Shown: piece by piece, positions 1-64,000 of the stretch
Layout of the letters: each line of letters begins with the position of its first letter
Position numbering within the stretch: position 1 is the first letter of the stretch
From: Blasia pusilla
Taxonomy: Eukaryota
Direction of reading: 5' to 3'
DNA length: 64,000 nucleotides
NCBI GenBank assembly: GCA_050084515.1
Contig: CM114271.1
Span: 35,154,001-35,218,000 of the forward strand
Program-made: the position numbers and the translations under genes
The notes under the pieces: generated by a model
The model's database searches: none
Told to the model about the DNA's origin: nothing
What the model saw: the letters and a program-made list of their open reading frames with translations, nothing else

Positions 1-958
1 TGCTCGCAACTCCAAATTACGCACTGTTTGTTGCACAATATTTAGAATATTTAGAATCATTCATTCCAGTAAAAACTGACGGGGACTGTCGTAAAGCCCA
101 ATGTCTCTTTCTCCTACACAAAAATTTGGTAGCGCTTCCGCGCTTATTCCTCCCAAAAAAATGTAAAACTTGTAAAAATGCAAATCAACAAGTGACATGG
201 TGCTCCCGGAAGCACCAGTATGGGGCAACCCGCCCCCATACTCAATCCCTATCAGAAATTGGGCAGCGCTTCCGCACGCCACCCTTCCACACAAAATTGA
301 CAAATGCAAAGAACAATCCAAGCAACCCTTGCTCTAATGAGCACTCCCAATGAGCCGTTAAACGGGGAACACGGTCCCCAACCTGCAAAAACAACTAGTG
401 ACCAGCGAGCTCCCCCATGAAGCTCTCTCACTCTCTCATTCTCTCTTTGTAAAGTAAGATCCAATCTCTCTCTACACAATCTCACATCATAGCTCTCAAA
501 GGTATGCACTCTCTCTCATGTCAAACCAAACCCACTCTCCTAATGAGAGGCTTGGGTTACACTCACAAGGCAAGGGATCATAGCTCCGCCGCCTCATGCC
601 AAGAGGTTCAACAAAGAGTGAATGAGCTCTCAAGCTCTCTCTCTCCTTGGGATATATATCCCTCCCCTCTCCCAAGCTCTCTCCATGGTAACCTATTCTC
701 CCAAGTCACCTCCTTGGCTCTTGACCTGATGTAGGAGGTCAAGGGTTACTTACCAAAAATAGAAAGTCAATCATATACTCAAAATTGTACTTATCTAAAA
801 TAGTAAGTTCCTCAATATGGCTCCAAACGAGCCAAAACGAAGGGGAAACCTGCTCTCTCAGGTTTCTAGGGCCTCATCCTCGACCTCCTAGGCATGTCCT
901 CCACTACTCTTGAAGACGCTCTACTAGATCTCACCGATCAATCCTAAAGGACGTGACA
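1..958 (-). repeat. LTR-like repeat (family C), truncated by window start; inserted into a Gypsy pol relic
   Basis: Colinear and highly similar to 62850-63832; both copies end in ...GTGACA (TGTCAC on the minus strand). A TATA-like ATATATAT lies near 652. The junction at 958/959 cuts a Gypsy pol frame (…ELVSGWH). Confidence 0.7.
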
Positions 959-1402
959 CGTGCCATCCAGACACTAATTCCTCGTCACTCTCTCCATGCC
1001 AACGAGCTCCAGTTCTATCTCGTTGACTCGGGTATAGGTTATGACTCAATCCATCTGCATCCTAGTTGAGCGTTCCAGGTTGATGTACTACTTGGAAATC
1101 ATACTCCTGCAACAATAAGGCCCACCTCACAAGCTTTCCTATAAGCTTTTCGGACTCCATCAACCACTTAAGTGGTTGGTGATCAATAAAAATGGTAAAG
1201 GGGTTGTCGAATAAATAACATCTGAAATGCACGACAATCCATATTTTAGGCAAGCATTCACCCTCATACAAGCTTTACTTCATCTCTTCAGCGTTGTTTG
1301 AGCAACTAGCGTAAGCTATCACAAACTCTCTACCCTCATCATCATGTTGGGTAAGCACTGCTCCAAGCATCTACATACTCCAATCAGTATACAACTAGAA
1401 AG
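959..1402 (-). pseudogene. Ty3/Gypsy RNase H relic, left part (continues at 6689-~6790 across the Copia insertion)
   Basis: YEGECL...DHQPLKWLMESEKLIGKLVRWALLLQEYDF matches the RNase H at 49164-49535. On the minus strand 6689-6770 reads QERAFQLLKDRLTSAPILRRPIKGRPF and joins in frame to *LYTDWS across the GAAAG TSD. Confidence 0.85.
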
Positions 1403-1706
1403 TATTGAAGATTGAGTTACAGTCAAGCTCATGAGACACCTGAATTGCTACATTTGGTACTCACACGAAGTAGGGAAGCTTCATCTTGATTAGTCAATTA
1501 AGCGCGATTATCTTAATTAGGGTTAGTTAATCATAGTTAGTCTAACTTGAGACTATTATTAAGATTAGGGTTAGGGTTTCTTGTACATACCCTATATAAT
1601 TGAGAAGGGGACTAGCCTCCACTCATTGAAAATTTTATTCTCCATGGTGGTGTGTGAGTATGAGAGCCGTTTTCCACCAGTTATGCTTCTTTAGCAATTT
1701 TCCACA
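1403..1706 (+). repeat. 5' LTR of Copia copy 1
   Basis: TATTGAAG...TTCCACA, immediately followed by the PBS; direct repeat of 6378-6688. Confidence 0.95.
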
Positions 1707-1718
1707 TGGTATCAGAGC
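1707..1718 (+). promoter_or_regulatory. Primer-binding site (initiator tRNA-Met type)
   Basis: TGGTATCAGAGC directly after the LTR end; the same PBS is at 31259-31270. Confidence 0.92.
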
Positions 1719-2207
1719 GATAGGAGAACATCACTTGAAATTCTTGGTGTTTGAGGAGAGAAAAGAGGCAAGAGAAGGCACAATTTCAGTTTGGAAGAAG
1801 AAAATTTTATTCAGAGCTCAGTGGGTGCAGATTTCAAGTGGAGCTTTGACGGCGATAAAACTTCCGAGGTATTTTTAAAGGCTTTCCCGGTCGATTTAGC
1901 CATATGGGTTTGCAAAGGCTACAACCACGCCCAAAGGTTGGCTCAAGATATCTTGTAGATCTTTTCAAGAGCTTTCCAATGCATCCAAAATTGCTCGATT
2001 CTGACATTGTGAGCTCATGCAGTAGTAATTTTAGTGTAGGAAAGTGCAATTAGTGAAGAAAAGTTGTGTAGTTTGCTCTTTACAGGCCAATTTTGAATAG
2101 TTCTTTCATACAGTTGATCAATTTTGGCAAATTTCAGGACGATTTCTGTGTAGGAGTGGTCTATGCTTCAATTGGAGAATAGAGAGCCTAAAATTACATT
2201 TTTGTGA

Positions 2208-5200
2208 ATGGAATCGTTGGTCATGGAGTATTCCTCAACAACAAGCAAGAAGCTAGATAGGCAGAATTACAATCTTTGGAAGTTTTGCATGAAACAATTT
2301 CTCATGGGTTTAGAACTATGGGAGCTTGTCACAAGTGATGAGGCCAAGCCAGAAGGTGACTCAAGAGACTTGAATGTTTGCGCCTGGAACAAACGCGAAA
2401 GGCAAGTAATCCACTACATTTCAATAATGATCAGTTTGCCAATGATAGGTCACATTTAAGATGTTGATATTCCGAAGGAGGCCTAGGATACATTGGAAAA
2501 GCTGTTCCAGAAATTTACAAAGGTAAAAAAGCTTCAATTGAAACAGAAATTGAACGAAGTGAGGAATGATCGTAGAGCATTAATGATTATATTTTGAGTA
2601 TCAGAAATATTGTTGATCGGTTGAATAACATTGGAGTGACAATAGAAGATGATGATCTAATTTTGTTAACTCTTCAAGGCCTTCCAAAGGATTACAAGTC
2701 CTTTGAGACCTCTATCTCTCTGAGAGAGAAGTATCCAACCTTTCAAGAGTTAGTCCGACTGTTAATCAATGAAGAGATGGGCCTAGTAGGCAACGGTAGC
2801 TCGTCTAGTCAGCAAGAGAGTGCGCTATTTGCTGGTTATGGATCTAACAGAGGCAGGGGTCGTGGTAGAAGCTTCCGTGGTCGTGGTAGATATCAAGAAT
2901 ATGGAGGAAGAGACACTCAATATAACTTCACTCAATCAACCACGAACCAGTACTAGACACAATCACAAGGTGGTGATGGTGGAAACCGTTGGGGTCGAGG
3001 TCAGTAGCAGAGGGTCTTTGGATCTTACAATTACTGTGGGATAAAGGATCACTATGCAAAGTTTTGGTTCAAGAAGGAAGCAGATATGAGAACAGGAGCC
3101 TTACAGCAACAAAACTATGTGGAGCAACAATACCAAGAGCAGTACCAAGAATAACAACAATCACAAACAGAGCATCTCTTGGTCATGACTCATCATATGA
3201 GAGCAATGGTCAAGAAAGATTCAACAACATATTGGTACATTGAGTCTCGTGCATCAAATCACATGACCTCATAAGCTAAATGGTTGAGTAGTTTGGAGCC
3301 AGTGAAAGATCCTGCAATTGTGATCACAGGAGATGACACTCAACATCATATCATGCAAACTGATAAAGTTCCAATAGCATCAGATGGTCTTTGTGCTCTT
3401 GGAAATGTTCTCTCTATTCCTACCATTGCAAGAAACTTGATCATTGTAGGACAGATAGTAGAACAAGATTATCAAGTGAAGTTTAACCCAGATGGTTGTT
3501 TCATTGAAATAATGGATGACCAGACTGCGATAGCCAAAGGAACTAGATCTGGCACAATGTTCAAATTAGATATTTCTATGCCAGAGATTCAAACAACAAT
3601 GTATGGTCAAACCGGCCAACAAGTCACAGATCTAAATGTGTGGCATAAAAGAATTGGACATATCAATCTTCAAAGATTATAGAGTCTTTCATCATCTAAT
3701 ATAGTAATAGAACTCCCTAAATTAGCGAATCCTGCTATGTTAGAGGTATGTGCTACTTGCCAATTTGGAAAACAAGCTAGATTTCCTTTTCCAAAGCAAG
3801 GTAGAAGAACATCCAGGATATTGGAGTTGATCCACAGTGATGTGTGGACAACATCACAACATAGCCTTAGTGGTTTTCAATACTTTGTTTCATTTATTGA
3901 TGACTTCTCTAGATATATATAGATATACTTTCTGAAAGCCAAGTCAGAGGTATTTTCAATGTTCCAAATATTCAGTATTCTAGTAGAGTAGCAGACTGAA
4001 GAACACATTCGGAAATTACGTCGTGATGGAGGAGAAGAGTATCTTTCAACAGAGTTTGATGACTATTTAAATTAGAATGACATCCAACATCAAATGACTT
4101 GTAGCTACACTCCACAACAAAATGGAGTGGTTGAGAGGAAGAATCGATATATTGTTGAAGCGGCACGAGCTATGCTGAATGAGAAAAACATGCCTAAGGT
4201 AAATTGGACAGAGGCTATAGCATGTGCAATCTTCTTAATCAACCAAACTCCAACAACAATAGTTCATGATAAAACTCCATCCGAAGTCTTCACAGGAAGT
4301 AAACCTGATTTTTCCTTCTTAAAAGTATTTGGATGTATTTGTTATGCTCATGTTCTTTATGAGATACGTCAGAAATTAGACCCCAGTCTGAAAGATGTAT
4401 CTTCATTGGCTATGCTGATGGAACTAAGGGATATAAGTGCTATATTCCATCCTCTAGGCAACTTATTATTAGTTGCGATATTATCTTTGATGAGCTAAAG
4501 TCATGGTATGCTCCATCTGAGCCTATTCCACCTCTAAACTCGTCCGTTGAGGGGGAGAATATAATTGTAAAACAACAGATATTGTCTTCAAATTCCCCAA
4601 GTACTAGTGCAAGATTAGGAGAGGTCCTAGATTCATCAGTTAAATCTGTGAGTTCATGGACGAGAAGAGTACGTATTCAATGTGTTGACATTGATCACAA
4701 CTTGAGTGAGGTGTTAGAGGCATCTATCTCTAAACAACAACTTTGTAGATCAAGTAGAGTTACACATCAAGTTCATAGATTCATAAATGAAGATTTCCTT
4801 GCGATACATCATGCATATATGATGACTATCCTTCAAGAATAAGAGCCGAGTTGTTTTGAAGAAGCTTCAAGTAAAGTCGAATGGATTGAAGCTATGGAGG
4901 AAGAGATTCATGCATTAAGACATCAAAAAACATAGGAGCTGGTTGATATACCTTTTGGTAAGGAAGCTATTGGTTGCAAATGGGTTTATATTTAATATAT
5001 CAAGATGGTACAATTAACAGATACAAAGCAAGATTGGTGGCTAAGGGCTATGCACAACAATATGGCATCGATTATGAGGAAATATTTAGCCCTATTGTAA
5101 AGATGGCAACCACGAAAATAATGGTTGCACTTGCAGTAAGTAAGAAGTGGAGATTATATCACATGGACGTCAAGAATGCCTTCTTGAATGGAGATCTATA

Positions 5201-6390
5201 CGAGGAGGTATATATGACTCAATCATCTAGATATGAGCATCACAAGTTTCCATTTCGCGTATGCAGGTTGAAGAAAGCTCTATACGGGCTCAAACAAGCT
5301 CCAAGAGCTTGGTATGACAAGATTACATACGTCCTACAAGAGTTGGATTTTAGGGTATATGATTCTGACTCCTCGTTATATGTCTTGAGAGGACAAGATC
5401 ATACGATTCTCATTGTGTTGTAGGTTGACAATCTCATGAATACTGGGAGTATTGAAGAAATGATACTACAAGTTAAGCTTAAGTTACAAGCAGAATTTGA
5501 TATGAAGAACTTGGGAGAACTCAAGTACTTCCTTGGTATTGAGTTTATCATGGTTGGAGAGAGCATGTGATTACTACAACAACAATAAGCTCTTCATATG
5601 CTTTCAAAATATGGTATGATTGCTTGTAAGCCAATCTCTACACCGTTGGACCACAGTATGAAGCTAAGAGTGGATGAAGGAGAGTTGCTTGCAGATTCTA
5701 ATATGTACAGATGCATGGTTGGAAGTTTGATCTATCTAACTATAACTACTTCAGATTTGAGCGATGTTGTTGGCCTAGTGAGCAAGTTTATGCAAGCACC
5801 CCGAAAACCTCACCTTGATGCTGTGAGGAGGATTATACAGTATGTGAAAGTCTCTATTTAATTCGGGCTTCAATTTGAACCCTTCTCCGAGTTTTCAATT
5901 ATAGGGATTCATAAATGCTGATTGGGCAGGAAGCTTGTCTGATGGACATTCCACATCTGGTTATTTCATTTATTTATTTTGGGAAGCGCAACTATAAGTT
6001 GGGCTTCAAAGAAGCAACCTACATTTGCTTTATCTTCAAGAGAGGTTGAGTATAGAGGAGCAACCAATGCAGCATGTGAGGCGGCGTGGCTTCATTGATT
6101 ACTTGTTGAGATTGATATTAGTAGCATCAATATATGCAGACAATATTAGTAGCATCAAGCTTGCTAATCACCATGTGTTTCATGCTCGTACAAAGCATGT
6201 TGAGGTGCAATTTCATTTTAGAAGAGAGAAAGTGCTTACAAGAGAAATTGATCTTGTGTATATAGATACAGATGAGCAAATTGCTGACATCTTTACAAAG
6301 GTATTGTGTAGAGATAAGTTTGAGATGTTTAGAAATGATTCTGGCGTTAGAGATATCGATATGAGCTTGAGGGGGAATATTGAAGATTGA
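2208..6390 (+). pseudogene. Copia gag-pol, disrupted by stops and frameshifts
   Basis: Gag (NYNLWKFCMK); protease region (W-I-S-ASNHMT); GAG-pre-integrase WHKRIGH...CATCQFGK; integrase [62 protein letters not shown]; RNase H HARTKHVE, QIADIFTK. Confidence 0.95.
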
Positions 6391-6688
6391 GTTATAGTGA
6401 AGCTCATGAGACACATGAAGTGCTACATTTTTACTCACACGAAGTAGGGAAGCTTAATCTTGGTTCATCACTTGAGCGCGATTATCTTAACTAGGGTTAG
6501 TTAATCACAGTTAGTTTAACTTGAGATTATGGTTAAGGTTAGGGTTAGGGTTACTTGTACATACCTTATATAATTGAGAAGGGGACCAGCCTCCATTCAT
6601 TCTCTCATTGCAAATTTCATTCTCCACGGTGGTGTGTGAGTACGAGAGCCGTTTTCCACCAGTTAAGCTTCTTTAGCAATTTTCCACA
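6378..6688 (+). repeat. 3' LTR of Copia copy 1
   Basis: Direct repeat of 1403-1706; follows the PPT and is followed by the TSD. Confidence 0.95.
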
Positions 6689-6865
6689 GAAAGGACGCCC
6701 CTTGATCGGTCTCCTCAATATGGGCGCGGACGTCAACCTATCCTTGAGCAACTGGAATGCTCTCTCCTGTGGATCCCTCCATGATGATTGCAGTTACATG
6801 GATGGAAGATACATCTTGACAAGTGCAAATTCTTCTAGAAGCAAAAAGTTAGAACACACAACATA

Positions 6866-7520
6866 GAGGCTATTGCACAGATTCCATGCCTTATATATGT
6901 GAGTTGAGTCCAAGCATTTCTAGGAATAGCAAAATTTTATTGATGGTATGCCAAGGGTTCTTGTGTCATCGCAAAGTCTTTTGTTGGCGAGACTTGGTGA
7001 GGTATGGCATTGAGGAGACAATTGGGAGGGAGCTTTTCAAGAGGTCAAAGACACATTAACCTCCTCAACCATTCTTTGGAGACTTGTTAGGGATTTCCCC
7101 TTCCAATTATATACGGATTAGAGCATGTTGGATCTAGGAGTAATGCTTACTCATAGAGATGACAAGAAAAGGGAGTTAATTGTGGCTTATGCAAGTTGAT
7201 CAAACAACATTGCAAAGGTGAAGTACAAGTCCCATGAGTGAGATTGAAGACCTGTTAGGGATTTCCCCTTCCAATTATATACGGATTGGAGCATGTTGGA
7301 TCTAGGAGTAATGCTTACTCATAGAGATGACAAGAAAAGGGAGTTCATTGTGGCTTATGCAAGTTGATCAAACAACATTGCACAGGTGAACTACAAGTCC
7401 CATGATGGAGAGTGTTGGGTTGCAGTGTAGGCCGTGGCACATTTCAAGTGCTATCTTTTTGGAAACCCTTGATTATTAGCCATATATTGAGGTGGTTGAT
7501 GAATTCAGACAACCGTACAT
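6866..7520 (+). pseudogene. Gypsy RT-connection/RNase H relic with an internal ~160-bp tandem duplication
   Basis: EAIAQIPCL..VS*VQAFLG aligns with EAIALIPCLVDVSRVRAFMG of the RT at 49590-50450; 7080-7237 is repeated at 7248-7406. Confidence 0.8.
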
Positions 7521-10500
7521 GGCTTGATGGCTCAGAGAAAGTGATGAGATATCTTCTTTCCTCCAACCCTCTTTGGAGAATCCTCCTTGACGCTCCAAAA
7601 AGTGAAGGGATAGATCCACAATCCCCATCCCTCTTTAGAAAAATGGAGAGAATCTTTTTAAAGTTCCCATCTCTATCCCTACCCTTTGGAGAGGGACGAA
7701 GATAGATAATTTAGGATGGGAGGAGAGAAGAAAAATCCTTTCTATTCCTTGAAGAGTAGAGGTAGGGTCTATATGAAGAGGGTGGAGAATGGCAAAGAGA
7801 AAGAGATGGATAGGAAAGGGAAGGGAAGGGAAAGGAGGAGGGATAAAAACTCCATCCCTCTGGAGAGGAATTGAGAGGGGAGATACAAAGTTCTTTCACT
7901 CTCTCTAGAGTGATGAAGATGGATGGGCCCTCCATGGAAGATGAGGGAGGATAGATATAGCCCAATGCATCACTTGGGAAAAATTACGTGTAGTTTGCTT
8001 TCAAGTTGTGTACATAAAAGAAAATCATTGGATTTATGCAAATCTGTAAGAAATCTTACCATGAATACAAATTAGCTTGATTTTATGCCCCATGCCAAAA
8101 TCAGTAAAAATGGAAAAGTATGATCGGATCTCTCCACGTTTAGGTAAAGCCCTACATGCTATTTTGGAGGATATTTTTTTAATAGATTTTAAAGTAAAGA
8201 TTATGGAACCCAATGTGCATTGATGTAGTGACCATGTGCATGAAGGAAGCTATAAGAACCTCTAGATTCAATGTTTGTTTTATTTAACAATCGGGGAATG
8301 GTCCAAAGGCCTAGTCTAAGAGCAAATAGGACGCCGTACACAACACCTAAAAGACTTGAGTTGAATAGTTAAGATTGTAGATTAAGTAAACGCGATACAT
8401 AGTCGAGCTTCAAAGTCCATGATATGATGCGTGCAACACAAGTGCAATGACGATACATAATTGAGACGAGCACGCCAACACATGATAGCAACACAAGACC
8501 TGAAAGAAAAAACGAGTCCGGTCAATGCACCTCTTTCCATTGTTGAAATGAAAAAGAAATGAATACAATATACCTGGCCATAACTAAAGAAATAAATGTG
8601 ACAAAATAAAGGGTAAGATAAAGGTACATATTCTCTACACAAACTGTCAAAACTGATTAAACTATTTTTTAGCGATAGTAATAGATAATCCAATGCTTTC
8701 TCGATTCACTCGGAGAAGAGGGAGTTCTGATTTGAGAGGAGGATAAACAAATGACCAATGAGGATAAGATCATACATTTCAAGAAACCTAAACGATTCGT
8801 GTGATTCACATCGACAATATGGTTGGTGCAAAGTTGGCTCTCCAACATGCACCGAGGATTACACTCTCCCTTTAGGGTGGCTTTTGACTTCCCTACGCGA
8901 GAGAGGTTAGGAATGGATGTATAAAATTCCTCGTTCATTTGAGCATTGGTGCCTTCAAAAAAATGCAGGAAAAGAAGAATGATTGAAGAAGACATAAACT
9001 CCAAAGACATTATCTTTCAACATACAATACATCCGTTGGGCTCACATCCTCATAAGAGCTGTGAGATCGATTGGTGGTGGCTTGCTTGACTCATGATTAT
9101 TATTAATTGTAGGGACGCTGTATCATACGTGGGGTTCCAGAAAATGATACACCTAAGAATGATTTGGCATGAAGAAGGTACATACTACACATAAAAGAAG
9201 TTAGGGTGCATTCATTAGAAGAGAAAACAATCTCGAAAAATGTAAATGCAAACATGACCACGCCCCCATGCCCTAACAATCAACACCTTCGCATACACAT
9301 AAGAAAGGGATTATTTTCCCATGGATGCCTCCAGAACTAGCAGTCTCAAAGCGAACGTAGCACGAACGTTTACAAAGCCGGAAAGAGAACTTTTTCTTTG
9401 TATGACACAAAAAATAATGGAAATGGCGAAAATTTGAGGTGGTTTGGACGTAAGCCTTTGAAGGCTTTTTCTACTGTTACCGATTCGATTGTGCTCTGAG
9501 TAATGTTCAGTATCGGCCAACGTTTCTAATGTGTGCAAATAAATGACTGGAGTTGTCGATTATTATACATGTGCAAATTAGTTGATGGTGCACTTTTTCC
9601 CTGTTCCACTATCGAGATACTAATTGAACGCGAAATCTTTCTCAAAGATCTACTTGAATTCTAGCCATAAATATGCATACGGGAAACTTAAAATATACAT
9701 CTGTTTTAATAACATGGAACAGGGTATTATTCTATCAATTCGATGGTAGAGTGGGCCGAGTTTCACCGGCTTCCGAGACGTTTTTATTATACCAAGCTTG
9801 TCTAGACTTGGATTAAAAAGAAAAGAAAAAAAAGGATGCGTGCGGAGACGAGTGGGCAGACAAGAAAGAGGTAGAAAAGAAAAGGCGGAGGGGGGAGATT
9901 CTAGAGCAATTGCGCGGAGGACATCATCTCATGTGCAGGACAAGTCTTGTCTTTTGTGAGGAGCAACAAACATGATGCACGAGGCTTGGATAATAGGGTA
10001 TTAGGGTCGGGTTGCCCACGTAAAATTAGAAACTGGAAATAATGATGAGTGCGTATGGATCAAAAATTTGAAATGGAAGCACTTAGTCGCCAGATCTTAT
10101 TTTCTAACACATGTAAATTTGTTTTTAAATTTGGAAGTAAATTCCCTGATGCACTTCATGTGGACTACCGGTTTTTGTCCGGTGCCACCACAAAAGGGTC
10201 GTAGTTGACGCCGGCTGTGGCAAACCAATCAGGTTCGTGGAGCCTCTCCGAAGCTGGGTCTGCTTCGTCCTCGACCAAACCTGGAGAAGGACATCCCGAC
10301 TCCTGCATAAATACCGGAAGACGGCCAAATCGGTCGAAATGGACCACCCTAAGGTGGCCATGTGACACGCCCTCATCACTAGCACACCCTCAAACCCAAT
10401 GCGTCCCCACCATATTTACCCGATTGTAGGAAGTCTTACAAACGGCGTACCCCATTATAGGTCCTAATTCTTCAAAGATTCTCGTGCGTTATTTTCTTAA

Positions 10501-13500
10501 TAAAGTAGACCTTTTAATTGAGGGGACATGGAATCCAAGTTTTTGCCCGTCACTAGTCGCAAGGTAATCGATGGACGAGGCATGTAGTCCACCCTATGAA
10601 GACCGTCAGAGCATTTTCAAGCGGTAAAAGTTTGAATTAAGCTACACCCTCAGCAGATTTAAAAGTCCTTGCATCACAAGGTAGGGAGGAGGAGTTGATG
10701 GGTGCCAAAGGCCGGCATTCTTTGAAATGCCAGCCGGAAGAATTCAAGAACTTCCAATTGGTCCAAAAACATTTCGGTCCACCCGAAGAATACAGGTATT
10801 TTAAAACATGGGGAAAAACTGATTTTATTTTGGTAATTTCCATACAGACCTGACGGTTGTATAAAAAAAAGAGAGAAAATTTATCATCCCACGGGAAGAA
10901 GGGGAGGTGAAGAAATGCACCTCAGAAGGCAGGGAAGGGGGCGGGGCGGACCAGGGAAGGTGTATATACTAAAGAAGAAAACCGACCTCCACTGGAAAGG
11001 TTGTGGTACGATGAGATATCGATTTCTCTCATTCCAAGCGAGAGGGTCGTGGAAACAATGGAATCCAATCCGCACGGGAGAATTGTGGAAGAGCTCGTGG
11101 AAACTCTTCTCCACGAGGAGGGCGTTGTGAGCTGGCAGCAGGATGGGTGAGTAGAAGCAGAGAGCGCGGCGACATCGAGCTTCTTGCGTTAGGGTTGCGT
11201 TGAAGTGGAAGGAGAAGAACAACAGAAAGAACATCCGCATAAAGATGACGTGATCGCGGAAGAAGAATTTTGCTGCCCAAAACGTAACAGGATGATGATG
11301 ATCGCAGCAATGTGGGGGGGGGGTTGTACCGTAGTACTTGATGATGGAGGGAGAGAAGGAAGAGAACCGGCGGATGAGAGGAACGACAGAAGGCAACGAA
11401 TCAAACACCGATGCGGCCTATATCTACATTATATCTGAGGGGATTATGTACCTTCCATACGCTTTTTACCGGTAATGGTAGAAGACTAGGTACAGCATGT
11501 CATGTACAGGCCAGGCACTGCAGTTGTGGAACTAAGGCTACAGGTAATTGAAGAACGTGTGGTCTGGCGTTGTACTTTTGAGGACTGGAAATGAGGAAAT
11601 AGCAATCAGGGATTCAGGGCAGCGTTTTCCCGGCGTTAGAGCTGCGGCAACGATCGCTATTCTCGTGGTGCCGGGGCGATCGCTAGAGGAGCGAAAATGC
11701 ATTTCAGAGATGCGTGATTACAAGAGAAGTCGCCACAGTAGTCGTGGAAAATCTCACAGGGTTCGGGAAGTTTCGGCTCAGATTCAGAAAAGCAGCGGGA
11801 CGCATTCCAGGTTTATTTCCTCGAAGTAAGCGCTCTTGAACCGGCGTGATTCTCTAAATTACCGGCGGCTTTTGAAGGCACGCCGGGCGATGACCGGTGA
11901 ACTAAAACCAAAATATCCGACTGCTGGTGATGATGTTATCTGACTGTCCTGTCTATCGAATGAGTGTCGATGCCTTGAGATACGCGTACAGTAGTCAGTA
12001 TTGTACCACAAGTAAAGACAAAATCTTGCAGAAAATTAGGAGCCAGTCAGACTCTCATATTCGGCAGGTCTTTGACCCGACATTAAAATCCGCTGCTTAA
12101 AATCCATTTGCACTGACAATCCCGATGCCACAAACACGTAATCTCTTACGGGAGTTCTCGTAACACGCACAGCGATTCGTCCGGTACGGGGCAGTGTGAT
12201 GGGTAATCATAAGGCCGGCATTTTCATAAACCTAAGGAGTCGCTGTGACCTAAGATTGAGGTTGTGGTTGCCCCAGCCATCGCCTCGATGCACACTCTAC
12301 AGCTTTCTCTTCCTTTCCGCCTGTCCCGCTCGTCTGCACTTATGGGGCCGTCGCTGTCGCCACCGTCTTCGCTTATTTACGCTCGAACGCGGCCTTTACC
12401 ATCACACGCCCGCCGGGTTCCTGCACGCACCGCGTGTCTCGTGTGGCCCGCTCCGCTCCGCATCGATCCGTCCATCCATCCATACAGCTCTCTCTATCTC
12501 GGGCCGTCATGGGAAATACCAAAAACAAATCCGCACAAAAAAGAGAAAACACCATCGCCTAGTCGTCGCTCGCCCTCGACACGTAGATATTATTATAGCC
12601 GAAATAATCGTCTTCGTTCCATGCACCGATGACAGACAGCAGGATGTGGGAGATCGGGGCCGTCAATACGTAGCCTTACGGCTGCGAACTAAGATGCCAT
12701 AGTGCTATATTTCAATGGCGACGGCCACTCTTGTCTCTATAACTGTTACGCCCTTTAACGAAAGTACCCTTCCTCCCGCTTATCAGGGAATATCGTGAAT
12801 CCTCATGTGTCTGACGACTTCTGGCCACCTGGACTCGTCGGGCTGAGTACGCACGAAGAGAAAAAGAAAAGGAAAGGAAAGGAAGGAAACGGAAAGATCC
12901 GGGGGCTGGTTTCAACACCGGTAATTTCCTCAGAGTAATAAAGCCCATCTACTTTACCCCGAGGATTGAACCTCCCTCTTTGTCATTTTCTCGGAACCGA
13001 CGTTAGCGACCACTCTAACCACGTAGAGAGAGTCAGCTGTACTGTAGGTGTGGCACTGTAAAGGTAGGCCGGATCATAGAAGGTGTCGGTACCCTAAGCC
13101 TACGAGATGCGGGTCCGGTTTCACCTAGCTCAGGGGGGGCGAGAGTGGGCAGGCACGCAGAACAGCGGGCCAGGGTTGGAACCTTGGAAGAAGAGTTATG
13201 GTGGGCGGCAGGGTCGCTCTTGTAAGGTGCGTGGAACTGTGTTCCGAGGTATGCGGATGAACGTGCGGGTATCCGTGTACAATTGTACGCGCACATCCTT
13301 GGCTGAGAGATTTCCAGCACGAAAACTGTATCTACTCACCGGCGTGTTCAGATGAAAGAACGAATCGGGGATGTTGCCGAGGAACGAGGCAATCGGCGCG
13401 AAGAGAGATTGGTACGTACATGCGCTGCAGATCCTCTACCCAAAGGGTGAGACTGCCGGCCGCGCGTTACACCAGCGGTAGAATAATAATCTCACCATGG

Positions 13501-16500
13501 ATTGGCCAACGATTGGTGTGATCTCGCGCAACCGACACTAACTCACTCCCAGCCCCAAGATCCGGCCAATCGTTTGCTCCCATCTGCTTTGATTCAGGTT
13601 TTTTTTCCCCGCTCTCGTTTCTTATCGATCTTAGTTTTAAGAGACGCTGTGAAGTGGACTGGTCGGTGAATTCTTTCTAGGCCTTAGAATCTCATTGTTG
13701 GTGGAGGAGAGGTGAATAATTGAGGAGAGTCACAGGCGACCTCTCTCTCGTCTTCTATCGTTCAAATGATTTGGCTATTTCCACAATACTGGTCAGATCA
13801 AAGTGCAGAAAAGAGAGAGAATTTTTTTCCCTGGATAATGAAGAATCCAGGATTTGAACGAGGTCTGTGGAAAGAGAGCAAGATGAATGTGGGGCAGATT
13901 CGAGGGGAAAGATAGAGGGGACGAGGCATGAATGCGAAACGGGCAATTTGCGTGGAATTTGCAAAAAAAGAACTAGGGATGACAGCGATGGGAAATGTTG
14001 GTATGGGGTCTTGGTCTGTCGTGGAGGAAGCATCGTCCGGCAACACATGGGAAGGGATGGCGGCAGTGCAGGCGAACAGAAGGGCGCGGAGGAAGAGACG
14101 AGGAGGTTGGCTGATGTGGACGGTATTCCTTAAGGAAGATTTCCCGGAAGTGATCGAGAAAAAGTAGTAAGGAGTAACTTTACGGAGGTTAGGAGGAGGA
14201 GCAGGGGGAGGAGTACAGGGGGGAGGATTCGTTGACTCGATAATTCTGGCGGATAGTTTTTGCGACGGCGGCATCGTCGGCGTCCTCCGCTACTATTTGG
14301 GTTTCTTTCTTAATTAAAAGTCTGCGGAGCCGTCGACCTCTTCCTGCCCTAATGCCCGGGGAAAGATGCGACTTACTTTCTCGTCTTCTGCACCAACTGC
14401 ATTGGGTCTGTAACGTATGGGACTCCGCTGCAGGTATGGTCTTCGGCTGGGCAGGTCCGTCTTGCGTGGGTTGGTTTCGGCTGATGGATTTGGATTTGTC
14501 TATTGGTCGGTCGTAGACCGTCTCTCCTCATCCTAGAATTGAAGGAATACTGCTGCATTGGGTCTGTAATTTATGGGACTCTCCTGCAGGTGTTGCCCTC
14601 AACGTGAGAACGACTCGCTGCTCCAGGGGCCTTTGCTGCGCGGTGGTGGTATCGGGGGTAGTGCTCTCGGTGGTGGGAACGGTGGGACTTGTTTTTTATA
14701 TGTGTTGGTGGAAAACAAGTTGAAGAGGGAGGTGGTACAACTCTAGACAGGCACGGAATTTAGTCCACCATAAAAGTAAATGTGAGAGGCAGGGCGGAGT
14801 GAACGCGATGGGGCCCACATTCCACCACCACCAGAGCCTTACTTTTTGCGGGGGAAGGCCCCCTTCTTTCTCCTCGGGGCCGGTTCCGCCCTCTTGAGGT
14901 CTATTTTTTGGTCTCCATGCCTCCTCTTTTTCTACATACATATTTTATTCCCTTCTTTTTGCGGACCCTTTTTTTTTCGGATGTTCGTGTGGCTGTCACG
15001 AGAGCACAGATAATTCATCCGCAAGTTTCAAGGATCGTTGACAGGGTTTCGGTCTCTCAATGCAAAGTGTATGATCCAAAGTATACGTCTCAGGTTATCT
15101 CTACACTCTTCGACATCGATTTTTGAGCTTTTCTGGATTTTGCTAGGGATTACCCTTCCACGCTTCAAAGTTTCAGGTCATTCGTTCGACATTCCCTACC
15201 CCTAACTGCGCCGCTTGCTTTTTCACCTGCCACGGCACCCCGGGACTTAAGGTGAGAATTTGTGTTCGTTTCTCTTTCGGCCTGGCAATAGTCCCCCACT
15301 CATGGGCATGTGCCAAGTGGGAGGCTTACAACGATTCTGGATATAACTTCTTTGTCACAGCTAGCTTCCAAATATGTTGCATCTGTCCGGGTCATGGTCC
15401 TCGCCGATTTCGGATTTCGGAAACCTTCCACAAGTTGAGTTTTACTTCGGTCGGTTGGACTTTCGCTCGGTGGCATGCGGAAGAAGCGTGGGGAACTTTG
15501 GATTCACGTGGACAAATCTAGATATAGTAATTCAGTTTCTGGACCTTCTCGTACAAATGGCAACTGTCAGACGCACACCTAATCGTGCGGTCAGAGGGTA
15601 GCATTTATGCAGTTTCTGACGGGACGTCTAAGAAATTAGCGTCACCTGTAATGTCTGCTCTCTCTTTCTCCGCAGTCTCTTAAAACTTGCAGATTCTCGT
15701 CTTTTCCCAACTGGTTCCTCCAGAACTCCGGTAGAGCAGTACTTTACTACCCACCAAAGGTACACTAGGTAAAATTCTTGTACACAGACTATCTAGTGGC
15801 TACAGAAACAGGGCTACGTTCAGACCTCCCTCCCCTACAGTTACGGGTGCGGACTGCGAAAATCCTGCCGGTCGTCCAGGCCAGTGCACGTTCTCGATTT
15901 CCCAGGCGAGTGCACGTTCTCGTTTTACGTTCGCAATTTGATTGTATAGTGCTACCCATCTAGAACCTAGAGCGGTGGAATTAATTCACATTGAATGAGC
16001 CATTGACCACACTCTAAAATGTCGTCGAGTGCAGCGCGACCTTTCGTAGACCGTAATGAGTGGGTGCTTAGCCCGCAATGGGAATAAGGATAGCGGTTTC
16101 TAGTACTTTCTATCTGAGGGGTTCTACTTGCGATTGCAGAGTACGGACCAAGTAAGTTTCTGTGATCGGCTGAGGAAAGTGGCAGAGTGAGCCAGGAAGC
16201 TCCGCGTTGGACGTCTGAGATAGCGGGAGGTGAGTGCGTGGATGAATTTAAGAAAGTTGGAGCCAGAAACTGCGGCGACGATATGCTTCTCCAGATGTCC
16301 ACTTGTAGGGTGCAAGAAGTTTCGTACGTTCTCTAACAACTAAGGCATCTCAAGCTGACGGGACCTACATCATGCTCATGCCGGCAATTTCGTGGTAGAA
16401 ATCAATGGAATTTGTTAGGACATTTGTAGTAATTTTGTACAAATACTGCCGAATATTGTCTATGGCAGAACTTTTTTCAATAAATGGTCGTCTGTTGATT

Positions 16501-16590
16501 TTCTTGTGACGGTAGTGCGAAATATTGTCCAAAAGTGTTGGTACAAAAGTCGGAACCTGTACATCCTAGGGCTCTGATGGACGAACGGTG

Positions 16591-19500
16591 TTACAACATC
16601 TTCTCGAATTTGTCTAGATTCTTCAACCTTCTCATGTTGTTGACAACCAATATCAGGAAAACACCTGCATCCACATACACATCCAATCTTTAGTTTTCTC
16701 TCTTAAAATCGCAGCTGTGTTTCTGAAATATATCTGGTCTTTCTTCAGCGGATCTTTTCATAGTCTTCTTTAGTCAGTCGACGAAACTCATGAAAGTCTT
16801 TGACGTGAGTAAGCTCCACTCTATGTTCTTATCCTTTAATGGATGCATGAGTTAGACGCTCGAGAGAGCAGATCCACACGACCCTTACCTGCGCCAATGA
16901 AAGGAGCGCTTGAGAGCGGTGACATTCCTTGAGAGAGAGCGAGATTGACTCCGACATTTAGAAGACAGGCAGCAACCACCACGTTCTGTGTAGCTGATTG
17001 CTGGATTGATGCTCTGCGAGCAGCTCTTTCAGCCTGTGTTTACCAACCACAAAGCAGCGTTAAAGCTTCAAAGGAGGAGCCCACGCTGTGCTGTAGAACA
17101 GCTACTCTCAATATCCAGCAATTCTAAAATCCAAATCTCTTCTTTTTTGTTCTACGCAGTCCTTGGATAACGAAATCCTATTTCGCTTGAATCTTAAACG
17201 CCTCCATTCCCAAATTCTTCCGTCGGAAAATGATAAGTTCATCAGGCTTTCGCTAGGTTTCTATTCTCACCTCCAAAACTCGTACGCGAAGCTTGAAATC
17301 GCCAGCTTCAAGCTTCCTGATAATTTCATCCATGCGTTGGATTCGCAGAGGCATTGCCACTGCTGCATCTCTAGCCTGCGAAGATAAAACATTGGCTTCC
17401 GATCAGAATCGACAAAGTTGGTATTTGAACGACGGTAGCTTACATGGGGACAAAGAAGGGTAGTGGGGACATGCATTCCGCATTTGTACAGATTTCTGTT
17501 AATCATGCAGTATGCCATAGACTGACATCGTGCGAAGCATCAAGCTGTAACAACCTGTCTAATTGCAACCCTTATAGAAACCAGAAAACTCTTGCAGCCT
17601 TCTTCCATTAACAGATGTTATCATTCTACTCCAGTTTCAAAATCAGAGAAAATTTGACAAAAATAACGAGGAATAAGACCATACATCAGCTGCCTGTCGC
17701 TGCAGCTCCTGAACGATGTACTGCCCATCCGTCTGCTTGTTACGAACATCCAGTAATTCCTGATAGTGGCAGAACAATAAAGATCTTAGCTGTCCATCGG
17801 TTCGCAATCACTGTAGACTGATATGGAGAGATTTCGAGAGCCTGGGCACCGAATGACTTCACAAAGTTCCTTTCCATGCACATTGGATCCTGCTTCGTAG
17901 GTTCAGATCTGCTCTCTGAAGAGATTAAACCAGACAACAAACTTCTACTCTACGATTACCCAAGATCCTTCGTCTTCTGGCAACATGGCGGTGCATTTAA
18001 GCCTCAAGCTGTTCCTTTACAACTGCCCTTCCTACTTGAAGCACATAGATTGGTGTAGCAAGTTACCTGAGCGTAGGGTGCAGCAATTTTTGCGAAGGAA
18101 AGGTCTGGATCGAGAATAGTTCCGATACCTGGGCCAACAGAACCGTCAGGAATGCCTTCGTCAAGGTTCTTGACAACAATGTTAGTGCAACCAAGAGAGT
18201 TTAATAGCTTTTTGTGACAAGGAGGGCAATGAATGCGTATCAGATGTGACTGAAATTAAACCCGGATTTCGCAAAAGATTTTCAAAACATTGCAGAAGGC
18301 GTACCTTCCAACGTGGAAAAGGCTCGTAGGACGAATGTGAAAGTGGCTGGGAAGCGGAACGGTTGATCAATGGCTATGGCAAACAAATCCTGCAAAAGTT
18401 GACAAATGGACCTTGAGCATTTCAGACCAAGAACGAAGAAAGTTCAGGAAATCGGCATAACATGAGCAGATTTCGAGGTTCGACAATACTCACCTCTCCA
18501 ATTGCTGAGAAAGTGCTGGCCTGATCCGGCCTCTGGTTCATCAAGTTGTCCAGAAAAAACTGAACCGTTTTGCGCACCTGTTGAGATCAGACTGGTAAAA
18601 ATCAGGAGTAAAATCTCTAAATTGTATGGAACTGATCCATCATCTTCAAACGGTCGCTGTAGAAAGGTTTTGGTACGCAAGCGTGCCACATCTTAAAAAA
18701 ATGATCCGTTCTCTTTTGTTTATGGCGACTAGTGAATGAATTCTCCATCCAGGTTTGCACGTCCCGGTGTCCACCGTAATGGGAACTTCTATGCATGAAA
18801 TAACTAAAACCCCAGTTGTGTGCAAGGAATGAAAACACACACAATTTGACACTAAATTGGTGTTTTGAAGGTCAAGTGATCATAGTGTCATCTTCACTGT
18901 TACGAAATACGCTCAACTCTTTCCTCTTTCACGAGATTGGACAACATTAGGAGGCGGTGTGAATGATTCCATGGGATGGCTACCATAAAACTACCATCTA
19001 ACCGAAGGAAACACGACTCCTTACAAAAATATTAGGGCCTCCAAGGCTACCTTTGGACTTTATTTTCACTTACCGGCGACATATCTCCAGTTGGAACCAG
19101 TGCTCCCAAATCTATCAATGCCTGAATGACCTGCACGATGAAGGCATGGATAGAAATAAAGGCATATCCTGTATTAACATACGAGCTCAGAACACGGGCA
19201 AATATTTTTCAACCATGCCCCTTAATTTAGGCAAAGACGATGCGACTATCAGAATCAATTCGTTTATAAGCTTATTTTCTGTAATGATCCCAGTAGGCTA
19301 CTGCTATGAGTTACACCACAGTCATCCTTGAACACCTTAATTAGGCCGTAAGCGGCATGAGTTATGAACCTTTCTACGAGTGCTTTCTTACACCCTCAAC
19401 ACACAAATCACCCATACCCACCTTCTGCGCATCTTTTTCATACACTGCATAAAACATTTCCAGAAGTTTTTCTCTGGTGAAGGCCTTGATGTCGCCCATC

Positions 19501-22500
19501 ATTCCAAAATCGTAATATATGAGCGAGCCATCGGCATCAACTGCTAAATTTCCAGGATGTGGATCAGCATGGAAAAACCCAGTCTTCAGTATCTGCAGTC
19601 AAATCCAGATACCACCTGTGAGGTTTTCTCGATCTCCATGAGCGTGTCCATCCTGCTTTAAGTACGACAAAAGGTCATCTTCAAATTGTCCTAGTTCATG
19701 CAGTCTCTCTGGAACAGTTAGCTTCGAGGGACACAGCTATGTTCTACTGCTGTCACTTCTCTCGATTGATTTGGCATGTTTTGGCGCCACAAATATTGTA
19801 ATTTCTACCCCAATTTCCCTCTTGGGTCCACGTCGACAGAGGATCACATTATTTGTTCATTGTCTTCAAGATTAAGAAAGCAAGTAACTGTAGTGAAAAA
19901 ATCTACTTTATCAAATAGTGCTGTGGGAGGAGTTTCTACTTTCATAAAAAGCAACAATGCAAGCATTCCTGCGTGTTATATAAGATCACGGGAAGGAGAA
20001 TAACTTGAATTAGGTAAGCTTCAATTGCAAGCCGAGCAATCAGCGCACGGTCAAATCCACTGGCATCCAGCTGAGCCACTTCATTTATCTTTATGCCTGC
20101 AAACACTTTGACGGATGAGAAGGCAGATCCTTTTGATATTGTAGGCCAGTGAACTTTCCCACCCTGTGAACTTACGTCAATGCACCCATACATTTTACAA
20201 AAATACCAGCTGAACAAGACATGAAAGTATTGTATAACAGCTGCTCAAGAACCTGTACGGATTTCAAATGAGAAATTGTTGTGGTAAACGAACATAGATA
20301 TTAGGATGAGCTTCTTGTTGCATGCAAATGTAGTTTCTACATTTGGATCCAAAACCCTGACAAAAAATACTACACACGCAAGGCTATGAGGAGTCTCATG
20401 CTTACTCAGTTACCTGGAACATATTCTAGGGTCAATACTTTTCGTGATGCATAATCCCAGTAGATTTGCTGTGACACAGCCAGCGACGAGATCAGACACT
20501 CGTACAAATGCCAACAAGTATCTCCATTAGTATCCAAAAGACATTCCCTTTCTCAAAACATTTATTGGCAATGAAGATAAGTAGAACGTAAGCGCCTACC
20601 ATAGTAGTAAACACATATACCAATATATTCCGATGTTGCTGGACAGTTTCTTTTTAAAGAAAATCCACACACCTTCCCTCAGCACTCTTCCTGGCTGTGT
20701 TTGAATTTTGCGAAGTTCCTTTAGGACTAACATTTCTAGACGATGTCTTGAAAGATGCTTGATTTTGATGTTTGGTTGATCAGCCTATGGTGTGTATTCC
20801 ACCTCGCATCTTTTAATATTCATATGACCTTACCTTACTGTTTCTCGATAAACAAAATATGCAATCGGGCATGATGTAAGACTAGCGGAAAAATGCAGAA
20901 GCATTCATGAGACACATGTACGCTACCAGTTGAAATTCCACCAGCAGAAGCTTTTCAGAAGGGTACTTGAATCTCATGACCTTTTAAAGGAAACTACAAT
21001 CTCTGCCATGATTTTCGTTCTTGAACATGTGACAGGTGAGAGATAACTACTATGGTTGCAAACTTTGATAAACCATAGGCGCTTCAAGTAAGTTACATGC
21101 CACAGGTGGAGATCGAGTTTTCTAGGGTTAAGTCATCACCAGGAGCGGTTTGTGGAAAAATAAAGATGACCATATGACAACCAAAGAGAGATTTGGAGTA
21201 ACTAAATAAATAAGAGAAGGAGGATCGCAATGACAATACACACTTACAGGTATACGTGCCCATTTATAATTCCTGAAGTCTCTTCTGAACCTGTCCGCAT
21301 TCCTTCCCTCATTGAGATAGTCGATCTCTTGATATAAAATCCTGCAATTGTCGAAGGTAGGAGACATCAACATCACAATGCTACAGATATCCTTCTAACT
21401 TCGTTTGTATGTTCGGTTGACAGAGCCATTGGTTGCAGGACAAAAGGTTGTGCAGAGGGCCCATATTTTAATCAATTACAAGAAACTTTAACCGCAGTGA
21501 AGTGAGGAACATGACATCTACTCTGTAGTAAAAGTTCGAGGTTATGCCATGAGAAACAGCTCTTACGTTTTGCATTCCTCATATATTCCGAGCCAATCTC
21601 GTGTGGGTCCTCCTAGAGACTCACTCCTCTGGAAGTAAGACGCAATTAGCCTTAGATTCTCTGCACATGTAACAAACCGAGGTTGAAAGACCTCTGAGTA
21701 CGGCTGCTTCCACTGAATCCCTTCACTCAGAAAATCAACAGAAAGCTATCCCTGCCTTGAATGCGTTGTTGCCACAGTCAAAAAGAAGCAAGGTCCGTTA
21801 GTCGGAACTAGATTAAACTAGAAAAATGATGCCTCTTCTTCCTGACTCAGTCTCTCGTCATACTTACCCAGGTCAATGTCGAAAAGCTCCTTCAATCCTG
21901 GTCTCTGAACTTTAACTGCAACTTTCTCCCCATCGAAAAGCACAGCCCGATGCACCTGCAGATTGGTTATCAAAGCAAATCCAGAGTGAAAATGAATGTG
22001 ATGCTTGTCGAAAGACCTGTGCATCACAAGATAGTTATTAAACGTGCATGGACTTGGTGGGGCGGTTGACCTGGAAATTTTGATTCATAAGCCTCATTGG
22101 ACATGAATGACTTAAGAGATTAGGGTATATTCATGGTTATTAAGAAAACTTGTAAGCAAGTGGAAAGAACTATACGATCGTCCCCATACAGGAACACTTC
22201 ACACGGTGAGAAAATCATGAAAGCGGAGCAGAAGCCATTAAATTGGGTGCAAGTAGTAGTTGAATGCATACCACTACCCATAGAGAGAAACATAAGCAAA
22301 TGCAATAGAAGAAGATTAGACTTCCAGAAAGGCACAAAAAACTTTACATTGGTAAATTTTAATGACCATTACTTGAGCAAAATGCCAAAAAAGAGAAGGA
22401 AAAGTGCTGACATCTACTGCATGGGAATTCAATTAAATATTTCCAGCACCTCGATCGCTGTCCCATAGTATGAGGGATCTAGATTACTGAACACTGCAAC

Positions 22501-25500
22501 TTGTGTTGTAGGGTTTCTGATGTGAATCCAGATTTATAAATAAGCGTAGAAATACATGCAACGAGTTGTTTTCATTCGGGTCATCACAAAAAGAGTTACG
22601 ATCGATGAAACAGAGTTTTTTTACTTTTTAAACAGAACTATTATAAGTACACCGAAAAGGCGCAATATTTCAATTGATTTGGGAAAATTTCATAGTTCTA
22701 GGATGTATAAGCCGTTAAATAGGGGTAACAGAGAAGAGATATAATATGAACTACAAAAGATATGTTCCAAGTAGTCAGATGGGAGTTTCGTTTGCACATG
22801 GTGCAAGAGGTCCTGAATAATGATATCCCCGAGACATGCAAAGAAAGAAGAAAGTCGGGCAGGGAAGGTAAATTCGGCCAAAGGAATCCAAAGGCTAGAA
22901 TTTTTTCTGCAGCTAAGAGTCGCTTGGTCAATTTATCAGCCTGGGAGGAAACCTTTCAAATTTTAGTATTGCCCCATCTCATCGGATAACCACTTCCAAG
23001 TTTTTCTTGTGTTGGGGAAAGAACTCAAGCGCCCAACTGTGCACTTAATAATTAATTAATTCTGGCCTGAAACATCCCAAATAAAGTAAGTAGCTCCTTC
23101 CCGCGCAGAATAACTTCGAACCTCTTTCATGAAGACACGAGAAACATTCATAAAATAACAAGCCTGGAGCTGCAATAGTTCCAGAAACAAAGAAATGGAA
23201 AATTTTTCGTACAGAGGTGAAGGCCATTCAATACCTGTCCTAGGCTGGCAGCAGCAATTGGTTGTCTCTCAAACTGCTGGAAGAGTTGGTCAACTGGAGC
23301 ACCTAGTTCCTTCTCGATAATGGCGATTGCCTTTTCAGGTGAAAAAGCTGGAACTCGATCCTGCAAGACCATTTAAACCAGATAGTGGCTTATTACTAAA
23401 GCGACAGGAAATGGGGATTGCAACTGTACCAATCAATGAAAGTCTTGTTTTAGGTAAGACACAAAATATTAGATCCTTGCCTAGTTTAGTTTCCCTAGAA
23501 TCTCCAAACATGATGCAGTCTAGCTGATTGTCTAGTACTTGGAAATAGTTCTACCGTTGAAGTTTTGGTAAGTAAGCACTCAAATGTCATAAGTGTGTTT
23601 GTTTCTGTTGTAGTCTCTCAACAGCAGCACTGAGGAAGTGAACATCCAAAGCTGACAATACCAACCTATCTGAGTTCAAATACTCGTACACTCACTAAAG
23701 ACAAACTTCTACGTTTCAACAATTAGTACTGCTAACTAGTGAACCTGTACGTTTCTATTCAAACAGCATAGAGAGAAAGAGAAACTCCAATAATTATTCA
23801 AGGCATGACATGATTCGGCAGATATTTCCTGACTACTTACAAGCTAGCAGAAACTGTCAGTTGCTACATATTGCGACCCCGAGATTGTCATGGCCGATTC
23901 CAAGGCCTCTATCTGAGACCTTGGAATTCTAGCGAGTAGAACATAACATCGCCTGGCATAATCTTACAATCACACATAAACTTGGATCTTTGACGAGATC
24001 TAGGTTGATGATACATCGAAAGAGTATTATCTACAAATAAAGCTGCTCTCGCATGCCTCTATGATCACCTGAAGTTTTGCGAGCTCTTCAACAAACTCAG
24101 CAGGGAAAAGATCAGACCGCGTTGATGAGAGTTGACCAAGTTTAATAAATGTGGGCCCCAGCTGCAAAATGCTCTCTCGCACCCAAGATGCTGTTTTGCG
24201 CCTTCTTACTTTCTGAACATCACCAATTGATCAGAACGAAAATTAATCAAACGAAAGAGTTCAACGAGGGTAGTGACGGAATGATGGAGTTTCGAGTATC
24301 ACGTTAATGTGGACTTAAACTTTAAAACATGTGTGGTGCATAAAAAGTCACACCTGCTTGTCCTCCGAGAAATCGCCGGCGTAAGTCCATTTAGCATTAA
24401 TCCAAAATATCTGGGCTCTGAGACTGAGCACGAAGCTCCATATATCGATTGACCTCTGCACAGAATTGTAATTATCCTTCGCCCAGCTAAATCCCTCATC
24501 AGAAGGTAGAACTCGCAAGCTGCTTTCCATTGCAGGGAGCTCGACAGGAGGGCTTAGTAGCTTTCGTTGAGCTGGTGCACCTGAAATTGCAGTTGATCTG
24601 ACCAAATCTTTACTTCCTGGAGATTCGGATTGTCTGACTAAAACCGCCCCGTTGCTCGACCTCCCGTTCACGACCCCATTCGCAATAGTATTTCTGCCGC
24701 TGGGGTATCCCTTCTGTCTATTAGATTCATCAGTGGCAGGTCTATCAGATAAGAGCACATTCCTGAAACTTTCTTTCCGATTGGTGACTCCATTAATTGG
24801 AAATGTTGCCTTACCTGCACAAAGAAGAGGCAGTCAACCCCGTGAGCAAGTCGGGCATTGCAACATTGCCAACATAAGCTACGCCTGTAACCGCAGAGAG
24901 AAATACTTATCGAGCTGACACTACGGTCAGAAAATGAATGTCGACAGAACCCCGCAATGCTTCAAATGGGCAAGTCAGCAACATTCAAACTTCTAGAACA
25001 AAGACTGCTTTCGCCATTCAAGAATCCTCTGTGAGTCGGCCCAATTTGCAGCACATTATTTCTATAGCCTTATTCTCAGAGAAAGCAGACTCAACCACTG
25101 GAACGTTGTTAGAACATGGCAGTCTTTTCACCTCAAATTGAGTCAATCAACTAATCTCTCAGATTGTCAGACTTCAGGAATTTCAGAATTCATTGGTTAT
25201 CCTAAAACCTCGGTGAACCGGCAAGGTGAAATATCGGACGAGTTGGAAGGAAATGCTCTCCAGAAGTACAAGTAGAAGAAGTTCGCTGTTCTGAAACACT
25301 CGGAGGACTGAACATCAATCAACAAGTTGGACAGGAACCATACCATTGGAAGCAACGCCATCGGAGCTGACGAAATTCCTGGTTCCTCCCGATCTTCGTA
25401 GAGCCTCTTCGATAGGAACCATTCTTCCCCTCCCATTACTACTCTCCTCGCTTCTGATTCTGATCGTTCCTCCTTTCCTTTTGCACCATGAATTATCGTC

Positions 25501-25626
25501 GAATTTCCCATTCCCTGCTGACCTGAAACTCCTACCCTCCGATTCTCCGCTCCTGCTCGCCTTGTCCCCACTGTACAGCCTCGAAGATGCAGCAGACAGC
25601 ACCAGCGACTCCGAAAGCCCGGCCAT
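16591..25626 (-). CDS. ABC1K7: ABC1/UbiB-family atypical protein kinase, ABC1K7-like (chloroplast), 18 exons, 764 aa
   Basis: Exons read manually, all GT-AG and phase-consistent (2295 nt including stop): 25626-25344, 24814-24354, 24212-24069, 23360-23235, 21955-21868, 21660-21567, 21341-21248, 20468-20414, 20096-20005, 19592-19422, 19130-19074, 18577-18494, 18389-18305, 18128-18067, 17759-17685, 17375-17271, 17033-16889, 16664-16591. Motifs: [91 protein letters not shown]-terminal LDKFEKML. The N-terminus is Ser-rich and transit-peptide-like. Confidence 0.93.
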
Positions 25627-26820
25627 CTTCTCAATTCCACTCAACAAAAGTCCTCAATTCCCAAGCTCCAGATTCATTTCCTCCGCAATGATCTGCCGAA
25701 ACGCTGACATAACAGTCTCTCCTTCCACCACTGAGCACGCCACACCGACGGACAAACAACTCGTGAGGCGGACGGACGGACACCTTGCGCGCGCAACCGG
25801 GAGCTAGACGGAGAGATGCAATGATCCATCACTCCACCACGTGGCGGGCCGTACAAACAGCGAGTCCGAATATCAGTTCGCGCTAGCGCCAGAACTCAGT
25901 AATAGAGCCCGAATATCCATCTGCGCGACGGACGGAAACGGACGGCGGACCAAGCGGTCTAGGATTTGTCTTTCCCAGGCTGCGACTGGATTTCTTCACG
26001 GCAATGAATTGTGTCTGTGTGCACGTAACTCAACCGTGGAATCCTCGCTCGCTGCGCCCGCGGCTACGTCGTGACGTCTCCTTCTCCGTGGACTCCACAC
26101 CACCACTTCTCCCATCGCTTCCGTGGTGGCGTGTACACCCGAGAGTCTGCCAGTTGCAAGTTTCGCGTCGTCTCTCGAACCATCGCTCACGCCACCGAAC
26201 ACAGAGTACACTATCATCCTCATTGCTACAGGCAGAGTGGAAGAGGGAAATATGCGAAAGGAAGAAACGACAGAGTAGTGCGCGTGGTCATATCTGGAGT
26301 TCAGTCCGCGATTTAGGGAGCGAGAATGGGTGTGTCCAGCGGGACGATAGAAACTTTCATGCGTGAAGAACAGTTCGAGAGAGCTGCCAGAATTTGCGCG
26401 TCAGGAATGTGATGATTTTTTTCTTCGCACGGAGAGGACGCCTTCTCGCGATTTTCAATTCAAGAGAGAGCGGATGATGTCGTTTGGAAAGAAAATATTT
26501 CCGTGTCAAAAAGGTCATTTAGGAGGAGCACGATGGGAGACCATCCGATTGCGCATCCATGTTTCCTCATTTTGTTAACTCTCTCGGCCTTAGGCAGCTT
26601 TACCAGGACAAGCAGTGAAGAAATTAAATCTCGAGAACAAGAGAATGAATGAGTTCAGTGATTTACTGTCAGGAGCGTCTAGGGACGTAGGACTTTCCAA
26701 ACTTTGCAACAATTGAGCAGGACAAGTCAGTTTGGAACAGTTGGATCAGAGGAAACACTCCACAGTGAGTAAGGGACATCCCATGAAGTCATCTGTTTTT
26801 GGTGTAAGAATTTTGCAATT

Positions 26821-27110
26821 TGAATCTGGTTATTGCTAGCCATGAAATCGGTGACAGCGACGAGAGGTCCTGGGAAACAATCTGGCCAAATCTTAATCTC
26901 TTGCTAGCCATGAAATTCGTGACAAAGAGGATAGGCCATGGAAGACAAATTTGCTAATTCTGAATCTGCTTCTTGCTAGCCAGGAAATCGTTGACGCTTA
27001 GGGCAGGCTCTGGGATAGAATAGAACTAAATCTGAATCTGGTTTTTTCTAGCCACGAAATCGCTCAAAGTGAGGGCTAACTCTGAAATTTGTTCATGGTG
27101 GCCAAGAAAT
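26821..27110. repeat. Degenerate tandem repeat, ~70-72-bp unit, 4-5 copies
   Basis: Core GAATCTG(G/C)TT.TTGCTAGCCA(T/G/C)GAAATCG recurs at ~26821, 26893, 26961 and 27033, with a weak copy at ~27083. Confidence 0.75.
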
Positions 27111-30100
27111 TGGAGAAATCGGTGATAGTTAGGCCTCGGAAGAGACTAGAGTAGAATGCATCCTGATGGTTGCGATTGAAAAGCTGATTTTAGCAGATCA
27201 TGGATTGATACTCATCACTAGCGGGTCTTTTGAGCCCTATCTGACCCAAATTGCACATGACTCTCAAACAGTCCGCTGTAACCCGTAAACGAGTTACAGA
27301 CGGACTGTTTGTGGCTAGTTTCGTTGAAGCTGCGGAGGATCAGGTCACGTCCTTTCTCTCACTCGACAATACCTGCCCTTTTGGACCCTTCCTCACGCAC
27401 ACCTTCATGCCTCTCTGAGTAGCTCTTTGAAGACTCCTTAGGTTTTCAGGGCCACTCACCTCCGGAGTTCGGAGGCTCCGGGATCATGGTTAGGGCTAAT
27501 CCCCGTCAAAACAAACGGGCATCTAAATAGGTGTGCCGTTTCTGTAAAGGGCATTCTATAGGGAAGTCCGAAAGAGAGAGATTTTTGTCTTCCATTGCCT
27601 ATCCTCTTTTTATTTTTTATTTTCTATAATTTATATTAACATCAAAGTCCACACTTGTGGACTGAACTGAGAACGTTTTGCCTCCCCAAACTCCTTCCCC
27701 ATAGGAAAGAATTGAGTGGCTCTATTAGCTACCAGTTCTATGTTGTGTTACGTCGTGTTTTCCGTTGGTCACCACTAAGCACGCACTCTTACCCGATTCA
27801 CATGGGGGCGATATGCCTCCATTTAGGGTTCCATGCCATGGATATTCTACGGGGAGCTAGAACCTAGGTCCAGGTCGGGCAGTTCCTCCTCTTCAATCTC
27901 TAGCCACCCACAAAGAGGGTAGCTAGAGAGTTTAGGATGAATGGGTATTTAGGTGTATATTTTTCATTTTGAGATGTGTAGGTATTGAGAAAGTAATTTT
28001 CTTCTTTATACTTCTTTTTTTACACTTTACATAGAGAGAGGTAAAAAGACAATTCTGTATTAGGTAGAATTCTCTCCCATGGATTAATGAATGTATGAAC
28101 TGTCCCATGGATTAAAATAGTTTATGTCCTTTCCGAACCAATCACTCCCCCATGTAAGTATTAATGCTCTCTTCACATGGGACAATACTTCTTCTCACCC
28201 GTCGGGTTATTCCAGGTCGTATTCCACGCTTTTTAAGTATACATCGTGTTGCCCTCGTTACTTCCCACTGTGTTAGTCTTTGTTTTCATTTCTTTCCACC
28301 GTATTAGTCTTCTCGAACCCTCTTAAAAAACCCAAACCTCACTCTCACATCTACCATTCATGAAACTCACTAAATGTAAGTTTAGTGAGTTTATGCTCAA
28401 ATGCATAGGTTTAGAGGTCCATCACCAAAGAAATCAGAAATACCATATGCATGTGATGGTGGTACTAACATCCAAGAATCTGTTGGTATGGACACTTTTA
28501 TTGATTTGAATAAAGAAGACTTTATCCAGATTCCATATTGAATCGCATCTGTCATTTATTAATATTATATCCGATGAGGGCAAGAAAGTTGTGGATCAGG
28601 TGAGTGATCCACCTGTTCATCCATCAATAGATACATTACTATATGAACCGATAGATGTATCTTAAGCCCACAAATCAAATATAAGTTTAAATGAAGCTCC
28701 ACCTACTAAATAAAGTCCAAGAAGCAAAGTATGTTCTCAACTAGGTATTGAGAGAAAATCAAACAAAAAAATAAAAGTCGAAAGATACCATTGACAATAT
28801 TACATAATCAATAAATACCTTTATTCAATTTTTGAAGGAGACAAGTGAGAAGAAAGCTCAATAAGAAGATTAAATATCGGAGTAATACCAATTTCGCCAA
28901 TTTTGGTGAATTAAAACATTGTTGGGTTTCCTAAACCCTTTATGATTCGGATTTCCTTGAAGTTGTGCTTCAAGATAAAATTAGGACTTAAGTTTATTTT
29001 ATCTGGATCACAATCTTGGAAATAACATGTCCACTCATCTTTTTTTGTGTGCAATTGAGTCTCTTATTCCACTGAGGATCAATTTAGGAAGATAAAGTTT
29101 TCTTGATGTTTATTTTAGTGTTTTTCTCAATATCTCTAGCGTGTGATGGCTTAAGATTGATTAACTTATACTCAACTTCGGAAATTGGGCCAAGTTTATT
29201 TCTGAAGACGTTATTGTAGTCAAACATTCAAATATTGTCTCAAATGTACTTGCTTTAACTGAACGAAAAAAAGTTTCATTCTTGATTTGTAAGAAAAATA
29301 TTGTCATTGCAAGCTGGGCAGCCGTCCCTTGGAAAATTGTAGATCATGAAATCCTTGCGAGCATGGGGGTCACTAATTAGACCTTTTGCGATGAACATAT
29401 AGACGTATGATAGTCAGAGTATGGAATTATATGATGTCGTCGTGACATGCCGTGCTTGGTCACTTATATGTGGGAAAGTAAAGAACAAGTTTTCCTTCAC
29501 TTCAACGACATTCAAATGCAAACTGAAGATTATGCTTTTAGGTTCAGAATTTGCGAAAATAGAACTTAAGTTCTGATTATGTCTAATACCTTTTTCCTCC
29601 AATCGTGGTGTCCTAAGGCCTTGATCTCTCTAAGGAGTAATATTGTGTGGTTAGTTATCAGAACTAAAGTGCTCATATGGGTGAAGTCCTTGTGATCGTG
29701 AGAACGCAAACTTTTTAGATTCTGAAACTAAATTATTCTACAACCTATATTCAATGGTAGAGGTACAATCTTGAATGAGCCTCCATGGATAGATTAGAGA
29801 AAGGAAAAACTTTGCAAAGGTTCATTAGTTGGGTCGAGAATAAAGAATAGAAACATAAACTGTTTAAGCAGGGAATAAGTACAAGTACAATCCGTTTGTT
29901 GGGAGGCCATTTGTTTGGTGGGTCTCTTTCTTCAATGTGGTTGTAGGAAGTAGGAACAAGTAATCAAAACTTACGTCCCAAATCTTTCTCTCTCCTAAGA
30001 AACCACTTCAATAACAAGTGGAACATGTGTGCAGAAGGACTTGTTCCGCTATGGATCAGCTCCATTCCGTGGAAGGATCTCTTCCCGTTACGACACAACT

Positions 30101-31759
30101 CATAACGATGGAACCAGATTTTAGGAGCGAGTTGAAAGGCATTCGAAACTCTAGTTCCAAATGAGCTCCCATCCACCCCCTATCCTCCAAGTATTTGGAA
30201 CGTCCTCTTGGCTGTAGCCTTATAGTTGTCCACAAAAGAAGCTGGTTAAATTGTGGAGGTAATCCTACCACTAGAATTGGATCTCAAGAACCAATTCAAG
30301 GGCATTTGGAACTATAGTTCCAATGGGATGTTATATTCCAACGATAGAACGCTTTGTGCCATCACAACTGGACCTCAAGATCCAATTCAAAAGCATTGAA
30401 GAATTAGTATGGTTCCCCGCGCGGCTGTTAGGGACATAATCAAAACTTAGGTTCCGATTCTCCTATTTTTTCCAATAAATGTTAGAGGTCCCTTCCAGTG
30501 CTAAGTCACGTGAACTTCACAACTAAACTTATGGTTGTACTAAACGCTAATCGCGAGAGTTAACTTCCATTCCCCCAAGATAACCGACTAGCTTAATATG
30601 TAGTATAGAGGTGGCACCATTCACAATTCAAGTACTAGAATCTTTGAGATAATACATTTGTCACCTTTGGAATCCATCGCATATTCATTACGAGATGTAA
30701 AATATTTTAATTGAATATCTTAGATTTGGAACTCAAGTACCAAATGAGTATGACAACATATCCATTAATAAATGTACTCGAAAAACACATTCAAGAAAAT
30801 GCTTCATACTCGTATGCTTTCATCCTCTACAATATATTGAAATTTCCGTTCTATTTACAAATGAATGTACCCATCATTTTACAATATAATTGCAACTACA
30901 TGCTATCCTATGTGACTTCTCTTCTTGCTCAATCGCAAGAGGATCTCATCCATATTGAAGATTGAGTTACAGTCAAACTCATGAGACACTTGAACTACTA
31001 TATTTGGTACTCATACGAAGTAGGGAAGCTTAATCTTGGTTATTCAGTTAAGCGCGATTATCTTAACTAGGATTAGTTAATCACAGTTAATCTAACTCGA
31101 GACTAAGGTTAGGGTTAGGGTTGCTCTCATATACCCTATATAATTGAGAAAGGGACCAGCCTCCACTCATTCTCTCATTGCAAATTTTGTTCTCCATGGT
31201 GGTGTGTGTGTGTGAGAGCCATTTTCCAGCAATTATGCTTGTTTAGTAGTTTTCCACATGGTATCAGAGCGTTAGGAGAACATCATTTGAAATTCTTGAT
31301 GTTTGAGGAGAGAAGAGAGGCAAGAGAAGGCAAAATTTCAGTTTGGGAGAAGGCAGTTTTATTCAGAGCTCAGTGGGTGCAAATTTCAGGTGGAGCTTTG
31401 ACGGTGACAAAACTTTGGAGGCATTTTTTAAGGCTTTCCGGGTCGATTTAGTGGTCTAGGTCTGTAACGGCTAGAAGAATGCCAAATTCTTGCTCTAGCC
31501 GTCTTATAGAGCTCGTCAAGAGCTTTCCAATGCATCCAAAATTGCTCAATTTTGACATTCTGAGTTCTTGCAGTAGCAATTTCAGTGTAGAAAAGTGCAA
31601 TTAGTGAAGAAAAGTTATGCAGTTTGCTCTGTACAAACCAATTTCGACTAGTTCTTTCATGTAGTTGATCAATTTTGGAAAATTTCAGGTCGATATGTGT
31701 GTAGGAGTGATCTATGCTTGAATTGGAGCAATAGAAAGCCTGAAATTACATTTTTGTGA

Positions 31760-34700
31760 GTGAAATCGTTTGTCATGGAGTATTCCTCAACAACAATCAC
31801 AAGCGAGAAGCTCGATAAGCAGAATTACAATGTCTGGAAGTTTCGCATGAAAAAATTTCTCATGGATCAAGAACTATGGGAGCTTGTCACAGATGATGAG
31901 GCCAAGCTAGAAGGTGACTCAACAGACTTGAATGTTCGCGCTTGGAATAAACGCGCAAGGCAAGTAATCCACTACATTTCAATAACGATCAGTTCGCCAA
32001 TGATAGGTCACATTCAAGATATTGATATTCCGAAGAAGGACTGGGATGCATTGGAAAGGCTGTTCTAGACATCTACAAAGACCAGAAAGCTTCAATTGAA
32101 ACAACAATTGAATGAAGTGAGGAAAGAATGGTAGAGCATCAATGATTATATTTTGAGTATCAGACATATTATTGATCAGTTGAATAGCATTGGAGTGATA
32201 GTAGAAGATGATGATCTGATTTTATTCACTCTTCAAGGCCTTCCAAAGCTTTACAAGTCCTTTGAGACCTCCATCTCTATGAGAGAGAAGTATCCAACCT
32301 TTCAAGAGTTAGTTCCTCTATTAATCAGTGAAGAGATGTGCCTAGTAGGCAGCGGTAGCTCGTCTAGTCTGCAAGAGAGTGCGCTATTTGTAGGTTATGG
32401 ATCAAACAGAGGCAGGGGTTATGGCAGAAACTTCCGTGATCGTGGTGGATATCAAACATATGGAGGAAGAGGAACTCAATATAACGTCACACAATCAACT
32501 ACACACCAGTACCACACACAATCACAAGGTGATGATGGTGGAAACCGTTGGGGTTGAAGTCAGCAACAGAGGGTCCCTGAATCTTGCAATTATTATGGAA
32601 TAAAGGGTCACTATGAAAAGTTTTGCTTCAAAAAGAAGGCAGATATGAGAATAGGAGCCTTACAGCAACAAAACTATGTGGAGCAACAAAACCAAGAGCA
32701 GTACCAAGAACAACCACATTCATAAACGGAGCATCTCTTGGTCATGACTCATCATATGGGAGCAATGGTCAAGAAAGACTTGATAGCACATTGGTACATT
32801 GATTCTGGTGCATCAAATCACATGACCTCACAAGCTAAATGATTTAGTAGTTTGGAGCTGGTGAAAGATCCTATAATTGTGCTCACAGAAGATGACACTC
32901 AACATCATATCATGCATACCGGTAAAGTTCCAATTGCATTAGATGGTCTTTATGCTCTTGGAAATGTTCTCTATGTTCCTACCATTGCAAAAAACCTAAT
33001 CTCTGTAGGACAGATAGTAGAACACGGTTATCAAGTAAGAGTTTAACGTAGATGGTTGTTTCATTGAAACAATGGATGACCAGACTACGATAGCCAAAAG
33101 AACTAGATCTGGCAGAATGTTCAAATTAGATGTTTCTATGCCAGAGATTCAAACAACAATGTATGGTCAAACCGGCCAACAAGTTACAGATCTAAATGTG
33201 TGGCATAAAAGAATTGGACATATGAATCTTCAAAGATTATAGAGTCTTTCATCATCTAATATAGTAAAAGGACTCCCTAAATTAGCGAGTCTTGCTACGT
33301 TAGAGGTATGTCCTGCTTGCCAATTTGGAAAACAAGCTAGATTTCCTTTTCCAAAGCAAGGTAGAAGAGCATCCAGGATATTAGAGTTGATCCACAATGA
33401 TATATGGATAACATCACAACATAGCCTTAGTGGTTTCCAGTACTTTGTTTCATTTATTGATGACTTCTCTACGTATATATGGGTATACTTTCTGAAAGCC
33501 AAGTAGGAGGTATTCTCAGTGTTCCAAACATTCAGAGTTCCAGTAGAGAAGTAGACTGGAGAACACATTCTGAAATTGCGTTGTGATGGAGGAGGAGAGT
33601 ATCTTTCAACAGAGTTTGATGACTATTTACGTCAGAATGGCATCCAACGTCACGTGACTTGCCGTTACACTCCACAACAAAATGGAGTGGTTGAGAGGAA
33701 GAATCGACAAATTGCTGAAGCGGCACGAGTTATGCTGAATAAGAAGAACATGTCTAAGGTCTATTGGGCAGAGGCCGTAGCATATGTAGTCTTCTTAATC
33801 AACGAAACTCCAACAACAGGAGTTCATGATAAAACTCCATTCGAAGTCTTCATAGGAAGTAAACCTGATTTTTCCTTCTTGAAAGTATTTGGTTGTATTT
33901 GTTATGCTCATGTTCCTTCTGAGAGACGTCAGAAATTAGACCCTAAATCTGAAAGATGTATCTTCATTGGCTATGCTGATGGAACTAACGGATAAAAGTG
34001 CTACATTCCATCCTCTAGGCAGCTTATTACTAGTCAAGATGTTGTCTTTGATGAGCTAAAGTCATGGTATGCTCCATTTGAGCCTATTCCACCTCTAAAC
34101 TTGTCTGTTGAGGGGGAGAATATGATTGTAAACCAACAGACATTGTCTTCAACTTCCCCAAGTACTAGTGCAGGATTAGGAGAGGTCCTAGATTCATCAA
34201 TTAAATATGTGAGTTCATGGATGGGAAGAGTACGTATTCAGTCTGTTGACACTAGTCAGAGCTCGAGTCAGATGTCAGAGGCATCTACCTCTGAACAACA
34301 ACTTTGTAGATCAAGTAGAGTTACACATCCAGTTCATAGATTCATAAATGAAGGTTTCCTTGCGACACATCATGCATATATGATGACTACCCTTCAAGAA
34401 CATGAGCCAAGTTGTTTGGAAGAAGCTGCAAGTAAAGTGGAATGGATTGAAGCTATGGAGGAAGAGCTTGCTGCATTAAGACATCAACAGACATGGAAGC
34501 TGGTTGATATACCTTCCGGTAAGGAAGCTATTGGTTGCAAATGGGTTTACAAAATCAAGTGCAATCAAGATGATATAATTAACAAATACAAAGCGAGATT
34601 GGTGGCTAAGGGTTATGCACAACAATATGGTATTGATTATGAGGAAAAATTTAGCCATGTTGCAAAGATGGTGACTACGAGAACAGTGGTTGTAATTGCA

Positions 34701-35937
34701 GTAAGTACAAGTGGAGATTACATCACATAGACGTGAAGAATGCCTTCTTGAATGGAGATCTATACGAGGAAGTATATATGACTCAATCACATGGATACGA
34801 GCATCCCAAGTTTCCATTTCGCGTATGCAAATTGAAGAAAGCTCTATACGGGCTCAAACAAGCTCCAAGAGCTTAGTATGGCAAGATTACACATGTCCTA
34901 CAAGATTTAGATTTTAGGGTATGTAATTTTGACTCCTCGTTATATATCTTGAGAGGACAAGATCATACGGTTCTCATTGTGTTGTATGTTGATAATCTCT
35001 TGATTATTGGGAGTACTGAAGAAATGGTATAACAAGTCAAGCTTAAGTTACAAGCAGAATTTGATATGAAGGACTTGGGAGAACTCAAGTACTTCCTTGG
35101 TATTAAGTTTATCAAGGTTGGAGAGAGCATGTGGTTACTACAACAATAAAATGCTCTTCATATACTTTCAAAATATGGTATGATGGCTTGTAAGCCAATC
35201 TCTACACCGTTGGACTAGAGCGTGAAGCTAAGAGTGGATGAAGGAGAGCTGCTTGCAGATTCTAATATATATAGGCGTATGGTTGGAAGTTTAATCTATC
35301 TAACTATAACTAGACCAAATTTGAGCTATGTTGTTGGCCTAGTGAGCCAATTTATGCAAGCACCTTGAAAACCTCACCTTCATGCTGTGAGGAGGATTAT
35401 GCGGTATGTGAAATTCTCTATTCAATTCGGGCTTCAATTTGAACCTTTTCCGAGTTTTCAATTACAGGGATTCACAGATGTTGATTGGGCAGGAAGCGTG
35501 TCTGATCGACACTCCACATTTGGTTATTCATTTACTTTGGGAAGCGCAGCTTCCATGACGACGTGGAGGTTGTGGAGTTCTTGCGCACTGGTGTCATTGC
35601 GAGTACAGTGAGTGCTAGGGAGCGGGATCGGATCCTACAAAGAGCCAAGAGGTTCAGGTGGAAGGGGACTCACATTTTGCGGGTATAGGGAGATGGTAGG
35701 ATACGAGTTGCTAATAACCCTGTGTTTCATGCTCGTACAAAGCATGTTGAGGTGCATTATCATTTTATCAGAGAAAAAGTACTTGCAGGAGAAATAGATC
35801 TTGTGTACATAGGTACACATCAGAAAATTGGTGACATCTTTACAAAGGGATTATCAAGAGATAAGTTTGAGATGTTTAGAAATGATTTGGGCGTTAGAGA
35901 TATCGATATGAGCTTGAGGGGAAGTATTGAAGATTGA
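31760..35937 (+). pseudogene. Copia gag-pol of copy 2, disrupted
   Basis: WYIDSGASNHMT protease, RCDGGGEY integrase, [28 protein letters not shown] and HARTKHVE RNase H; several stops. Confidence 0.94.
35552..35707 (+). mobile_element. Gypsy pol fragment replacing part of the Copia RNase H
   Basis: Translates HDDVEVVEFLRTGVIASTVSARERDRILQRAKRFRWKGTHILRV*GDGRIRV, matching HDDALVLEFLRT...KERDRVLQRAKRYRLEGTHILHMWEDGRVRV at 48616-49074. It is absent from Copia copy 1. Confidence 0.9.
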
Positions 35938-36449
35938 GTTACAGTCAAGCTCATGAGACACCTGAACTGTTACATTTGGTACTCACACGAAGTAGGGAAG
36001 CTTAATCTTGGTTAGTCAGTTAAGCACGATTATCTTAACTAGGATTAGTTAATCATAGTTAGTCTAACTTGAGACTAAGGTTAGAGTTAGGGTTACTTGT
36101 ACATACCCTATATAATTGAGAAGGGGACTAGCCTCCACTCGTTCTCTCATTACAAATTTCGTTATCCATGGTGGTGGTGTGTGTGTGAGAGCCATTTTCC
36201 ACCAATTATGCTTGTTTAGCAATTTTCCACAATCCGTGGCAATGCTCGTAACCTTCTCTGGCTCAACCTGACAGACATACTCATGGAATGCTTTGATATA
36301 CTCAATCCAACTAAATCTTCCCTCTCTTGAAGTTAGAAAAACTCGAGTGAAATCCATTTAGAGATACCTTGCACATAACATAGATACCTATTGGGCTATC
36401 ATAGGTTGAAGGCGTTGCTCCAATTGAGCAATCCTTGCCATAATTGGCT

Positions 36450-37465
36450 CTAATCCAAGTCCTCCACTCGATTTGGCAGGTGGTGGGGCCCTACTTCCAC
36501 CATGTCCTCAACCTCCTACATCTCGTCCCCTGCCACCTTGAGGTTCTTGACCTCCATCTAGGCGCAACTCGGAATGGAGCTTGAAACATCTCTCACATGT
36601 GTGATATTATCTTTGGCAATAATCACACTAAGGTAAAGGTTGCCTCCCTAGCCTTGGGCCACCTCATATATAGCTAAAGGTGCTACTTGCACTCCACTAT
36701 GATGTCAAAAATCTCACTAACGATGTGATCCTCCACACATCCAACAAGAAATACATGAGCCTTGCTACCTAGCGTAAGACTATATTCGTCGTGGTCGTGG
36801 CTCCCGATATTCTCCTGTAGCCCTCGCTCCCATGACTTGTTCTCGAGTAGTGCATTGTGGCAATGATGGAGACATCGTCACTCATGTCATCTCCCTCGCA
36901 GATGACATGCTTGTCGTCAACACTATCTCCTCAAGTATATTGAGCTCAATATGCTCCGCCTACAAAAATACATACTTGAGAGTATATGAAAAAACATGTA
37001 AGAGAGTTGCATACCCCACTCTAGCCCGCACTCTCTTCCATAACTCACAGTCTAGCATCGCATACAAGAACTAAATTTCCTCTGCCTCTATCACACCCTA
37101 GGTCGATGTGATCAACTGTCGGAGCCGTGCATAGGCTTCTTGTAGACTCTTACCCCCTCTCTATTGAAACTCATGAATTGACCTTAGCTTGCCAGTCCTC
37201 ACCCCTTGATAGTTCCTCCCTAACTCTTGGAAGAACTCAACCAACAGGTTGAACGCAGGTGGTACTCGGCTGTTCGAAAGACTACTCCAAGTGTCTCCTC
37301 CCTACGAGTAGTGGGTGCTACAATGCTACTATAGTTGCCACATCATACATTGCATGCCTTGTGAGGTACACATACCCTGGAGACCAAAATAGTCTCCATG
37401 CCTTGATCTTTGCCTCATGGAGAATCTTGCTTGAGAACCGTCGAGGTCCCCTCATGGACCCATAA
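36450..37465 (-). pseudogene. Gypsy gag relic, related to the gag at 60300-61680
   Basis: 37100-37265 is visibly homologous to 60905-61070 (AAGAACTCAACCA..G.GTTGAAC; LQEAYARLRQLI vs LREAYTRLRRLI). Boundaries are approximate. Confidence 0.7.
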
Positions 37466-37629
37466 GTATCGTGACAAGGATTTTTTTCAAGTTAGATAAG
37501 ACATCGAGGTTCAAGGAATCCAACCCCATTTATGGCTCCAAGCCCATCCCAATAGAGCATCGGTAAAGTATAAGCCCAAGGTAGATTATTTACTTTCGCT
37601 TGAAGAGATTATAATTTTCAATCATAGAG

Positions 37630-39070
37630 TAGAAACACTAAAAGTCCCAAGTGGTTATGTTGGGGCCTTACAGAAACAGCTTCTCCGAAAAAATTTGGGT
37701 GCTCTCAAGTCACATGATTTACATGTATTCATGCAACAACTCTTGCCATATAGCTTGCGTGGTCTAATGAAAAGTTCAATGAGGAAGACCATTATACGTA
37801 TGTATAGGATATTCAGACATCTTTGTGTCAAGACATATGATCGTAGAGATTTTCAATCCCTATCACATGAAGTTTCCAATACCCTTTGCCTCATAGAAAT
37901 CCACTTTCCCCTTGCCTTCTTTGATGTCATGACCTTCCTGATAGTCCACCTTGTCGAAGAGCTAGACATATGTGGTCCAGTTTCTTGCCGATGGATGTAT
38001 CCTATAGAGAGGTATTTGGGTGTGCTAAAGAATTACGTGAGATCTCGGGCCCGACCTGAAGCTTGACAATATGTGGCTGAAGGATACATACTCAATGAGG
38101 CACTTGGTTTCATCATGGAATACATGCAAGACTTCGACGTTATAAAAACAAGAGTTTGGGATGCAAGCGAGGAGGAAGGTGTTAATGGTGAAGTGTTGGA
38201 AGGTGTGGGCATCAAACAACAATTTTCTATGGAACTCATGGAAGTGGCACACACATATGTTCTTCAAAATAGTGAATGTCTGATACCTTGGATGGAGTGA
38301 GTATCCTTTTCAAATTCGTTCATGAATTGTTTTGCCGAATGTTCAAGGAAGCACAAATGGGTGACTTTAGGTTTTTAGAGTGGATATGTGTAAAGATTAG
38401 AGAGTGTATTTCCTTAGGTGAAGATATCGCTGAAATGGTTGTACGTCAAAGTGTCAGTCCCCCCTTCTCGATGGCACACTTCATGCAAAAAAATGAGAGC
38501 TTATGGTAACCACTACAGAGTAGAAGATGGTAGTTTCTACATTTGACTCAGGGATAACATTGTCTTTTTACAAGAACTTGACGATGATCAACCATGAGTC
38601 CAATTGTATCCTTATGTGGGCATATTTTCAGACATTTTGGTGTTGGACTATGGGGGTTTAGATCAACCAGTAGTATTGATGAGAGGAAAGTGGGTCGAGT
38701 CAAGATGGGGTAGAAGAGAACCTACCATGCTCTATAAGGAGAATGGATTTTTGATTGCAAACTTTCGAAAGTGTATTACATTGAACATCGATCCCTTTGT
38801 ATTCCCTAGTCAAGTAGAACAAGTGTTCTATGCAGATGTTGAAGAGAAATTTGGATGGAAAGTTGTGATGCAAAAGTATGCTAGATCAAGGAGGGTTGTG
38901 GGAGGAGGATTAGACCTTTCAACAAATGACCATATGGAACCCACAAAGTTTAATGCCCATACCACCCTAAACATTGAACTTCCTGATACAACATTAGTTG
39001 GAGCCATTCAATTGTCAGAGGTTGAAGTAGCTATAGCCAACATAGATTATGTCATCGATAATGGAGAAGA
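37630..39070 (+). pseudogene. CACTA/EnSpm TnpD-type transposase, C-terminal part (DUF4218 + DUF4216-like), disrupted
   Basis: LKSHDLHVFMQQLLP, FFDVMTFLIVHLVEELDICGPVSCRWMYPIERYLGVLKNYVRSRARPEA, MAEGY..EALGF, DPFVFPSQVEQVFY. No terminal CACTA TIR was identified. Confidence 0.9.
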
Positions 39071-40749
39071 TACCAAATCACGCCTTAGACCAATATCTTA
39101 CCTCAGAGGAAGAAAAATGAGCAAAATATTGGCTAAGTTTTCTTTTTTAGCTTTGATTGTTCTAAGGCAAAGTTTGCTCCATATTTGGTTATTTGAACAA
39201 TGGTACATGGTTAACACTTTTTCCATGGATCTTTATGAGTATTTTCTATTACCAAGGAATTTTTTGTTGTAACTTTACTATTTTTAATCCAATTATTAGT
39301 AATCTGTAGAGATCCCTTCGGAACTAATAAGTTTGGTCTGTGATGTGTATTGCTTATTGGACTTAGGCGGGTGGCCATCATATGTCAGGGGTGCTTACAT
39401 CTTCCTTGTCAAGGGAACCCAAGGTAAGTATTCAAGTTGCTATGGTTGCCATTGGAACTGACAAAGAGCCCTTTGGTACTCATGGTGTTTTTTATTTTTC
39501 CTCTTCAGATCTCCCTACACGCCAACTAAAGATTATTGGTAGTGATGTGGGAATAAAGCAGGGACTTGTTTGAGGAGGAAAGAAACCATATACTAGAGAG
39601 TCCAAATAGTAGATACCATCGACTATGCGAGAAGCGTCTTGCATATGTGAGAGAGGAAACAAAGAAACTCGGCTTACAATTTCGGTTAAAATTATACATG
39701 CGCCTCACTATTCTTTGACTTTGAATTAAGGTTTTCGATTTACTATTGTACATAATTTTCTTTGTTGGCCTCCATATCCTTTTATATTTCTTAGAGATAT
39801 GTGCACTATGTTGGTAGTTAATGTTTTTTCATTCTGATGCTTTTGGAGGGAATTGACAAATTGGAAGAGAATAAGCAAGGATTTGGTACGAAGACCAAAA
39901 GGATTAGCGAAGGAGCGTGCTCTTACACTCCAAAAGTGTACAATACTAGAAGTATGAGTAGGAGAGCTATAATGTGAGAGGACTCATCTAAGGAGGATGA
40001 GAAGCCATATATTGTGGAAGCAAATCAGATGTAGAGTATGACGGTACTCCTGATCAATCCAGCCTTGATGACTATGATCAAGTTAGAGTTGCCAAAGGGA
40101 AATCACCCTTGAAAACAAGTAAAAGCCATAATATACATATGATTATCTTCAAAGTGTTTCCATGCTATATAGTAAGTTTTTCTTCTTTCTTGCTAATGTG
40201 TCTGTATTTTCAACCTTTGACCTAACCTTGATTCTTTTATGATGTCACAAAAAGGGCCCAAGTCCTTCCAAAAAAAACATAAGGACAATGCAAAGGGTAT
40301 GCAACCTTCTCAATTTCTTGGAATGATACAATGGTCAATAATTGGGATGTATACAAGTTTCCAAATTCCACCTCAATGGAAACCAAACATGTGAGGTATG
40401 TACTTTGCTACTCATTCAATTAACAAATTCCCTTTGTAGAAGACCAATAAGGATACACATGCTCTATATCTCATGTTTGTAGCATAATATTTACAATTGC
40501 ATCAATTTTTTTTGTATAGGTTCACTTCATCCAACATAGGGCCAACATGCAGATTTCTTTGATGCTCCTTTCTATGCACCAAATACAACCCCTCAACCAA
40601 CTCCTTCTGATCCTCGTGTACCATGCCACTTGATAAGGTTCCATCCTAATTATAACCACTTCCACAATGTGCCATGGTTGTTATTGAATATTGATTTTTT
40701 ATAATATAGTTTTGCATAGGAAGTACATTCATTTACTATCAATCATATC

Positions 40750-42260
40750 GTAACACGCTAGTAACATGTTGTGCGCATACACATCGTTACACAATCCATA
40801 TCGATGGTCACATCTACACACCACACAACACCAATCTTCCCTAACGTACAGATAGATCCACACATAAACAAAAGATACTCACGCATATAAGAGTGAGGAA
40901 GATGGCTTTCCCAAGCCATCTTTCTCATGTAAAATCAAGAGTAGTAAAAATGGCTCATCCGGCCTAAAAATCCATTCATGAATCTACATCGGCATATCGA
41001 ACCACATCCACCCTGTGTTATGAGGAAATCCGGATGCTGACATCCTAACTCCTACATACCCACACTTGTCTATGCAGGAGAGACGCTCCTAAGGCTCAAC
41101 ATGAGAAAGATGGCTTGGGAAGTCCATCTTCCTCACTCTTATACTGTCGTGCGCATACTCTCCTTGAACGTCAATCTTAGTGTTGCGGAAGCGTACGTTC
41201 AGTAGGACACGCTCTCATCGCCAACCTCCACCCAAACGCACTCACGTTAGTCTAGCTTTGGGTCAAGCGACCTTCCAACCCACCGAGTCCTCAACTCAGA
41301 ATATCATCAAGCTCAACCTTCCCTCATTCCTAGGTTCCCTACACGGGCAAGCCTTCCGAGACTTGGGACACACTTTTTGGTTAGTCCAAGAACTTGAAAC
41401 GGTGTTTGCGCGCCTAGTGGTCCCAACTGTCCAACGGACCTCGCATGAGCCCCTAACCAAGACTCCATAATATGAGTCGCAAGTTGGAATTCAAAAGGGA
41501 TCTCCAAAATTCCTCTATTGAACTTGGTTTGGGTTTTTAAGCCCAACACCAAACTCACGATTCGTTCCGTGCCCTTGGGTCGTCCCGCGGTGCCCAAAGT
41601 AGGGTTCGAGTTCCAAGCACTCTTGGAGATCTTCCCCCTTACTAGTACTTCTGGGAAACTCCGGGGTCCCCCTACCTTTGGGAAAGACCACCCAGCCCCT
41701 CTTTTTGGCCCTCAATCCGACTCCTCTTACATTCGGTTTTGGCCCATATCTCAACTGCTACGCAAGCAGTTGCAAAGGTCTTTGGTGCATTGGAGCTGGC
41801 TTGACATAAGCTTTCCAATGCTTCCTTACTTATCCCAAACGCTTCTTAGGACTCACAGTTATGGTCAAAAGTACAATAAAAAACTCCCAAACGCTGGCCG
41901 CGTCTCAAGTCCGGTTTTCACCCCTTGGCGCGTCTCGTCCAAGACTTGACTTCTCTCAAGTCTGAGTACCACATTTGCTTCCGATTTCTTGGTCTTGACC
42001 ACAACTCACAAAAAGTTTGAAACGCTCGCCTCGCTCGCGTCTCGCCCTTGTGTTTCCTTAACTCCCAAAGCGCAAACCATCCTAGCGTCAACTCGCTAGA
42101 GTTCGGATGTTCCGCTTGGCGCTTGTTTGGTTATGAGGGTCGCGACATATACCCTTGGGAAGAGCCAAAAGGCTCTTTCCCCAAAATAGCCCTACCAATG
42201 ATAACATGTATGCATAGGTTATCGGGTGACCGTTGACTCGGTCAATGGGTCACATGTTGG
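40750..42260 (-). repeat. LTR-like repeat (family B), split by the solo LTR at 41145-42147
   Basis: 40770-41144 plus 42153-42190 is the reverse-complement homologue of 46340-46740 (TATAAG..GATG..TTCCAAGCCATCTT; GTGGATCTATC; GTGTTGTGTGGTGTG). Ends are approximate. Confidence 0.65.
41145..42147 (-). mobile_element. Solo LTR (family A), 1003 bp
   Basis: Termini TGTCG...CGACA; perfect TSD TATAC (41140-41144 / 42148-42152); reverse-complement homologue of 44587-45578. Confidence 0.93.
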
Positions 42261-42791
42261 ACTAAAACCAAAATAGGGAAATCACCATAAACAACGTTCC
42301 CGACATAAAAGACTTGTCTCCAACCTCATCCGACATCTTGGGATGAAGTTACACCCAAACAACCCGCTGATTCCCTATGCTATTGACGTGATAGAACTCT
42401 ACCTACGTCGAAATAAGATATAACAAACAATATGTATAACTACTTTTGGGGTTCTCTTTATATGCAGAATCTTCAATCAAACGGATGAAAAGAAAAGAGG
42501 AGTTTGATGCATATGAATGGAAGGCAACTATCAAGCTTCGAGAGCGAGCAGGAATGAAGCTAGTTGTTGAGGTCACCAATGAGGTTGAGATAGTCTATGG
42601 ATGTGGTGGGAAAAGCAGTCAGTTTGATGATGTGAAGATGTTTGTGCACTGTCTTTTAGACATAGATATTTTTGATGTTTGTAAGCAACAAAATCCTGAT
42701 TTGAAATGAGTTTGTAGAGACATTAATGCTTGTTATGATTACTCGGGTGGGCAAATTAGTGAAAATTTATGGAGAAACGTTCTCCAAGATA

Positions 42792-43008
<217 letters not shown>

Positions 43009-44586
43009 CTTAAGAGGATGTTGAGAGAGGCAGGGAGTGCTCCTGACTTCATATTGTCATGGACTTTGGAGGAAAGAAAGGGGGACAAGTCCATCCTTGC
43101 ACGAGATTGAAGAATCCTTGGGAACAATGAAAGGATCCCCAACCCAACTAACGGTGAACAAGGTTTATCCCATATACATTCTATTGATAATTAAAGTGAA
43201 GTTCAATCTTACTTTTGAAAATCCAACTTTTGCTCTTAGTTAGTGTACTCTTGTATGTATTGAGTTGAGTGCACAAAAATATGTGGGAAAATTGTAGCTT
43301 TAATACTGACGTACTTAATCATTTTCCAGCAAGGTAATTAATTGTTTATGCAAACATGTGGTTTCGAGTTCTAATCTATATCCTTATGTATGTAGAGTGG
43401 CATTTCTTCATTGACAAACCGAATTGAAGTGGTAGAGAAAGATTTGGGATGCCTTAAAAGTGGCATGGACAAATTGATATATGGGTATGATGACAAAGTT
43501 GAAGGGCTTAGTAACTAAGGGCCAAATGTACATCAACATAGTCTACTCCTAAGATTCTAGAAGTTGCTCCAGGAGTTGTGGTAACTCCTATCCCATCACT
43601 TGTAGCACCGGTTGATAGTAAAGATCCACACCCTATCTCTACTCTACCAAAGCCTTTAGAGATCTCCAAAAAGACTTTGCCATGTACCACTGATCGAAGG
43701 TAATAAAGAGACTTAGATATCTTGTCTTGATGTGGTAGATTTAGAGGCCGCCCAAAGGGAGCCTATTGATCCTCTAAGTATAGTTCCTGAATGTGAAAAC
43801 AAGCAAAAGGAAGGCCTACCACAAGCTGTGAAGAGCAAGGGGAAGACCAAGGCTCCAACACTTTTGGAGAGAAAAGAGAGGAACATTGTAAGTTTCATTT
43901 TCCATGTACAAATATTTCCTTACATAATTTTTGTGCTTTTGTTTGTCTGAAATTTACAACATGGGAGTTATAAGTAGTGATTCAATTTTACATTGATGAA
44001 ACCCTTACAGCATATTGACTACTCATAAAAAATTCCCAGGTTTGGTTGGAGTTTTATGAAGGTAACATTTCTTATGTTGTGGACAATATCTTGAAGAAGA
44101 ATATGTTTTTCCTACATATGAAACAATTGAACTATGCAAACTAATGATTATAGTCATTCATATATTGTGCAGTTGGAAATTGGAGACGAGGTTTTCTTGC
44201 CGCGAAATAGGAAAGGGTGGCAACATTTAGGTAGAGCTAAGATATCAAGCCTTGCTGGTAGAGAAAAATGCCACAGTAAAGTAATACCATTTGGAGTTCT
44301 TAAGATGGACATTTAGACAGTTTGAGATCCTGATGATGAGCTATCTTATCCAAATCTGGAGGATGACCCACCACAAATATTGGTTGTTGATGCTTGAGGT
44401 ACTTCAGTATTGTGGTTGGAGAGGTCATTAAAGAAAATTTTTCCTGCTCCTTAGTGCTTACTTTTATGGATAGGAAGCACATTTTTGTGCTTGTTGATCA
44501 ACAACATCTCTTGTGTTGATCATAACTCTTCTATGTTAGGTTTTCTATTTCGTATGAAAAATGAAGACTTTCCTCATGAGATTCAC

Positions 44587-45900
44587 TGTCGCGACCCTTA
44601 TGACCAAACGAATGCCAAAGTGGAACATCGGAACACTAGCGGGCTCACACTAAGATGGTTTGCGCGTTGGAGTGGTCTCGGAGAAGAGACAAGAGTTGAA
44701 ACGCAAGCAAGGCTTCGCGTTTCATGTGTTGTGGTCGCAACTGAGAAACCTGGACCAAACGCGGATCAAGACTTTAGAGAAGTCAAGTCTAGGAAGTGGG
44801 TTGCCAAAGAAGGTGATCCGGATTTGGGACGCCACTAGCGCTTGGGAGTTTCCAACTATATTTATGGCCATAATATTTAGTTCCAAGATGCGTTTGGGAC
44901 AAATTAGGATGTGTTGGAAAGCTTATGAAAAGCCGGTTCAGACGTGCTAAAGATCTCTAGAAACGCACTAGTAACGGCTCAAAAACAACTGTAAGTAGAG
45001 TCAGGTTGAGGGCCAAAATGAAGGGCCCGACCATCCTTTCCCAAAGGAAGGGGGAGGGTGGAGATCTCCAGAAGTACTAGTAAAGGGAAAGGTCTCCAAG
45101 GGTGCTTGGGATTCGAACCCCACTTTGGACGTCATGGGGCGGCTCAAGGTCATGGAATGGATCGGGAGTTTGGAGTTGGGCTTGAAAACCTGAACCAAGT
45201 CTATTGAGGTGAATTTTAGAGATCCCTCTTGGATTCTAACCCGCGACTCAATTACTTGGATCCCGGTTAGGAACTCGCACGAGGTCCGTTGAACAATTGG
45301 GACGGCTAGGCGCGCAAGTGCCATTTTAGGTACCTGGACTAACCAGAAAGTCTGTTCCAAGTCTTGAAGGACTTGCCGTGTTGGGAACCTAGGAATGAGG
45401 GAAGGTTGAGCTTGATGAGATGCCGAGTTGAGGACTCGGTGGGTTGGAAGGCTGCTTGACCCAAAGCCAGACTAACGATGAGTGCGTTTGGGTGCAGGTT
45501 GGCGATGAGAGCGTGTCCTACTGAGCATACGCTTCCGCAACACTAAGATTGACGTTCGAGGAGAATAGGCGCACGATAAGTGGTATTAGAGCTAATCCTT
45601 GGTGAGCGAGAATTTGGGGTCGTGGGATCGACCGGACGCTTGGGGAAACTCAAGGTAGCGGCTAGGTCCAGACGCTGAGTGAGACGGCTTGAAGATGGCG
45701 ATCAAGGGAGACGAACCCAAGAAGCGCTGAAGAGATTCTCCGTTTCTTTTGGCGAATGGACGTGAGCCAGAAGGGCCTCTTGACTTGGCCCTTTTGAAGG
45801 GTACTACATTGGCACGGACACGACAAGTGACGGCAGAAGGTTTGTTTGTTAGTGGAGATGCGAGAACGGGAAGATGCACTTGTTGGCTTGCCCACACTCA
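44587..45900 (+). mobile_element. Family A 5' LTR (44587-45578) with PBS and truncated leader
   Basis: TGTCGCGACC...GCACGATA followed by AG-TGGTATTAGAGC (PBS-Met with one change, 45581-45592). No internal ORFs or 3' LTR were found downstream. Confidence 0.85.
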
Positions 45901-46339
45901 ATCACGTCACAATTGACACTGATTTCCTCACCATAATCATCTCAAGAACTCAGTCCCTATAATTTGATCCTCAATTGCTCCACTCTTGAGCAACTCCACC
46001 ACAATTGAGAAGCCTTCCCCTCTTCAATTCCTATGAAGAAATCTGGACGCCCAGGGTTCTACCATTTCAGGGTCCAGTGTATAGTAGGAACTAGGGTTCT
46101 AGCGTCCAGATTCCTTGATGGTGAATGTGGCTTGATATCCCACTGGAATCTGGACGTCCAGGGTTCTACCATTTCACAGATTTCTCAATTTTGAACGTCG
46201 AACTTTGATTTCAACAATTCTTATGCCCCATGTCCTCCCACATAGTCATGATATACTAGCTTGCAATTCGTGCAAACCTGCGCCATCTCACACGTCCTCT
46301 ACATTTGAAATTGAGTCCTACTTTGAAATTTTCCTACTA

Positions 46340-46740
46340 TTTTTGGGGGAAGAGCCTTTTGGCTTAGAGTCTTCCTAAGGCTATAAGAAAGCGAGAGATG
46401 ACATTTCCAAGCCATCTTTATGATGTTGGGCCTTAGAGGAACTTCTCTTGCTTTGTGTATAGTAGGAACTAGGGTTCTAGCGTCCAGATTCCTTGATAGT
46501 GGAGGGTGAATGTGGCTTGATATCCCAACGTAGATTCAAGAATGGAGTTGGCCGTGTGAGCCATTTTTAATCTGATTTTGGCCGTGTGTACATACATGAG
46601 TTCATTTCTAGCAATTGTATGTATGTGGATCTATCCATATGTTGGGAAGATTAGTGTTGTGTGGTGTGGATGTGACGAGCGATGTAGATTGCGTAGCCAT
46701 GTGTATGTGCACGAAATGCTCGTGCAAGAAAAACGTAGGA
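46340..46740 (+). repeat. LTR-like repeat (family B) fragment
   Basis: Homologous to 40770-42190 in the opposite orientation. Confidence 0.6.
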
Positions 46741-47393
46741 GAGGCTTGTCGTGCGAATCCACATTGTCATACAACATACATCGCCGATATACCATACTCA
46801 CATACAAACATAACATAGACGAGAGCATCCACAAACAGAAGTGTACCACAACTGAAAGACTGTGAAAGACCTACTGTCGTAAAATATGTATCGAATCTCA
46901 TACAATCGAGCCAAACCCACTCCACGATGGGAGAATCCAGGTCGAAGCTTGCGGGAACCACCATAGCCAAGAGCTCTACTCACTACCAAGGCTAACTCCC
47001 AACGCAACAGGCTCAACTCAAAGAACTAACTGTTCTTTGAGTGCACTCCACACTATATCCTCCAACCTAAGAGCGGGCCCTACTGGAAAAGTCACCCTCA
47101 ACTGAATAACCCCCAATCCTATGTATGAAACCGCATCTCTACCTAGACACTACGACCCTTCATAAGGTATGGCCTCTACTAGCACAGTATACTCTACGAC
47201 ATAATCCGTATGGTCATGACAGTTGTCGTGCGAATCCACATCATCATACAACATACATCGCTGACATACCATACTCACATACCTACATAACATAGACGAG
47301 AACATCCACAAACACAAGTGTACCACAACTCGCCCCCCTAACAGGGGGTTAGGTCTCTCTAACTCCCAAGTAGCCCTATACATCTACTACAAG

Positions 47394-49074
47394 CTATACA
47401 CCTTCGTGGGTGCACGAATCAGAAGGCCGGGTGCTAGGTTGCCCCATCGTTAGTCGCACATAAGTACATCGAGGACAAAACCACCTTCTAGTAGGAACAA
47501 CATCCATACGTGGAGTCAAACACATCATGTGCCAACCCCTAGAACACCGATCACACACCAACATACGGGCTGCGTTACCAGCAGACCCACACAACATGCA
47601 CCTCAAGCTAGCACGTATCATGGTTAAGCTTGGGTCAACAGTACCATCCACATTTGGAAGATGACATGGCGTACAATTACGCACATGGTCCTTCCAAACA
47701 ACTCCATCACGACCCTCCAACATGAGAACTCCAGAAGCTAACACCTCGCCCACTCGTAAAATAGTGCGGCCTGCCATCACATCCAACGTTGTCGGTGCAA
47801 TCTGCTGCAAATAGACATAGCCCTCCACATGGAATCTACAAATTGATGGTTGATAACCTCCATCCCAAATGGTTGCATACCGCAACGTATCCATGTGTTG
47901 AGCAATGGCAAGATTCTCAAAGGCTATCGACATAACTCTCCGAAAGAGCTCTGCCTGCTGAGAACACACTCTCATCCACATCTCTGGGTAATCAAGGTTT
48001 ACCACCTCACTGGACTCCCGAATAATTGCTGCGGGCAAGTCTGGATCTCGGCTGTATAACAAAAAATAAGGTGAGAAGGAAGCCAAGGATCCTTGGCGAC
48101 TGAACCTATACCCCATGGCTAACCATGGCAACTGAATATCCCAGTCTCCAAGATACCCCTTCTCTAGGCCATACTTGCGCAATGCCCTCTTCACCGTCTG
48201 AACCACACGCTCAGCCAAACCGTCCGTCTCTGGATGATCTCGAGACCTGGTCTGATGGATCAATCAACGCCTTGTCACACAAGACCTGAAACTCACCCTG
48301 AAACTCTCTACCCTGGTCGGTTAGCACTTCAGCTGGTGCACCAAAATGACTAAGCACTCTATCAAGAAATGCATGCGACGTTCCTTCACTTGCCTTGTCA
48401 GGTAATGCCACCAACTCAATCCACTTGGAGAAGTGCTCCACCATCACCAACACATATCGATGATGTCGTACACTCAACGGTAACGATCCCGCAAAGTCCA
48501 CACTCCAATGATAACCCAACCCCATAATAGGCAAGGGATGTAACTGTGGTATAGGGGCATTGAATGATGCCCTCACCCGGTCACAAACCATACAACGTGA
48601 CACCAACTGCTGCACCTAAGTCTGCATGCCACGCCACCAATACTGACCAAGGAGTAAGCTATACATACGCTTTACCCCAAAATGTCCCAACTCCTCATGG
48701 GCATGTCGCACAATGCACTCTCTCTGAGCCAAATGCAACACTACTCGTACTCTACCATCCTCCCACATATGGAGAATATGTGTTCCCTCCAATCGATATC
48801 TCTTAGCACGTTGAAGAACACGGTCTCGCTCCTTGGGACTCACTATGCCTGGCATCCTACTGGTCCGTAGGAACTCCAACACCAACGCATCATCATGAAT
48901 ATCACACTGATCCGTACCACCATCTCCAACCTTAGGATCTGAAGGTTGGCCATCTACCCTCTGACTAGAGTAAGATGTCATGTGGTCCTCCATACTAGAG
49001 TCCACCCCTAACCAACAAAAAAAGGCGGATGCATGCCAACCTGACACCATCTCCTCATCAACCTCCCATGCCAT
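47394..49074 (-). pseudogene. Gypsy integrase (HHCC + DDE) with C-terminal PHD finger (47466-47600)
   Basis: HAHEELGHFGV...CMVC; DFAG, TDQGREF, GLAER; PHD C4HC3 CMLC-x11-CDRC-x4-HMMC-x14-CPRC with the typical P..W.C ending. One stop and one frameshift. Confidence 0.93.
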
Positions 49075-49163
49075 CTAGCCCCAGTTGCATCCTCTTGGCT
49101 AGTACATGGGTTCCTACTCAACCCATCAGCATCAAGGTTGGCAACTCCAGGTCTATGTACCAC

Positions 49164-50450
49164 CTAGAAGTCATACTCCTGTAAGATAAGAGCCCACCGT
49201 GCAAGCTTCCATGTAAGCTTGTCAAACTCCATCAACCACTTGAGCGGCTGGTGATCAGTAACAAGGGTAAACTGTGTGCCAAACAAGTAACACCTAAAGT
49301 GTGCCACAACCCACACTACTGCCAAGCACTCTCCCTCATATGAACTGTAGCGCAACTCCGCTGCATTATTCGAACGACTTACATAGGCCACCACAAACTC
49401 CATGTGCTCATCATCATGTTGTATCAACACCGCTCCAAGTCCCAACCTACTCCAATCAGTGTGTAACTGAAATGGGTGCCCTCTGATAGGTCTCCTCACG
49501 ATAGGCGCCGTCACCAACTGGGCCTTGAGCTCCACAAAAGCTCTCTCCTAATCATCTCCCCAGTGCCACTCCTGATCTGATTTCAGCAATTAGTTCAAAG
49601 GCTTTGCCATAACACTAAATCCCTTCACATACCTCCGATAGTAGTTCGCCAATCCCATGAATGCCCGAACTCTACTCACATCTACCAGACAAGGAATAAG
49701 TGCAATAGCCTCCACCTTTGCTTGCTGAACTCCCAAACCACCTGGATAGATCACATGACCCAAGTACTCAACATCCTCATGGAAGAACTTACACTTTCTT
49801 GGATGCAAACGTAGACCATGAGCTTTCAACCGCTCAAACACAATCTGCAAATGTATCTGATGCTCCTCTAGCGTGTTACTGAACACCAAGATATCATCAA
49901 TGTAACACTGAACAAAATCTAACCTTGCAAGGATCCTGTCCATCACTCTCTGAAACTCGGCAGGTGCATTCTTCAACCCAAAGGGTAAGAATTTCCACTG
50001 GTACAAACAATCCTTGCCATGAGAGTTGACACCCCAAAATGCTGTCTTGGCCTTGTCACTCTCTCGAATCGGCAACTGATGGTATCCTGTCCGAAGATCC
50101 AAAGTATTGAAAATTTTTGCATGTCCCATCATATCAAAGATCTCCTCAGGTGTAGGCATGGCATACCTATCACCCTTGGTTTGATGATTGATATGACGGT
50201 AATCTCCACACATATGCATCCGCCTATCCGTGTAGTTGCCATGCACATCCTTTTTAGCAAGCATGACTGTGGCTGATGCATACTCTCCATGCGACAACTC
50301 CACTAATCCAGCCTCCAAAAGGTCCAACGTCCTTCTCTGAATCAGGTCCCTCTCCATATCACTATATCCGTAGGGACGACGGAAGATTGGAGAATCACTA
50401 GCCAAATCAATCCGTATACCGGGTCCATCCAAAGCGCCCAACTCCTTCAT
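49164..50450 (-). pseudogene. Gypsy reverse transcriptase and RNase H
   Basis: MCGDYR, LDLRTGYHQ, KTAF, LPFGLKNAPAEFQR, YIDDILV; RNase H LHTDWS, YSSYEGECLA, TDHQPL, KLARWALILQEYDF. Confidence 0.96.
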
Positions 50451-50859
50451 GCTAAAGGCAAAATAACTCCTATAAGCACGTAGAAATTATGTCAATCGTT
50501 GTTTCTCACCTCCCGTAAGCTTGGGCCCTAGTAATAGATCCCAAGTCTCCTCCATTGGTACACTAGAGGGAGAGGACGACGCCATTGGCTGCTATGCAAC
50601 CCCCTCACAAGATGGTCCACCCTTATCTACACCATCATCTGAGCAAATAACTCCTCCACCAGCATGAGCAACCAACTCCACATGCCCAGCCATTACATCC
50701 CATTTACTCCAAGGATGCAAAATACTATTCTCCTCGCCCCCAACCGATGTCTCTACCGTCTTGGTAGCCATCGAGCTCATCACAAGGGGTGGAAGAGCCA
50801 CACACATAGTCCGAAGTCGACGTTGCTCGGTCATACCAACACTCAAAATCCAAGTCAAA

Positions 50860-51450
50860 CAATTCAAGTCCATGGCCTGACCCAACACATGAAGTCGTGA
50901 AGCCTCAGAAATGGAAGCAACCGTTGTCACACGAGTAGCAAATCCCATCGCACGCTCTCTCTCATCCAAGATACTATCCACTATAAGGCAAGGATCCCGC
51001 TGCAGTGCATCACATGCTCGACGTAGAACCTCCCTAGGCAACAAGTTTGTCCACCACAAGAGTGGACGATGTGCACGCGAGCCAACTCTCGCTGCATCCA
51101 ACAACACCGCTGGTCCAATCCAAGACCGCACCTCATGAACACTTGCCATCATCCGGGTCCAAGTGTCACCCAACAATGGAAAATTCTCCAGAATGTAAGC
51201 TGGAGCACGTGCCTGATGAACCTGAAGATGTCGTAACACCCGTAACATCTCCCAAAATAATCGAGACCTAGGGTTATGTAATCCCTTACCACGACCAACA
51301 CATGTATGACCCTGACATGGCCATCCAGCAATCACCAAATCCACAGGACCATCCTCTCAAGGTCCTTCGCCCCCAACAATGCAATGTGTGATGGCAAAGC
51401 ACGCTGGTACCCACAAATAGATGATGGCGGCAAAAACTCAGGATATGTCC
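50860..51450 (-). pseudogene. C5-cytosine DNA methyltransferase domain within Gypsy pol, motifs IV-X
   Basis: VDLVIAGWPCQG (motif IV, Cys codon 51315-51317), RSRLF (V), YILENF (VI), SRAHRP.LWWTN (VIII), ERERAMGF (IX), VLGQAMD (X). Confidence 0.92.
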
Positions 51451-51546
51451 GTGTTGCGATTTTTCACGTCCGGACTTCCGTAACATTCGGCACGTCGCCG
51501 TCGAAAGGACGACGAGACCCAACGGTCAGCTCAACGGCTAGAAAAG

Positions 51547-51554
51547 TATAAATA
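51547..51554 (+). promoter_or_regulatory. Candidate TATA box of the insert gene
   Basis: TATAAATA followed by a pyrimidine-rich leader, ~280 bp upstream of the ATG at 51828. Confidence 0.5.
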
Positions 51555-53011
51555 GGGCAGAAGTCGCTTATTTCCGGTTTCTCATTTTGCGATCTTCATT
51601 CCTCACTCCTCACTCTCCCGCGTAGCAGCTGATCAGATACGAAGGGGCATTTCACGCGGCGACACATCGCGAGTCGATAGGACGGAACGAGAGCGAGATG
51701 GTTCGACCGGCGATATCGGGATGATTCGAGCTAACCACCAAGGCGAGACGAGCTCCCATCTCGACATCAGCAAGGCGATTGATCAAGGGATTCGTCGTGG
51801 ACATAGGCGGAGGCATTTCCGGAAAAAATGACGAGGAAAAAAACACAAGCCAACAAGTCCGGGAGCTTCACTCCCAAGTCCATTAGGACTCCTGCGTCAG
51901 CTTCTCTTGCGCCTCGTTCGGCGAATGAAATTAGGCATCAGGAAATCGAGGAGCGGGAAAGGGAAGCGAAGATGCACAACCAAGTGCTTCTGGCGAGACG
52001 TGTTCAAGCGGCGCTAGATAAACAGAACGAAGAGGCCGAGACGTCGCAGGCCTTGAAGAAAAGGATCGCCGACAAAAAGAGAGAAAAGAAGCGTCTGGAC
52101 GCGTCGGTGAGGAGGGCGGAATCGGCTAAAGCGAGGCAGGAAAAAGCGATAGCCATCGACGATAGCCCAGCCCGTCCAACCGCAAGTGTTGAGATGCGGG
52201 AAATGTCCCCCACGAAGTCGGGGGACACAATCAACATAGTGGAAACAACACCAGTTCAACTCGATGACGACGAGGTCATGAGGACCGCCAACGTGGAGAT
52301 GGTGGACATGGCGGAAGAAGCCGGAGAGCGGTCATTCTCGACTCCAAGCCCGGCGGAGGACATCGACCTCTATTGGATCGACGAGTTCCCAGTCGATTTG
52401 CCAGCCCCTGTCTCAGACAAGTTAGCAGGTCAAGAAACCGACTCCATTTTCGAGCGGGTAAGAGAGGTTAGGTTTTCTTAATTATGTGAATTGCAATTCA
52501 TTGGGATTTCGGTGTAGCTTATTCCTCTTGTCCCGGTTCGACGGTGGTAAAGCAGATGGCACTCATGGAGGGCCACAACGCCCGAGGATTCCCACTGCCG
52601 ATTAAGGACAATGGAATACGCCCGCAAAACTGATCCGACGAGGATATCGCAAAGCCAAAACAATCGGCGATTTACAAAGATCCACGTGGGCTTTTCCTCC
52701 CTTCTATATTCAGCCTTACGACGAGCATGGAACCCAAGCTCTGGTTACCGAGGAGGACTTGGAAAATCTCGACACATTCTGGAGGATGCGATTGAGGCCA
52801 CGGAATTCAGCTGGATGAGGAATCTGCATTTCTTCATCTGGGATGGAAATCACAGGTTCATGGCGTGGACCAAGTTTGCGGAGGAGCGCCCCAACTCATT
52901 GGAGGCACATTTCTGCGTGAAGGCAGTGGTCCTTCACCCATACCCTCATCACATGGCGACGGTGGAGATGGCAATGCATGCCATGAACACGTAAGTATCT
53001 TTAACACTTTC

Positions 53012-53770
53012 CCAACTCGTCGGACTCCGACGAGTTGCTCGATTGATGAATGGGTTAGGTTTGTTTAGGCAGAAAGCAACTCGTCGGACTCCGACGGGTT
53101 GCTAGATCGCACTGATTTTCGAATGTCTTTTAAGATTGACACTTGTTGGACTCCGACGACTTGTTTGATGGAACATAGATTTAACTAGTTTTGGCCCAAA
53201 GCAAACCGCCGAGTCCGGACGGGTTGCTGACAAAGCCGCCTTGTGAGGTTGTTTTTAAGAATGCAACTCGTCGGACTCGACGAGTTTCTCGAAAGTGACC
53301 GCAGTTTAGAAGGTTTTGCCCCAAAGCAACCCGCCGAGTCCGACGGGTTGCTTTGCCTCGGTTATTTTTCCTAATCAACCCGCCGGACTCCGACGGGTTG
53401 CTTTGGGGCAAAACCTTCTAAACTCCGCGGTCACTCGAGAAACTCGCCGGAGTCCGACGAGTTGCATTCTTAAAAACAACCTCACAAGGCGGCCTATCGA
53501 GCAACCCGTCGGACTCGACGGTTTGCTTTGGGCCAACAACTAGTTAAATCTATGTTCAATCATACAAGTCGTCGAGTCCGACGAAAGTTGCAATCTTAAA
53601 AACATCTGAAAAGCGTGCGATCCAAAGAACCCGTCGAAGTCCGACGAAAGTTGCTTACCTGGCATTAGCAAATCTGAATGCAACCCGTCGGACTCGACGG
53701 GTTGCATCATTTAGCTTGTTGCTAGAATCCGACCGAAGTGCGTGACGACCGGTCGAGTCCGACGGGTTGC
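53012..53770. repeat. Array of ~13 palindromic 26-27-bp repeats (GCAACCCGTCGGA[C/G]TCCGACGGGTTGC) with ~35-bp spacers; central part forms a ~600-bp inverted repeat
   Basis: Units start near 53012, 53077, 53139, 53201, 53263, 53326, 53376, 53439, 53501, 53564, 53627, 53680, 53745. Arms 53068-53351 and 53376-53662 are imperfect reverse complements. Confidence 0.92.
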
Positions 53771-55911
53771 AGTGAACCCATGTAATTGCCTGACGGGTTG
53801 AGTTTGGATGTGCAGGATTGTATCGAGGGGAATGTTACCCACCATTGGATCCGGATCGCGATCGGGTGAGGAAGGTGCTTACGACGCACCTAGGAGAGTA
53901 GAGGGAGTTCTTGGGCGATGCCCTCGTCAATCAGATGCTTGCAAAGGGTGCTCAAATTAAGAAGAAAACTTGGGCAAACAAGTTTATTTCTCAAGATGCA
54001 CCGTAACCATCCTTTGCTGGTCGAAGATACAAAGCCCAAGAAAAGCGCCTTTGGACCGAGCCGAGCGGAGGGAGAAGGTATCTGCGTCGAGCGCCAAATT
54101 CATCAAGGCGCCAGATTCTGCTGCAACGAAATACACGGCGAGCAAGATGCAGCGATACATCAAGCATTCTCAACCCGAACTTGGTCCGGAGTTCTACAAG
54201 GAGCTCAAGGCGATTATCAGCGTCGGCCGGAAGAGGGATGAAGATCCGCATGGTCGGATTGGGGAGAAAGTGTCGATGGATCGCGTGCATCGTTTTGCGT
54301 TATCCGGGATTAGCGAGTTGGGAGGATACGATCGATGAAAATCGTCTCGAGGGCTCGAGAGGCCGGAAGAGGGCGGCACACCATCCTCCAGGTGTGTCCG
54401 ATCCGGTGATCTCGCATTTCGCCACGCCGAATGGCCGTTCTAGGACGCGCGTTATGGTAATCGGGAAGTCCCGTCTGGGGATCCGCAAGCGGAGCTCGAA
54501 GATTAGAGCCCATTCGCCGGAAGCAAACCTTGAAAGTTCTGGAGATTACGAGGTTTGGCTCGACGACATCCGGGACAAGCCAACCAAGAACCCTGGATTC
54601 AAGACCATGTTCAAGGTTTGCGTCCTCCCTCAGGCAGAGCTTGACGAAGAAGTAGAGGGTAACAAACAGGATCAAGCGAAGAAGAAGCGAGATCTAAAGG
54701 AGCAGACAGCCGATAATGTTCAACTAAAAGCTGCCCAACGGATGGTATTCATGTACCTCATCCAATGTAAGAACGCAGGTACGTGGGGAAAATTGCCGGT
54801 AGCCTTGAAATTGTGGGCTTCGCCGCCGGATGCAGAGACATTCTCCATGTACGACGTGGAGATGGGTCAGCACATGTCGGATTGGGAGGTGGAGAATTGC
54901 CCCATTTGGCTCGACTTCAACGACCCTGAAGACATCGCGGATAAGGACTTACAAGTGCTTCATGATGCAGTGGCCTCAGGACAAGACGACATCCCCAATT
55001 TCGCCCACCAAGACTTCTTCGGAGGAGATGCAAGAAGAGCAGGCCCAGAGATAGTGAGTTGGCTTCAAGGTCCGGACAGCCAAAGACAAATCCACAAATG
55101 GTCTCAAAGGCAAGGCGAGGGAAGGGAAAAATTCAGAGGCCGAGACTTCCCAAAGAGAGCTCTGAAGATGAGAGGCCGAGGCGGATTCGCCCCGGACGAG
55201 CGGGAAGAGAGGGTCGGACCAAGTCCTCGGCGAAGAAAACGCCACGAGAATCCGAGGTCATCGAAACCCCGACAAGCCGTCCCGGACTAGAGAGAATCGG
55301 AAGCGAGAGGTGCCGGGTTGTCCCAAGGAGAATACTGACCCATCATCCTTGGGAAGACACAGACAAACAATGACCCGGACAAGCATCCTCCTTCATTTCA
55401 CCTCTTTCTTTGGATGAGCCGAATGAGCACTTGGTTCTCAGCGTCGACAAGCGCCATCGAAAAATTGACAACGCAGGAAGGAAGCTCCAACTAAACGGGC
55501 ACGCTGCTGGACGGTGAATGGAGTGGTGGAAGAGGTTGCGGTGGATCTCTTGATCGCCGATCGCCCCTCGGGGTTGCGACTTTGGGGCTTAAAATCCGCG
55601 GACGAGGTACCGAGTGGAATCGCCGCTCACTTATGACCAGATTGCACTTTTGTTCTCCTTTGCACGCCTATCGAAAGTGACAGGGCTCGCTTCTTGGTGT
55701 TGATTGGAGGGAGCGAGGACGAGCTCTTCAACCTCCAAGGCGTCAAGAAGTCGCTAAAGTGGAGGATGGCACAATCATGGTTCATCAAAAACAAGTACCC
55801 ACTCCGATCCGCAACGAGTTAGATTCGGGTAAGGCTATATTCTGCACAATAATTTCAATTATCTTATAATGATGTGTATAATGAGAGTCGATCTGGTTTT
55901 TTTTGTCAGTG

Positions 55912-56246
55912 AGCAACCCGTCGGGAAGGCGACGGGTTTCGGGCTTAGAGCAGCCCATGCTCGGTTGAGAGCAACCCATCAGTTTTCGACGGGTTGCATC
56001 TTTCCCACATACGAGGGAAAACGGTGTACGCAACCCGACGGGTTGCGATTGATTTTGTTTTGGATGCAACCGTCTAATAGCGACGGGTTGCTCAAAGAGC
56101 ATGGGCTGGTCTGGCCAAAGAACCCGCCGCCTTCCGACGGGTTGCATCCAAAACCAAAATCAACTTGGAAAACCAAAAGCAATTGCAACCCCGGGTTCCG
56201 GACGGGTGGGTCCGGACAAAACAACCCGTCGGACTCAGCAAAGTTG
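55912..56246. repeat. Second, more degenerate array of the same palindrome (~7 units), in the last intron
   Basis: GCAACCC...GACGGGTTGC units near 55912, 55971, 56030, 56065, 56120, 56185, 56221; three more partial units at ~57041, 57089, 57159. Confidence 0.85.
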
Positions 56247-58683
56247 ATCCAAAGTCGATTATTGAAAATCTTCTCTAGGCAACTTCTTTAGTTTCGACAT
56301 TGTTTTGTCTTTGATTTGAGATGGACCACTCCTACGTGTCGCTTCATTCGCCCGAGCACAATTTCCAGGTGTTCAAGATCCGGATCCTGTGGATCCATGC
56401 TCGATGGGTACAACTTAGATAGTTTGTACAATTCCCCCAGGAATTTACATGCAAGGCGAGACCCGCTTCGAGGAAGGAAGGAAAAGTCGCCACCGATGCA
56501 ACGCTCATCGAGCTCTGCTCAAGGCCGGGTGACTTGGTGTTCGACTTAGTGGGCCTTTCAGGGCGAGTATCGAGGCGCTGGCAGAGTGGCAGAACATTCT
56601 CCGCCTTGAGGGAAGGCAGAACTGTTTGACCTTTGCAAGGAGGCAAAGCAGAATCTGAAAGGCTCGTTGGGGTGTACAACTCTCCACCGGGGCCGAGAGC
56701 TCGGTTCCAGAGCCACCCTTGGTAGTGACTCCATCGTCACTTCCAACGATTCCCAAAATTGGGAGGGCAAGGCCGAAAGTGATTTTGCAAGAGCTCTCTG
56801 ACGATGACGAGTGAGTTCAAAGAACTCAATGACCTAGCTTGACTGGCAGCAGCGTTTGGAGTAGGGAGTTTTTGATAATTTGGCAAAAGATTTCATAGAA
56901 TAGATCAAATGTACTGATTCGAGCTTTTTCGGATGATATAAAGTAAGATTTTTTCGATCGATGGTGGTGCTTGTAAATGTTTGGTGATCATTTTGTCTTT
57001 TCGAATGTGATCGTCTATGTACTACACGGTCTTCTACTTTGCAACCCATCGGATTTCTCCTGCTTGCAATTTTCACTTTATGACCATCGCAACCCGCCGG
57101 ATTTCTCCTCCTTGCAACTTTTCGCTTTTTGACCATTGGACCCTTTTACCACCTCCAGGCAACTCGTCGATTCCGACAAAGTTGCCTCGATCGGACCCTT
57201 TTGGATCAGCGATCTGGCGGGCTTCTTCCTTGGCACCTTCCCTCAACTCGTAAAGGCGGCGAGGCTTCTTTTCTTCTCTCGACGTGTTGGATTCCTTCTA
57301 CCTGTGCGGTTGCCATAGTGGTATTACAGGGGGACGGAGTAGATATTGATATTGGATGGGTGTCACATTGCAGAGCGTACAAGGTATACTGCCGAGGAAG
57401 GCGGTGGGACTCAAGACAGGTTACATGGGACCGTTATGGTGTACCTAGTGGGGGCCCAAGGCTCTCGAATTCGCCAAAATTTTGGATCCCCGTCTACAAC
57501 CGGCCAGAGGAGCCATTTGAATCCCAGGACATTCCTTTGGTATTGTCACCGAGGAGAGTTAGGAGTAAATTTGTAGATGACAAGGCTGAAGAAATCATAG
57601 ACTAGGTTCAATGTACATTTCCGAGGTTCCTTCGGAGGTAATAAAGGACGAGATTTTTTGAACCCATAATGGTGTTTGTAAAAGTTTTATGGACTATGTT
57701 TTTTGGACTTGTGGAGGTGGTGCAAGAGAAAGGCCCAAAGAAAGAAAGTCGCCCAAGAACAACTCAAGAAGATTGTACAAGATGATAATGCAGCCAAGTC
57801 ACTCCATTGACCTCAAGCTTAGAGGAGACAAGGGAGATGGTGTAGGCACTAGGGAGTCTCCAGGGTATCCAATGAAGGAGATAGAGTGCTTGATTGCTGT
57901 TGTAGAGGAGGGTTTGAACCAAGGGGATGGATCTGATTGTTAGGGCCAAGAAATGAAGAATAAGGGGCTAAGAAGAGGTCAATGGAGGCTGAGCTCAAAT
58001 GCTTGGAATCTTGTGGGCTAGAAGATTCCTCATGGAAGCCTAGAGGACCTCATTTGAAGGCCATAAAGCTTGAGAATCCAAGGGAGAGATCTATGGAGTT
58101 GAGAGGATCCAAGGAGTGATTTCTGGAAGATTTGTGTAGGTGGAGCTAAGTGGAGGTGTGAACTGAGGGCGGGGCTCGAACTAGATTGAGAAGAAGCAAG
58201 CATGGGAAGAATATAGAGGTAGATCTCACCTTCAAGCATGTCCAAGAGACAGGTCGAGCCTATGCCATCAATGTTGCTCAAGAGGCTTTAGTTAGGGTGT
58301 TGAAGTAGATGAGGTAGAAATTTCAGGCAGTAGATGCCTTGGAGTAGATGCTTAGGGTTGGCATCCGGGTGGTCCTCCAACAAAAATACCAAGGGCACTG
58401 CTTTTTGTTGACCGAGATGAGGAGATGGAAAAATGTTTGTAGTGGTCTTATGATGTCTACTTTTTTTTCGCCCCAAGGAAAAAGGAGGTTTTTTTAGGGC
58501 CAAATGTGGACCATTACCTACTCTCTTCTAAAGATTTCATGGATTTGAAAGCAAACAAAAATTTCAAATATGTCATAAAGTTTTGAAGAGAGGAGGCGGA
58601 TTTGGCCCTTTTTTTTGAAGAGAGACTCTCCTCTCTTCCTCTCTTCCTCTCCTCTCTTACTCTCTCCTGCCAGAATACCAGGC

Positions 58684-59460
58684 CCCGGTGCTAATCCCTC
58701 CAAAGAGATCTAACAATCGAATACCCTCCTCCAGGATACACCACACAATGGGTGTGGTATCCAAGGGTGTCATCGTTGCACTCCCTGCTACCTCGGGTTC
58801 CTCAGACCTGTCACGCTCCACTGCAAACGCCTCGCTCCACACGGTCTGCACATGCTCATCTGCCAATCGTCGAAGCTCCTCAATCGAGCCCCACAACGGC
58901 ACCTCTCCTCCACAGAATGATACGGCTACGATAACACTCCTCTCCATAGAAATGTCAGGAACGGGACTATCCTCTGCATGGACATGCCCCTCAATCAAAT
59001 CACTAGGCCAAGTGATGGCATTGCTAAATGCTGCTAAGGTCGCCACCTCTCCTGGCCATCGCTCGATCACTACACCTATGAATCGAACGGGTAATGAGCT
59101 AAGGCGCCCATCACCTGACTGCCATCCTGGTCTGTAGGACGTTGACTCCTCCCAATAATCCAGGGAAAACCCCATTAGGTATAACACTGCTCCACCAACC
59201 AAGACGTTGTAGGACTGTGCATCAGTCACTATCGCCTTGGCTCGCACCACGGACTCATCTGTAGGATATCCCGGGAAAATCCTCACCACGACCTCATGTC
59301 GGGGGATATACTGTGTGGTACTTGCTCCACCCAAGGATGTCTATATGCGGAATGGACAACGCTCCACATCAGCTCTCGTCAAGCCCAATCCTCTAAATGA
59401 CGCTTTCCCCAACATCAAGGTTGCGCTCTTGAATCCAACAAGACGCGCCGCGGACTAAAA
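58684..59460 (-). pseudogene. Gypsy aspartic protease, linker and DNMT motif I
   Basis: RRVLLDSRAQP (D-S-G site, mutated) near 59420-59450 and YNVLVGG; in-frame downstream GIRLLDLFGGISTG (SAM-binding motif I, 58684-58713). Confidence 0.85.
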
Positions 59461-60297
59461 GCTCTACCTTCAGGACTCACCAAATGGAAGACCGCTCCTC
59501 GGTCATCCAGCAACACAACACCAGGAGAAGCCATGGCACGCTCTATCGCGGGTCTAGCGGGCATCTCCGCCATCCTAGCAGCCGCAGCCTTCCATGAATC
59601 TGACGTGGACGGCCCGAGCATCAGCTCCAAGGGCAGGTCCATCACCTCCTCTACAATCACCTCTAAATGTGATGCACAAACTACAACTCCACGCTCATAT
59701 AGCGTAGTGGCCAGCCGAAAAGCCTTGGCGGGCGTTCCCCCAACGTCATAACATTGGAAGCAGAAAATAAAGGAGCGCGGTACACAATGGTGGCCGCCCC
59801 CAACAACGTGCTCAACACATGCCCCTCTTGAGCATAAACAATAGGAGTCATCGACTCGCTTCTCCCATCGCCCTCCGTGCGTGCACTCCAACAACATCAC
59901 CAACTGTTTAGGAACTCTGATCAAGACCCATCGATGGGGTCCTCATCGCCTCGGACAACGTGAAAGACGAAGGAAGCCTAGTCTGTTTCCTGGCTTCCCC
60001 TCGCTGTGGATCCAACTCTACATCTCCTCCATGCATCATAATTGTGGCTGCATCCATCTAGGCAACCGCGCACATCCAACCAGGATCCTCCATATCTCTG
60101 GTTGCTCCATATGATGTCGATGCCACGGACCCGACATCGGGTAATCTCAATGCCATAACGGCAATCTACTCTTGTAGCTGATGTATCTGAGCAGCCATCC
60201 TAGCCTCACGCCCAACATCTCCCTCGACGCGTCTAGGTGGTGGGACTCTACCTCCTCCACGCGGAGCTCCACCACCATGTCAGGCAACTCTAGCTCC

Positions 60298-61682
60298 TCA
60301 TCCCCCAACGGGACCACCTGGTGCACGATCTCTAGGCCCACACGGACCGATTACTCGCTCTGGTGCCTTGTCTGGCCCTTGGTCCGGACGTAACTCAGGA
60401 GGTAAAATGAAACACCTAGCGCGTGTATGACCATACCTCTGACAATAGTCACAGTGATAACCTCTTGGTGCAACACTATCTCCTCCTCCATGTTGAGGCA
60501 TACGTCCATGACCCTCACGAGTGCAATCGCGCTGATGATGGGCTCCAGCACATGACCAAAAAGTAATAGTAGGCGGCTGCTGCTTAGCCGCATATGAAGG
60601 CGCAGGTCTTTGTGGCACGGCCTCCCGGTATCCTCCCTAAGCTCGTGGTGCCACAGTCGACCTATCTCGGAGTCCACGTTGCTGCACAGGTAGTGCAGAC
60701 AATCGTGACTGCTCTCACCCAGAACCCATGGTGGCTACGCTCTCCTCCGCCATGTTGCGCTCAATGTTCTTGGCGTTCCTAAAAACATCTCTCAATGTAG
60801 GGGAGGTGTTCATAAGAAGCACCCCTCCCGCATCCGTATCCGCAGGGTCCGGTCGAGCATCGCATATCATGACTGGATAGCCTGAGCCTCTGTCACCCCC
60901 GGATTAACGTTGATCAACCGGCGCAAGCGAGTGTAAGCCTCACGCAAACTCTCATCCGGGCGCCTCTGGAAGTCGTGGATGCTCCATAACTTCTCTGTCC
61001 GTACCCCCTGGAAGCTTGCCCTCAACTCAGCAAAGAACTCAACCACGGAGTTGAACTTGGGAGGAACTCGACTAGACGGTGCAACTGCTCCAGTGCAAGT
61101 GACCCCTCCTAAAACATCACTAGTGGAAGAGGAAGTAGCCTCTCCTAACTCCTCCTCCTCATCTAGGAACGGCTCCGTCCATGACACATAGCGTGGGTCA
61201 TAGTAGAGTCGCCATGCCTCAATCTATTGTGCATATCTGTAGAAGAACTCATGGTAATCGTCCATGGATGCCCCCTCTAAATATTGGAACATACCGTTCC
61301 ATGCTGTAAACGGGTTGAACTCTCTAGAGTTCCTAGCCCGCTGTGAGTCACACCAACTCCTAAACTCCGCAATGAAGTCGTGTAGCTCTATGGTGCCTAC
61401 AGCACCCGAAAACCTACATGGTCCTCTACCCCGGTCGACCATCTCGTACGCCCAACTGGTAGGACCACTCAATGTGTATGGTGGATCACTAACACACTCC
61501 TTTACATGTTCCCCCTCGTCTGAAGACGACACAGAAGGAGATTGAGATGGTCTCTCACGTGGAGACCCTCGAAACCTCGCACCACTCCGGGTAAACCCTC
61601 CAAAGCTACTCTCAGGTCCACTACCTCGCCTCTCAAAATCCTGAAAAGACGCCGTGATGGCCCTCGTGCCCCTCTCACACAA
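60298..61682 (-). pseudogene. Gypsy gag
   Basis: FQRRPDESLREAYTRL (major-homology-like region); zinc knuckle CDYCQRYGHTRARC (CX2CX4HX4C); fragmented. Confidence 0.85.
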
Positions 61683-62849
61683 TCACTCTCAACCTCACGA
61701 GTAATCCCTCAATCACTCATCCTAAACATGCGGCACTCGATCTACACTCTCCCTCCCCGTGACGTGTAACGTGCGGCAACAAGCGGCGTGGTGCGGCAAA
61801 TCGACCAGGCTATCATCTCATCGACAACCTACCCTCAACTCCGAACATCCCACACAGGTCTATGTCCCCTAAACCACATATATAAATGATGCTCTCAGCA
61901 TCCATACAACCCAATATCCCCAAATAAACTACCCAAATCCCAGAATTCCTACGCATGCAGGGTAAAGGACCAGAATGGGTAACCTTAACACATGTCGATG
62001 TCGCTCCTCAGCAACTGCAAATCTCGATCCCAACTCGGTCGTGGAGACAACTCCTCTAATCAGAAAGTCATATTCCTCCCGTATTGACGCTCCTCAAAAC
62101 TCCTCGATGGACACTGCAATTCCAGCAGAACGGTGGGGCGTTGCAGGCGGTATAGAACGGCTAGGAACGGCATGGCCCTTGATGGTAGGATCCGACACTC
62201 GGCAGCATACCCTCCTCAATCAACAATAAACCCACACTCTGCTCCACAATGACAGTGCAGCTCCACGATCGAGACGGTGCGGTGCAGCCACGAGCAGCAT
62301 GGCGCGGCAATCGGCGGCACGTTGCGGCTACGGGCGTCACGGCACAGTACTCAATCGTCATCGAGCAGCAACCAATCATAACATAGCAGCATGAAATCAA
62401 AACTCAAACACCATAACCGGAGGTCATCTACCATCACTGGTTGATGACGAAACTGTGATGACGGTGGCGGCCAAACCAAAGTACATGCTGGCGGCGCAAG
62501 TCAGAGAATCAACGGTGGTCGTGGAAGACCCTCCACTTCATAATGGCGGAAATGGCAATCAAAGGGTGGAAAACGTCCAAATGCGGCTTTGAGCAACGCT
62601 GGACAACGACAACGACCGACGGTGGCCGGTGGATGGTGGATGGTGGACGGTGACGGTTGATCGTTGATGGTGACGACGGACCGTTGACGGTGATAGTTGA
62701 CCATTGACGGTGACCGTTGACCGTTGACCGGTGATGGTGACTATGACGGCGACGACCTCCGCCGGCGTGGCGGCTGGTTTAGGGTTTGAACAATTTAACC
62801 CTAAAAATTGCCTAGCAATGGCAATTTTGCAAGATTGACCATAACTTTT

Positions 62850-63832
62850 TACTCGCAACTCAAAATTGCGCACTGTTTGCTGCACAACGTGCATAGCTTC
62901 ACGATCTATGACGAAGTCAAAAAATATTTGGAATTGGACATTCCGGTAAAAATTGATGGGGACTGTTGTAAAGCCCAATGTCTATTTCTCCTACACAAAA
63001 TTCGGCAGCACTTCCGTGCTGATTTCTCCCAACGAAAATGTAAAACGTGTGAAAATACAAATCAGCAAGCTACATGGTGCTCCCGAGAGCACCAGCATGG
63101 GGAAACCCGCCCCCATAATCAATTCCTATCAGAAATTGGGTAGTGCTTCCGCGCGCCACTCTTCCACACAAAAAATCGGCAAATGCAAAGAACAATCAAA
63201 GGAGCCCTTGCTCCGGTGAGCACTCCCATGAGCCGCTGAACCGGGAACACGGTCCCCAACCTGAAAAAATAGTGAGTGACGAGCGAGCTCCCCCATGAAG
63301 CTCTCTCACTCTCTCATTCTCTCTTTGTAAATTAAGATCCAATCTCTCTCTACACCATCTCACACCATAGCTCTCAAAGGTGTGCACTCTCTCTCATGTC
63401 AAACCAAACCCACTCTCCTAATGAGAGGCTTGGGTTACACTCATAAGGCAAGGGACCATAGCTCCGCCGCCTCATGCCAAGAGGTTCAACAAAGAGAGAA
63501 TGAGCTTTCAAGCTCCCTCTCTTGGAGGTATATCCCCTTTCCTCTCCCAAGCCCTCTCAACGGTAACCTATGCTCGTAGGTCACCTCCTTGGCTGTTGAC
63601 CCGCTGTAGCGGATCAAGGGCTACTTCCCAAAGTGGAAAGTCAACTATCCCCAACATGGAAACTTATCCGAAATTGTAAGTTTCTCTATATGACCTCTTG
63701 AGGCCCCGGGAAACCTGCTCTCTCAGATTTCCCGGGGCCTCAACAAGTCATTCTCGACCTCCTGGGCTTGTACTCCACTACTCATGCAAACGCTCTACTA
63801 GATCCCACCGATTTATTCTAACAGTTGTGACA
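62850..63832 (-). repeat. LTR-like repeat (family C), second copy; may extend left to ~62400
   Basis: Colinear with 1-958, sharing the ...GTGACA terminus; left end and TSD not identified. Confidence 0.7.
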
Positions 63833-64000
63833 AGGATCTCAATTAATGATGGATAGGAGTGGAGCGCGAGTTGTACGTGATTTCCCTTTTCTTAACCCAT
63901 ACCACGTGAAGGTTATCTTTGTAGATAGGCGCTGGTTTACTCGTTATCTAGTCTACCACTTTGGGGAGGCATTCATGAACTAGGTTATGCAATCACCAAC

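Follow-up and report, generated by a model that had tools for sequence, protein, structure and literature searches.

From 46746 to at least position 62300, the minus strand of the window, i.e., the whole 64,000-nucleotide stretch of Blasia pusilla DNA analysed, very probably carries a decayed Gypsy-type retrotransposon copy with a DNMT3-type methyltransferase (DNMT), built on the two-frame plan of its family and bounded by split direct repeats (Table 1). The domain order obtained from Pfam, motif positions, and tblastn is gag, protease (PR), C5-methyltransferase, reverse transcriptase (RT), RNase H, integrase, and PHD finger. The Ty3/Gypsy order of PR, RT, RNase H, and DDE integrase is present (Pfam; order by tblastn), as is the CCHC knuckle of gag. 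The Retrotrans_gag match of the gag region in Pfam is weak, and the remnant of the protease active site reads VLLDSRAQ (59444-59421, minus strand), in which DSG is changed to DSR. The RT is 83-85% identical to those of the related loci L001 and L003. A first-pass annotation had described a Gypsy-type retroelement with a C5-methyltransferase between the protease and RT in its polyprotein, and the matches to PF00145, RVT_1, RT_RNaseH, and integrase families agree with this. Of the limits it gave, the 3′ one (46747) fits the end of repeat B2 at 46746, whereas the 5′ one (62200) corresponds to no demonstrable end.

Table 1. Features of the retrotransposon copy, in the 5′ to 3′ direction of the element.
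Feature	Position	Strand	Basis or remark
5′ leader, family-level match continuing	61446..62300	-	sister-copy RNA and DNA match up to 62300, the limit of the compared stretch
gag with CCHC zinc knuckle (60453-60412)	59929..61445	-	tblastn to P0163, P0165, P0173; eight in-frame stops
Protease region ending with DNMT motif I	58684..59786	-	tblastn to P0163 residues 523-893
Motif I, LDLFGGISTG	58713-58684	-	motif search
7,232-bp foreign segment replacing ~35 DNMT codons (motif II-III region, after motif I)	51452..58683	.	tblastn break; RNA ends
DNMT stretch before motif IV, other frame	51356..51451	-	1-nt shift near 51350
DNMT3-type methyltransferase, motifs IV to X	50595..51356	-	PF00145; motif positions
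Motif IV, GWPCQG	51326-51309	-	motif search
Motif VI, ILENFP	51194-51177	-	motif search
Motif VIII, SRAHRPLLWWTN	51080-51045	-	motif search
Motif IX, ERERAMGF	50963-50940	-	motif search
Motif X, LGQAMD	50885-50868	-	motif search
In-frame stop TAG between DNMT and RT	50592..50594	-	conserved in relatives
Reverse transcriptase, YIDD at 49904-49887	49590..50486	-	RVT_1 E 5.2e-34
RNase H	49164..49547	-	RT_RNaseH E 1e-35
Integrase zinc-binding region and DDE core	48211..49074	-	Integrase_H2C2 9e-09, rve 5.9e-13; one stop, frame changes
Integrase C-terminal region, PHD finger C4HC3 at 47600-47466	47394..48263	-	PF00628 E 1.6e-10
Repeat B1	47223..47330	-	direct repeat with B2
Repeat A2, between B1 and B2	46854..47222	-	match to L003 A copies
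Terminal repeat B2, element 3′ end	46746..46853	-	108-nt direct repeat of 47223-47330, 93% identical

The termini of the family are split direct repeats in the arrangement A-coding-B-A-B and not plain LTRs. This arrangement is complete in L007 and L014; L003 has A1 and B1-A2, and the window copy shows B-A-B at its 3′ end. The window B2 matches B1 of L003 at 83%, and positions 47041-46864 match both L003 A copies (6294-6462 and 15041-15173) at 77-78%. Neither A1 nor any other A copy was found in 61600-64000, the true 5′ end being absent from the window, and the window contains no pair of identical long terminal repeats. An adjacent inverted-repeat element begins at 46718.

All six C5-methyltransferase motifs were found on the minus strand in the non-permuted order I, IV, VI, VIII, IX, X, as had been claimed, with motif I at exactly the coordinates first assigned to it. 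The second arginine of motif VIII is replaced in the window copy. The PF00145 match, on which the methyltransferase reading hinged, was obtained for the 254-aa open frame 51356-50592 (E 9.4e-07), its 29 bits exceeding the Pfam cut-off of 22. Among 1.84 billion representative proteins searched, 1086 matched at E<=1e-3, 307 of them even at E<=1e-10, which is far beyond chance.

The domain is identified as a non-permuted DNMT3-type enzyme by profile and fold searches against the PDB, i.e., solved structures only. The PDB profile ranking puts DNMT3A (2e-27) ahead of DRM (5e-15) and M.HhaI (6e-12); DNMT1 is not among the profile matches listed, and all 29 PDB sequence matches at E<=0.01 are DNMT3A, 3B, or 3C. 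The AlphaFold model of the related protein P0161 (pLDDT 85.8) has only DNMT3A/B/C among its top Foldseek matches (E 8e-18, target TM-score of about 0.8). The domain had been called DNMT3/DRM-type; the DNMT3 half of this label stands, whereas DRM identity is rejected, since the motifs are unpermuted and DRM chains align in the permuted register only (query 18-144 to chain 230-348). In fold and motifs, the catalytic domain resembles that of the host enzymes, i.e., mammalian DNMT3A/3B and plant DNMT3; however, the element enzyme lacks a preceding PWWP or ADD region and is fused to Gag-PR, and its motif VIII-IX stretch has 88 residues in P0161 versus 63 in DNMT3 in the alignment.

The window copy is dead, as first supposed: in addition to the foreign segment and the deleted target-recognition region, it has 16 premature stops and at least five frame changes. 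Its DNMT is spread over three frames, one with motif I, a second with the segment preceding motif IV, and a third with the remainder. The exact break point is 58684|51451, which refines the join proposed earlier, and the replaced motif II-III codons were not found elsewhere in the window. None of the four ORFs in the foreign segment matches a Pfam family, and no terminal repeats were found on it. The target-recognition region has an internal deletion at ~50964, where the tblastn alignment to the Marchantia protein P0163 skips from residue 1091 to residue 1137 (50964/50993) and RNA reads have loose ends (50964/50966). Stops are also located at 59417 and 59343 in the protease region and at 48618 in the integrase.

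RNA-seq reads from the same species label map to the element at a depth of about 50-165 and to the foreign segment at about 0; the first mate aligns to the + strand. Of the roughly 4000 reads in each run, only 16-22 are at least 99% alike to the window copy, and because these are so few, the reads derive from sister copies. Their loose ends lie at 58684 and 51451, and beyond these they continue in frame as in intact relatives. Sister copies with an uninterrupted DNMT are transcribed in the sense direction under this species label. At 49065, about half of the RNA reads have one extra base.

Relatives of the window RT carry the DNMT at the same place, contrary to what a one-off capture would give. 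Homologues with the same domain order come from Marchantia, Calypogeia, and Sphagnum, as well as from numerous metagenome contigs; L003 and L004 read GAG-PR-DNMT-RT-RH-IN-PHD, the ORFs of P0011 and P0156 run without interruption for 2188 and 2327 aa (CCHC-PR-DNMT-RT-RH-IN), and 73 of the 229 homologues compared have the order PR-DNMT-RT. In a sister group, the DNMT is placed between RNase H and integrase. On the phylogenetic tree, the window copy falls within a 19-row clade (support 99) together with Marchantia, Calypogeia, and Sphagnum sequences. The remark that such a domain is rarely noted next to a land-plant gene did not hold, as at least 16 annotated Marchantia polymorpha gene models are among the 74 matches listed. 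Every readable DNA copy of the bryophyte clade (window, L001-L006) is degenerate, so that no intact element was seen in a land plant. The catalytic Cys of motif IV, ENV, and RxR are kept in 54 class-A and 50 class-B domains. The dN/dS values of the window copy against L003 and L001 are 0.29 and 0.22 for the DNMT and 0.12 and 0.11 for the RT, which indicates purifying selection on the DNMT between lineages.

The family has two coding parts in the same reading frame. The first comprises gag (CCHC), aspartic protease, and the non-permuted DNMT3-type methyltransferase and ends at a conserved in-frame UAG/UAA; the second comprises RT, RNase H, DDE integrase, and the C-terminal PHD finger. The first-pass annotation was right in placing the domain within the polyprotein; its label "pol" is not retained, because the DNMT is C-terminal in a gag-PR-DNMT frame that ends at the conserved stop. 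The stop occurs in all four DNA copies for which motif X was located; at the equal position, L001 and L004 have TAG and L003 has TAA, each followed by CAR CCN ATG, and the Marchantia and Calypogeia gene models terminate there. It is absent in the class-A lineage L007 to L014 and in P0011. A stem is predicted downstream of the stop, with 3 compensatory pairs of 29 from four close sequences. Judging from this layout, there is an even chance that the stop is read through at a low rate, so that the DNMT would be produced at Gag-like levels and packaged in the form of Gag-PR-DNMT, with RT-IN-PHD scarce. The gammaretroviral gag-UAG-pol of MuLV likewise consists of two in-frame parts separated by a single stop codon, according to the available text of PMC4178896; there the stop follows gag, whereas in the liverwort element, where readthrough may occur, it follows PR and DNMT.

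The zinc ligands of the window PHD finger are complete, and the nearest solved PHD fingers are those of KMT2C/D, CHD4, DPF2/3, and ATXR5. The finger is present in eight of the eight class-A loci that reach this region, and the dN/dS of the integrase C-terminus with the PHD finger is 0.24-0.26. By analogy, it may anchor the integrase to the tails of histone H3 and thereby select the chromatin for insertion, a role that we regard as evenly balanced between yes and no. Chromoviruses also have a chromatin reader at the integrase C-terminus, but it is a chromodomain, presumed to pick the insertion site via histone marks, and they have no methyltransferase. Chromodomain-bearing chromoviruses are mentioned in the available text of bioRxiv 10.64898/2026.05.21.726589.

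To our knowledge, a plant-lineage retroelement with such a DNMT was previously known only from an alga. The DNMT-bearing element is of a known kind; its occurrence in a land plant is new. According to the available text of de Mendoza et al. (2018, Nat Commun 9:1341), KnitGypsy-Dnmt3 of Klebsormidium nitens shares with the liverwort family the Gypsy-type domain composition, a streptophyte host, a Dnmt3-related domain that lies within the polyprotein, has no introns, and is not permuted, conservation of the catalytic residues, purifying selection, and the DIRS-type A-coding-B-A-B repeats seen in liverwort-family relatives. It lives in an alga, whereas the present element is hosted by a land plant, with liverworts and Sphagnum as the hosts of its named relatives. 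The likeness is one of shared architecture only, and the available text gives no PHD finger, DNMT/RT stop, or domain position, in which the two may or may not differ. The Klebsormidium Gypsy DNMT showed no methylation in yeast, which its authors judged inconclusive (PMC5890265, available text). SymbioDIRS-Dnmt3 of Symbiodinium, as described in the same 2018 paper, also combines a DNMT3-related polyprotein domain with A-coding-B-A-B repeats; however, it has a tyrosine recombinase, a DIRS-type RT, and a dinoflagellate host, in contrast to the DDE integrase of the liverwort element. De novo CG methylation by it was shown in yeast, and its authors inferred independent acquisition (de Mendoza et al. 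2018, available text).

That the bryophyte DNMT was acquired independently of KnitGypsy-Dnmt3, i.e., by convergence within streptophytes and not through one inherited or transferred lineage, seems improbable. No Klebsormidium protein is among the 74 and 36 matches listed, although such absence is weak evidence; repeated capture of DNMTs by retroelements is described in the available texts of PMC5890265 and bioRxiv 10.64898/2026.05.21.726589, and the two positions of the DNMT in related elements mean that the module is mobile. However, the combination of a Gypsy-type pol, a non-permuted DNMT3-type domain, and A-coding-B-A-B repeats is an unusual set to be shared, as far as the available text on KnitGypsy-Dnmt3 goes. 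It is scarcely conceivable that the motifs come from a fragment of a host DNMT3 gene, a one-off capture, or an assembly chimera of the window copy. The splitting of the domain by 7.2 kb and among three frames could suggest this, but introns are absent, DNMT and RT share a frame, and the reading is contradicted by PR-motif I and motif X-RT junctions that recur in three named bryophyte genera and in metagenome contigs, as well as by sister-copy RNA reads that bridge the break.

As for function, we tentatively suggest that the enzyme may add de novo methylation to the element's own new cDNA or to the new insertion, in which case a fresh copy would arrive with host-like methylation already on it. 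It is rather doubtful that the element cDNA is not the substrate and that the enzyme instead acts on host chromatin near insertions, in copy-number self-silencing, or on RNA, or is a DNA-binding module only. RNA methylation was raised by De Mendoza et al. for a LINE-borne enzyme (available text), but the closest solved relatives here are DNA enzymes (DNMT3) and not DNMT2. The PHD finger suggests that the element engages chromatin, whereas retention of the catalytic residues in both classes and purifying selection argue against a pure binding module. The window copy itself is capable of none of the readthrough, methylation, and tethering roles.

Possibly, though on balance we think it unlikely, bryophytes including Marchantia polymorpha harbour a live retroelement lineage with a Gag-level DNMT3-type enzyme, RT-IN made via programmed readthrough, and an H3-reading integrase PHD finger. 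Such an element would write its own methylation and pick its chromatin, a two-part epigenetic toolkit. The same PHD-bearing lineage would have moved or re-acquired the DNMT between two polyprotein positions, and the split-repeat termini would imply a replication cycle unlike that of ordinary LTR elements. The findings also carry a warning: transposon fragments are found among the genes counted as "DNMT3" in bryophyte annotations and account for at least one "bacterial" MAG protein. Why transposons carry the enzyme with which their hosts silence transposons is a question that has stood since 2018. The liverwort/Sphagnum family would put it into testable organisms: copies are transcribed in the window species, and Marchantia polymorpha has many annotated gene models of the family, with knock-outs, methylomes, and transposition assays being routine there.

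Stop-to-stop minus-strand frames of the window copy, taken from 61.7 to 47.4 kb, were searched against Pfam. They contain a weak Retrotrans_gag match, DNA_methylase (PF00145; E 9.4e-07), RVT_1 (5e-34), RT_RNaseH (1e-35), Integrase_H2C2 (9e-09), rve (6e-13), and PHD (1.6e-10). The first-pass annotation had read six methyltransferase motifs in this Gypsy-type pol and proposed the comparison with PF00145; all six were found in canonical order, motif I lies exactly where it had been placed (58713-58684), and the Pfam match, at 29 bits, clears its cut-off of 22. The anatomy of the copy was determined by aligning intact relatives to the window with tblastn.

Features of the window copy
Feature	Coordinates	Strand	Method
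gag	61445-59929	minus	tblastn
gag CCHC knuckle	60453-60412	minus	motif search
protease to motif I	59786-58684	minus	tblastn
protease active site, decayed to DSR	59444-59421	minus	motif search
alignment jump	58684 to 51451	minus	tblastn with intact relatives
DNMT stretch preceding motif IV, different frame	51451-51350	minus	tblastn
motifs IV-VIII	51350-50964	minus	tblastn
gap between motifs VIII and IX, ~45 residues of a relative (P0163, 1091 to 1137)			tblastn
motifs IX-X	to 50622	minus	tblastn
RT and RNase H	50543-49068	minus	tblastn
RT YIDD box	49904	minus	motif search
integrase and PHD finger	48939-47445	minus	tblastn
repeat part B1	47330-47223	minus	window copy repeat
repeat part A2	47222-46854	minus	window copy repeat
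repeat part B2	46853-46746	minus	window copy repeat

The methyltransferase (DNMT) domain is split by 7,232 foreign bases (51452-58683), which stand in place of about 35 codons of the motif II-III region; a relaxed tblastn search did not find these codons elsewhere in the whole window. In addition to the insert, there are 16 in-frame stops and at least five frame changes, and motif VIII has lost its second arginine; the first-pass annotation was right to call the copy dead. The foreign segment itself is an unclassified repeat with plus-strand ORFs of 224, 147, and 427 aa. No Pfam family was found for its four ORFs, a search of the ESM Atlas gave only sub-threshold matches to unnamed clusters, and the segment has neither terminal inverted or direct repeats nor a second copy within the window. 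Palindromes of about 25 nt (CAACCCGTCGGACTCCGACGGGTTG-like) are clustered in it at 53013-53774 and 55958-56248. Its RNA coverage is almost nil, yet it is spanned by DNA contigs that share the species label of the RNA runs.

When the 254-aa DNMT frame was compared with 1.84 billion representative sequences, 1086 proteins matched it at E<=1e-3. The 74 matches listed by a separate search, whose entries carry organism names, include 16 Marchantia polymorpha gene models, two Calypogeia fissa and two Sphagnum sequences, and one protein with a 'Candidatus Obscuribacterales' MAG label. When the window copy's own domains were mapped onto 229 homologous proteins, the (gag)-PR-DNMT-RT order of the window copy (class A) was found in 73, the order RT-RH-DNMT-IN-PHD (class B) in 58, DNMT alone in 97, and only integrase and PHD in one. 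With the same order recurring in 73 homologues, the arrangement is not a one-off capture, the outcome that would have undermined the original reading. Class A includes uninterrupted polyproteins of 2188 aa (P0011) and 2327 aa (P0156). Class B, a sister architecture, is exemplified by loci L013, L018, and L020 (related metagenome contigs) and by proteins such as P0026 and P0079; L013 has an intact 2027-aa frame, upstream of which lies a gag frame followed by one in-frame stop.

In a FastTree phylogeny of 136 DNMT domains, rooted at the midpoint with no outgroup, all 54 class A rows lie opposite all 50 class B rows, with weak support of the central branch (42). The window copy falls within a 19-row clade (support 99) together with Marchantia, Calypogeia, and Sphagnum sequences. 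The catalytic motifs are kept in class A and class B alike, and all of the bryophyte-clade DNA copies examined (the window copy and L001-L006) are degenerate. The protein with the bacterial label, P0188, is deposited as 'DNA cytosine methyltransferase [Candidatus Obscuribacterales bacterium]' and comes from a 2.4-kb MAG contig. A bacterial origin of the domain through P0188 was rejected: this protein nests among gag-PR-DNMT proteins with branch lengths of 0.04-0.07, and for this reason it is probably a misbinned fragment of a eukaryotic transposon.

Judged against solved structures and their sequences, the methyltransferase domain is of the DNMT3 type. All 29 PDB sequences matched by the complete relative P0161 at E<=0.01 are DNMT3A, 3B, or 3C. 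A 12-sequence profile placed DNMT3A (2e-27), 3C, and 3B far ahead of DRM, M.HhaI (6e-12), and DNMT2, and DNMT1 was not among the PDB matches listed for it. The AlphaFold model of P0161, built on a 60-sequence alignment (mean pLDDT 85.8), has its best Foldseek matches in the PDB exclusively among DNMT3A/B/C, with E of about 1e-17 and a target TM-score of about 0.8. The initial description of the domain as 'DNMT3/DRM-type' thus holds for DNMT3 and not for DRM, since plant DRM is matched by the profile at 5e-15 and in the permuted register only.

The DNMT frame of the window copy ends at a TAG codon (50594-50592, minus strand), and RT follows downstream in the unchanged frame. A stop occupies the same codon in all four DNA copies with a locatable motif X (the window copy, L001, L003, and L004); it is TAG in three and TAA in one, with CAR CCN ATG directly after it. 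Five gene models from Marchantia and Calypogeia (P0163, P0164, P0165, P0166, and P0162) terminate at this stop, and gene models that run on into RT leave out the stop region. A stem predicted 3' of the stop has compensatory changes in three of 29 pairs among four sequences, which is thin support. The stop is absent in the more distant class A group L007-L014 and in P0011.

At its end the integrase carries a C4HC3 PHD finger, which was found in all eight class A metagenome loci with a detected integrase C-terminus (L003, L004, L005, L007, L009, L010, L011, and L014) and also in class B. According to the translations, the finger is intact in L010, L013, and L018 and lacks one ligand in L005; the class A protein P0156 has no finger. 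The nearest solved structures are the PHD fingers of KMT2C/D, CHD4, DPF2/3, ATXR5, KDM5A/B, BAZ2A/B, PHF21A, and UHRF1, most of which read the unmodified H3 tail.

Comparison of the window copy with related loci gave dN/dS values of 0.29 (L003, 242 codons) and 0.22 (L001, 129 codons) for DNMT, 0.12 (L003, 252 codons) and 0.11 (L001, 296 codons) for RT, and 0.24-0.26 for the integrase C-terminus with PHD (L005, L004, and L003; 184-236 codons). In the close pair L001-L003 dN/dS is 0.5-0.75, which is what copies decaying since their insertion would be expected to show.

Reads of three RNA-seq runs with one species label were placed on 46700-62300 at a likeness of at least 90%. The depth is about 50-165 on the pol part, 7-59 on gag and protease, and near zero within the foreign 7,232 bases. 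First mates map to the plus strand, so that, if the libraries are of the usual stranded type, the RNA is minus-sense, which is the sense strand of the element. Of the roughly 4000 reads in each run, no more than 16-22 reach 99% likeness to the window copy; therefore, the RNA comes from sister copies. Loose RNA ends fall exactly at 58684 and 51451 and continue in the element's frame as intact relatives do, which indicates that the DNMT of the transcribed sister copies is uninterrupted at these points. A recurrent RNA joint from 47925 to 48942, supported by 16, 26, and 35 reads with the first mate on the plus strand in the three runs, skips 1016 integrase bases and inserts 16 other letters; this shows transcribed variants without the integrase core. 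Internally deleted derivatives, which are presumably non-autonomous, are transcribed. In locus L005, the region from RT through the integrase core is missing.

The terminal direct-repeat parts follow a split A-coding-B-A-B layout, which is complete in L007 and L014 and present in L003 as A1, B1, and A2 as far as the contig end. A1 was not found in the window, and no LTR pair was detected: 44-47.5 kb and 61.5-64 kb share no direct repeat, even at a word size of 7.

Related retroelements have left a nest of debris in the window. Upstream of the gag leader lies a block of about 0.95 kb (62852-63832) that is repeated with 84% identity at the window start (3-958), where it directly adjoins an RNase H fragment from a related Gypsy element on the minus strand (961-1445, 72% to 49034-49472); this block may belong to the family as an additional part, or it may be an independent repeat interrupting both copies. 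Inverted repeats (40765-42147 versus 46718-44587, 69-82% identical) bound an element of about 6 kb (40765-46718), which ends 28 bases from B2. Two copies of a Copia-like element (1403-5990 and 30953-35548) are 89% identical over 4.6 kb, and each is flanked by repeats some 310 bp long (1403-1706/6378-6688 and 30953-31258/35925-36231). Other fragments, at 36391-37410 (minus) and 6689-7466 (plus), are related to the gag of this family (Marchantia P0163-P0165, about 40%) and to Gypsy RNase H. A host-gene exon of an ABC1K7-like (aarF-domain) kinase is located at 24348-24833 (minus), its best full-coverage matches being liverworts, Marchantia (52-54%) and Riccia. By these matches the host would be a land plant and probably a liverwort of some other genus. 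A perfect microsatellite with a 6-bp period spans about 210 bases at 42795-43004.

Likened by architecture from its published description, the closest known system is KnitGypsy-Dnmt3 of Klebsormidium nitens. It shares the Gypsy-type pol and purifying selection, its polyprotein likewise includes a non-permuted Dnmt3-type domain, and its DIRS-like repeats are laid out as in L007 and L014; A-coding-B-A-B is described for DIRS elements and stated for KnitGypsy-Dnmt3 by de Mendoza et al. (PMC5890265). That paper places the acquisition 'in the K. nitens lineage', and later papers citing it speak of 'streptophytes (Gypsy-DNMT3)' (including bioRxiv 10.64898/2026.05.21.726589). No Klebsormidium proteins were among the matches listed for the single-sequence and profile searches (8000 candidates scored in the latter), which is weak evidence. 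In the searchable literature, outside which subscription journals and supplements lie, no description of Gypsy-DNMT elements in bryophytes or land plants and no mention of five Marchantia gene ids were found. Three details, namely the stop after the DNMT, the PHD finger of the integrase, and the class B architecture, may be new or may simply go unmentioned in the visible text of the KnitGypsy-Dnmt3 paper.

Architecture, conservation, and transcription are observed for the family. As for its working, the first frame would yield plentiful Gag-PR-DNMT, and occasional stop readthrough would add the RT-RH-IN-PHD extension. Methylation of cDNA or new insertions was put forward for DIRS-borne enzymes by de Mendoza et al., who also give the only published activity test of a DNMT borne by a Gypsy element; its result was negative, and they called it inconclusive (PMC5890265). 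In the present family, the methyltransferase might be carried in the particle and methylate newly made cDNA or a recent insertion, while the PHD finger could direct integration via histone tails.

Follow-up and report, generated by a model that had tools for sequence, protein, structure and literature searches.

A decayed copy of a multi-copy gene with a methyltransferase-like tail inside a gypsy-DNMT3 retroelement of Blasia pusilla

A 64,000-nucleotide stretch of Blasia pusilla DNA (the window) carries at 51828-56814, on the plus strand, what an initial annotation read as a spliced ParB-like and amino-methyltransferase (MTase)-like gene on a mobile insert. Is this locus a DNA modification module of prokaryotic type, and could it work? 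We judge with moderate confidence that the region holds a four-exon, transposon-like gene that exists in many copies, this one decayed and non-functional and lying inside a gypsy-DNMT3 retroelement, that its tail has a permuted MTase layout, and that intact copies would encode a pseudo-enzyme or an enzyme of changed chemistry. The interpretation given initially was partly supported overall.

A broken gene on an insert

An insert of ~7.2 kb (51441-58665, plus strand; both ends are approximate) interrupts a Ty3/gypsy element of the minus strand within its DNMT3-like domain, motifs I and IV of which are separated by 7.3 kb on the minus strand.

47394-51440, minus strand: downstream part of the host element, comprising the DNMT3-like domain starting at motif IV, a reverse transcriptase, and an integrase bearing a PHD finger at its C terminus
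51309-51341, minus strand: PCQ motif (DLVIAGWPCQG) of the host element
58684-58716, minus strand: DNMT motif I (LLDLFGGISTG) of the host element, on the far side of the insert

Pfam matches identified the host element (PF00145, E 9.4e-7; RVT_1, E 5.2e-34; Integrase_H2C2, E 9e-9; PHD, E 1.6e-10), and in the open reading frame at 50592-51356 (minus strand) the match to DNMT3A begins only at residue 71 of the 285-aa catalytic construct (E 1.4e-8). The inserted DNA may represent two adjacent insertions, a gene-bearing repeat at ~51441-57330 and unrelated DNA at 57330-58665. Terminal inverted repeats, LTRs and target-site duplications were searched for at 51441-58665 and none was found, and a survey of open reading frames and Pfam families revealed no transposase or reverse transcriptase frame in the same interval, so that the word transposon draws here only on copy number and insertion. 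Copy number is high: 30,679 contigs of run X1 aligned over 5.8 kb at ≥88% (7,370 at 99+%, 10,805 at 95-99%, 11,011 at 90-95%, and 1,493 under 90%), as did 2,190 contigs of run X10. The gene family is multi-copy in Blasia pusilla, and transcripts, covering mainly the last exon, derive from relatives that are 90-95% alike. The mobile-insert claim therefore stood, in that the gene sits on an insert interrupting another element and its family is multi-copy.

The gene model, which we infer from the sequence, has four exons, is preceded by a TATA box, and is interrupted by three introns with GTAAG donors and AG acceptors.

51547-51554, plus strand: TATAAATA box (TATA), ~100 nt inside the left insert end and 274 nt upstream of the ATG
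51828, plus strand: start ATG
51828-52457, plus strand: exon 1, ATG and 210 codons of open frame, donor GTAAGA after cgg
52458-52555, plus strand: predicted intron 1, 98 nt, GT..AG, phase kept
52556-52990, plus strand: exon 2, carrying the ParB-like motif, read in three frames
52991-53815, plus strand: predicted intron 2, 825 nt, GTAAG donor, AG acceptor
53816-55828, plus strand: exon 3, several frame changes, includes the region shared with a Riccia protein (P0001)
55535-55828, plus strand: first half of the MTase-like part (motif IV to about motif VIII), within exon 3
55829-56320, plus strand: predicted intron 3, 492 nt, GTAAGG..GAG, keeps frame 2
56321-56814, plus strand: exon 4, motif-I-like stretch, GRTFSAL, at least two frame changes, then TGA
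56812-56814, plus strand: stop TGA
57042-57200, plus strand: third cluster of the 12-mer half-site CAACCCGTCGGA, downstream of the gene

The TATA box and introns of the proposed gene could thus be placed, but no RNA reads spliced across the three introns were seen at a depth of ~0-10. The product of exon 1 is charged, helix-prone and rich in E, K and R, and Pfam assigned it to no family. Intron 2 is filled by an array of ~25-bp palindromes built on the 12-mer half-site and includes a 583-bp foldback (53074-53656; inverted repeats I5 and I6); a second palindromic block lies inside intron 3 (55913-56145). Between 53013 and 57101 lie 26 of the 27 matches to the half-site in the window, for which chance predicts 2.68 per whole window.

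As the initial annotation had it, the gene is broken across frames: frameshifts occur at several points, and the in-frame stops number at least four. In exon 2 the frame shifts twice by -1 (from 2 through 1 to 0) and is interrupted by one stop, and the MTase-like part holds in-frame stops at 55634, 55820, 56420 and 56627. This copy is dead and unable to encode a working protein.

The methyltransferase-like tail

The strings on which the ParB-like and MTase-like reading was based were checked by exact search of the six-frame translation of the window. All were recovered, on the plus strand and in the order proposed.

52830-52868, plus strand: FFIWDGNHRFMAW, frame 0, with DGNHR at 52842-52856
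55541-55573, plus strand: VDLLIADRPSG, frame 2
56469-56486, plus strand: RGRKEK, frame 0
56504-56545, plus strand: LIELCSRPGDLVFD, frame 2
56504-56563, plus strand: LIELCSRPGDLVFDLVGLSG, the motif-I-like stretch, in exon 4
56585-56608, plus strand: SGRTFSAL, frame 2

The last had been written SGR..I.AL; SGRTFSAL is present in frame 2, but the string as written mixes frame 2 with frame 1 (SIEAL). RGRKEK is low in information, occurs a second time at 9867-9884, and is dispensable because frame 2 runs unbroken through RKEGKVATDATLIELCSRPGDLVFD. In 200 second-order Markov simulations of 64 kb, hhDG.HR..[AGS] appeared on average 0.01 times and the motif-IV-like pattern 0.07 times per simulated window, and PGD[LIV]V[LIVF]D in none; each occurs once in the real window. 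The three patterns (GxxR, motif-IV-like and PGD) lie on the same strand in the expected order within a span of at most 3.7 kb. These patterns were composed after the sequence had been seen, and the chance figures are therefore generous.

A search of 1,835,955,588 cluster representatives (E≤0.001) returned a single relative, P0001, a 488-aa hypothetical protein of the liverwort Riccia sorocarpa (phmmer against the whole library, E 5.3e-5). Tblastn with P0001 gave three collinear segments in three different frames.

54114-54302, plus strand: frame 0, E 0.031
54727-55035, plus strand: frame 1, E 1.9e-12
55535-55831, plus strand: frame 2, E 2.4e-8

P0001 starts downstream of the ParB-like region and ends close to the boundary of exon 3 and intron 3, and its IDLLLMDLPT pairs with VDLLIADRPS of the window. 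Intact family members are so far known only from Blasia pusilla and as this one Riccia protein.

Similarity to beta-class MTases was scored with a self-built local profile of 43 IMG/VR YhdJ-like MTases, which represents one MTase subfamily. Against this profile residues 361-488 of P0001 scored 13.5 bits (E 1.7e-6 for one target), a value reached by none of 2000 shuffles (top shuffle 9.8). Residues 387-484 aligned to profile positions 69-160, with IDLLLMDLPT falling on vDlIitDpPY. In the window, the frame-2 read-through across intron 3 scored 3.3 bits (reached by 1/2000 shuffles) and exon 4 alone 4.1 bits (0/2000), whereas the first half alone scored -0.3 bits, which 16/2000 shuffles reached. 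Profile positions 64-77 match 55526-55567 and positions 236-251 match 56501-56548, in the right order and in the same frame across intron 3; the permuted order, with the motif IV region before the motif I region, is thus present at motif level only. Only these two pieces, motif-IV-like and motif-I-like, scored above zero among the 41 plus-strand pieces between 51500 and 57300. Aligned as a two-sequence family to the MTase alignment, the pair gave an hhalign P of 6.6e-4 with a probability of only 27%. All 10 of the ESM Atlas neighbours listed for residues 373-488 of P0001 were class-I SAM MTases (TM 0.52-0.63; model pLDDT 0.33), the PF01555 clusters among them at TM 0.61-0.62, where TM >0.5 says little for short stretches.

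The curated libraries were silent. No Pfam MTase family matched the window pieces at E≤1, or the read-throughs with X, P0001 or its residues 361-488 at E≤10, a limit at which the HMMER filters remove most matches above ~0.1; the PF01555 membership proposed at the outset was accordingly not borne out, even for the intact Riccia protein. NCBIfam and PHROGs returned no MTase match at E≤10 for the window pieces, the read-throughs, P0001 or its last 128 residues, phmmer against PDB sequences found nothing below E 0.7, and an AlphaFold2 model of P0001 built without an alignment was unusable (pLDDT 34.6). Of the claimed MTase layout, a weak likeness to a permuted amino-methyltransferase survived, but Pfam, NCBIfam, PHROGs and AlphaFold2 added nothing to it. 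Motif IV does depart from DPPY/SPPY as described: it reads D-R-P-S in the window and D-L-P-T in P0001, and the canonical (D/N/S)PP(Y/F/W) is found in neither. Against the D-P-F-x-G-S-G-T-T type of SAM-binding glycine loop, the motif-I-like region of the window reads D-L-V-G-L-S-G, after which the frame is disturbed. Together, the sequence and model comparisons lend weak support to a tail resembling a beta-class DNA amino-methyltransferase in which motif IV precedes motif I and is itself non-canonical.

This silence would suit an orphan, lineage-restricted repeat protein whose coincidental motifs, drawn from three frames, imply no real kinship to methyltransferases or ParB. Such a reading agrees with quoted strings scattered over several frames, one of which recurs elsewhere, and with a family nearly without relatives. 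It also agrees with a frameshift-aware scan that covered the full window on either strand, in which the first half of the MTase-like part ranked 4th and the second half 2nd while unrelated peaks scored alike; under looser penalties the first half fell outside the top 8 of its strand. We nevertheless hold chance resemblance to be doubtful, because the independent P0001 keeps hhDLLhxDxP[ST] and its score extends over ~95 collinear residues beyond the reach of all shuffles, because its listed structural neighbours are uniformly SAM MTases, and because the two motif-like stretches share one frame across a phase-keeping intron with beta-class order and spacing.

The ParB-like motif and the origin of the gene

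The G-N-H-R of DGNHR matches, at motif level only, the GxxR 'P motif' (Box II) of the ParB/Srx fold as described in PMC12704722. Beyond that motif the proposed ParB/Srx assignment failed every profile test. Pfam ParB_N (PF02195), NCBIfam and PHROGs gave no ParB match at E≤10, and with a local profile of the YbdM type (DGFHR) the ParB-like piece scored -1.6 bits and ranked 295 of 1017 rows. The sole family match over the motif was a sub-threshold one to DUF1015 (E 0.099; 12 bits, Pfam cut-off 25.8), a family which we take to belong with the ParB-like families. Two frame changes interrupt the putative domain in its upstream half, and the AlphaFold2 model of the 75 residues in frame was poor (pLDDT 54), showing one helix followed only by strands and no helix after GxxR. 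DGNHR alone remains, and a ParB assignment is unproven on this sequence.

These results bear on a second alternative, that the gene descends from a phage or prokaryotic fusion of ParB to an N6/N4 MTase which gained introns and came to be borne by a plant transposon, its intact copies writing 6mA/4mC or reading DNA. DGNHR, the rarity of its pattern in 64 kb, the DUF1015 match lying exactly on it, and the same MTase-like evidence that serves our preferred reading all count towards such descent. In known phage ParB-MTase fusions the two parts are adjacent; here they are kept apart by ~900 codons, part of which encode a conserved middle domain that is not MTase-like. Tblastn against 50,697 phage records gave a best E of 0.6, to an irrelevant CDGP-domain protein, P0001 is without the ParB-like part, and motif IV of both species is without the second proline and the aromatic residue. 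Although fusions of the ParB fold with N6_N4 MTases are over-represented among phages and prophages according to PMC12704722, and PMC4738411 describes MTases that algae took up from the ParB-terminase loci of phages, the blindness of the ParB profiles and the poor model weigh against this descent, which we think unlikely.

Improbable, and the least probable of the readings considered, is the reading that the locus is not transposon-borne but either a pseudogene from an expanded family of host genes or a gene fragment that some unidentified carrier picked up and multiplied, and that it lies in the retroelement by chance: the normal layout of TATA box, introns and stop, the transcripts from relatives and an insert devoid of transposition hallmarks would fit, but tens of thousands of diverged contigs match, the retroelement frame is precisely interrupted, and introns and 3' flank share a palindrome family typical of mobile DNA.

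Under the preferred reading, that of a decayed copy of a transposon-like gene, intact members would encode one long protein with a charged N-terminus, then a region in which the GxxR motif (DGNHR) lies, a middle domain that is conserved but of unassigned fold, and a C-terminal domain with the permuted beta-class layout of N6A/N4C amino-methyltransferases. With its D-x-P-[ST], motif IV in both species lacks the aromatic residue whose ring stacks against a flipped base. Because this residue is missing, our working mechanism is that intact copies may act as a SAM- or DNA-binding pseudo-enzyme, or as an enzyme of changed chemistry, in the service of the element. The family product is probably not a canonical 6mA/4mC writer.

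Comparison with known systems

The host element resembles KnitGypsy-Dnmt3 of Klebsormidium nitens, an LTR gypsy element with a DNMT3-type domain in Pol (PMC5890265), a likeness which concerns the host element and not the inserted gene. Unlike KnitGypsy-Dnmt3, the Blasia copy is interrupted and decayed; it also has a PHD finger after the integrase, and the word 'PHD' does not occur in the main text of PMC5890265.

With the beta-class MTases (PF01555; reference E. coli YhdJ and phage relatives) the gene shares the permuted order in which the motif-IV-like strand comes first, a motif IV start of the form hydrophobic-D-L-[LI]-h-x-D, a motif-I-like PGDxVxDxxxGxSG ~170 profile positions after motif IV, and a G-x-hhhF strand after the first helix. 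The profile similarity is weak, yet above shuffles. The gene differs in failing the Pfam PF01555 model, in having DRPS/DLPT in place of (D/N/S)PP(Y/F/W), and in not keeping the HPTQKP of the reference consensus in its read-through; its MTase-like domain stands, unlike that of the reference enzymes, at the end of a predicted ~1,200-codon, intron-bearing protein.

The ParB-fold/N6_N4-MTase fusions of phages and prophages, as described in PMC12704722 and PMC4738411, likewise place a GxxR-type motif ahead of an MTase-like domain on the same strand of mobile DNA. In the Blasia gene, however, no profile detected a ParB fold, the two parts are ~2.7 kb of coding sequence apart, and no sequence similarity to the 50,697 phage records was detectable. 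Both parts lie on one strand in one predicted gene, yet no transcript was seen to join them at the RNA depth given above.

Eukaryotic 4mC writers of bacterial origin, with a bacterial-type amino-MTase layout, include bdelloid N4CMT (PMC8885841) and Marchantia DN4MT1, which has a canonical TSPPY and clusters with prokaryotic N4C MTases (bioRxiv 10.1101/2021.02.12.428880). That layout is, at the level described here, common to all three, and the Riccia relative, like DN4MT1, comes from a liverwort. The present family differs from DN4MT1 in being without TSPPY and without a Pfam match, and is a repeat family rather than a host gene.

METTL14 is the catalytically dead partner of an amino-MTase pair and has EPPL in place of DPPW. 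We know of no partner enzyme for the present protein, and MT-A70 is a different family. By analogy, degeneration of motif IV within an MTase-like fold would point to binding or scaffolding rather than catalysis.

Gene layout and insertion site

All of the strings quoted in the initial annotation were found on the + strand and in the order claimed when exact-string searches were run on the six-frame translation of the window. The gene as proposed has the following features:

51547-51554, +, TATAAATA, upstream of the gene's ATG
51828-56814, +, gene, from the start ATG at 51828 to the final TGA at 56812-56814
51828-52457, +, exon 1, an open and charged frame
52458-52555, 52991-53815 and 55829-56320, +, candidate introns 1 to 3, all three with a GTAAG donor and an AG acceptor
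52830-52868, +, FFIWDGNHRFMAW, frame 0, string search
55541-55573, +, VDLLIADRPSG, frame 2, string search
56469-56486, +, RGRKEK, frame 0, string search
56504-56545, +, LIELCSRPGDLVFD, frame 2, string search
56585-56608, +, SGRTFSAL, frame 2, string search

Candidate introns 1 and 3 preserved the reading phase, and RKEGKVATDATLIELCSRPGDLVFDLVGLSG was read in frame 2 without interruption. RGRKEK, one of the quoted strings, occurred a second time at 9867 and added no information. Neither of two RNA runs showed a splice joint at any of the three predicted introns; coverage was thin (depth 0-10) and dominated by reads of diverged relatives, so the result does not argue against splicing.

The gene lies within a Ty3/gypsy element on the minus strand of the window, the parts of which were located at 47394-51440 and 58657-62000:

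47394-49074, -, integrase with a PHD finger, host element
49590-50486, -, reverse transcriptase (RVT_1, E 5.2e-34)
50592-51356, -, C5-methyltransferase (C5-MTase) piece (PF00145, E 9.4e-7)
58684-58716, -, LLDLFGGISTG, the start that the C5-MTase piece lacks, string search

The best PDB sequence match of the C5-MTase piece was human DNMT3A (E 1.4e-8); in this catalytic construct of 285 aa the match began only at residue 71, from the PCQ motif onward. Since the start of the DNMT3-like domain is at 58684-58716 and the remainder continues from PCQ at about 51 kb, the domain is interrupted by an insertion of approximately 7.2 kb, at roughly 51441-58665; 57330-58665 may be a separate insertion. The claim that the gene sits on a mobile insert was upheld with respect to its insertion within the gypsy element and its multiple copies, but the hallmarks of a transposon were not found: the insert had no detectable TIRs, LTRs or target-site duplication, no transposase or reverse transcriptase ORF was found within it, and its left-end 13-mer was not matched by an inverted copy close to the other end (12 occurrences at ≤3 mismatches vs. 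13.7 expected by chance). Gypsy-Dnmt3 elements are reported in the charophyte Klebsormidium (PMC5890265) and may be more widespread than that, since the copia and CACTA-type TNP2 repeats of the window and the relative from Riccia point to a land plant; the host element is arguably equal in note to the gene itself.

Immediately 3' of the gene is an open frame of 173 codons (57084-57605, +) that matched no family; it adjoins a stretch (57589-57687) with 73% identity to the 3' untranslated region of the gene (56887-56982). The region 57084-57687 could represent either a second gene on the insert or a partial duplication. Elsewhere in the window, two copies of one copia-type LTR retrotransposon (1400-6700 and 30950-36230) were 86-95% identical and approximately 29.55 kb apart. 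Matching 300-bp blocks (83-93%) at 147-757 and 63024-63632 suggest a further repeat family at both window ends. A CACTA/En-Spm-type TNP2 transposase remnant was present at 37500-39272 (+; DUF4218, E 5.4e-24), where a DUF4216 match (E 2.4e-5) remained below its cut-off.

Relatives, frame changes and transcription

A phmmer search of the 427-aa ORF at 54007-55290 against 1,835,955,588 cluster representatives yielded a single protein at E≤0.001. This protein, P0001 (488 aa, E 5.3e-5, 31% identity to the ORF), is named a hypothetical protein of Riccia sorocarpa in one source and had no Pfam family. Searches for relatives of P0001 by length class returned only itself among near lengths, none among longer proteins and none among 1,187 shorter candidates, and a pattern search matched 178 stretches of metagenome contigs and 59 of viral contigs, none of which were confirmed as relatives. 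For the window's middle region the ESM Atlas gave unnamed eukaryotic clusters only, with a best score of 0.92, a level comparable to that reached by shuffled proteins 4-10% of the time. The large protein-library searches covered the gene's middle region and P0001. Collinearity between P0001 and the window extends over approximately 54114-55831, and P0001 ends near the exon 3/4 boundary; it contains neither the ParB-like region nor the motif-I-like region. Its match to the window fell into three collinear tblastn segments, each in a different frame:

54114-54302, +, segment matching P0001, frame 0
54727-55035, +, segment matching P0001, frame 1
55535-55831, +, segment matching P0001, frame 2

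In three-frame prints, exon 2 showed two frame changes and one stop, the early part of exon 3 several frame changes, and exon 4 two or more frame changes. The MTase-like part keeps a single frame (frame 2) across intron 3, with in-frame stops at 55634, 55820, 56420 and 56627. The window copy is dead and non-functional. Some of the frame changes may be assembly errors rather than true decay; the sites listed with minority variants included single-base differences at 51837, 54188, 54390, 54572 and 56440 (13-41% of aligned depth) and a 2-base variant at 55336 (33%).

Contigs from two DNA sequencing runs of the source species (X1 and X10) were placed on 51500-57300. X1 gave 30,679 such contigs, 7,370 of them at 99% identity or more, 10,805 at 95-99%, 11,011 at 90-95% and 1,493 below 90%, and X10 gave 2,190. 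Runs labelled organism B, organism C and air metagenome had small shares (0.07-0.17) that were uninformative on range. In the open-access literature searched we found no description of a bryophyte repeat carrying such a gene.

Two RNA runs contributed 118 and 191 reads on the gene region, and 82-83% of these continued into unlike sequence; the reads stem from relatives and not from the window copy. They were concentrated at 56350-56931, where the depth was 6-11 vs. 0-2 over most other parts of the gene; they were approximately 90-95% alike and had their first mate on the minus strand. At position 56602, where the window has C, all covering reads carried T (32/32 and 18/18). This pile-up of 90-95%-alike reads and the uniform T indicate that a transcribed paralogue of the last exon exists in the species, possibly an intact one. 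Read by eye, a 30-letter loose-end consensus after 56563 had three single-base additions relative to the window, which on that reading would jointly restore one codon through the glycine-loop region.

Methyltransferase likeness of the protein tail

The initial annotation assigned the tail to the beta-class amino-methyltransferases, in which motif IV precedes motif I. Curated libraries were silent on this: Pfam, NCBIfam and PHROGs returned no MTase family for the pieces, the read-throughs across stops, the whole of P0001 or its last 128 residues. Nothing significant was obtained from PDB sequences (lowest E values 0.71, for an odorant-binding protein, and 0.75) or by tblastn against 50,697 phage records (best E 0.6). 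We rejected a glycine-loop match to precorrin-6y methylase in the former (E 0.89) as not significant, and the best match in the latter, a CDGP-domain protein of phage Ximenita, as irrelevant. AlphaFold2 without an alignment gave a model of P0001 too low in confidence to use (pLDDT 34.6).

On the other side stand the structural neighbours, the profile score of P0001 and the permuted motif order. In the ESM Atlas all ten listed neighbours of P0001 373-488 were class-I SAM methyltransferases, with PF01555 clusters first (TM 0.61-0.62 by query), and the best named feature matches were the amino-MTase families PF01170 and PF05175, followed by PF01555; the underlying model had a pLDDT of 0.33, and similarities over short stretches carry the tool's own warning. 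A local profile was built from 43 natural YhdJ-like MTases; of 74 IMG/VR loci, 44 had been selected and one of these was dropped. P0001 361-488 scored 13.5 bits against it (E 1.7e-6 for a single target), a value reached by none of 2000 shuffles (best 9.8). The alignment placed IDLLLMDLPT of P0001 on vDlIitDpPY and extended over the following helix and strands as far as profile position 160, and whole P0001 was the profile's top match among 1,669 sequences comprising P0001 and all six-frame window pieces. With hhalign the two-sequence family matched the MTase alignment at P 6.6e-4, with a probability of only 27%.

In the window itself, the frame-2 read-through of exons 3 and 4 scored 3.3 bits (reached by 1 of 2000 shuffles) and exon 4 alone 4.1 bits (0 of 2000). 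The two local matches fell on profile positions 64-77 and 236-251, the permuted beta-class order. In a frameshift-aware scan of both strands the expected loci came 4th and 2nd, with other peaks about as high, and with looser penalties the MTase-like first half fell outside the top 8 on its own strand. The signal in the window by itself therefore hardly rises above noise, and the argument depends mainly on P0001. That the resemblance to MTases and ParB proteins is pure chance would agree with the silent libraries and this noise level; given the shuffle results for P0001, we regard it as unlikely. We consider an MTase-like fold of the family tail somewhat more likely than not.

The altered motif IV was borne out. 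The window reads DRPS and P0001 reads DLPT instead of (D/N/S)PP(Y/F/W), a conserved form without the second proline and the aromatic residue, and the amino-MTase-like tail is probably non-canonical.

ParB likeness, palindrome arrays and interpretation

DGNHR of exon 2 fits GxxR, the P motif of the ParB-CTPase fold (PMC12704722), and its context hhDG.HR..[AGS] is expected 0.01 times per 64 kb by chance (200 simulations). The ParB/Srx assignment proposed from this motif gained no profile support. Pfam ParB_N, NCBIfam and PHROGs gave no ParB match for the region, and the sole library match was DUF1015 at E 0.099, far below cut-off. A local profile of 20 YbdM-type (DGFHR) ParB-like proteins, the only ParB-related set diverse enough for profile building, aligned the motif correctly but scored -1.6 bits (rank 295 of 1017 rows). 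AlphaFold2 gave a strand-only model for the 75 in-frame residues around DGNHR (pLDDT 54). These tests were handicapped because frame changes split the upstream half of the putative domain, and from the motif we hold a ParB fold here to be a tentative assignment, somewhat less probable than its absence.

Several reference proteins were discarded. Cote gp47, StAnnes gp64 and PhiR40_1, considered as phage ParB-MTase references, are annotated as DNA methylases only, and their annotations name no ParB domain; the ORFs begin 33 nt or less upstream of the MTase match, leaving no space for an N-terminal ParB domain. The Rac-prophage ParB_N protein was set aside with relatives 98-100% mutually identical (80 of 213 kept). 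In the Rac prophage region of E. coli K-12, an open frame of 101 codons at 1393-1695 of the locus matches ParB_N with 30.2 bits; its IMG/VR relatives have a 277-aa ORF with no MTase part, and it resembles a ParB-like prophage gene that has been truncated.

The 12-mer CAACCCGTCGGA had 27 matches in the window at ≤2 mismatches vs. 2.68 expected by chance. All but one (26/27) fell within 53013-53800, 55914-56233 and 57042-57101, that is, in the second and third introns and immediately beyond the gene. The palindrome unit is 25 bp long, CAACCCGTCGGA-C-TCCGACGGGTTG, and four half-site pairs formed perfect or near-perfect palindromes of 24-25 bp. As a whole the palindrome arrays were confined to introns and 3' flank (53013-53800, 55913-56233 and 57042-57200). 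A 583-bp foldback with 85% complementarity spans 53074-53656, and a second, weaker one spans 55913-56145. RNA reads with strand-switch joints at 53013-53064 and 53101-53400 indicate that hairpins of this kind are transcribed from some genomic site.

The best supported reading is that of a dead copy of a repeat-borne gene, the family protein of which has a divergent amino-MTase-like tail. We regard as improbable a more elaborate reading in which a phage-type ParB-fold/amino-MTase fusion was domesticated in a bryophyte-type repeat family, recognises its own palindromes and marks or shields element DNA. Intact members would then still be transcribed, the RNA reads coming from 90-95%-alike relatives; the protein would recognise the 25-bp palindrome arrays as ParB does parS, and element DNA would be marked or shielded through non-canonical methylation or catalysis-free binding.

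At present the value of the dead gene is as a pointer to intact, transcribed relatives, the MTase assignment being weak. Should the MTase-like fold of the divergent tail be true, a land-plant mobile-element family would possess its own amino-methyltransferase-like protein, a second kind of element-borne DNA-modification module in plants beside the DNMT3-type of the gypsy element, and a concrete case in which to ask whether transposons steer or imitate host DNA marking. The conserved D-x-P-[ST] would be a natural test of a beta-class scaffold without the aromatic catalytic residue.

Fusions of ParB folds with N6_N4-MTases are a feature of phages and prophages (PMC12704722), eukaryotic uptake of MTases from phage ParB-terminase loci is described in algae (PMC4738411), and canonical bacterial-type 4mC writers are known from bdelloid rotifers (PMC8885841) and Marchantia (bioRxiv 10.1101/2021.02.12.428880). 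Together these make a prokaryotic origin of the gene plausible by analogy, if not needed to explain the data; the full account of a ParB-MTase fusion of prokaryotic origin, with the DGNHR motif in its favour and the silent ParB profiles against it, appears doubtful and slightly less likely than chance resemblance. If real, the protein would be a new form of amino-MTase-like protein, one carried by an element of a land-plant lineage, encoded with introns and altered in motif IV. The Marchantia 4mC writer carries TSPPY; the present family carries DRPS or DLPT.

Follow-up and report, generated by a model that had tools for sequence, protein, structure and literature searches.

The palindromes of an intron

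A short palindrome is repeated at nearly regular intervals within one intron of a gene with a ParB-like exon, in a 64,000-bp stretch of the Blasia pusilla genome (hereafter, the window). The question is what these palindromes are for, and which protein, if any, recognizes them. The following alternatives are to be distinguished: the palindromes could be DNA sites bound by the product of the gene in which they lie; they could serve the transposase of a mobile element that carries both; they could act as hairpins in RNA or unpaired DNA; or they could be neutral products of slippage and recombination.

The array (53012..53770, with no strand assigned) is located inside intron 2 of what we call the accessory gene and consists of 13 copies of the 25-bp palindrome CAACYCGTCG-N5-CGACGRGTTG, starting at 53013, 53077, 53139, 53202, 53264, 53327, 53376, 53440, 53502, 53565, 53627, 53681 and 53746. 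The successive spacings are 64, 62, 63, 62, 63, 49, 64, 62, 63, 62, 54 and 65 bp, that is, a period of 62-64 bp with short steps of 49 and 54 bp. The first-pass annotation counted about 13 palindromes at a period of 62-63 bp; 13 were placed, and the period agrees here, while in less eroded copies of the transposon described below it is 64 bp. A second cluster is situated at 55913-56246 within the last intron, and half-sites together with one degenerate palindrome are found in the 3' non-coding DNA (57041..57183, also without a strand). Elsewhere in the window, outside 51400-58700, there is no palindrome. In the 390-Mb genome, there are 3,824 exact matches to CAACCCGTCG-N5-CGACGGGTTG, compared with 0 for the reversed control, and thus the palindrome is not due to chance.

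Palindromic repeats at near-regular spacing are also seen in CRISPR arrays, where the spacers are expected to be unique and foreign. The spacers here had been described as differing from their neighbours, and they indeed are unlike the adjacent ones, but they are not unique: spacers 2/10, 3/9, 4/8 and 5/7 are mutual reverse complements at 81, 92, 91 and 94% identity, respectively (shuffled spacers: mean 48%, maximum 66%), and there are direct-tandem subfamilies with near-identical repeated spacers. Hence, the spacers are internal mirror or tandem copies, and the mirrored ones make intron 2 a long foldback, not a CRISPR-like array. In addition, the array is intronic, the Rfam scan of 51400-58700 gave 0 matches, and no cas families were found in Pfam scans of the ORFs of the element. 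We conclude that this is not a CRISPR, as had been assumed from the start.

The array is carried by a Mutator-like transposon

The genome search with the array produced at least 151 matches (40 scored of 1,344 candidates). The flanking exons of the window are matched by all 20 array-search copies, 18 of which reach a right end near 58687, and other copies extend approximately 5.5 kb to the left beyond 51450. The window thus holds the right 7.2 kb (51450..58687, plus strand) of a ~12.7-kb Mutator-like transposon; this copy is left-truncated, lacking the left 5.5 kb with the transposase and the intergenic array, and its left break at 51450 falls in a palindrome half-site.

Both ends were found in 13 of the 18 copies read with the neighbouring stretch (the other 5 are without an end), the length being 11.5-14.9 kb. 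Target duplications of 9-10 bp with at most one mismatch flank 10 of the 13 two-ended copies, one more copy has a duplication with 2 mismatches, and 2 have none; this is within the 8-10 bp typical of MULEs. At the right terminus (58626..58687, plus strand), CT-rich repeats run up to ...CCAGAATACCAG(G/C)CCC; in inverted orientation, they correspond in a degenerate way to the GA-rich left terminus of full copies, and these degenerate GA/CT-rich inverted repeats are all that the termini have in common, as in non-TIR MULEs.

In full copies, the left part contains a transposase gene on the minus strand, with the accessory gene oriented divergently, and the two genes travel together in the element. 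The transposase, present in all 8 full copies translated, shows the conserved D, D and DAFH motifs together with a SWIM finger (E 0.014, below the cut-off), as a MULE-type DDE transposase should; its Atlas score is 0.93 with 185 shared features, in a cluster where 61% of members have PF10551. As the direct scan of the transposase against the Pfam MULE family was negative, the support for a MULE DDE transposase is moderate. A search with the transposase among proteins found one protein. Taken as a whole, the element is a multi-copy Mutator-like DNA transposon of the non-TIR type. Given about 4.7 exact palindromes per full copy, there should be many hundreds of element copies, as a rough figure.

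Head-to-head copies on contigs C6 and C4 had suggested a giant element with long TIRs, but each copy has its own ends, and this candidate was rejected; in the head-to-head case, L024, L027 and L037 each carry their own target duplications.

The first-pass annotation considered the ParB-methyltransferase gene with its sites to be a self-contained protein-plus-site module. This needs to be changed, the unit being the whole Mutator-like transposon with its own transposase, a rival binder of the palindromes.

The transposon itself lies within a Gypsy-like LTR retrotransposon, whose C5 cytosine-methyltransferase domain it interrupts. Pieces of this domain (PF00145, above the cut-off) are found on the minus strand at 50592-51356 (PCQ and ENF, left of the transposon) and 58657-59340 (the motif I region, right of it), the reverse transcriptase is at 49590-50486, and the integrase followed by a PHD finger is at 47394-48263. 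DNMT-carrying retrotransposons are reported in dinoflagellates and charophytes (PMC5890265). The window also contains a perfect (GA)105 microsatellite at 42795-43004 and a 7/20/40-bp GACGGT-type tandem repeat at 62618-62753.

Palindromes are kept in non-coding DNA while spacers turn over

In full copies, palindromes form clusters in the transposase intron (35-bp period), in the intergenic region (65/67 bp), in intron 2 (64 bp) and in the last intron, with additional single palindromes near the left end and in the 3' region. Within one element the arms are identical between clusters, whereas the centres and the unit lengths (35, 65/67 and 64 bp) differ. Thus, the motif is absent from the rest of the window, as claimed earlier, but its restriction to one gene does not hold for full-length copies, where it is also clustered in the transposase intron and between the genes. 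Coding sequence, which makes up 57% of the length of 11 full copies, contains 0 of 378 palindromes, a count that is partly circular in that exon bounds were taken from open frames of one copy.

The palindrome and the element co-occur both ways, as the first-pass annotation would have it. Of the exact palindromes on contig C1, the first-listed ones were used to sample 20 stretches, all of which belong to the element family (two of them are adjacent): 19 have tblastn matches to the accessory-gene exons, and one has transposase and exon-1 DNA. Vice versa, at least 4 palindromes were present at 30 of 30 loci chosen from 139 matches of a distant methyltransferase query, and at 24 of 24 loci chosen with two other distant homologues, which had 77 and 129 matches (54/54 sampled gene loci). 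These three distant-homologue searches revealed no second family with another motif; they all gave the same family, with at least 75% identity for the best exons. An independent MITE or minisatellite was rejected, as 20/20 array matches continue into the flanking exons and 20/20 palindrome regions are within the element family. A motif scan of metagenomes gave 16 isolated single sites.

If the arrays were neutral products of slippage or recombination at a recombinogenic palindrome, tandem turnover should homogenise the spacers together with the arms, and a self-spreading unit would be expected outside the element. The number of palindromes does differ between copies, and breakpoints do occur at or near palindromes, including the left break of the window copy and the shortened introns of two loci (L166 and L167, see below). 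The opposite is observed for the spacers: in L077, L083, L091, L092 and L093, whose dS ranges from about 0.9 to saturated, intron 2 keeps 9-16 palindromes, while the spacers have another length and sequence and have only short stretches in common with the reference intron. None of the 20 sampled palindrome regions is outside the element. The palindrome is thus kept across subfamilies despite spacer turnover, which argues for selection on the motif itself, and we regard the neutral explanation as quite improbable.

L166 (5370-5560) and L167 (5080-5220) retain only 1-3 palindromes in a shortened intron 2, the rest apparently having been lost by deletion between sites.

The spacing of the palindromes had been said to be helically phased. 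Over 141 spacer clusters from 60 loci, the distances peak near 54, 64-65, 74-75 and 85 bp; the Rayleigh R is 0.22 at 10.5 bp (p about 1e-3) and 0.25 at 10.0 bp, and when distances of at most 90 bp are tested against a smoothed null, p is 0.0006, the spacer clusters sharing ancestry and hence not being independent. Phasing near 10-10.5 bp is therefore seen, but it is weak and does not extend to the 35-bp cluster.

The accessory gene is spliced and under purifying selection

The accessory gene consists of four exons, all on the plus strand. Exon 1 (51828..52466, predicted boundaries) encodes a charged low-complexity N-terminus. Exon 2 (52545..52990, the start approximate) encodes a ParB/Sulfiredoxin-like domain with the WDGNHR motif and is frameshifted here. 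It is followed by intron 2 (52991..53815, GTAAGT...TGCAG). Exon 3 (53816..55828), also frameshifted here, covers a helical middle domain, an acidic/basic linker and the N-terminal half of a methyltransferase (MTase) with motif IV; then come the predicted last intron (55829..56320), which contains the second palindrome cluster, and exon 4 (56321..56814), the C-terminal half of the beta-class amino-MTase fold with the motif I region DLVGLSG.

RNA-seq coverage of the sister copy L035 is low and sense-biased, and 6 reads (1, 3 and 2) span the GT..AG joint that matches the array intron; they derive from a single study, of which 3 runs were sampled (6-12% each) at 88% likeness to L035, so that any family member may be the source. 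Hence, it is at the family level that the array-bearing intron is spliced and transcribed at a low level. Comparison of 11 loci with L035 yields dN/dS of 0.10 in the ParB domain, 0.16 in the middle domain, and values of 0.14 and 0.22 in the two MTase halves, and by this measure the gene evolves under purifying selection.

In several copies, dS of the accessory gene is much higher than dS of the transposase relative to L035; in L091 the values are 0.99 and 0.18, and the same contrast is seen in L078, L080, L083, L077, L085 and L092. Such a gap suggests possible swapping of modules between subfamilies.

The accessory protein has 39 homologues at E<=0.001, and those named among the 20 looked up come from Riccia sorocarpa, Riccia fluitans and Adiantum; all 76 matches of a profile search are in Riccia sorocarpa. 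No family was found in a Pfam scan of the frameshifted gene pieces of the window, and when longer proteins were searched by word index for the ParB exon, there was no match.

In 11 full copies and in the window exons, 1-bp indels are plentiful, and transversions and gaps are raised at CHG and CG. This pattern suggests that some frameshifts may be long-read assembly errors at methylated cytosines and not decay.

Predicted folds of the accessory protein

The ParB-like and MTase folds that had been read from the sequence are also predicted from structural models of homologues. For the homologue P0044 (pLDDT 74), residues ~10-184 resemble KorB-CTP (Z 6.2), PadC (5.9), ParB-N (5.4) and sulfiredoxin (4.9), which rank 1, 2, 3 and 5 of 48,161 chains, every Z being below 8. 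The best ParB-fold match has Z 6.2 with rmsd 2.9 over 95 residues, and a Foldseek search gave E 1.2, which is not significant. These middling scores belong to P0044 and not to the window's own protein, whose exon 2 aligns to the ParB-like domain of P0044 at WDGNHR. Pfam and PDB profiles gave no ParB match, and in the whole-protein model the middle domain matched no HTH or other known DNA-binding fold. In the ParB and middle region (residues 160-700) of another homologue, P0042, we observed a weak Atlas resemblance to fungal DUF3723 (0.82, the mark being 0.9). Fungal DUF3723 proteins have been linked to Starship elements.

The model of P0043, an MTase-only homologue, is of low confidence (pLDDT 48), and its Foldseek matches, with E from 3.5e-7 to 6e-5, are the beta-class amino-MTases M1.HpyAVI, MboIIa, CcrM and RsrI; N4CMT is also among the fold matches. 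At the sequence level, the MTase region matches PF01555 at E 1.4e-4 (below the cut-off) and RsrI at E 0.004. The fold and the order of motifs (IV before I) are those of the beta class. The catalytic motif is not: none of 112 proteins has a DPPY-type motif IV, (D/N/S)PP(Y/F/W), and all 28 matches among them are DxPxG-like, with DLPSG in most element copies and DRPSG in the window copy. This makes methylation catalysis doubtful, and rather than an active methylase, the MTase fold more likely represents a pseudo-enzyme that binds bases or SAM.

If the palindrome were a methylation target, as the first-pass annotation proposed, or if silencing marks were efficiently removed from it, cytosine decay at the motif could be expected to differ from that in the rest of the element. 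In 11 copies, C-to-T changes amount to 3.3% at motif CG (4.0-4.4% elsewhere), 2.9% at motif CHG (4.2-6.4% elsewhere) and about 1% at CHH. The rate at motif CG is near that of the rest of the element, and hence the sites were 5mC-methylated, with at most slight protection; as a mutation-spectrum proxy for the removal of silencing marks, this reveals little protection at the palindromes. Together with the DxPxG motif IV, the near-normal decay weakens the methylation-target proposal.

The foldback and a possible hairpin role

In the window copy, the mirrored spacers form a foldback at 53074..53656 (no strand assigned), with two ~280-bp arms that are 85% complementary and a centre near 53364; this form is typical of the youngest subfamily. 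The arms (~580 bp in total) align at 85% over 599 columns, and the predicted folding energy of intron 2 is -529 kcal/mol (z -31). The palindrome arms covary in intron 2, C5/G21 and T5/A21 being counted 169 and 118 times versus 45 and 35 for the mixed combinations (odds ratio 12.7, the counts being non-independent).

These observations could be explained if the motif worked as a hairpin in RNA, or in single-stranded or cruciform DNA, for splicing control, as a source of small RNAs or as a structural substrate, the foldback intron being the extreme case. If an RNA strand were selected, G-U-compatible mismatches should be retained more often than A-C ones. This is so in intron 2 (208:137), but the bias is reversed in the last intron (120:158), and thus there is no consistent RNA-strand signal. 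The covariation equally fits hairpin-templated repair or symmetric binding of a protein. Arms within the same copy are barely more alike than arms from different copies (0.910 vs 0.905; 19 copies, permutation p 0.036, marginal). Finally, among the extracted introns, the foldback was found in 19 of 19 array-selected copies and in only 3 of 20 unselected ones (2 array-selected and 10 of 30 unselected copies were not extracted). We therefore consider the hairpin role unlikely, and the foldback was rejected as an essential feature.

The exon-2 tree groups 21 foldback copies, among them that of the window, in a single clade with support of 99/98; one partial foldback falls outside it. The foldback is a recent inverted duplication, mostly limited to the youngest clade, and not the core of the system; it could, putatively, feed small-RNA silencing.

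Which protein may use the sites

The reading that we prefer, with a probability of roughly one half, is that the arrays are putative DNA binding sites for the accessory protein, acting by analogy with the anti-silencing system of VANDAL elements and their VANC proteins. The palindromes would be double-stranded sites for a dimer of the accessory protein, consistent with a dyad around a fixed 5-bp centre, and owing to the ~10-bp spacing preference, several dimers would be aligned on the same side of the helix. A nucleotide switch or clamp is a possible role of the ParB domain, and the outcome would be VANC-like anti-silencing or transcriptional licensing that keeps the element active. The foldback, as a later inverted duplication, would not be needed.

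The co-occurrence of palindromes and element fits either gene, and the palindromes could instead be internal sites of the MULE transposase, involved in transcriptional self-activation or synapsis, with the ParB-MTase gene as separate cargo. MULE transposases are known to bind at element termini. The palindromes are internal: in L035, a single degenerate site is found at a distance of ~200 bp to the left end, and the final 1.5 kb has no site. The termini bear a different, GA/CT-rich inverted repeat. On the other hand, the transposase with its SWIM finger was found in each of the 8 full copies translated, and sequence-specific activation of cognate copies has been reported for the AtMu1 transposase (10.64898/2026.08.24.746577). 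We hold binding by the transposase to be possible, though rather doubtful.

A more specific form of binding by the accessory protein is a transposon-captured ParB/parS-like module, in which a nucleotide-switched ParB clamp loaded on phased arrays would carry the atypical amino-MTase over the 12.7-kb element and so mark it, or shield it, against 5mC silencing by the host, in convergence with VANC and from bacterial parts. In this full form the proposal is improbable.

Comparison with known systems

The layout most closely resembles VANDAL/VANC. The motifs to which VANC21 binds are located in introns of VANDAL21 and in its intergenic and terminal non-coding DNA (PMC5735166), and the TIRs of VANDALs are degenerate (PMC10398659); the present element is likewise a MULE with degenerate termini, an accessory gene and a short motif in tandem arrays of introns and intergenic DNA. 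Unlike what these sources describe, the motif is a 25-bp dyad and not a 9-mer, and it is constant across subfamilies and not diverging. The accessory protein also differs, with predicted ParB and amino-MTase folds, to which its homologues point as well; it matches no VANC family, and no other Pfam family passes. Thus, the element belongs to the MULE superfamily and is VANDAL/VANC-like in layout, but it is not a VANC system.

With bacterial ParB/parS, KorB/OB and Noc/NBS, the element shares a predicted ParB-fold domain and clustered palindromic cis sites on one mobile unit. In contrast to these systems, the gene is eukaryotic, spliced and fused to an MTase fold, with no HTH detected and no ParA, and it has WDGNHR where bacterial ParB proteins have the GERRxRA motif.

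Prokaryote-type amino-MTases in eukaryotes are represented by MpDN4MT1 (10.1101/2021.02.12.428880), rotifer N4CMT (PMC8885841), DAM retrotransposons (10.64898/2026.05.21.726589) and ParB-linked clades (PMC4738411). As far as these reports describe them, MpDN4MT1 has the motif TSPPY and the DAMs of DIRS/LTR retrotransposons have NPP, whereas the present family has DxPxG and resides on a cut-and-paste transposon with its own palindrome arrays. A MULE with a ParB-MTase gene and palindrome arrays was not encountered in the literature searched, in the parts available to us; the supplements of PMC4738411 could list the protein family.

The best-known TE-encoded anti-silencing proteins that have cis arrays of their own are those of flowering plants, namely VANDAL/VANC and Spm/TnpA. 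Here, a defined protein and a defined 25-bp site, with 3,824 exact occurrences and under selection, are found in a seed-free plant, and hence their binding is directly testable. That one short motif licenses a whole element is described as an enigmatic feature of VANC (PMC5735166). If the ParB domain does load and spread, it would provide a mechanism by which one short motif licenses a multi-kilobase element, and this would be a eukaryotic parS-like system, with relatives of the protein in other liverworts and a fern.
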